From NCBI GenBank assembly GCA_000934665.2, contig KZ538771.1, positions 1-48,644 on the forward strand: a DNA stretch of 48,644 nucleotides, given 5' to 3'. Made by a program: the position numbers and the translations under genes. The notes beneath the pieces were generated by a model. The model saw nothing but the letters and a program-made list of their open reading frames with translations. It did no database searches and had not been told where the DNA came from. This stretch comes from Catajapyx aquilonaris. Taxonomy: Eukaryota. How positions within the stretch are numbered: the first letter of the stretch is position 1; each line of letters starts with the position of its first letter. This document shows, piece by piece, positions 1 to 48,644 of this stretch.

Positions 1-3000
1 AGGAGTACATAAAAGCGATATCTGCCTAATTCTTCCCAGCCCCAAAGCACGAATGTTTTGAAGTAAATATGATTATCACACATCCCCATGACACGAAGCA
101 ACCCCCACCTATGGACTTGTTTCTTACTTTTAATCTCGCACCCAGAGGAAGAATAGTTTTCTGCAGTTTTACTGCCTATTTTTTATTTCCTAGCTTACAC
201 CGCGTGCTTCGGAAGACGTACTATTTCTCCGGTAAATTTAAAAATATATATTACGGTATGGTATTTAGGAAATTAGCACATCATGAATCACCTGATCGAG
301 CCTTACCAATATCCACAACAATACCGGCAGTAGTCATGCTCAAAGGCCAAGACGAATGGTATAACGGACAACAAAACTCTACAGTATATCAAGACGATTA
401 CGGAGGCGGCATTCCACAGGTGGTAATCACGAGTCAATACACCGACCTGCGCTGTGATATCCTCAGTCTTGTTTACACACACCGCACCGACAGATTCGAG
501 GAGCCCACGCCGATCTTTTCAAGGTTCTCTTCCTCTTATAACTGTCACACAAACCCTCGATGATACGGACCGAACGTCATAACTTACATTGGTGCTCACG
601 TGCACTCAGTATGTGGGATCACAGGATGGGCAGCGTGGGGGTCATGTGACTGCTCCTCCCACTGCTCCATTATAACATCCTTCACATATATACGCCGCAC
701 TTGCATTGACATAACTGCTGCATGCTCTGTTTAGGGTTGTAGCGGATACTATATCAAACTGACCATTGCCGTGTAAACGTACATTGTCAGTCCGTAAATC
801 TTCCACCCCCTCCCATGTTAGTCGCTGTAACACGCGCAAGACCCCCCTTACAAAATATTAACATCATATAATGACCCTCACCCCTCCCGAAAAAAGGCAC
901 GTGTTGTACTGTACTCTCCGCCAGTCCAATATTCAATATCCCGCCGAGAGTGAGTCACATTTGTCATAATTCACGAACTGACTCACTATACACAATACAC
1001 GCTACTATTTTGCGTGTGATTTTGCCCAAGCATATGTCAACATTTAAAATAGACGTCGCACATCTGTTCCCTAGATAAAAATAGTTCGTAGGTTGCACTC
1101 ACCGAGTTTGCACAAAATTGAACGCAAAACCAAAATCGGGGTGCTTTCACTGAGTGGACCTACTTTTTTTTTTGTTAGACTAGAAGTAATGCCGTCGGAA
1201 TATTGGGGATTTCGTCGGAGGCCGTGGCACAGTTTACTATTCGCAAACGAAAAAAAAACAACTGCATTGTTCTGCATAACCGCTGTTGCTCAAAACATCC
1301 GACAAAACGTCGTTCAGGTCACTGTAATGTCATACTCATCAGACTAACGGGACCGCGGACTGTTAGCCATTATACTGAAATTAACCGTGCGACTCTATAA
1401 TTAAAAATCCAACCCAACTACAACCTGACAACGACCTGGTAAAAGATATCTTATTTCCAAAAACTACTAACGAACCTGTACCGCAAACATGCTGGTCCTC
1501 TCAATTACACCTCATCTGGTTCAACCAGAATAATAATGAAGATCGCCAAGGAAACAATTCCCATACATACCATACGAGTCCATGAATGCAAAATATGCGG
1601 CACATTTAGCTTACTACCAGACTCGTACCGCAAGACTGCACCTCGTATGCAAATTGCACTTCCGACAACCACGCGATACATCAAACTACCGTATAAATGA
1701 ATATGGTGAAAGTCCGGTGGGGGGTGAAAAAGGGCTTGGGGGAGAGAGGGGCTGGGAGCGGTGGCAGAGATGATGTCATGCCCACGGGCCGAACAGATTG
1801 GGCCAGGTTGGGAAATTACAAGTTTCACTTCTGTCTGCAGTCAAAAAGTGTGAACTCTAAATAATCGCAATCCTAAACGCTTTCACCGCCTATTTCTGCA
1901 TATCGTGCCCAAATTCGGACCACATCCTTCATTTCTATATAGTTAATGTGCATGCTCTTGGGAAGATCAGTACTGTAATAGTAAACAACTCATAAGGAGT
2001 CGCGCTAAGGAACTACGCAGTTTCGAGCGAATTATTGCAATTAATTGCTTGCAAAACGGATGCCCGGCATTCAGTCAACATGTATTGTACGCTCAGCGAC
2101 GCAGGTTAAGGGTTTCAAAAGTAATGTATTTGAAGCGTAACCAAGGCTTCTCAATATTATGCTTCGGTACGGCTGATTCCTACTCACGATCATGCAAGCA
2201 TGTGCTAAAAGGCCCTTGGTGAGCACACTCATCTGGAAAATTCCTCCTCCAATGACAAAATTAGTTCAGGGGTACTGTACGGAGTCACAGAAGGTGGTGG
2301 AGTTCTCCATAGAAAGACTTCCTTTTTCGCAAGTCAACGACTTCACTGCATATACAGTGCAGAGAATTCTGCGTAGCATCTCGATTCCCTCTCCCAAGAC
2401 GGATTTTTAAGCAAACTCATCAAAATTTTTTTTTAAAAAAATTTTAAGCATGACGTCACTCGTACCAACCCCCCATCCCCATGTCAAACTGTGTCACACT
2501 GGACTCAAACCTCTCTCTCCACGCGTGCAGGAGACGGCCGCGGCCCCGCCGGGAAAGCATTATTTTGTTCCTATAGCGTCCTATTTATATAGAACGGGCA
2601 GGGAACAAAATATTTCTTGTAGTTGTGCATATTAATCAGTAATCACACACGAAGTAAGCTGAACCACTTCAGGAAAGCTTACCCTATAGTACTAGTGGGA
2701 GAATGCAGATACATCACATTTCAGTGCTTGCACCTTATTTTTGGCCTTTTAAATCACGCCTTAAAATATAATTATCATCTGTAGAAAAACCTTCAGAACA
2801 AATGGGTCCACTTGACAGCACACCTGTAATATATAAGCTTCACCCACAAGAAATGCTGTCAGAAATGATAAATATTAGCATTTAATACTTTTTTTTCAAT
2901 TTGCAGCGGACGTACGCACAATGACATAACCTGAAATTATTAATTACGTGCCCTCATTTCTTCCCTTCCTCCTGAAATCCGATTACATAAGATTCCAGGT

Positions 3001-4779
3001 CCTGACAGCATCACTTTCCTTCAATTTACAGAGGTTTTAAATATCCCTCTCAAGGCCATGCAACATGCGACACAAAGGCATGCCCAGAATATTACGGGGC
3101 TGGAGAACGATGCTTTAGTTTCCGGTGGACTTTTCCAACCTTGTCGGTCACACACGAACCAAATCAACCGATCCTATTATCTCCGTCCACTAATTAAGGC
3201 CTTCCACCGGGGTCCACAGGCTAATTCAGTGAGTTGTGCTTCCACAGAGCAAAATAACTCGTAACAATAACATCACCTTATTACACTCCCATAATTATCG
3301 CCACCCTGGTCATTAACAGCGCCTAGATGTCGTATTGTCTGAGGTTCCAAGCTGAACAGAAACATATACCGCGACCCAAACGTGAAAGAATAAACCGCCT
3401 TTAGAACTCTATTCCTCGGGTAAATAAAGTTGTTTACTACCAATGTTATCCAGAAGCTGAAGCGATATTGACTTTTAAAAATACGCAACCCCGTGAAGAA
3501 TCCTCGCAGTCTCTCGAGACCTACCGGTGTCTATATAAACAAGTGAACCAGGCGCTAGTAAAATAGCTGCTTTGCCGTGTCAAACAATTTCTGCAGTCCA
3601 GATTTAGTCCCGCTGGTGGGTTCCCCGTGGCTTGTCTCATTTGCAGCAAACGAGCCTGACGGGGAAACCTTCAAGACTCATTTCCCAATCCTCTGGCGCA
3701 ATTTGCGTTGCACCAACAATGTGCGTCACAAATCCTCGTCGGTGAATGTCGCTGCATTCAATACTCAAGAAAACAAACATTCGAAATGATTAGAAATATC
3801 ATAGTGACACCACTTCATATTTACGGACACTCGCAATCTTAATCCGCAAATTCACGACAGAGTGACGTGAGTAGTGATCTACAATATTATAAATAGTGCT
3901 ACCGACTTGATCAAGGTATATCATAATGCCTTCGAATTAATTTTTACATTTCTGTAACGTTTCTGCCAAAATATGAATTCCCCGATAACTAGCTTGGAAC
4001 CTCACTTTGATTTCTCGGACTTTCTTCAAAGAAACAATATTGCCAAATTCATCCTGGTCACCTAATCACACCCACATATTTGAGTGTTACCTACTATCCT
4101 GTCAAAAAATTGTTAGCTGTCCATCTTCTGCGGTTCGAAGATTATAAGCATCCTTTTTCTAAAGCTTGAAGGATTAGTATCGTATACAGATGCGGAGTCC
4201 CTCCCCTGGGAGCAGATTTACTTGGAATCATACTCCAGGTCAATTCATCTCACTAGGATTGTCAACTAATTATCATTTTTTAAAAGTCAGTTTTGACCAT
4301 TATCACTACCTAACAGAACAATTGATCGCGCTGAGATCAAACTTTTTAAAAAATGTCAATCACTTCCCGAAATCGTCCGGTGACCTTCCCATGCAAAAGT
4401 GACCTTCGCGTCAAATAATTCGAGTGCCAGGCAGTTACGTCAACACCCGAACTCTAGTGCACAACTACGACTGCAACTCTCGACCAAGTTCAAAGTCCAA
4501 AAATACATCACAACAGCACCAACCTCGAACTTGAGGATATGCCTCCGGTCCTTCGACCTACAGCAACGCTTCTGAGACCAAGTGACAGGACACACTCTTC
4601 TGCTCTGCGATGCTGTATACACACACAAAGACTAACCTGTCCGCACTCTGAGACGGACAGAGATGAACTAGACCCAAGTGATGTGGGAAGACACATCTAC
4701 ACCCCGGTAGCCATGGTTTCCACAGCACATCTACACACCCCCTCACCAACCCCCCTCAACACATCCCCCCCCCCCCCCC

Positions 4780-4993
4780 NNNNNNNNNNNNNNNNNNNNN
4801 NNNNNNNNNNNNNNNNNNNNNNNNNNNNNNNNNNNNNNNNNNNNNNNNNNNNNNNNNNNNNNNNNNNNNNNNNNNNNNNNNNNNNNNNNNNNNNNNNNNN
4901 NNNNNNNNNNNNNNNNNNNNNNNNNNNNNNNNNNNNNNNNNNNNNNNNNNNNNNNNNNNNNNNNNNNNNNNNNNNNNNNNNNNNNNNNNNNNN
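4780..4993. other. Assembly gap (N run) between poly-C and poly-G tracts
   Basis: N characters; could hide sequence, including an exon. Confidence 0.99.
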
Positions 4994-5285
4994 GGGGGGG
5001 GGGGGGGGATTCATTGCGTAATCTATCCAATACAGTATAGGCCTACTACACTTCTCTCTGCGACAGTTTGAAAATATGAAAATATTAAATTTAAACAAAC
5101 AAAATTAGAAATACATAAATTGCGACCCTTTGCCTCGAACAGCGTCATTTTTATTAGGCGACAGTATTGCATTGTAATAGAATAATTATTATTCTATTTA
5201 ACTGTTAATTATTTTTTTGTTGATGTTTTAATGTGCATAATTTTCTATTTAAACTGTATCATACGTACGAATGTTTAAAAAGGAA

Positions 5286-5830
5286 CAGGGTTTTTCACTA
5301 GGTAGTCCCCCCAAAGAATCAGCTATATTTTTCTTACCACTCTACCTAGAAACGTGATGTTTGGTTTAAGTTACCTTCGTTCAAGGGAATGTAGCTCCAT
5401 TCTTAATAAATGCTGGGATTGACCTTCAACAACCTCCATGTACTCGAACGCGACTCGACGCGATGCTCCTTATTATCGAAGATCCTCCGCAGCAAATCCT
5501 CATAAATGGTCCGGATTGCTGCACTGATGTTGCTTTCCAAGTCTTCTAGCCTCGAGCCTCATTGTTGTATGCACAACTCTTCAAATATTCCCGTTCGTGT
5601 CTCTTTTGACAGGTGGAAACAGGACACCCGGCGATATGCCTGCTTTCTTGTGACAAAATAGTGGTGACTTTTTCTGTCATTCCAGCAGCCAGTGCTTCAC
5701 TTTTTTGATTCCCCCCCCCCCTCTCTAAAGGAGGTCATCTGCTACTGTATTGGTCCAAAACACTCGGTGCAGAAATCCTGACTATTAATGTTGATAAGCT
5801 GTGCAGGGCCTTTGATAATAAGGAGCGTCG
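5286..5830 (-). mobile_element. Decayed Tc1/mariner-superfamily transposon, 3' part
   Basis: Frameshifted minus-strand remnants REYLKSCAYNNEAR / LEDLESNISAAIRTIYEDLLRRIFDNKEHRV / YMEVVEGQSQHLL resemble the transposase C-terminus WGYLKSKVY..P..LE.L...I...I...LL.RV..N...R...C...GGHFEHLL. TIR-like end CAGGGTTTTTCA at 5286. The 5830 boundary is approximate. Confidence 0.65.
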
Positions 5831-7648
5831 CTTGGTGTTAAAACTTTTGAATAATGCATGAATGACACATTAGAGCGGTAGTACAGTGCCTTTATACAGT
5901 ATACTTGTACAGTACATCTGAGCCCGTCAAATAAGGTGTGCTGATACAGTGAAACCTGCCTATAAAGGAACTTTGAGATAGCGGAAACTTGGCTATATTG
6001 CGGAAGATTTTTGCTCGCTTTCCACTGCTTTTAAAAATATAGTCTACCTCTCAAATTGCAAATTCAAAATTTTGGACTTTTCAGATTAGGACAATTTTAC
6101 GAGCTTTTGAATTGCTCTTAAAACCACCTATGAAAGTCTTGATACACCTTCATTGCAAATGAGTGGAGAAAGACGATTTGACGTCAGCAGTTCGATGACT
6201 TCACAAAGGGACACGTAAATAGTACAAGTACACACTGTTCATCTATTTTATAACCGAAATATGACCCGTAAAAAAAATACTACACAAATTATTACTGTAA
6301 CTATTCGACCGGGAGATTCTTCACGCGACCTTTAGCCTTGACCTTTTCGTACCACGCAAAAATAAAACTGAAATATACGTAGGCCACTCTTCAACCTCAA
6401 TCTCCAGGTATAGTACTTCAGCAGTGGACAGAAGCCTGTCAAGACAATACCGATAAAAGAGTATTCATTCAGTACCATGGAGATGACACGTTTGCAAGAT
6501 TCAAGGTTAACAACACAGCAGCATAAATGGTGCAAAAAAGGGAAAGGGTGTATTCTGTTAGTATTTACGAGTAATAATTTTAATCTACATTAGATGCCAA
6601 TTCTCTAATGTTGCTATTTCCCTACTATATTTGTGTCGTAAATCTGCTAACGCCAAACGGTGTGTTCCTCCATTATTTCCTTTGGTATGCATATGACAGA
6701 CGTTCTTATGGTATTTTAAAGGCCAATTCAAAAAATGTAAATTTTTAAAATTAAAAACAACAACATAATATTATAGGGTTGGATTTCTGAGAAGTAGAAG
6801 AAAATAAAAAAAACGAAAAGAAAACGAAGGGGAAAAAAAGAAAGAGCTAAAAATCTGTTATGTATCACTTTGCTTCTTCCAGCAGGATTTACGGGTCATT
6901 TCCGGCTCCAAAATATGTCCTGAACACGGAAATGGCCCCATGTAAGTAGGAAACCTAGGAAACTAATTTCTAGATGGCACAGCGCCACCGTGTCAAGATG
7001 AGACAGCAGTTTCGTTCATATAGACCCCTAGAGCTCATCATTTTATTTTTCCCTGCATGCCTTAGGCAGTTACAACGTGGGGGCGGCGGATTCTACTTGT
7101 ATACCGCAGTCCATATACACTATACACTAATAACTATAACACTATAAGATATATAACATCAAATTTCTCAAATGGAAATCAAAATATTACTCTGTCCTTG
7201 CGATGCATCACTTGCGATGCAGGTATATCTCAAAGCAATATTTGCGGCGCATATACCGTTGTCGTCGCCTCCTCCCTCCCCCCCCCCCCACACCATTTTT
7301 GAGTTCTTTATCAGAAAATGGAGGTGTTCTTTTATTCTCATTCTTGGGACTTGTTTACAATGAAATCCGCGTCAGTTTTCGCCGAGTGACACGTCCACAT
7401 CCTTTTGAGCTCGACACGGCTAAAAGGTATCTTCCCTATAATGTACTGTACTGGAGAAAAGAAAAGCCTGAAAACAATCTTCCTCTTTCTCCAACATTTC
7501 AATCTGCCATTATGATATACGTATGTATAACCCATAACCGGAACTCTGAAAGACGGGCGACCGGAGGCGAGCAATCTACCTTTGTTCCGAGATCTGACCT
7601 CACTTTGGCATCGGATTTCACCAACACTCGCCCAGGTTGTGAACTCAC

Positions 7649-7687
7649 CTGAGTCAAGTTTGGCATATATTGAGGCGACAGCAGCTA
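7649..7687 (-). CDS. Candidate 39-nt micro-exon of the CEP170-family gene
   Basis: aatttacAG|TA GCT GCT GTC GCC TCA ATA TAT GCC AAA CTT GAC TCA G|GTGAGT. Consensus donor, phase 1 to 1 matching exon 6, stop-free (VAAVASIYAKLDS). No homology support. Confidence 0.45.
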
Positions 7688-8348
7688 CTGTAAATTATCA
7701 TCCGTGAGATTTGCAGGTACGAAAGTGTACTCAATTCTGACACACCTGGTAGATTGTCGTTTGTGTAACTATACTATAGGCCCCTAATCTATTCTGGATT
7801 ACCTCCACACGTCGCATTCGCCTATAGGTCCCCGTGGAGATTCCTATACGCTACAACCTCTCAATATGTAAAGTAGGTTATAATCGCGTACCATTCAGGT
7901 AATAAGTGTCTTAAAGTGCAGCAAAATTTTATCATGGGAGATTCTACTGACAGCCCTCCCCAATGCTTTACGTAAGCCTCACACAAATGCGATATTCAAC
8001 ATTTCGGTAATGACGGAGCCCTTACTTATAATAATAATGTCCAGTACGCAATATTCCGTTGTAGTGTACCAGTTATGCTCCTCACAACTCCTCGAGACTG
8101 ATAATAGTGCCATCACTAACTTAGAATAAGATTTTTAAAACAACGTGACGGGTCAAATATCGTATGTGCCAAAAAAAATTAGCCTACCTTTGCAATCCCA
8201 AATAATAAGCAGAGCAGAAAGCAAGTGCGATGCGCAAAAGCGTCGGAGGGTGCATTAGAGTACCACTGAAACATAATTCCCACGCCCAGAACGCCCACAA
8301 CAATGAAATTTTTTCCTGGAAACGATTTAAAAATTCAAGTAGGTCGCC

Positions 8349-8621
8349 TATTCTCTATCCCGAAGAGTATAAGGCAGGTCACACCCACCACGCCTTATCT
8401 GATGCAGCCCACTCCTGATCACCTACCGATGTAACTGAGGGCAATAATCTCGGGAAAACGAGGGAGTTGTTAAATGTCAAAATTTTTACAGAAGGTAAAT
8501 AGGAAGCAAGCACGTCTTGCCCAGTTTCTTATCGCACTCCGTTATCACGGTGGGTGGTGATCCAGAGTGGGCTGCATTCAGATAAGACGGTGTGTTATGC
8601 CTTGGGATATACAGTAGAATA
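8349..8621. mobile_element. Degenerate MITE-like inverted repeat
   Basis: Left arm ...CCTTATCTGATGCAGCCCCACTCCTGATCACC... pairs with right arm ...GGTGATCCAGAGTGGGCTGCATTCAGATAAG...; ends TATTCT / AGAATA. Confidence 0.6.
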
Positions 8622-10470
8622 CCACATGATTGTATTGCCTACCTTGTTTTTTTCTGAAGCATTCATTTATGACCCTGGGAAGCTCAACGGCAAAGACGAT
8701 AGCATTTAAAGATTCTAAAGTATCTAAACCTTCAAAATTAGAATGTCTAAAGCTTATACTTGTATTTCATCAGGCTGCAAATGATTTTGATTGTAACACT
8801 TAACACTTTCCACTGCCCACAAGTGGCGAATTACTTCCTACGGTTGGAAACAGGCCGAGTCAAAATTGAATATAAATTAACTGAATCAATGTTAAAATGG
8901 TGCCAAAACCCACAGTAGGCTATACTCTGACTGACATAAGAATGATTTTTGCCATTAGAGAATTCCATTCACAAACAAAATGGCATAAGATTGAAATAGA
9001 AAATTATTACTCATTATGTAACCTTTAAGCTTTAACCCAAGTTATCCTGGCTTATGTTTTTAGTTGATTACCTAATGAGGAATAAACTCAGTTGCCTAGC
9101 ACATTCCAAAATCACCTTTCTTACAATACACATCATAAACAATAGAGTACCGTAATTATCAAAATATTTATTATACCGTACCTGATGTTTTCAAACATAA
9201 ATGTCCGTTGTGGTTCGCGACTTCTTGGTTCTTAAACTGTTTATTTTTACGCTGTTGCTTGTGACGAGTTACTTTCAGGGGCTATCAAAAACATGAGCTG
9301 CGAATATTATAGGCCGAATTGAAAAATCTACCCAAGCTTTGAATTGCAATGAATTTACGATTGGGAATGGCCTCTAGAACTCGTGGCATCGAGTCGCAAA
9401 TAGATTCCATTTTCACAGGTATTGGATCCTCGCACCCTAATATCAGTAGTTAATATTTTTAATACCTACTAAATGAGCTAACCCAAAGTAACTGCTTTAG
9501 AATACGCCGCTTAGTGCCAAAAATCGCCAACCAATCGGGCCATTTCAGCTTTACTATACATACCCTGGATATCATCAAAATAATAACCCAAAGGACCAAA
9601 CGAAAGGGTGGCATTCAGCAGGGTTATTCTTGTGACCAGTCGGAATTACCCTGCTGTCCTAACACTAACCTGTGACTCGAGACCTTGGCCAAAAAATAAC
9701 CCAGTGACCGCAATAAACTAAAGCCTTTCCACATTTTACTGGCACCTTCCAAATATTTCGTGTTTCCTGTTTAACGCCTCGCTCTTTTTTTGGCAAGGAC
9801 CCGACCATTACCCCACCGTCTTTTGGTGGCGAACACCGTCATAAATAACTCTCAACACATATCCTGCCAATACCAATTTTGGAATGTGACCATCGGGGTT
9901 TCCTTTCGCCAATCTAACCCTGCACGTAAACCTGCCGAGTCACCACCGGGCCTATGACCGTATTTAGGGTGACGGAGGTTCAGAAAGAAACAAGGGGAGA
10001 AGGTTTAAAATATCACACGTACAATAGGCACTTCATGGCTGGCTGCAAGTTTCATTCTGGTTCTTGACACACTCAGTTTGCTGCGAGGTCTCAAGCTAAG
10101 GACGGATGAGTTACTACCTCTCTTTACGCTCCTCCCAAAAAATCTGTCCCATTAGGAACCCATCACTTTGAAATACGCGCCAGTAGTTTCCCTGACAGCT
10201 AATTTAACAATTTTGTTTCCGACACAGCCGGGTCAGAGGTCGCCAAACCATATGGCACTAAAGCTAAAACAGTCCTGCTGGGGATTAGGAATGGTTGTCA
10301 AATGTTTTGTTTTTTGTTTTTGTCCCNCACCCCCCCCCCCCCCCCCCCCAGTCCCTCCCTACTCGAGTGCTTCCCGACACAGTTATTTTTACGGTCTGAA
10401 TGGGCCATTATATTTAAATCTGTGAAATCGAAGGATGCGCGCACACAAACACACACACACACACACATAC

Positions 10471-10590
10471 CATCTGTAATATCCACCTTCCCGTTGTCCA
10501 GACTGATCTTCTCCCACCAACACGCCGGCGTGTAGGTCGGCAACGTCTGGCTGCGCTCCAGGAACGGCGGTAGCAACGCCATACGCTCTC
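10471..10590 (-). CDS. CEP170: CEP170-family coding exon 6
   Basis: Acceptor ttgtttcacaccttgtgcAG|, 120 nt, phase 1 to 1. Encodes (G)ERMALLPPFLERSQTLPTYTPACWWEKISLDNGKVDITD; donor ATG|GTATGT. The P-x-x-W-W resembles the CEP170 GTPLYGQPSWWG motif. Confidence 0.75.
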
Positions 10591-12052
10591 CTGCACAAGG
10601 TGTGAAACAACCTCGCCATTACACTGGCCATTTCATAATAAAAACTAGCCAATATACCGTTCTTGACTGGGGAGGGATCAGACTGTTTCTAAACAGTATG
10701 ACACTGGACAATGCATGCCCTAGTATTCATGTCTCAATGTCACCAAAACGCCACATGCTATGATGATGCCTTCCAGTCAAAAATGAAGTGAATTATTTCG
10801 ATCTTGAAATAGGTCGTGGAATCACCATAACTAATCACAATATGAGAGTTAATGATACCTTGTCTGAGGACTGTTTTTTGGAGCTCCCGCGAAAAATTTT
10901 GGGAAGCACTGACATATAGGGCTTACCTAGTTGGGGGAGGTGTAATGGCACAGACAATCAGAAGGTGTGTAAACATGTCGATTGGTCCATCAAAGAATGA
11001 GATAGGCGGGTTGTGGTTGTTAGGTACGTACCATATTAAAGCCACCAGCATTGCAGAAGGACCATGTCAAAGGGGCAGGTTATGATGGGTTCAAAGCCTT
11101 CCATTAAAATCATTTGTGAATGTTGTCATAGACCGGGATCAGTCATACAAGTACCTCAGTGTACTGTATACAATAACTGCTAAGTTTAAAAAAATTCCGG
11201 AGGACTCCTGAACCTCCTCTCAAGATTGCATGCTGTATATTTTACTTTCCCACGTTTCATTTTGGTTGGGGATGGGAACCCTACCAGCCGTAATATTGAT
11301 GCCAATTTTATGCTGTCATTTATTAGAAAACATTAGTGAAAGTAAACAAGAACTGGTCCAGTATAAGTGGCTTCCTAATAATGATGTTGTTTATCACAGG
11401 TGGATAAGGTCTACTCAAATTCCACGTATCATGCGTCTAATATTTACCAAGACATTCATGTGTGGTATCGTTTGTTAAAAATATTTCCATCTAAAGTTAC
11501 GTTTTTTGCTGTGTGTCACTTAGGTATTTTTTTCGTATTTCACATATTAATTAAATCTACTAACCAACATTTGCATGTCAGTCATTTGCACAAAGGCATG
11601 CTTGACATTTTCTCTCAATTGAGTTATAAACGCTACCACCATTGCCTAGTGCAGCCCCACTCTCTGACAAAAGGTGAAACCATAATGTGTCATGAAGTCA
11701 TGCAGAGAGCATATTCAAAGCAATTCTTACAGCAATTTTAGATAACTCATCAATCTGATATTTGGCTTTCCAATACACGAGAGTAGTTTACAACCTTGCA
11801 CAAGACGACCGACATAGATGAAACTGATCAATATCATGACTTTGCAAAAGTACCATTATGTTGTACAAGGGATTCTCTCGCTAGGAAACCCTAAAATTCC
11901 TCAATAACTTTTTAGTTATTGTACTGTTTTCTATGAAAATTAACATGTACTTACCCTGTATGTTGCCTAGGCACATGTTCTGAAAAGGGTCCCTTCCAGT
12001 ATCCAAGCACTTTTGTATGCGAATCTGCATATTGGCAAGGACATACTAATAT

Positions 12053-12753
12053 AATAATAATTGATAATAATTGATTGGGTATTCGGCTAGCCCCAAAGGG
12101 GCCTTCTGCCAGACCTTTATTTTTTATTTTTTATTTTTTTACGTTACCCCGTGCTAGGGCCATGGGTCCTTATAGGGGGGTGGGATACCACCATTTTCTT
12201 CAATTTTCTATTTTTTCTTCTTCACTCCGGTGCAAGGATGAAAGGACATGGGGAAGGGATAGGGGATTTTTGGGGAGGGAACATGGGTGCAAGGTGCACG
12301 TCTGAAAACGGGTCATGTGCTGTCCCCCAGGAGGTTAGGTTGCCAGACACCTCCTTGGTGCAGGTCAGAGACCCTCCCGACGCAGGTGAAAGGAAAGTTC
12401 CCCAGGCGGGGATCGAACCTGGGGCCTTTCACACAGCAAGCCGTGACGTTACTATCACGGCCACCACACCTCCCCCGCCAGACCTTTATTTTAGATGGTG
12501 TACAATTTTTGGGAATCCTATTTTTGAAGCGCCCGGGCCCATGGGCAGGATGACAGGAGGGGATGTGCAAAGTGCAGTGAATCTGACGCTGTGGCCATTT
12601 TTAGTGAACTCCCCCGGGTGGTTTAGTCTGTAGGAAATACCACCCGAGACGAAGCCAGAGGTGACCCTGAACTCTGCATGAGATGAAGGGGGTGTCCCAG
12701 GGCTGGGATCGAACCCGGGACCTTAACATCCGCAGCGCCACTCCGTCTCCCTT
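12053..12753 (-). mobile_element. tRNA-derived SINE, family B (interrupted by a family A SINE)
   Basis: B box GGTTCGATCCC, (ATT)-rich tail and a 15-bp TSD AGGACATACTAATAT at 12038-12052 and 12754-12768. Homologous to the copies at 16.3-16.7 kb and 35.7-36.0 kb. Confidence 0.9.
12124..12476 (-). mobile_element. tRNA-derived SINE, family A (nested)
   Basis: Starts GGGGGAGGTGTGGTGGCCGTGATAG, B box GGTTCGATCCC, A-rich tail. 16-bp TSD GCCAGACCTTTATTTT at 12108-12123 and 12477-12492. Homologous to 24662-25020. Confidence 0.92.
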
Positions 12754-14506
12754 AGGACATACTAATATGATATCGTTAATAGCACTATGGCAGCACCCTC
12801 CTGCTGTATCACCACTTTCAGGGCTTCAATTGTTTGCAGCTTATTGCTGTAAGCATTTTCTTGGCAATGTCAGTAATTCATCATTTACCTCCTGCACCAG
12901 GCACTCAGACATCTTCCGGCCTCCTGCGTGTTGACTCAAAACATTTCCTGTTGTCTCTATTTTTCGCCAATTTGTGAATACAGAATTTTGACTGTACACT
13001 TCCTTCACCATTCTGAAATGTCCTTTGACACTGTTTAAATATATTCACGAACAATACATACACACTGATCAACTGAGGATATGTGTTAGCTCATGTCTTC
13101 GCCATTACGCAGACTTGCATATGAAAGTGCTTGGATGCTGGAATGGACAATTTTCAGCATGTGCTCCTGGCAGATCTTGTTTTGCAATATACAAGGTAAG
13201 TACATGTCAATTTTCATAATAAACCATGCGGTTAATTGAAAAAGTTATTGAGGAATGTTTGGGTTTCCTGGTGAGAGAATCATCCTGCACAATGACAATG
13301 GAAACCTTGTTAAAACCAAGTTTCTTATTTAGAGTAAAACATTCAATACATCAAAATATTCTTTGTACGAGTTGATATCCATACTGAATAACCAGTGTAA
13401 GCCATTTCATGACATAATCAACTTATCCTCTCCACAACTTAGGTTCGGTGGAGATGCATGATTATGTCACTAAATAGCCTGAGCAGGTGTTTGATATGTA
13501 TGTCTCATTACTGTGGCAATATAAATTCAGTGTGCAGGCAAATCTGGGCAGGTGGAACTGTAGAAGCAGTAGTGTTATTGAAAGAGGAGAGGGTTCATGC
13601 ATAACCAATTAAGTGGAAATTATATTGTCTCAGTTGACCAGCAAAGGCTTCCCAGCATGTTCTATATGAATTGAGGCTTATAATTTACGAAAATATCCAG
13701 GCTCTCTTTGTAAGCTTGCAGGTTTACAGCTTCATATGCCACAGTTGAAGACATAAAATTACCTGCCACAGAATATACAAGTGCAGTAGCTTACACTCTG
13801 ATGCCATATAGAAATGGTATACGTATACTACAGGTTTCTAAGAAGGTCAGCTATACAGTATGGCTTAGCTCTGCTACTGGAATTGCAAGGATAAGGTCTT
13901 GTGACCATCATCTTCGACAGGCCTATATTGCACAATGTGAATGGCTGGTTACTTTGGTTCTAAACTACATGCTGTTAGGTATAATAGCAAATTTTAAAAC
14001 AATAAATGTTCATCTTATCACAGCATTATGTAGGCTACCATATACAGCTGGTTCCAATTGAGTTATTGCTTAACTTTGCAATTTTTCTTATTATTTAGCA
14101 CTTTCTTTTAGGAGAAATCAGAACAATTAGCAACTAATGTTAGGTGGAATAAATTAATATTTTTACATGGTCTAGTCTGCACAAATATTTGTTCAACCAC
14201 TGACCTCAGAGACCACTGGGTCAAAATGGGTCATATGCCAAAACGGTCACTGAAAGTCATTTAAGCTGAATGATATGATGGCTAAATGAAAAATACAAAA
14301 TTAGGATATCAAGTCCATACAAAATTATTACTGCATTAATCACATCCTTATTTTTTTTTGCCTATTTGCAAGCTACTCATGGATGGTCTTCCTGAAGCTC
14401 AGCCAGTATAAGAAATATTTCACTGACAAGTGACAACTAATGAATAACTTTAACAATTTTGCGCCTTTATACCCTATGAAAGTAATGGAATGTTGTCAAA
14501 ACTCAC

Positions 14507-14912
14507 CTCCACATGACTCCTGCTCAAAGCAACAGTTTGCCGTCCCAAACACCTCGTTAGGCACACTTCTGTCTGGCTCGAAGCCCATGAGGTGATTTAG
14601 GGATTCAGGTTGACTCTCCTCTGCCTTCGAGGTGGACACAGTGTCCACTCCGGAGAGAGAGTCCTCTGAGAACACCGACTGGATGCTGGTGTTGCTAAGG
14701 CTAGAGGTGAGGTCACTGACTAGTACCTCATTAGGAGTCTTAGCTTTGTCACTCGGAGTGCGACACGCAGCACCAAGTACCTCCTCCAGAACTTGGGCAT
14801 GATCAGGGATGTTAGCAGGCATGACTGGGATGCTATTGGGACGGATCTCCTTGTCTACTACCTCTGGGGACGGCATCGTGGAAACTCCATTCTGTTCGCA
14901 TCCAAGGGGAAC
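14507..14912 (-). CDS. CEP170: CEP170-family coding exon 5 (S/E/P-rich, probably disordered linker)
   Basis: Acceptor gacatgcAG|GTT and 406 nt of open frame VPLGCEQNG...FEQESCG. Donor GAG|GTGAGT, phase 1. Phase-compatible with both neighbours, after a 107-nt intron. Confidence 0.85.
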
Positions 14913-15019
14913 CTGCATGTCACAAAAATGTTGCATATTAATAAGAAGGAAGCAGATCTACACAATGGGAGGCACTCCCAAATATCGCATCAGAATAACA
15001 AGAATGGAAAGCTTTTCAC

Positions 15020-15138
15020 CTGTTCTTCTGACCCAGACAACTTTTCCGCATTGTTCCTTTCCACCACAGTCGTCGTTGACTTCAGGTCTTCAGTGATGGT
15101 TGCTGGTGTTCCCCTCCGCACTTGGTAAACTCCAGAAT
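15020..15138 (-). CDS. CEP170: CEP170-family coding exon 4
   Basis: 119 nt after the AC acceptor, encodes (D)SGVYQVRRGTPATITEDLKSTTTVVERNNAEKLSGSEEQ. Donor CAG|GTGAAA, phase 0. Confidence 0.85.
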
Positions 15139-15742
15139 GTGCCCGATGGTTAAGGGTAATATATGTACAGCACACAGCACTGCTTGAAAACCAGCATGCC
15201 ATGTCGAATTGGACTGATGCTATGGCCGAAACAAACCCACTGATATTGCAAACCGCCTTAGTCACCAGGCTTTTCCTCAATAGGGCTGGAATTTTGAGGA
15301 GGTACCCATGATCAGTCTGGCCGAAACATTTCCCCCACTGCAGCTGCTCCTGACGGCGAAGTAATGCAGCCCCCCTCAGCTTCGACTCAAACCCACCACA
15401 GATTTCTGTCTCCACCTCGAGTTTCGCTGGGGTGTTGGGGGTGAGACACGAGAAAATAATGTTTCAAAGTACCTTCGGCGGAAGAGAGACCACGTTGAGG
15501 GACACATGAAGCGTTTATTGGGTCCTTTTCGGCACCGAACGGAATGATTTAAGCTACCCGGTGGGGGTTTTTTTCCGTCCCCCCCTCCCCCGTTTTTTTT
15601 TTTTTTTTTAAGTAGTACAACTTTCGCGATGCGGGAAATGATGATCGTTGAGGCAACGGTCTAGCCGTTATCGACCCTCCTGCATTCCTCTTTGCCAAGA
15701 ATTTTGACCCCCCTAATTCGAACACTGCTTTTAAAAGGATAT
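15139..15742 (-). other. U12-type (minor spliceosome) AT-AC intron, 604 nt, phase 1
   Basis: 5' splice site |ATATCCTTTT at 15742. Branch point CCCTTAAC at 15156-15149, followed 10 nt later by the terminal AC| (15140-15139). Splicing gives G+AT = Asp and continues in frame. Confidence 0.93.
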
Positions 15743-15821
15743 CGAAGCCAAATCGCAAGCTGTCGTTGTGATCGAGTGCGACGTACGTTTGCTCCGGGAT
15801 TCTGACATCGTTGACAAATGT
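15743..15821 (-). CDS. CEP170: CEP170-family coding exon 3 (end of FHA domain)
   Basis: 79 nt, encodes [26 protein letters not shown] plus the G of the Asp codon. Near-identical to recalled vertebrate [27 protein letters not shown]. Confidence 0.95.
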
Positions 15822-15919
15822 CTGCAAATAAAAACAGGTCATATTATATTTTTAACAGTTGATATGCTTGGGAGAAAATAACAAATAACGTCGCAATATG
15901 TAGACCTCTCGATACTTGC
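15822..15919 (-). other. 98-nt GC-AG intron
   Basis: Donor GGG|GCAAGT and acceptor tttttatttgcAG|ACA. This junction rebuilds the contiguous FHA motif NG-TFVN. The nearest GT dinucleotides would frameshift or insert residues into the motif. Confidence 0.85.
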
Positions 15920-16009
15920 CCCATTTGTGCTATTAAGATCCTTCACTTTGAACTTGTGGTCCTCAGAATCCAAGGTGAGCACTGCATGCCGTTTGTCGAC
16001 ACTGGGACT
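15920..16009 (-). CDS. CEP170: CEP170-family coding exon 2 (FHA domain)
   Basis: Acceptor cattttcAG|, 90 nt, encodes SPSVDKRHAVLTLDSEDHKFKVKDLNSTNG (FHA S-x-x-H-type and DLxSxNG motifs). Ends GGG|GCAAGT, a GC donor. Confidence 0.93.
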
Positions 16010-16152
16010 CTGAAAATGCAACGAGTAGTACACTATTAGGCATAGTAATAGAGGAGCTGGACACGCCCTTCCCTGCGGATAACATTTCTAGGACCACGCC
16101 CGTTTTATCCTAATAGCTTTTATATTGCAACTGCACTCCTGCAATATATTAA

Positions 16153-17534
16153 CCCCTTCGCCCCCCAACTATACCGTCTAGATTTTCGTTTCTGTTCAAC
16201 TTACGTGTACTCTGAAGCAAATGACAAGATATTTTACAAATAATAACAGCTATATTTACACATTCATAATGATGATGATGATGATGATGATGATGATAAT
16301 AATAATAATCGTGGATAGTGCTCTCACCCTTATCGGGTATCTCGCACGGACCTTTATTGATCATTAGGATGCGATGTATACAATACATACGTACAATTGG
16401 AACCTTGAGCCCCAGTCACCCTGCCCCCCAGTCACCCTGCCCCCCAGTCACCCTGCCCCCCAGTCACCCTGCCCATGGGCCCGGGCGCTTCGCCCGGGCC
16501 CATGGGCAGGGTGACTGGGAGGGGATGTGCAATGTGCAGTGCAATGTCTATAACGTGGTACATTTTGTGAACTCCCCAGGGTGGATTAGTCTTTCGGAGA
16601 TTCCACCCGAGACGAAGCCAGAGACGACCCAACTCTGCACGAGATGAAGGGGGGAACCCCGGGCTGGGATCGAACCCGGGGCCTTAACATCCGTGGGCGC
16701 ATACGTTTCCGCAGCGCCACGCCACTTCGCCTCCCCGTTACTTACACATTCATGATGTACTACACTATGAATGTGCTTGGAACATTTTCCTCGTCTAGAA
16801 GTCCCTATATTAATTTCCAAAGAGATCGCCGCAGAGTACCAGCGCCTAGATTTTCGATTACACGAACTCTGAACATAAGGACACGATATTTTACATATAA
16901 TAACAGTTACACTTACGCGTTCATGGAAAATACTGTTATGTGTTTGGAACCATTTTCACTCATCTATAAGTCCCTAAATTAATTCTCCAAAAAATCGCCG
17001 TAAAACACTAAATTCCAGTAGCTACTGCCGACCAAATGTTAGGCTGATTTAATTATGAAATATGTTAAAATATCCTGAATACCTACCGGTACCTTGAGAA
17101 TCGTGCCAGACGAATTTGCCGAAATCGTCGTACTTCGCGAGAATTAAATGAATTGATAAGTTTTCCGAAGTAACAGGAAAGCCTCAGATAAGCATTAATT
17201 AAATTCGCGTAAAGTACGACGATTTCAGCCAATTCATCTGGCACGGTTTTCAAGGCAGGTATTCCGTATATTTTAAAGTAATTCATAATTAAATCAGCCT
17301 AACAGTTGGCCGGTAGTAGGCCTACTCAAATTTCAATTTTTACAGCGATCTCTTTGGAAATTAATTTCGGGATTTCTAGACGATGAAAATGGTTCCAAAC
17401 ACATTCATATAGTGCTTTCTATGAACGTGTAAGTATAGCTGTTATTATTATTTTGTAAAATATCTTGCTCTTATCTTTAGGTACGCGTAAGTGAAAAAAC
17501 TAGGCGATGGCAGGTGTATCTGGGGGCGAAGGGG
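16153..17534. mobile_element. Non-autonomous piggyBac-like foldback element
   Basis: TTAA TSDs at 16149-16152 and 17535-17538, with a 13-bp TIR CCCCTTCGCCCCC. The interior is a long imperfect palindrome centred near 17180, and the left arm carries a tandemly duplicated subunit. Confidence 0.88.
16268..16736 (-). mobile_element. tRNA-derived SINE, family B, inserted in the piggyBac-like element
   Basis: GGGGAGGCGAAGTGG start, B box GGTTCGATCCC and (ATT)(ATC)n tail. Flanking repeat TTACACATTCAT at 16256-16267 and 16742-16753. Contains an internal inverted duplication and 15-16-nt tandem repeats. Confidence 0.88.
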
Positions 17535-18267
17535 TTAATGCAGTCGGATGGAACCCGACATGCATCCTCGTCTCAGGCTACTGACTTTTTGTATTAACTT
17601 AATAGTGGCATAAACAACGACTTCCACCAGCTCCCATCCACACCTACTGCGTTCTATACTGAGATTTTATTTCCACCAAGTTCCACATTGGAAACGCACC
17701 TCGAGGTATATGGTTTTGCTAAAGAGAACTATCCTCAAGCTTAATCATATCTGTAAACTTCAAGCGGCTACAGTGCGGTAAAGCGTAAAGTAGTACTACA
17801 GTACATAGGACCGATTGTCCTGGTCCCTTCGCGGAGGTAGCATGGTACAGTACGACCTGAGCAATTCGCAGATTTATCTATCACAAAGGTCGGGGTCGGG
17901 GTAGTTTCCCTTAGTCAGCAATAGGGATTACCCCAGGGTCTGCAGGGTAACGCACCCTGACCTTACCCTGTTTTGTTAACAGGCCAATACCTGCCCAGTT
18001 AACCAGGAGAAATAAGAATGTTGCCAAGATTTTATGGTATGATCAGAGCTCTCGTGTAGCAGCCGCATCTTTTGAGTGAAAAGGTATTGATTTGACATTT
18101 TTTTAAACATTCAGAAAAACTCGTGCTAGATTTACCGATGATTCACGTATACGATTTACCTGTCATTCGCCCGTGATTCACCTGGTCTAAATGATGAACT
18201 GTGGATCACATTTAAAATACGCACACCCCCCCCCCCCCCCCCCACCACACACACACACACACACACA

Positions 18268-18540
18268 TGTTATAAAGTGCTATCCTTGTGAGGGTCTGGC
18301 AAAAATAAAAATTTAAAACTAACCTAACCTAACCTAACCTAACCTAACCTACAAAATACACACGAAATTTTGGTGACCTATTTTTTCACAGTAAAAAGGA
18401 GGTCTTGGTTTGATTTTCCGCCATCCTTGTGAGGACTGTGTACGTTATGAGGGCCTGAAAAAAGTCCTCGTAAGGTTTTCGGTCCTCACAAGGATAGGAA
18501 ACTTGCGAAAAATATCCTCACAAGGATAGCAATGTCTGAC
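18268..18540. mobile_element. (CA)n-embedded non-autonomous element with (CCTAA)n array, variant 1
   Basis: 16-bp subterminal inverted repeat TGCTATCCTTGTGAGG (18278) / CCTCACAAGGATAGCA (18516). Internal repeats of TGAGGAC/GTCCTCA, (CCTAA)n at about 18318-18351, and CA runs on both sides. Confidence 0.75.
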
Positions 18541-18567
18541 CACACACACATACACACACACACACAC

Positions 18568-18899
18568 TCTTGTCTTGACTAAGGCGTGGGGACGGACATT
18601 GATCACTTTTCACTGCGAGTGTAAACTGATCAAACCTAACCTAACCTAACCTAACCTAACCTAACCTAACCTACCCTACCCTAAGTAACCTAGGCTGAGA
18701 AAAATGGACTTTTGTGAAACCCTACAAATGAAAATAGTGGGGACATGTCCCCACTAATTTACACATGTCCCCACTGTAATGGTACACTTCGCGTGTGTGA
18801 GACTGTGGGGACCGACAAATGTCCCCACAATTGGAACTGGTCCCCACAGCTACAGTAAAACCACAGACTTCCGTCCCCAGACCTTAGTCAAGACCTGAT
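18568..18899. mobile_element. (CA)n-embedded non-autonomous element with (CCTAA)n array, variant 2
   Basis: 25-bp subterminal inverted repeat (23/25 match) at 18572-18596 and 18870-18894, with multiple GTGGGGAC/GTCCCCAC motifs. Homologous to 24132-24474. Confidence 0.82.
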
Positions 18900-21664
18900 C
18901 ACCCACCCACACACACAGTATTGTCCTAATATCAACAGGAAGGGAACATAACACAATAGGTGAAGGCAAAAGAGATGGACACTTCTCCTTTAAGTGTACA
19001 CCTGACCACCATTACTCGTAATTATATATGATTGTACCACAAAGTCGTATACACCTATAATTACGCAAGTAGCCAACCCCTCCGGTGAAGGCCAGTAGAA
19101 GATGGCTAAAAAATACGACTACCACAGTAGGCTTATTTGGGTTTACTTTATTTTGATTGCAACCAGTTTAATAGCCTACAAGTACAATTTATAAATAGAA
19201 CATTCTAAACCACGTGTAACAAAATTCAGCGAACATTCAAGCTTCAGTGAATTTTTCGGTCGCTCCTTAGTCAAGTTGACATGCTACGTATATGGTATAG
19301 TACAGGCCAGGAGAAGAGACATTCCCCCCAGTACATTTTCCCTCACCTTGCAATCAGGGAGCCAACAAGCCTCACCATCGCACGCAAAATTTCCACCTGT
19401 ACGAATCTACACTGAATTGTTACACGCAGTATAATAAAAATGCAAAATAAACAGTGTAATATTCCCGCGACCTCGATGAGTCCGTATTATGTAAAAACCA
19501 GTCCACCCACACGGAGGAGCCCAATAAAATGTAGTACGTATGCAGAAAAATATGTACAGCAATTTTAATAAACATATATGCGGCGCTATATTTGCAATAA
19601 CACCAAACTCCTATATAGCCTACCCATAATTCCAACATCAGAAAACCAATCAGTCAAACTTCGCAGAGAAAATAAGCCCCCCAAAAGCCATTAGTTGTAG
19701 ATTTCTATTCCACGTCCCATCCCGAATGGATTCTTATTACCAAATGGAATCTTGGAAAAGCCTGTGAGCTGCAGGATGTCGTTTCGCACGACTCTTCGAT
19801 CCATCAAAATTTCCTAGATCAATGACGACACAGTTTGTAGTGTCTCCCATACATGCTATAAAACCTCACTCGGAAGTGCCCACGATTTACAAACCCCCAG
19901 TAAAACAATAAATCGCGACACCTACTTCCTTCTGCTGGCTGGACCGACTCTCCCAAAGTTCCTTGTTCCTGGCAACAATATTGGGCGGGATGAGCACAAT
20001 CTCGCTCAGAAACTGCTTCTGCCCCGATATCTCCGATTCCACTTCCATCCTGGCACCAACCCCTCAACGATGTCCAGCAGTGTCACAAACCGCCTGGCAT
20101 GTATGTCCAAACTACTGCTCCAAAAATTACAACCCATGCAAAAATGTGGAAGAATCGCAACTAAGCATCGAGGCCGTTCCAGACCGAGGTTTGCAGCACA
20201 GGATTCGCCACAAAATTCCGAAAATGTCCAAAATTTGCCCCTCTGGTCTTCCTGGGCGGCAACAGCCGAAGGGTTTGATGGGTCACGTTCAAGTGCCAGA
20301 TATAGAGTGGCATCACATGCCATATCAGAACAAGCCCTTCGCTTGTTGTCTCCGCCCTAAGAATTTCTGCACTCATGGTCATCCTCCATCTCATCATGGA
20401 TATCACGTTTCTTTTCTCTCCCACGCCCTTCTTCCACGCCCAATTCGAATATTTTTGGGACACATCTCCCTGCCCTTTCCGGGTTATTTATTTACTGGCA
20501 CAGTCGCAGGCTATGCAACAATAAATACTCAGGGTTATTAGACCTGGAAGTTACAGGGTTCCAGACGAAACTAAATATACGCATTTAAAAGTAGGCCTGC
20601 CTTGTGTTAGCATTCATGTCAGCAATACAATAAAAATAACAAATCTAAAGTATTTTTCTAGGGAAAAGGAATTCTCTGATATACGTAGGCCTACACATAA
20701 ACGCCATTAATTAAGCTTATTGCTTTTCAAACACTGTCGTCTAGAAGTTATATCGTAATCATTAGGAGAAACTGCTCTTTGGACCTCGCCCATGAGAGAG
20801 GACGTGGTGACCTCCATCCATCATCATTTACTCAAAGTAACACTTATAACCGACCAGACCGGGGGTACAACTATACGAATACTGACCCGCACTAAAATTA
20901 TTTTTTATATTTGCTAAAAATAAGTTTCCCGCAGTTAGACAAATATTTTTCAATTTACGTAGTACATTGACCGACTTTGACGCATTTTAATGCATTTATT
21001 TGTGAACATCTAGCTTAGCAAAAAATATGTGAGGTCGTCTAACTACTTAAAAACGTAGTCCTCTTATGCTGTGTATACACATATTTCGCCTCAGGCCATT
21101 TCCAGAAAGTCATTAGACGTAAGGTACAGTAAGTTCTCACGCGTGCGATGGGTCAAAAAAAGGTGCGTTTTTTCGTTGTTTTTTTGCAATGTCCATCTGT
21201 CTGCGGTGCATTTTAGGGGCCTTTCTAAAAAATGCGATGAAAGTGAGGCGGATTCGGATATTCACAAATTCAAACCATAAACGTTACTTTATTTCGGATA
21301 AATATACTATTTTACTACTCGGCTACCATTCAATGCCTGTATTTTTAAAGACTTACTTCTGAATATAAATGATCGAAGCACATTACAGTAAACTCTATCT
21401 GCATATATACCCTTGAGGCATGCTTTCATAATCAGGTACTCCGCTGGAGTACTCTATAGAGAGTTCAAATTTTTTTGTCCACCGCAAATTCACAAACAAC
21501 ACGTGCACGAGAATTACCTCGATTTCACGTTACTTCCGCGAGAGATAAAGAAACTATCATGTATATCGTATTTTTTCAGATATTTAAGCTCTTCCTGTAT
21601 ACACTGTTCATCAATAATAATTTGTACCCATACATTAGACGCATGTAAAATACAAGGTAAAAGT

Positions 21665-21924
21665 TGGGACACACGGTGGCGGAGTGGTTAGCGCCACAGC
21701 CTTCCACCTCTAAGGTCCCGAGTTAGATCCCCGGATCGGACGGAGGATACTTATATGGATAGAGTTTCGATGGGTTCTCTCCGTGTTCGCGTGGGTTTTC
21801 TCGGGGTTCCCCCGTTTCCTCCCGCAATCAAAATCCATCACACGCAGGCAATTATTAAAGACGGTTCACGAAAAGATGATCCCCTAAGAGGCCCAAGGCC
21901 TATCACGGGGTATCCATTATTATT
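21665..21924 (+). mobile_element. V-SINE (tRNA head, V-domain, LINE-like tail)
   Basis: A box GGTGGCGGAGTGG and B-box-like GAGTTAGATCCC. Central GTTCTCTCCGTGTTCGCGTGGGTTTTCTCGGGGTTCCCCCGTTTCCTCCC matches the V-domain consensus as recalled. 11-bp TSD AAGGTAAAAGT at 21654-21664 and 21925-21935. Confidence 0.88.
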
Positions 21925-22723
21925 AAGGTAAAAGTACAGCTTGCATCAATACTTTAAAAAAATACAGGCAAATCCTGCTGCGTCCCCATGCATGTCTTCC
22001 ATCAAAACCGCCTTAAATTTCACTGTTGTAAATAAAAGTCGGAAGAAACATTTCTACCTAAAACATCCGTAAAATCCAACAAGCATGTCACACTCGGGTG
22101 ACAGCTTATGGCCCGCAGATGTGTACAAACCACCAGGGAAGAGCAGAGCAAAAGAACCCGGACAATTTTACACGGGTTTCAGAGGCACTATAGAATCCGG
22201 ACTTGAGTTTCGTCTGCTGCCTTTGTGGACCTAAATTTAAACTCGTCTCGACGCCTGATTTACGATCCGTTTCATGAGTGTCAGTCTTTTAGTACCGGTA
22301 CGCTTGCATATACCATCCGAATATTCACAATGTAAAGACGACATAAATAATCGCAAAATAGATTTTCTGCGATTTTCTTAGATGATTTATAATATGTTGT
22401 AGGCATAACCATTATTGCCAAATTTGTGAAGTGTCGCCAAGGGAAGTGTTGAGACGTCATAGTGTTAATCGCAAATCCCACCTTGTTCCTGCTGGTCCAG
22501 GCTCCAAAGAATTAAAATACGGTCTCAAATTGAAAACTATTTCGGTTCTGCTTTCGATCCCCATGCGGAGTATAGGATCGATGTAGGCCTATACACAGTA
22601 TTTAACAGAAGTATTCCCCAGCAATCGCAGTCCGTTCTTCCAGCATACAAAAATTCCCACCAAAATTGTGTGAAAGTTACAGGTCACCCTTTATCCATCA
22701 TCCCCATCTCCACCATCATCACG

Positions 22724-22880
<157 letters not shown>

Positions 22881-22900
22881 ATCCATAAATTATCAATACC

Positions 22901-22962
22901 ATACTATCTTAGCTTTATTTGGCTGATTATATATAATCAGCCAAATAAAGCTAAGATAGTAT
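22901..22962. repeat. Perfect 62-bp spacerless palindrome (possibly a collapsed MITE)
   Basis: ATACTATCTTAGCTTTATTTGGCTGATTATA followed directly by its exact reverse complement. Confidence 0.95.
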
Positions 22963-24131
22963 ATTGCCAATTTATGGACGCCCCTTTCACAATGTTTTCC
23001 ACCTGTAAACCGTAATTTGGCCGTAGCATTTTGGTAGGATGTACTTATTCATGATGTGTCTCTTCCTACACAAATACGAACGCCTATACTCCGGTTGATG
23101 GCTACCTTGGCCCCTACGCTTCGGGGGCTGAAATAACTTTCCTGCGTGGGCTCGAATATCCATCGAGTTTCCTCTTCCCATTAATCCGTTCATATAGCCT
23201 ACACATGCGAGGTGTAACGGAATTCTTTTACCCGCCACTAGCTTATTATCTGTCGTTTCCCAGGGGCGCCTGGTGTTCTTTCATATTTGACTGGAAACCT
23301 TCTGTAATGCAACTTTCGTGCGACATCACAGCAACTTCTGAACATGCAGCTAGGCTACAAAACAGCAGTGGACACAGCAGTAAGGCCAGAGAAGATTTTG
23401 AGTAAATGACTTGGAAATTTAATCAGTCACGCAAATGTAGTAGGAAGAACTTTTCTTTGTATGAAAAATTCTACGTGTCAACTGCTGCACTTGACAGTAC
23501 CTCATGCAACGGGTACGAGGGGGGTGGCGGTATATGCCGACTACTCTGACGCAAAGCGAAGTTACAAGTCGCATTTAACACAATTTCAGAAATAACAAGT
23601 TTATGGTGAAAAATCCCGTGAAACCTGGACCGCAGTGGTAGTAGTGTACAGTACAGTATAAGCAATCAGTACAATCATGAAATAACTCAGTAGAGCGGTG
23701 GAATTTATATAACTTGACGTGTGCATATAACTTACTAGCCTTCTACAATATGCTTGATCCGGTATAAATTAGCACCTGATTATTTAAGCACGCCAACTTG
23801 ATGTCTCATTACTAATTCTGAAAGGTGTTAAAAATTAACCGTTTCACAAAAGGTTATCTGGTGAAATCAGTTCTCGCGTTTTGATCTACATTTCCCCCAT
23901 TTGCGCGTGGGACGATCAGTGAGTCACCGCGATGCGATGGTATCTCTACCTTGTCGTGGTGGAAGGGGTCTTGTGTTTCTCTCAGCGACCACAAGAGCTA
24001 TATCGGAAGAGCTTCCTCCAGTGGCAGGATCACCCAAGCCGGAAAGGTCTTTGGGGGGTAGTACTGTACCTGGTAGTACTAGTATAGACACACAGAGATA
24101 CCGCCTTTCTGCATACACACACACACACACA

Positions 24132-24474
24132 GTTCTGTTCTGAATTAGCTGTGGGGACGTGAAAATTCAATTTTTCGAAGCTAGTGTATACTAACCTAAC
24201 CTTACCTAATCTACCCTACGTCCCTACCCTAACTCACCTAGGCTGAGAAAAATGGACTTTTGTGAAACCCTACGAATGAAAATACAAAATAGTGGGGACA
24301 TGTCCCCACTATTTTTTTTCACGTCCCCACTGTAATAGTACTCAGCGCGTGTGTGCATGAGTGGGGACCTGAAAATGTCCCCACAATTAAATTCTGGGGA
24401 CACACGTCCCACAGCTATAGTAAAATATTAAAAAAAACACAAACTTCCGTCCCTTGAGCTAATTGAAGACCTGT
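24132..24474. mobile_element. (CA)n-embedded non-autonomous element, second copy of variant 2
   Basis: Shares CCTAGGCTGAGAAAAATGGACTTTTGTGAAACCCTAC and the GTGGGGAC/GTCCCCAC array with 18568-18899. Degenerate (CCTAA)n and CA flanks. Confidence 0.82.
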
Positions 24475-24661
24475 ACACCCACACAAGCTTCCTGTCTTCT
24501 TTCTCTCTTTATCTATTCATAACCAGATAGCCTAGTTTGCTTTGGCTTCTTCCCATTCACACGAACAAATGATCCGTGAAAATGTCAATCAAAATTTATA
24601 AACATATTTTAAGAGACCGTTTATAAATGGAAAATCAAGCCATAATGAGACCGAATATTTC

Positions 24662-25020
24662 GGGGAGGTGCGGTGGCCGAGATCGTAACGTCTCGGCTTG
24701 CTGAGTGAAAGGTCCCAGGTTCGAACCCCGCCTGGGAGTTCCCTTTCACCTGCGTCAGGAGGGTCTCTGACCCGCGCCTTGGAGGTGTCTGGCAACCTAA
24801 CTTCCTGGGGAACAGCGCATGACCCCTTTTCAGACATTGCACTTGTACCCATGTTCCCTCTCCAAAATTCACTATCCTTATCCTATTTGTCATTGATTCT
24901 TTGCACCGGAGAATGAAGAAAAAGGGTATATACAAGAAAACTGATGGTGGTGTGCCACCTCCCAAAAAGGCCCAAGAAGGCCTTTCACAGGGTAAAATAA
25001 ATTAAAAAATTGAAAAATTG
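24662..25020 (+). mobile_element. tRNA-derived SINE, family A
   Basis: GGGGAGGTGCGGTGGCCGAGATCG start, B box GGTTCGAACCC and A-rich tail. Colinear with 12124-12476 on the opposite strand. TSD unclear. Confidence 0.88.
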
Positions 25021-25526
25021 AAATTTCGCAGTTTAACTGACCAGTCTAATATCAGGGCTGTAGAGTATATAGTATTTTGGCATGAGGAATGACGCAGTCA
25101 CGAACCACAACGTTTCTACGAAGCTTTTAGAAGCTTCGTTATATTGATATCGGAAAAGCACCTAATGAAAGAGGCTGTATAGCCTACAGTATATACGTTC
25201 GTATCTCTCTCTCACGCCTTCGTTCTGATTCACCTTTAGCGGAATTGTGCACTGGATACGTTGATAAAGCTGTTTACTATATACTCAGCCGATTCCTTAT
25301 ATTAGCCTCCCACACCTCGAGTTGCTCTATTGAGCTTTGTAAATCGGATTTCACTTGACACCACCCATCGCCTCTCCATCAAGAAGACAAAAACCGTGAA
25401 CCCTTTCAGAAACCATGGAAACCAAAAGGACGTGGCGCAAAACATGACATTTTACCCTCTTCGTCGCCAAACAAATCAGGCCTTGGATACGGGTTTTCCA
25501 TACATATTTCAAATCTGTATTAATTA

Positions 25527-25527
<1 letters not shown>

Positions 25528-25580
<53 letters not shown>

Positions 25581-25591
25581 AATAAATAAAT
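25528..25591. repeat. (AAT)n/(AAAT)n microsatellite
   Basis: Direct reading of the sequence. Confidence 0.95.
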
Positions 25592-28500
25592 GAAATCGGG
25601 TAGGTAGGGATCCACACCTTATTGCGAAAGCCTAAATTTGAGGCCACTGGAGTCAAATCTCACGGAGATATAACAATGTTCAACAATGACGTCTACTAAA
25701 ATTTATTTTTACATTTCATTGGTCTCTTGCTCAGACACATGCCCAAGAATTAGGACCCAGACAATTAGTGATGTATTTGCGTAACATCAGTTGTATTTGG
25801 TGACACTAGTTGTGACCGACACAAAGTTCAGTATGTTCAGTTTGAGGCCTGGGTCATGCAGGGTTCTCCAGAAAATAATAGATATGTTTTGCAGATATAC
25901 TGTACCATTAATTTCACTGTTCTACAACAGACTTCAGTGTTCTTTCTGAAGATATGAATAGTGATTCCTTTAGTACTTTCTGTGCTGATTCCATATCTGT
26001 ACTTAGAATTGTGCTGCTAGGCACAGTTTTCGATAGGCCTATATACTGCTTTTACTAATACAGATCTATTAGTAAATGCAGTACATTTCCTTCCATTGAT
26101 TCTTAGTCTGATTGCTAATAGGCTCGTGTTAAGAACCCTGCGGCAGGGTGTTTCTTACGACTACTATTTCAGTGTAGCTAGTCGTTGGCCCAACAGAAGA
26201 TAAAAATTTAGAGGGTGAAAAATGTCCAGAGGCCAACAACTAACGAGGCAGACGACCAGGCAAATGTTCCTCGTCGTCTATAGGTCATTACTGGTTGGCC
26301 TCTCGGCATTTCTCATTCGTACATTTTTACCACTTGCTTTGGCGGACCAATTATTGCGCTACCACAGACATCCCACTAGCAAAAAACTCACTATGTATTT
26401 CTAGCGATTGAAATAGTATTTATTTGGCTATTTTGCAGGGGCTGCCACACGTCCTAATAAAGCCTTAATCAATGTTAGACAATGCAGAGTTGTTCCTTGT
26501 GATCTATTCGCTAGCCCCAATCAGTAACTTTATGGGAAGTTGCCTGGGAGATGGCAAGACACACAACGAATCCACAACCCTCCTTTTCAATTCTCTGTCT
26601 CCTTGACCTTAGCATGTATCCTCTCCCAGGAAAACAGCAATGACGTCAATATCAGGTGGAACCAAATTGAAACGAGTTGTCTGGCTTCTACGTCTGCAAT
26701 CAAATGTGGAAAGTGTGGAGGAATCACAAGTGCCAACATTAGCAAGAGCTAATTAGCTTTTGACATTAGTCTACCATGTACAACCTCTGTCGGACACAAT
26801 TCAAATGGACCGTCTGCCACAACTAACCCGCGACAGTCTGTCACCACATGCTTTAATTACTGCCGTACTCGACATACCAGAAAAATCAATTGTCCATAAG
26901 GTATAACAATCCTGGAACAACACCTCCCCCGATAATTGGGCACAGATGTAGCCACACGGAACAATTCGAGGCGACTATAACGAAAATTCTCATTATCCCA
27001 ATAAGTTCTGCACTGTACCAGTACAGTACGCAGTGTAGTAGTGCACTACAGTACGCAGTATAGTAGTGCACTACAGAATGCAGCCAGTGCTGACATCTCT
27101 CATCAATGGCCGCCACTATTTAGAAGGCAGCGAGAGCGTGTGCCGGGTCTTGCATTGATTTGGCACATTCATGCCAGTCGCTTTTTCATTTTTTTTTTTA
27201 CCTGCCTTTGTTCCTACAGCTATGGTCCCTTTTCGAACTTTTCTGAACAATATTATTTCCCTCTTCCCTGGAATCGGGTGCAGCCGGGTTATTTCATCTT
27301 AGCAACGGTGAATTACTCGAAAAATGGCATGCAAGTTTCGTTCGTCGTAATTAAGAAAGACGAACCCCAGCGAATATATGTTATGGTTTTCAGAATGCTG
27401 ATGTCGGCCATCATGTTGTTTACCTCCAGTTTGGGGCCGAATCCCGAGAAATTCGTTGGGTAACTTGCGAAACTCCAGATTGGAACCCACAGTTTGCCGA
27501 GCCAATCTGCTGCAATAGGCTACTTTCTAGGGTATCGGTGTCCGAACCTCGTAGTTTCCAGCGAAATACGCCATGATGCAACCGGCCCTTATTTAAAATT
27601 GCGCGTTAACTAGACGTACTTCAAAATACAGATTATACGGAAATCTATTTGGCTTTTTCGCACAATGAAAGATGAGGCAGCAATTTGAACAACTTCAAAG
27701 GCATTCAGTAATTTATAGTAACTTGTTCCTGCTCTCACATTTTTAAAAACCTTGGCGTAAGGTCTGCTGACAGCATCGCAGAGATTCCTGGTCACGCTTA
27801 ATTACATTTAAAAACGTAACAAACTAGTTGGCAGAGGTGCCGTAAAGTTACGTCATATTTTCCAGAATACCTTCCAACCAGGGTTAAAATATATGGATGT
27901 ATTTCCATATACTGTACGACTGAGTGCCCTGCATTATGCGTTTTAGTGAATGTGGTACATTAGGCTGAATCAAATTGACGTGTGCCATGCAACGTCAGCA
28001 GGCGATAATTTAGATCCTAGGGTTACTAATGTAGCCCACATTTAAGCCAAGTATTTGCATACAAGCCCATTTAATTACGTTCACCAATACATCTGTTTGA
28101 CCTCACATTACAAATGTATAATACAAAATTACAAATACGCTTCAAAAACCTACGCAGTACTAGTAGTCAGCAGCTGCTAAGCACAGCACTGCAGTAGTTC
28201 ACTCAAATTCACTCTAATATACCACATCAAGCATAAGCAAGTGCAAGCGGCAGTACTTCGCATATAAAATAAAATTAAACAATCGTCGGGGAACATCTTT
28301 TTATTTTTTAAATTTAAAAAATCCTTTGACATGTATTGTAGAATCATTTTAAATTAATAGCAGTCTAACTCGTATAAACTCATCTCAATTCTGCGAAAAA
28401 TGACCAATTCCATAAATTCCGCCCGACAAACAACCGCTCTAAACCATACGTTACTGAACACTTCGTACCTTCAAAAACTTGGAACCAATCCAGTTCCACT

Positions 28501-30277
28501 ATAAATCCCTGGCTAAATGTTGACGTTTCCATTCAAACTTGCGTGCAGCTCACCGGGGGGGAAAAACCTCTAGTGTGCACATCTTCGCTAAATCGTGAAT
28601 TTACTTTTACTAGCAAATTCCATGCCTAAACTATAACCTAATCGATCAGTGTCAGGAAGAACAAGGTATGAAACCGATCGAAAGTAGACAATGACTGACA
28701 TCGCCAGACATTGTTTTTTCTCTCCCTTCCCATTTCAGTGTGTGAATCCTCCTCCTCTCCCCCTTCCCCACATCCCAAAGCCACGACAAGGAATGCCGGG
28801 CCTATATAATGGAGTGAGAATGGTATGCAAAGTTATTTCGGTTAAACCAATCCCCCNAAAAAAAAAAAAAAAAAAAACACCACCAACAACAACACAAATA
28901 AAATCATTTTAAAAATGATATTTAAATAAAGGCTAGAATAGGCGGAGGGAATCGCACATAACACTGATCCTTCTTGAGATCCGCCTTAATGAGCCACATT
29001 ATTCGATTAATATCTTTCACCCACTTGCCATTAAATTGCTCGTGCCTTCCCCCACCCTGCCTCCCCTCTCCTCCTATCACCTCCCTTAACCCATTCTCCT
29101 GCAGCATGCAGATACCGTCATTCAATCAGCCCGAAGGCCTGTGATTATTCCCTGTATCATTCTCAGCACGCCAAGATAGAACGAACAGTCTGACATATAA
29201 AACCACGCCTAGGAACATGACCACTTGCAGAGTTTTTTTTATTCAAGACAGAGACGTAATGGCGTCAACGAACCGGCGCGGCGTCTCAGAGTTTAACTTA
29301 ATGAGTAGTGTATGGAAATTGACTTACTACTCTTCTATACACTGTACTGCACTTCAAGCCAGTGTTACAGGTTGCGACCAGAGCAAGAGCTACCCCAGGA
29401 TGTGGTTTTCAGTAATTCTATTAGTGTACTAATTTATGACAGTTTAAAGGTTTAAACAGTCCTCCCTTTATATAAGGCAGGTTGAGAGGTTCAGCTGTAT
29501 TATGAAAGTGGACTATTTGTATTTCATAATTCATATGTAGCCTAGTTGAATTTCCTCCGGCATGGAGACCGACGAGTAATAATAACTGTCCGAGGGTGAA
29601 GCATTGTGAGCGGCCACTTAGTTCAGGTCGCAAGCTTATTTTCCCATTAGGTCGACCTACATACACAGGCGGTTTTACCGGTCATCCTAAAAGTATCACA
29701 ATGTGCAACACCTCTTTAACAGTACCACGCATTCAAATATAGCAGATCAGTGAAAAAAACGATGAACAAAAATGTTTCCATAAGTCAGTGGTATTGCACC
29801 TCAGCCTCCTTCAACTATATCTCTCGTTATTAAATGTGCGCACATTCTAAGGGTCAATAAACTAGGCGACGAAGGCGACTTTGACGTTCGTAATTCCGAA
29901 GGGACTAGAAATGGTTTCATTGGCGAGTAGCCAATACGGGGGCCTAGCTATTGCACAGTGAGTCAGAAGGCTATAGGTCAATAGTTCATAATTATGCACT
30001 GCACTGTGTGGAGCATGAAAAATATTTCCTGGCAAAATATAGGATGATCTGCGAATATAATAAGGCTACAGTAGGCTGCTACAAACACATGAAATGGATT
30101 TAAACACTGTATGAAGTGACGTTACGTTACTCTCCACACGCTATCCTGACTTCTAGCTCACTGTGAGTATACAGTATAGCCAGGTAGGTGTAGCGGTTGT
30201 AATCGGATGGGAGCAACACCAAGAGAGTCTAGGACGCGTGCCAGAAGCAGAAGGCAATGCGGGTGGTTTTGGTTTTA

Positions 30278-30344
30278 AGGTATACGCTTACATGTGAGCG
30301 ATTTGATAGCGCGATGTCATCGCCGCTCACATGTAAACGCACCT
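30278..30344. mobile_element. Tiny PIF/Harbinger-like MITE
   Basis: TTA flanks on both sides (30275-30277 and 30345-30347). Arms AGGTATACGCTTACATGTGAGCG / CGCTCACATGTAAACGCACCT. Confidence 0.6.
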
Positions 30345-30667
30345 TTAGAGCTGATTGACCTGAACACGTACTGTTGAAAAGCTACAACAACATAGCAGCG
30401 AAAAGTTAACAGATACCCGCTAACATTATAACTAATGGAAATAGACTTTCACAGACCTAAACGACACCCCCTGCCTCGAAGTTAAAGTTTAGGATAATGT
30501 CCACATTGGGCATAGCCAGAAAACTAATGAACAAGAAAAATGCTCAGGCGATAAAAATAATTCTAGACCACAATGAAGCGAAATTAACGTGCACTAAATC
30601 TGCAATGGAATTTGATTATCGGATTTGAGACCGGGCCAAGTGAAAATTGGGAACGTGGATGGCTTAC

Positions 30668-30790
30668 CTGCACTGTCACGTCACATTCCTCCCTGCCGAC
30701 AAAGATCATGTCCTCTTTCAGACGGTGCTCGAGCCCACCGCCTTTCTGTACCAGGAGCCATGGAATCGAGTTTTCCGCCGGACCATTCAT
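30668..30790 (-). CDS. CEP170: CEP170-family protein, first coding exon (N-terminus of FHA domain)
   Basis: Encodes MNGPAENSIPWLLVQKGGGLEHRLKEDMIFVGREECDVTVQ, closely matching the vertebrate CEP170 start as I recall it ([30 protein letters not shown]). 123 nt, ends CAG|GTAAGC, phase 0. Confidence 0.93.
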
Positions 30791-31596
30791 CCTGCCAATA
30801 TAGTTATTGCCACATTATTACCAGGAAGCCATTTCCCAAATGGAGCCTTAAACCCTTATTTTTTCAAGTTCGAGAGTGAGGACGGTATATTTTCTTCGGT
30901 GGAAAATTTCTGAACTGCCAAGAGTTATGCAGGGTGATCCAAATGTCGCACAGTTTTTAAAATTAATTCCTTTGGGCAGTTGTAATAACATTGTGAGGAG
31001 GAGGAGGGGGGGGGGGGGGTTCATAAAGATTGCGACGAACTTCTAGGGTGGGTTTCTGCACACGAGGACGCATAACTGCCAGGATATTACATACAGTATT
31101 TATGTTGACACCTTTAGCTATGTATAAAGAGGCTGCTAAAAGGGAATATCTACTCTAAGAAGCTATTGATGCTTACAGACCTCACCTTAGATTTTTTTTT
31201 GAAATAATCCAATATCGGGCAGTGAAGAAAGAGTCGACATTATGTTCTTTAAAAATGACCTATATTGTATGCGCTCAGTTTCCCTAACAATTGAGAGAAA
31301 GAAAATTATAATTGTAACAAAAACAAAAGGACAAACCCTTCTCCGCTGCATTCTCCCAACCACTGCTCTACCACCTTCACAATCAAATCATCAAAAATGC
31401 CCTACATAATTGTTTAAAAACCTGCGATGACATTAGGATCACTCGGTAGTTGTTCATATCGTGAGAGAACTCCAACTATTGATGAGGCTCTTCAAAAAAT
31501 AACGACAGAGACATTATAAACACATTATCTGTAAAATACTTTCAACTCAATGGATGCAGGAAGAAATAGGCAGAACTATTGGCAATCCAAACTCAC

Positions 31597-31658
31597 CTCG
31601 CTCTCAAACTACAGCAAGCCTACAGAGTGCAGTCCTTAGGAATCGCTGCCAAATCGAC
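31597..31658 (-). other. Candidate 5' UTR exon of the CEP170-family gene
   Basis: gtcttacAG| ... GAG|GTGAGT, 62 nt, about 0.8 kb upstream of the start-codon exon. Supported by splice signals only. Confidence 0.4.
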
Positions 31659-34600
31659 CTGTAAGACTACGTGAACTGACTGCCAACTTCGTGAAAAAAT
31701 TGGGCCCGCAGTAGACGATGAAATTTATCACAAAGACCAACAATGAACCACGGAACAAATCCGTTTCCCATGCTTCACCTCTGCAAGGCATTATAGGGTA
31801 AGCAGTACAAAAAAGGACCAGTCGTAGATGCGCAAAGAAGTGAAAGTACTGCAAGGCAAGCTACCTTGGACCATCTTCTTGACACAAATCAGATAATATT
31901 ATTGTTGTTCTTGTGCCAGATGAGTGTGATTCTTTAACGATCTAACCTTGCAATACCAAGAATTTTTGACGTATCTGGCTGAACAGATGAGGTGAACAAA
32001 CTCAGCAAAATTTCATGGCTGTATGCCAAACTGCCAATACCTTCTCCGTTTACTATTCACGCCAAATTTACTAATTACACTAAACAAGCATGCCACATCT
32101 ACCATTTGCACGCATGTCAGTTGTTCAGATCATAGTTTTGAAAACAAGCATATAAATCACGTGACGTCCATCAACCGTAAGTCCCTCTCATCTCAATATT
32201 GTCTATATAGCTACAGGTTTTTTTTTTTTTTAAATTGCGTATACATAATTTATGACTCTTAGTCTTCATGAACATCACACATAATACTGGCAAGATTCCA
32301 CTGATATACTGATGTTTCAGACTTGATGGCCTTCGTAATGCCGTGACGGTTTGGCCTGGACCTCGAGGTGAGAATATGCCCTAGATGTTAAATATGTAAC
32401 CTCATATACTGTATGACTAGTGTGCTTTAACAGTACTGATATTTGTTCGAGATTTGTAACTAGGCTGCCTATACTTATAAGCAATAGTTTAGGAACAGCT
32501 ACTTACATTCGTTTAATAAAAAAATTTTACCTGCTACTATTACGTCGATAGATGATACGTCTCCTTTAACTAATGTAATCATACGGTGGGCACTCATATT
32601 ATGCATAAAAATAATATGTATTATTTCGATAACGAATACCCGCCGAGTGCTATCCTCGTGACCACATCCAAATCCAAAAACCGCCGAAAAAGAGCGAATT
32701 GAAGCACTAGGAACAAAATAACTAATAATTGCTGGGCCATGATATGCATATTAAAATCAACATCAATGTATAGGCTATACCGGTAGGCTATACTGTAGAA
32801 GTATCCTTATAGTGTCCCACATGGAACCTGATCAAATCTGATTAAACTGGCGTATTAAGCCCTCATCCTTTTATGTTTAATGTGATTGATTACAAGAGAT
32901 ATTACAGTGGGATTTGACAAGCATTAATTCACATTCTAATTATAATTTTGGGTAGCCACCCTGCAGCACTATTACGCCTAGGGAAAAGCTCTATCATTGT
33001 ATGTTGAGGTTTTCCCTGCAGCTAGAGTCGTGGTTCTCCCGTAGCGCTGTCATGTCGGCTCTGTGAGTCGGTCACTTCCCTGCTCAGCACATAAATTTCA
33101 TGGCCCTGCTGCTTGATCATACAGCAAGTCCCATCCACCTTTTTACACTGTCTTTACATTGCCAAAGATACGTTCTCACGAGTTCGTGTATACTCGCCCG
33201 TCATCGCGTTAATTTGAATTAATTGATAAACATGAATTTCAAAATATGCACTTGTAATAAATTTGATAGGGCAGCAGGGTGGTATGATGCTGGGGTTGGG
33301 AGCTGTGGGCTTTGTTGTGTGAATTATGATGGGCTCGAGATCAGGCCGACAAAGGAATAATATAGGGCATAGTGATTTTGTGACCGTGAAACTGTGAACA
33401 CACCTCAACGAGGTCTATTTAACACCTTCACTTATTATTGTTGTGAGCTTGCAGTTCCACAGCAACCATAGCCTCATTCCACAGGCTTATACATCATTTA
33501 GGTAGTCTACTAATTTGCCGCGATGCAAACTGCTGACAGCCAATGATTATTTGATGCTTTTGATTTGGAACATGTTATGACTTTCTAGGAAATGCATGAC
33601 ACTGTTAACAGCGCTAAGAAGAACCGCTGAATAATTGCCTACTGCACAGTCCTCTTCCATGATGCACTTGCCCCCCCNGCCCCCCCCCCCCCCTCACTGT
33701 ATTGAAAGGGTGCCAAAATAAATGCAATGCGATTAATAGTGTGAATATTCACAGCGTAATTTCAATTGTAAGTAATCACATTTGATTTTAAAATACGAGT
33801 TGTTAGACACGCATTTAACCAGGCAAGAGACGTGAGCGTAGACGTGAGTCAATAGCCGACGACAGCCGATGATTACCGACAACCTTCCGGCTGTGGCAGG
33901 CCCATATCTTGGCCATATAGCATATACGTCTCAAAATATTATACCAACGCAGCTGCATTTCTAGCCTGGTCATTTCCTCTCACATTTTTGACAATCTGAT
34001 ACACGTTTATTACTGTTCTCCTTGCGTAACTCCGCATAACGAGACAATGACGAATGCTGCAAGGAACTCCTTCTCTCCCCCTTCTGTTCACAACTGCATC
34101 GAATTACCCCTCCTCACGAAGGTCGCGAACGTGCAATAAAACCTCATTAAACCATTATTTCCTTCTAATATTATACCTGCACGGATTCAGGCACGGTGCT
34201 AGAATGCAACCTTACTTTCTGCAACAGAGCATGACATCACAACTTGTCTGACCAATATGAAACGGCACTGACCTTGATGGACGCAGATTTCCTCACGCGA
34301 CCACCCTTACGAATCCAGCATGCATTTCTCCTTCTCTTCAGAAACAAGAAGGGGAGTCTTGCGCCTCATCTCATTGTAAGAAACATCTGCAAAGAAAATC
34401 GGAAAAATTAGTACTGTATCTGCATGGGTCCTTCTCGACTTAGTTTTAGGGTGAAACTTTTGATTTTTGTATAACCCACGCCCATGCACGTGGCCGAAAT
34501 AGGTTCTCGCCCTAAGCTCTATTGGCTTCAAGCTCTGTTAGTGCCCACCTCCCACGGTCAATCAGATTGCCGCCTGTTTGTTACTTCCGCCATCTATCGT

Positions 34601-35028
34601 TTCCTGCCCAGAAATATCTACGTATAATATCTATGTAAATACTGTATAAATCGTATACAGGGTGTATACGAATAAATCTGCCAATAGGATACAGGTGGTA
34701 GGGGATGCATATGGAAGAGGCATGGCATGGGTCCGAAAGGCCGGCGACGATTCGTTTAGGAGATGTCGACCTTTGACGTCGAGAATGTCCATCCTGACAT
34801 TCCTGCATCGCTGGTTGCTTGAGTCAGGCGCTCGCACTACCAGACCGTTGCTCAACCGCCTGACCCCGGCAACCAGCAATGCAGGTGTGTACATGTACGG
34901 GGGTATCCCTTGCGAATTATTCTCTGTATTGCTGACTGTGAGTATAATCCGTGTTTCTGATTATCTGTGTTGATGATTATAATGTGCTGCGGTATCCATA
35001 CTTGTCAGGTTAGACATCGGACCCATGC

Positions 35029-36293
35029 TCATCTTTGGGGCCTTAACCACTGGCAGGCCTTGGATGAAACCCAGCTCCATTTTATAAAATTTTTTTGAGA
35101 ATGCCCAAGAATACATCTAACTACTGTACTTAGTCCTAGTGAGACTAGAAACAGGCCGCCGCGCCGATAGGGGTAGCAATAGTGAAACGACTTCTAAAAT
35201 TTTTAGTAGATCTCAGGGGGATGACAAACGACAGACTACCGAAACGTGCATTTAATTATATACACACCGCAATGGGCTCCAGAACATGCAATAATTGGTT
35301 TGTACAGGTAAATGAAATTTTTAAAATAGCATGCATATCATGGGAATACTGGGCCCATTCACAACAAGATAGGAGAGTATGTAACGAAATATTGATACAG
35401 TTCATAGACAATACAATACAAGAAGACTTGACGAACTTAATGCACTCCACCTGTCATGCTCACTATCAGGACCTTCAACCCTCTTTTAGAGGCCCAACAT
35501 ACTTGTCAGGGGACCAGCCGCTACAGCTGACTAGATTAATTTGTTCAATACGAATGGGGACCCCCGACCCCTTATACATTATAACGGTTACAAGATACAA
35601 TGGTCCAAAGATGATTACAGTTCATTATGCAACTGCAATGAAGAATTCAATCTGCACCACCTATCATATAATTGCCCCTTCTTCAGAGTGCAACGTAACA
35701 TACTATTAAAAGATACGGGGGGAGGCGGAGTGGTGCTGCGGTAACACACGCGCCCAGCCCGGGGACACCCCCTTCATCTCGTGCAGAGTTCGGGGTCACC
35801 TCTGGCTTCGTCTCGGGTGGTATTTACATTAAGACAAACCACCCGGGGGAGTTCACAAAATGACCACAGCTACGACATTGCACTGCACCTTGCACATCCC
35901 CTCCTGTCACCCTGCCCGTGGGCCCGGGCGTGGCACACTGTACTGTACAACTGATTAACAAATCAAGGTCTGTGCTGATACCGCTAAGGTGAGCACTATA
36001 CCCCACAATTATTATCATCAATTATTATTAAAAGATACTCCACGATTCCCCCCCGACAAAGTCCATTTAATAATAACCAATTTGCATCCTCTAAACCTAC
36101 ACACACAATAATCTGCAAACTAAGGTTCTGTGATATAATACTAACTTATGACCCCTAATAATAATAATAATANCCCCCCCCTCTAGTTTTCATTTGATGT
36201 TCCTTGAAATAAAACTGTATATTTTATTACTACAAGAGTGAAATAACCACATGTAAAGGCGTTAAGCCTACCGGGGTAAATAAACTAAACTAA
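35029..36293 (+). mobile_element. 5'-truncated non-LTR retrotransposon (ORF2 C-terminus plus 3' UTR; RTE-X-like, clade tentative)
   Basis: Frameshifted ORF2-like remnants HLWGLNHWQALDETQLHFIKFFLRMPKNTSN / VRLETGR / IVKRLLKFLVDLRGMTNDRLPKRAF and a Cys/His motif SLCNCNEEFNLHHLSYNCPFFRVQR. (AAACT)n tail. 15-bp TSD ACATCGGAC(C/T)CATGC at 35014-35028 and 36294-36308. Confidence 0.88.
35717..36025 (+). mobile_element. tRNA-derived SINE, family B, inserted in the LINE remnant (B box deleted)
   Basis: 13-bp TSD TATTAAAAGATAC at 35704-35716 and 36026-36038. Body homologous to the 12.6-kb and 16.6-kb copies. Confidence 0.9.
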
Positions 36294-39042
36294 ACATCGG
36301 ACTCATGCCACTCTTCTTCCAAATGCATCCCATACCACCAGTATAATTTTTGCAGATTTATTCTTATACATCCTGTACAAAAGTATGGTAGAAAAAGCAT
36401 AAAATACGACTTCTTAGCCGTCAAAATTGACACCGACATTATGCCAACAAGTGCATTTATTATACAGTATTTGCAGCATATGCAGGTACAAGTTTGCTCT
36501 CTTTTAGTTGAATTCCCACAATTTTCCAACAATTTTCCACTTTCATTGCCACATTTTAAACCATCTCCATATATAAAGGCAATGTGAGCAAGTGTATTTA
36601 GCCACAGATTGTGGTGGTGGAAATTCTTGGGTTTTGTGCGGACTTCATTGGCTGTTTTTTTCTCCTTCGAAAGCATAACTAAAAACTCAGCATGTCAAAG
36701 TGTCACAAAGTATCAGTCACTTCCTAAACTGCGTTTACGAATCTTACGTGATAAATATTAAAGAAGAAAGTCACAAGAATTATAGAACTATGTGGGTCAT
36801 TCCATCTCAAACTTAGCCAATTTTGACAAAAGTTGTGGATGGATCCCCAAGTAATTTCTTGAAAAAATAAAACAATGCAAAGACGTACCTCAAGAGGTCA
36901 AACCGAAGATTCAGAATTTTGCGACAATGTGCACCGGCCGCGGCCGGGGGGCGGTTTCATAATAGCGCCTGACATATACTGTATTGAGCATGTAGCCAAT
37001 TTTTTCCTAATTGTCTGAGGCACGTCATCACATCAAATTAACGAGGATTTAAAGAGTGAAGATTCTTATATTTTGGACGAGTCTCTCAAGTTACCAACAA
37101 ATAATGCGGGAAAACTACCAAAATCACTGCATCGCAAATCGATGTAAAACACAGTGAAGTAAAACTAAGCTGAACTAAAATTTTCAATCTTCCAAAAACC
37201 TACGAATTTCGACTTCTAAAATTCCATGCGGTGCTAAGTCCACCTTAATTTTTCACAACTGTCCTGAGAATACTTTTCAAGCTCTGTCCAATTAGGGCTA
37301 TATGTTTTATAGACTGTGCCCTTCTGGTAATTTTATTATCGGGTGATTTTTAAAAATCCATGACGACGTACAGTACGCCCTACATACGCCATCTACAACA
37401 AGGGAATTTCGTGGCGATGGGGTCTCGGTCTCGTGCCGCAATCCTTATTATGCTTACCGAATATTATGCCATAGCATACCTCATGATGCATGAATATTTG
37501 TGCTGGCTTGTCAACATACCTCGCATTATTTAAATTTATGGGCGGTTGAGCTACCACACTTGACTCACTTGATCCACGTCTTCTGACAGTAATTTCTGGC
37601 ATAGTTACATCTCTAAATCCATCATACACCGTACACTTCACTGTCCAGGGATGACAAATCATTTCCGGGTGGTGTGCGTGCATGTGAGGAAAATTAGAAT
37701 CTAGTAAATATTATATGGTCGTGTTCATAACAGGAAGCCACGTCATTCCAAATCAGAAACCGGATTTGATAGTCATGAGTGCCCATACATATACGGATGC
37801 CCACTGTTATTTTCGCTCGGCCTCACTTATGAATAATAATACTTCATTCTTCTGGGAATGGTCACTGTTTAGTGTTTACAGACTCACTCATGCTTCTGTT
37901 CACATTATTCAACTCGAATATTCGGCATCTTCCGACAAGATTCGATGATGTCGCTAACTAAGTCATTCATTTAAAAAAGAGATTGCATTGTGAATACAGC
38001 ACATCATGGACTCTATGACATGCAATCGGACCACCCTGCCTTTCAAAGTGAAAATTACTTGACACGAATGGCATGGTGGCAATCAGTGATAAATTCGCAA
38101 ATATGTCAAATTAAGTGCATAATAGTTCCTTTACAGTAGATAATTATGCAAAATAACAACAAACAGCAACAGCAAGAAACAAATATGTGTCGATGACCTT
38201 GCACATGAACAGTACAGTTACAGAAATATTATCTCAAGGTGTTGACTTTCGCAGTAACAGTAACGGTACGTGACAGATGTCGCATTTCCTTCGCCAGCTC
38301 ACGTTTTTGCCCTATAGCACTTAATTAACTTTAAAATAATTGCGCCTCCTCTACGATGTCAAAAAAAAACTCCCCGCTGCAGCCACGACCACATAATCGC
38401 ACGATTTAGTGCCAACCTATTACCTCCATTAACCTCCATTCTGAACAGCTGCCAGCTAGAAAAACCGCGATACCTGGGGTGTAACTGGCACGTTAATTCC
38501 AAATATGAGAAAAAGAGCGCTTTATCACAGTCAAAAACATACCTGGCAAGCCCCCCACCTTATCCCATCGCCAAGCCCTTCCCTTGGCTGCCAAAATAAT
38601 ATTTTTAAAAACGCGGTGTTCAGTGGAGATTTTCCCACAGTCTAATGACGTCACGAGAGAATGGCCGTACCATCCGGGTTATCCGGATTGGAAAAGAGAA
38701 AATAGTTCTCTCTCTTTTTTTCGGTATCGGGGGCCACGCACGAAATCCTGACCGGAAAAGCAAGGCTGACCTCTTCCGGACCCAAGGAAAAAGTTTCTGC
38801 TTCAGTCGTTTTCTCCATCTGGGTCTTTCCACTGTTTGGAATTAAAAAAAATAGGAGATGGAAGGGTTCAAAGAGGCTCGACTATGTGCTGGAGTTTCCG
38901 GAAGCAAACCATCATGACAACGAGCACTGATATCCGATGAAATAGCCTAACTATGCATTTTTGTAAAGTGAAAATTCAAATCTATTTGGTATAATTTGTG
39001 GAGGCATAACTTGTTATTGTTATTACATATATGAGAAATTAC

Positions 39043-39043
<1 letters not shown>

Positions 39044-39125
<82 letters not shown>

Positions 39126-39206
39126 GTTATCCTGTAGGCTCTTAGGGGATCCTAGATGTTAATGTTATTAATTCACACCTCAATGATGATGGATTTTGAT
39201 GTGGAA
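39044..39206 (-). mobile_element. 3' fragment of the V-SINE family with expanded (TTA)n tail
   Basis: Minus strand has ATCAAAATCCATCA and GATCCCCTAAGAG, both present in the 21.7-kb V-SINE, followed by an approximately 80-nt (TTA)n run. Confidence 0.6.
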
Positions 39207-39688
39207 CCATAAATTACAATGGATATCATCACTAACAAGTGTTGGGCCAATTATCTAAGGGGATTAATATGGCAATGCCATGGGGGGGAAAAGACGGACC
39301 AGGCAGGCCTCCTGCAAATTTTTACATCCTGGATCTCCAACAGCCCTAAGTTATCTATTCATCTCACTCCCCTGTCCCCATACCAATACCCATTCCTCGT
39401 CCATTGTCTCTCCCCACCCAACTCATCCCTTCATATTGAGACGGAAACTGACGACAGATCTGACAGTCCTAATGGCAGTAACAGAAATTTAGGTAAGTAC
39501 TGTAGTACTATCTCAACCAATACTTGTTACGCTTCTCCACGTGCAATAATGCTGCCACCCTGGCAAAATGACAAAAATCTTGGTTCAAAATTAAAAACTT
39601 TTCTCCAAACAGTATTCTTAATTGAACGGGGCCCTTGCGCATGTTGCTACATTTCCTAAATGACAACAGACTATTGGCAAAAACTTAC

Positions 39689-39949
39689 CATGCCCAGAAG
39701 CGGGTCGCAAATGTCTGTCACATGTAATACACTAACAAGTAAGTGACGGAATGAGTCTCGGCAAGCAGGTCCGAGTTGCCACGGGCCGGAATTTCACGCG
39801 TTTTCTTGCAATTAATGGCATTTCATATATAGCGTGTTCCGTCAATTCCGTACATTTTTGTCGCGTCGGAAATTTTCGACGTAAGTCCGGATCAACGTTG
39901 TCTGTAGGCCTATTCTTGGGGAATGATCGTTAAAGTTGCCATGGGATAC
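39689..39949 (-). promoter_or_regulatory. Candidate promoter and non-coding first exon of the CEP170-family gene, with RFX X-box-like site
   Basis: CpG-rich stretch ending in a strong minus-strand donor ATG|GTAAGT (39689/39688). X-box-like GTTGCCATGGGATAC at 39935-39949. Confidence 0.35.
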
Positions 39950-41510
39950 GGGGTGGAGTGTATATGTGGTAGAAGGCAGTGGGGATGCGGTGTCATCCCA
40001 GCACTCCCGGCCGACTAAAACTTCGCCAAAAAACACCCATTTAGCCACCCACAAACGCTCCACCCCTGGTGTTTTGACTATCTAAATATTTCCAAGCATC
40101 CCTTTAGTCACGAATTTAACCCATTTTTCGCCGTATAAACCCCCCAAACATGATCAAACAAAATGACAGCCTGTTTTCACCACTGCAGCCCATTTAAAAT
40201 AAACCTCTGCCGGTAGTCTATTTCTGACATATTTCGCAACTTCTCTAGCCAGGCGTTCTCCCACCAACGCAACGGTACTGTGTATAGCCATCGAGGTGTT
40301 CCAAAAAACCAACGGGCAATAAAAGGAGCAGGTGCACGAAGAGTACCACCGATTATAGCGTATTTAACCTCCACGCCCACCCAACAACCCCTGCAGAGGA
40401 AAGGTGAACATCTCGAACATCCCTCGCTACCAGGCACAGTTTCCCGCCATTATCACGTGATTTGTGCGACTCAAAACTACCTACATGTGCACGCTAACTA
40501 TTTTATATGCCTTTGGAAGATGGACGGGGTCAGGATTGGCCTGTCCCGGAACCTAAATTACCATTAAGCGCTGTCAGATTTACGAAACCGCCTTGACCCT
40601 CTATTGATGTGCCTTATTGGATGTCATTAAGTTAAAATGGACAAATATATGAATTCAGCGTCATTTACCAAGTTAGGTGATCCATGGATACCATCCATGC
40701 GGTAAAACAGCCATGCACTGTAATTCAAACATCCAGAAAATTTTCTGACCCGCTTAAAAGCTCAACTAGCTTAATTTGCGGTCAAATTAATTTTCCAGGG
40801 ATGAATAGGTTCAAAAGGCAAAAAAATTGCAATTTAAAAAAATATTTTGAAATATGAGCGAGACCAGTTGTTTCAAGTAATTCGTATACATTACGATTTT
40901 TTTTTTTTCCAACAAGCGTATACTATCTATAAAGCCCACCATGGTGAATCAGAAAACCATTGATCAATTTCACCAACACTTCCTTTTCTCTCTCTTCATT
41001 TCTGAGCCTTAAGCAAAAACGGAATTTGGCTCTGCTCTGTTTCCACACATCTGAACCCAACCATCTCAATGCCCGACTTCTTTTTGGGGCATGTCATTCC
41101 TACCTCAACCGAAGGAATAATAATAAAAAAAAGATGGAGGGAAGGGGGGAGATTTGCCTTCGAGCATAAAAAGATGGGTATAATGCCAAACCCGCTTCCT
41201 ATTTTTAAGTAGGCTAAACGATGGCAAAAAAAAACAAAAAAATTAATTCGCCACGTTAAATTCTCCAGATGCAGAACAACCACCTATAACTCTCATCTTG
41301 GTTCGTGTTCCAACATTTCCACAATGATTCGCATGGCTCGGATTAGTAGATGCTATCTGATAAATTACTGTACGTTATTACCAACCTTCAGTTTGAATAA
41401 CTGCACCACTTGGCACCTGCCCTGACACAATGATTCTCCTTGACATCATTTCGAAATGCAGGATGAATTTGTGATTACTCCATGACATAAACAATAAAAC
41501 ATTGTAAGTT

Positions 41511-41527
41511 TAATAATAATAATAATG

Positions 41528-41584
<57 letters not shown>
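41511..41584. repeat. (AAT)n microsatellite
   Basis: Direct reading of the sequence. Confidence 0.95.
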
Positions 41585-41585
<1 letters not shown>

Positions 41586-43590
41586 GTATATGCTGCGTTT
41601 ATTTCAATTCCACTATTCCTAGAGTACGACATCGATACCCGAATTTGCCTGGAAGTAATTCCACAAAGCTATTTTAGTAAGCGGCTAATTCGAACGCTTC
41701 GAATACCCCCACTATACGTACACTATCACACGCCTGACGCCTCTATTCCCATTCCTAAACACGTTAAAGCTTACACAACACTGCCTCACGCTCTTGAAAT
41801 TGTAAGAACACTACAAATCCTAATTCTACATATGCGCAATAACCAACACATGCCCTGGTTGGTCTATCATGCACCTTATTACCATACATCTGCCCACGCA
41901 CTGCAAAAGTCCACACTAGTGATACAAAAATGAACCTCTCACCACACTCCACCTCCACCAAGCGCCCCCTTGGCTATTTCCATCTCTGCACAAAACCACG
42001 TGCGAAAAAACACCACCTGTCTCACAAGCAGTTGGGACTAACAGTATACTCAAATGGATACAACATGGCGTCACAGTTCAAAATAAACCATCGGAACAGA
42101 ATACTACTCGCGAAAAATGAATCACTGGCACGTGCAAACACTAGCAAAAAGGTGGAACAGACACGGGCTGACGTACAGGTGTGAACGTATAGTTTTGGTC
42201 TGGCTCCAGTGCACAAACGATACGTGCAATATAAGAGAATCCAGTCAACCGCAGACCACGCGGCCAGAATCAGAAAAAGTAGTCCAGACCAGCTGCGTTA
42301 TCGGGTCTGGATGTATATAAATGGCCCGGAAAAGGGTGACAGTCACACATTTGAAATGTCGGGCATGAAAGGGTAGGTGACAAGACAATAATTCATAATT
42401 GGGCGTAAGAAGCATGATCGTTTACAAAATCACACTCCATATATGAAAGGTAGCCTGCATTTCCGTTCATATAACCTTGGTTCGAGCAGGAAAACCGACC
42501 ATTACCATATCGGCAACGACATATCGGTGACGTACATACATGCATGTGCTTATCGCACTTGTTTGAGATAAAAAAAATTCAGTAGCCGAATCTCTCAAGA
42601 TATGTAATTGTGCTACGCAAATTAGTACAAATTATAATTGCAAGCGAACTATTCCCATAAGTTTCATCTTGATGCACTGCTAAACTATACTGGTAGTTGA
42701 ATCCAACGAGGTGAATTAAAATATTCATACACTACAGTTTCCCTTAGTGTAAAGTGCACGAATTAACAAGGTTACAACAACCGATATTATGAGTTATTGT
42801 TCATTTTTACAGGCTATTAATTCAAAAGGCAACAAGTTCGGTAAACTATATTTGACCTAATATGCCCCAGAGTTGTTGCCATGATCACAGAACAAAACAA
42901 TGTCAATAACAAACGTCAGATGTGTGCATCTTGGTGTTGGCATTATTATTTTATTGCGCATTTGCACAATTTTTCTGCTAGCGAAAACAGGCTTTATGCT
43001 TCAAAAATAACCGATTAGGCGCATCAAAACAAACCAAAAACACCCCGATTATTATCTAACACCGGCTCCAGTTTCTCAGGGAATTCGAAGCTTTAACATA
43101 AGGCACTCCTGCTATCTCACATAACTCACATATTATAGATGCACAACAATTCCTGTGCTTTTTTGCATCATGTCTAATATCTCGGAGGTCTTTTACCATC
43201 TCCAGGAATTCATTAAAAACCTCCCATTGCTTAGAACATAACTGTCGAGTTAGACCCCCGGAAAATCCTCACACCACCAGGAACCAACCAGACAGCTTGG
43301 CTCCAGTGTTACTTCCCTTGGCCCAAGTAACCCCTATTGTCTCCAAATATCCCCAACAATTTTCGTGGTAAAAAAAAAAATGTGTTTGAGTTCCGGTATC
43401 GCCCACTAAATTGCTGACTGTGAGGCCAAACAACACTATAGGGCCACTTAGATGCATTTCCACCGCTCACTATGGCGGAAAGATCTTTTCGGAACGTTTC
43501 TCTTTCCGCTCACACCCACATAACCTTCCGCAAAAAAAAACAACGAAAAAAAGTCTTTTTCAATGACTTTTATTTCCCCCCCCCCTCCCC

Positions 43591-43620
43591 NNNNNNNNNN
43601 NNNNNNNNNNNNNNNNNNNN
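43591..43620. other. Assembly gap (N run) within a poly-C tract
   Basis: N characters. Confidence 0.99.
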
Positions 43621-46155
43621 CCCCCCCCCTTTTTTTTAAAAAAGCTTTCATAGCACAGTATCAGTGACCCTCGCCGAAATGTGCTTTGTTCATTAGAGCA
43701 TTACGTATCTGGATAGTATACGTCACCAACGGCATAGGCTATAGACTACATATCCTAACCAAAATTAGATAAACAAGGTGAGGATGATGTTGCTTTACTG
43801 CGTCGACCTCGACGTGAAGGACAATGAGAAAGAAATCATCCAGTTCCTGATTGCGGTGGTAAAAATGGAATTGTAATGAGTCGCATATCAGTTTATTGTG
43901 CAATGCACTTGGAGAGAGGAAAGGTTTATAGGTGCTGTGTCACGTCATTTCGACACTTTCAGCAGATTCACCATTCGTTTACTAGAAAAGATTTCATGTA
44001 ATTAGAGCAAACTGTTCTCATTTTAGAATAACACCATGCCGTGTGACCCTATACAGTACTGACATATGCGTACAGTAGTGTTAAAATGCATAATCCCTCA
44101 TTTACATAGTAAATGTTGAAATTACCGCAGTGCGCAAAAATTGACACCACACCTCTCGCGTGAGAAAATTATGGAAATGTTAATTGGTTATTCCCCTCTT
44201 TTGGAGTACATGGCAATTACCAACAGGTTTAACAATGTTACATGAATGAGTCTATACTGTATGTAGCTAGTAACGGCCATAAAGGACTGCTGTGCCCTGC
44301 CTATTCGTTTTGCGACATTCAACTTTCTCCTGGTGGTATCATACCTTGGAATTCAATTCAAAAAGTTAGCATTGCGGCAGATAGAATTCACCGAATACTG
44401 ACTCCAGTTCAAAAAATTGGAAAAATATTACGTGATTTAAACCACAGTCACAATTTCTGCATTAAATATTTAAATCGGCAATTTTGGTACTTCTCGAGGC
44501 ACCAAACTTGTATTCACACGTCATTCTGTATATCACAAAATTCTGACCTGGTTTGGCTCTTTAGGAATCACAAGGGCTAAATTGGTGTGCCGCAAATAAT
44601 AGCTCACACTACAAAAACGCTGGTCAGTTATCAAACTATGCAGAGAAAGTGGTTACTGGTGACTGACATTTGAAATATTTGACTTCCGAAACTAATTCAC
44701 TCCTGGCACGTTTCTTTCCGCATCTTATTGTCGCACCCTGACATAATTCGCAAACTCTCACACTAAATCATATTCTTAATTTTCCAAACCAGTGAAACCC
44801 ACTCTTCTCTCTCAATGATCGTGATGGCCTGCTTCCTACTTTTAAAAGTTAGTATCAATATTGAATGACTTTCATCTGCTAAAAAAACAGCAGATATACA
44901 AAAAGTAGTATAATGTAGGTATCAGATGAAGAAAGTACAGTAATCCATACTCTCAGGCACAACACTTGCGATAAGCTGGTTGTAATCATGAGAGAAACTT
45001 TTACTCAACACACTGCCATGCATTTTTTGAACTCCATTTTTCAAAAGTATATAGCTGTGACATGGGGACGAAACGCATATTAACATTCCACATGATAATG
45101 TGAATAAGAATAAAATTATTGAAGGCTTGTAAAATATTAGAAAGGAGAGTGGTCTCTATCAGATGAACCCATTTTGTTACCACATACATGACATTCGGCA
45201 TATTTGCAAGAAACTTTACATTATTGCCATTCCTTCTTCCAAGGTTCACTTCGGTTACTGGTTAGCGGTTTCTTACCCTCCAAGGGTAGTTTTGTTTCGG
45301 GGTCATTCCACAGACCACCTGATGATCACCACTAACCGTAAGCAACCAGTGCACCATAGGGCATACCATGCCAAATTCCGATCTGATAAATACAGTACCT
45401 AAATCAGGAAGTAAATAAACAAATACAGCTCACACCTTCACCAGTCAGACTACACGAATGACCTATGTAGCCAAGAGAAAAATTGAGCCGGAATAAACCT
45501 TTCCAAAGGACAATACCACCAATGACAAACGACTTCACGTCCTCTCGCACGATTGTAACGCCAATCACGTTAATGCCCCATCCTCTGTTTCAACACCTGA
45601 TTTCCTATTACATTTTCATCGTGCCTAGAAAGGTTGGAGCACAAAAAAAAACACTCCCAAGAGCTAGATTGTAGCCATAGTTGTGAAAATGGTTCCTATT
45701 GGACATCCACGTGATTTATGATGGTAGAGGGCAATTTCGGGGATGGTTCCATGAACCGTCCGGTCCGGATTCCCTAATTGCATGCAAGCATGACAATCGA
45801 ATGCTTCTACCACCCCACCCCTCCTACCCCCACCTGTTCCCGCCAAACTCTGCCTCCAATCTGTGGACAAGACTGATGTCTCATTACGCGTGAGACGAGA
45901 TGGGGCCTGGTACTAAGACTATCGCCCAGGAGAAACAATCGATAGACCCAATCTTTATATAGAGGGCCGGTGTTGCGCTTCACTTCTCATTTCGCCTCCT
46001 GGACTACGACCAACCTCTCGGGATTCCTCTGTAAGTCATATTTATCACCAAACACCGGGTGTCACAAAAGTCACGTCCTACTACTAAGCCAGGGGTATAT
46101 TTTCTTACCAAGAAAAGAAAAAAAACATACAACACGTGCCAATTTGCCTACTCGC

Positions 46156-46407
46156 CCAATGAAAACAATGACCAGACTCGGTTGACTGGCCAACCACGTG
46201 GCTCATTACTCCCGCTCCCGCCAATAACTCGCCAAAATTCGAGCGACCGCGACCGGCCACCATTCGAAACCTGGTTTAATACCCCTTATTGCGTGACTTT
46301 TCTGGACACCCCGCACCTGGGTTAACATTTTCTAATTAGCCATCATTAGTTCCGCCTGCTCCACTTTTAAACTAGGTGTGACCCTCCAGCCACTTCGCCC
46401 CTTTGAA
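46156..46407 (+). promoter_or_regulatory. NF-Y/E2F/CHR-like promoter
   Basis: CCAAT at 46156, CCAAC at 46190 and CCAAT at 46221; E-box CACGTG at 46195. E2F-like TCCCGCCAA (46216) and TCGCCAAAA (46229). CHR-like TTCGAA (46263) and TTTGAA (46402). Locally CpG-rich. Confidence 0.5.
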
Positions 46408-46420
46408 AAAAAATAAGACA

Positions 46421-46611
46421 ATGCGTTCTCCTGTACCCCCCAAAAAATCTGAGTTGGGCAGCAGCCTGGAGCTGAACCCAAACATGACATCGTCGGCCAT
46501 GAAATCGAGCCGCTTCCGCATCCAATTCAAGCACAAGTCCCCACTCCATGGTGCTGGGGTGAAGGCCAAAAAGGCCAAGCCCTCCTTCCTGGCCTCACCC
46601 TTCACTCACAG
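46421..46611 (+). CDS. Probable first coding exon of an unidentified divergently oriented gene
   Basis: In-frame ATGs at 46421, 46484 and 46499. Encodes ...MTSSAMKSSRFRIQFKHKSPLHGAGVKAKKAKPSFLASPFTH with strongly GC3-biased codons. Donor CAG|GTGAGA, phase 2. Promoter-like motifs lie immediately upstream. Confidence 0.6.
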
Positions 46612-48547
46612 GTGAGATGCCCACCTTTTTTTCCTAACTACTGCTTCTTTTTGCATGATAAACCTGGGCGGTTTGAAGTACTCAAAGCCTGGTATTATCG
46701 TATTCTCTCACGCGTTAAGATCTAACGGGGTTTGCCGGCCTCTTGTAAATGGGGACTGTCGCATGCCAACTGTACGGGTTGACAGCGGTAATATGGGCGT
46801 CGGGTAGCGCAGCGCAAGTTCACTGCAGGTGGGCTTGCAGGGACCAGATGTTGCATTGAGAATCGATATGTATATATAATATCAACTGCCTGATAACTCA
46901 AGTGCCAATATGTTCTACGTACACGACAGGTGTCAAAATTGTAGCATTTCTAGTTTAAAAATTCAATTTAAAAATAATAAATTAAATTAAAAACTACAAA
47001 TATTCACATGCCATATAGATGTGGGTTAGCTGACTGATGGTAGCGTAGTAAAAGTCACTCTCGTTTCCTAGTACTCGAGTGTTGCATGAATACTAAATTT
47101 TTTGCCCCGAGTTACACGCAATGTACTACACGTGCGCCCTATGTACCGGTAAATGCAAATTTCGGTAATGTTCTCAGCCTTACACATTTTCCCTCATACG
47201 ACTTCCTGGCATTCTCTGCATACACACACTAGCTACTACACTTATCCCGTTATTTTATTCTCCTTGCACTTTCATTCATTCGTTGGTTCTTCACCATATT
47301 TTCCGCCTGATGCCAACGTCCTGATATGAGCAATCGATACAAAGGGCGGCCTTTATAAAACGCACTGCCCAACCACTGGCGATGATTAAACTCGCCTACG
47401 AAATCGATATGGCCAACAAAAGAAAATAAGGTTAAGGTTAGGTCAGTGTAAGTAATGCATCGGTTCAGAGACTTCTGATATAAAAAAATCATGCCGGAAA
47501 CAGCTTTCTAGTTAGCAAATAATCCTCTTTCGTTTAAACTGGCCAATAATGGGTGTTGCAAGAGATGACCCAATTGTGGCTAACAATTCGAGAGTAGTTT
47601 TGGGAGGCGTTGACCTTGTGGGTATTGGCGGGTCAGAGACCTGGCTATTTTTTGTTGTTGTTGAGCTATGGAGGATGACATAAGGCGCGCAAGAATGGCC
47701 TAAGCAGCAGGTCACGTCCGCCAGCATCCTGCCCATTTTGCATGGAATTGTAGCATCGATTGTTGCTTGGGAAACGATGCGCGTTTCCACCTTGTTGCCA
47801 TACATTTCAAGTTCAAACACTGAGTGACATCCATGTTGCATGAGACCACAGTGGGAATGGGAGGTTTATTACTTTTATTTTCATGCAAATGACTTGGAGA
47901 GGGGGGGAACTGATTTAGTGTTGGGTGCACCACTACCAATGAATGCCTAGCCAACCATATAAAAAAAATTAGGTATTTTACTGTGGACTTCTGTTGACAA
48001 TATTTATTGGATGCAATGAACTGTACAGTGTAGATTGCAAACGTGATGTAATGGATGCTTAATGAGAAGTCCAGGTGTAACATGAGTAACAACATCAATC
48101 GCTACACTGAATAGGCTATCATAGTTCCATTCATTGAGGTGACAGGCAATAATTTCATCTGGAATAGTTGTCGTTCATCTACCCAATGGCCTGATTGTAC
48201 AATAACTTGTACGTTAATTATTTATTCAATTCACCTAAACCTGTTAAATTTAACTCAGTAAAGGTACCGTATGCACAGTATATAGCACAAAAAATGTGCT
48301 GGTGAAGTGGCCATGACTAAACAGCTGCTTTAGGCTTACTCAAAATAAATATGTCTGTGACTCTTACATTCTGCCAATAATAAGCTTCATACATATGACT
48401 GCAGTGATTACTATGTTGCAGTGCTCACTCCCAGTACACTTTGGTATTTAAAACTTGTTGGGAATATTCGCTACATAATTTTGAAGCTTTTCCCCTGCTT
48501 GGAATAGCCTTTACACATTGTTATCTACAAAATTTATTATTGACATC

Positions 48548-48594
<47 letters not shown>

Positions 48595-48613
48595 AACAAC
48601 AACAACAACAACA
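48548..48613. repeat. (AAT)n(CAA)n microsatellite
   Basis: Direct reading of the sequence. Confidence 0.95.
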
Positions 48614-48644
48614 TCACGACATTTCCCTATGAGGGGTAGTCAGC

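Follow-up and report, generated by a model that had tools for sequence, protein, structure and literature searches.

The question raised by this locus is whether the 604 nt between positions 15139 and 15742, on the minus strand of the 48,644 nucleotides of Catajapyx aquilonaris DNA analyzed here (the window), form an intron of the rare U12-type AT-AC class and, if so, whether that intron has a counterpart in other animals. The stretch (15139..15742, minus strand, phase 1, GC 0.49) carries the signals of the class, joins its flanking exons in an open frame, interrupts a gene of CEP170 type and agrees in position and phase with introns of two human genes. Read from these sequence features, it is very probably an A-type minor intron within a gene of the CEP170 family and the orthologue of the one known from human CEP170 and CEP170B, with a predicted splice junction of 15743/15138.

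Splice signals and their place in the window

The last base of the upstream exon is G15743 (...CGA TTT GGC TTC G), and the intron opens with ATATCCTTTT at 15742. Its first nine bases, ATATCCTTT (15734..15742, minus strand), make up a 5' splice site of the minor type with ATATCCTT at +1 to +8, and agree at 9 of 9 positions with the minor 5' site consensus. About 590 nt from the donor lies a branch-site motif, CCCTTAAC (15149..15156, minus strand; -18 to -11), which agrees at 7 of 8 positions with the branch consensus TCCTTAAC, and in which the second A of TTAAC stands at -12 from the 3' end. Ten bases, CATCGGGCAC, separate this motif from the next exon, and the last of them, C15139, completes the 3' terminal AC (A15140 C15139; 15139..15140). 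The downstream exon starts at A15138 and reads ATTCTGGAG, its initial AT completing an Asp codon as it does in both human genes. Splicing G15743 to A15138 splits that codon G|AT, gives the reading RFGF / D / SGVYQV and leaves the frame open for 39 codons, up to a donor CAG|GTGAAA at 15020/15019. The sequence-only reading had described this donor, this branch motif, an AC 10 nt further on and an in-frame RFGF-D join, and all of these elements are present on the minus strand at the positions that it gave.

Introns with AT and AC termini also exist in the U2-type class, where the AT is followed by a major-type donor sequence and the TCCTTAAC motif is lacking. That assignment was considered and is ruled out by the donor ATATCCTTT together with the branch motif CCCTTAAC at -12. 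Additionally, the two bases preceding the donor are CG and not AG, the upstream exon ending in TTCG. Passages of PMC11347168 describe AG at donor positions -2 and -1 as blocking minor splicing and favoring the major spliceosome, and describe the minor branch sequence as held under a well-defined distance constraint.

The distance to the branch adenosine also bears on the choice of the 3' site. An AG at 15131..15130 is in frame and only 9 nt past the AC, and as the main 3' site it would turn the element into an AT-AG intron and remove Asp-Ser-Gly from the protein. It stands 21 nt from the branch A, compared with 12 nt for the AC; a short spacing between branch site and 3' site is typical of minor introns, and 21 nt falls outside it. 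While A-type minor introns are given as AT-AN in sections of PMC8280824, both human genes have AC followed by AT at this point, and the ungapped match to human D-TNLFTV would be lost with the AG site. Main use of this AG is very improbable; it could be used to a minor extent, as an alternative to the AC.

The motifs by themselves are not unusual. RTATCCTTT was found once (1.42 expected; at least one occurrence in 78 of 100 shuffles), RTATCCTT twice (4.08 expected) and CCTTAAC seven times (6.53 expected), while loose pairs of a donor and a branch site with 3' end, spaced 60-20000 nt apart, were found three times against a simulated mean of 5.4 (400 windows, 363 of which held at least one pair). 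With the counts at the level of chance, motif-only statistics, including the simulation of donor and branch pairs, were rejected as support. Preservation of the frame was likewise rejected as a criterion, being satisfied by 317 in-frame, stop-free GT-AG, GC-AG or AT-AC combinations in the region. It is the place and not the motif that exceeds chance, and the case rests on position: the sole 9-mer donor match among 97,288 strand positions falls exactly at the end of the FHA match, with position 67 of the 67-position Pfam profile located two residues before the AT donor, and human CEP170 and CEP170B carry their AT-AC donors on the same nucleotide. Derived from the RTATCCTTT count, the probability of a random match on one position named beforehand is about 1.5e-5. 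The other RTATCCTT match, GTATCCTT at 32801-32808 on the plus strand, is probably a chance occurrence, since two were found where 4.08 were expected.

Within the intron, at about 15560-15605 on the minus strand, a run of 18 adenines (A18) is followed by G-rich and C-rich tracts. An old retroposed insert may have left this stretch as its tail.

The gene around the intron

On the minus strand, five exons with intact splice signals join into a single open frame of 272 codons. Coding exon 1 (30668..30790), located by searching for motifs of the FHA N-terminus, begins with an ATG at 30790, comprises 41 codons, ends at the donor CAG|GTAAGC and gives a gap-free alignment with the N-terminal part of a protein from the sea spider Nymphon striatum annotated as 'Centrosomal protein' (P0077). 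An upstream reading frame of four codons (ATG ... TAA; 30818-30832, minus strand) lies 42 nt before the predicted start. Intron 1 (16010..30667; GT-AG, phase 0) spans about 14.7 kb between a GTAAGC donor and a TTTTCAG acceptor and contains SINE-like repeats and microsatellites. Coding exon 2 (15920..16009; 90 nt, 30 codons) supplies the first half of the FHA domain and is followed by a short intron 2 (15822..15919; 98 nt, phase 0) of the GC-AG type, GGG|GCAAGT ... TTTGCAG|ACA, across which the in-frame join yields the FHA motif NG|TFVN. The second half of the domain is encoded by coding exon 3 (15743..15821; 79 nt), which ends in phase 1 (TTC G) at the AT-AC intron. Exon 3 is consequently flanked by a non-GT intron on either side, GC-AG upstream and AT-AC downstream.

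Beyond the AT-AC intron, coding exon 4 (15020..15138; 119 nt) is defined by its open frame and by the donor CAG|GTGAAA. Its frame returned no matches among solved structures at E-values up to 10, and its support consists of the open frame, the donor, a comparison of six residues with human CEP170 and the human acceptor strings. Intron 4 (14913..15019; GT-AG, 107 nt) leads to coding exon 5 (14507..14912; 406 nt, donor GAG|GTGAGT), which was delimited by open frame and splice signals, had no relatives in a word-index search that included longer proteins, and is followed by a continuation of the gene.

The assignment to the CEP170 family, made in the sequence-only reading, is borne out by profile and structure searches. 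The Pfam FHA profile matched the exon-2 frame (1.1e-6, positions 11-47 of 67) and the exon-3 frame (0.016, positions 44-67 of 67), and the best or only structure match of both frames was the FHA domain of human CEP170, 4jon_A (5.6e-4 for exon 2 and 1.6e-7 for exon 3). Residues 11-98 of spliced exons 1-3 form a gap-free alignment with the Nymphon striatum protein, with a score of 295. The gene has the N-terminal FHA domain closest to that of CEP170 by which the family is recognized. The same comparisons modify the proposed location of the intron at the end of the FHA domain. The Pfam profile does stop at this point, in line with that proposal, but the chain of the human structure runs on (TNLFTV), which puts the intron slightly within the folded domain and not after its end.

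In a rival reading, exon 3 continues downstream past 15743 as far as a GT-AG (or GC-AG) intron of the major type, the minor-type motifs being coincidental. The frame does stay open for 64 codons beyond the AT donor, the 317 in-frame, stop-free dinucleotide combinations leave ample choice of sites, and the HMMER alignment to the human chain reaches six residues into the read-through. The GT donors beyond 15743, however, agree with AG|GTRAGT poorly, at 2-5 of 8 positions. Over the whole interval from within exon 3 to the stop of the frame, the 10 listed GT donors score 2-6 of 8, the one at 6 lying within the conserved exon, and the GT donors accepted for this gene score 6, 7 and 8 of 8. Reading through would also add sequence that is missing from human CEP170, including a run of lysines encoded by the A18 tract. 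Compared with human TNLFTV under BLOSUM62, the six residues after the Asp reach 8 in the spliced version and 1 in the read-through, a difference that is weak on its own. Read-through into a downstream major-type intron is highly unlikely, and removal of an AT-AC intron at 15139..15742 remains the preferred explanation.

Only the 5' part of a CEP170-type gene is demonstrable within the window. The C-terminal CEP170 domain was not found by Pfam in the 94 minus-strand frames of at least 38 aa in 1..14520, where nothing scored above the cut-offs. This, along with the gaps in the assembly, would suit a decayed or unexpressed copy in which the signals survive as relics and no splicing takes place. 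The five successive exons with their 272-codon open frame and intact splice signals, and the good conservation of the FHA residues, speak against decay, and the remainder of the gene may extend past the window or be split into short exons. Of the explanations weighed here, a relic locus is the least credible.

Counterparts in human and other animals

The splice-site strings of the human genes were taken from de Wolf et al., EMBO J 2021 (PMC8280824; supplementary files 1, 2, 4 and 5, sheet 'U12 A-type'), in which an intron of each paralogue is entered as AT_AC. That of CEP170 (chr1:243200836-243211885, minus strand) has the donor TTT GGA TAT G|ATATCCTTAAA and the acceptor ...TTCCTTAGC CCCGTTTAC|ATACAA, and that of CEP170B (chr14:104877964-104878442) has the donor TTC GGC TAC G|ATATCCTGCC and the acceptor CGCCTTAAC ACGTGTCCAC|ATTCCA (PMC8280824). 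Both split the Asp codon after FGY as G|AT, in phase 1 (PMC8280824). The counterpart in the window, TTC G|ATATCCTTTT ... CCCTTAAC CATCGGGCAC|ATTCTG, has the same arrangement as both human genes, whose donors likewise show ATATCCT, and the intron accordingly occupies a position orthologous to that of a documented minor intron. An intron at exactly this point in the human orthologues also argues against continuing exon 3 past 15743. Further, the CEP170B intron is classed as minor and as responsive to minor-spliceosome defects in human and mouse by Olthof et al. 2024 (PMC11347168, Table S6), and a preprint (10.1101/2021.12.09.471104) names CEP170 among minor-intron genes. Two points of the sequence-only reading, that vertebrate CEP170 is a minor-intron gene and that the position would be a conserved one, are supported by these entries: the former by the 'U12 A-type' sheets, the latter by donor and acceptor strings of both paralogues that divide the same codon in the same way.

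The likeness is not equal in all respects. With that of human CEP170 the intron in the window shares the gene family, the Asp codon split G|AT after RFG-Y/F, the phase, the AT-AC termini, the donor ATATCCTT and a branch motif no more than about a dozen bases from the 3' end. The human intron is much longer, at about 11 kb compared with 604 nt, its branch motif, TTCCTTAGC, stops one base nearer the 3' end, and the Asp is preceded by Tyr where the window has Phe. CEP170B agrees in codon and phase, in placing exactly 10 nt, the last two of them AC, after CCTTAAC, in a downstream exon that begins AT TC (Asp-Ser) and in an intron of similar size (479 nt), and differs in its donor, ATATCCTG compared with ATATCCTTT. 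CEP170B is a paralogue from the vertebrate duplication, and the gene in the window is probably a single gene of the pre-duplication type.

The distribution of the junction among other animals was approached by scoring the exon-3 frame against a representative library of 1.84 billion proteins, which returned 85 matches at E-values up to 0.001. The 26-residue exon is present in 83 of the 85, mostly short translated frames of genomic DNA along with a few gene models, and occurs among the 83 as 42 distinct peptides. The other two (P0001 and P0003) are long repetitive proteins without the exon that match other parts of the query. It should be noted that the query itself held read-through residues (DILLK), which enriches the list for unspliced fragments with the same donor, so that 83 of 85 should not be taken as an unbiased proportion. 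After RFG-x, the sequence continues D-I-L in 82 of the 83 and D-I-F in the remaining one, and nothing is common beyond. Such a pattern is what translation of unspliced DNA through a G|ATATCCT donor would give, although D-I-L, as a translation, leaves some of the donor bases unfixed. The complete divergence of the homologues straight after D-I-L is a further point against an exon 3 that reads past 15743. At the other end of the exon, the residue before TFVN is Q (CAG) in 81 of the 83 and G in two. The Q looks, in most of the 81, like read-through of an acceptor, which would make the start position of exon 3 a common one; in at least two of the 81 (P0018 and P0054), both gene models, exon 2 is skipped and TFVN follows exon 1 directly. 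The two fragments with G look spliced to exon 2.

Ten invertebrate-looking members of the list were looked up, and two of them carry names. P0054 is KAL3873812.1 from the bivalve mollusc Sinanodonta woodiana, a mussel, and P0077 is KAG1671725.1 from the pycnogonid arthropod Nymphon striatum. Both models end inside the read-through of the intron, KAG1671725.1 with ...GYDILL and KAL3873812.1 with ...GYDILSKI, and these ends look like annotation errors caused by a non-canonical intron. AT-AC introns had been described as often mis-annotated, and here two public models terminate by reading into one. Word-index searches with the exon-3 frame and with exon 5, both including longer proteins, and with residues 1-40 of the exon-3 frame at E-values up to 10 returned no matches, and a correctly spliced full-length orthologue thus did not come to light.

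Taken with the human data, these sequences place the AT-AC intron in lophotrochozoans, ecdysozoans and vertebrates, as judged from translated donors in the first two. Because the three groups appear to share the intron, the comparison supports an intron position that dates from the bilaterian ancestor or earlier.

Splicing, its consequences and other features of the window

The minor pathway of U11, U12, U4atac and U6atac is textbook knowledge, and if it applies to the intron in the window, the U11 snRNP would pair with the 5' site (+4 to +9, TCCTTT) and the U12 snRNP with CCTTAAC, so that the branch adenosine bulges out, at about -12. U11 would then give way at the donor to the U4atac/U6atac.U5 tri-snRNP, the donor would be attacked by the branch A, and the nearby AC would be taken as the 3' site by virtue of its short distance from the branch point and not through a polypyrimidine tract. 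The resulting junction between G15743 and A15138 would rebuild the Asp codon and continue the last strand of the FHA domain. A conserved intron of this kind indicates, and does not prove, that Catajapyx aquilonaris has a working minor spliceosome, which is a reasonable expectation. Genes for U11, U12, U4atac and U6atac were searched for within the 48.6-kb window, with none at gathering thresholds or at E-values up to 1.

In human cells, the minor intron of CEP170 is removed inefficiently, and its retention rises from 0.186 in controls to 0.811 after 48 h of depletion of CENATAC, a minor-spliceosome factor (PMC8280824). By analogy, the intron in the window is probably also removed slowly, and CEP170 output in Catajapyx aquilonaris would therefore likely depend on minor-spliceosome activity. 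A far broader proposal would be that an AT-AC intron has stayed in the same Asp codon since before the split of protostomes and deuterostomes, retained because slow A-type removal lets the dosage of CEP170, and with it the function of centrosome and cilium, report on minor-spliceosome activity across animals and not in human cells alone. This proposal is speculative, and on balance we doubt it.

The more immediate consequence is for annotation, as gene predictors limited to GT-AG introns will truncate or distort this gene. Through this locus, a minor intron known from human CEP170 and CEP170B gains an invertebrate orthologue; the result is useful mainly for annotation, mildly informative on intron evolution and would not surprise a specialist.

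Several other features of the window were recorded. Runs of N, which mark assembly gaps, occupy 4780-4993 and 43591-43620, and three 'perfect' inverted repeats (I1-I3) reported around 4763-5010 were discarded as artefacts of the first of these runs. Long trinucleotide microsatellites of AAT, ATT or AGT units are located at 22707-22906, 25492-25616, 39004-39164 and 41468-41595. Beside a long microsatellite in intron 1 there is a perfect 30-bp palindromic hairpin (22894-22969; -44.3 kcal/mol, z -11.4), for which Rfam gave matches below threshold on both strands: mir-875 at 35.1 bits (cut-off 84) and mir-9/mir-79 at 33.2 bits (cut-off 58.6). The perfect symmetry of the hairpin points to a palindromic repeat more than to a microRNA gene. 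Lastly, copies of a short interspersed repeat, 81-95% alike and in both orientations, occur at 12600-12732, 16563-16693, 24734-24870 and 35753-35860. Parts of this repeat read like a tRNA arm (GGGATCGAACCCGGG), and two of the seven CCTTAAC matches of the window fall inside its copies.
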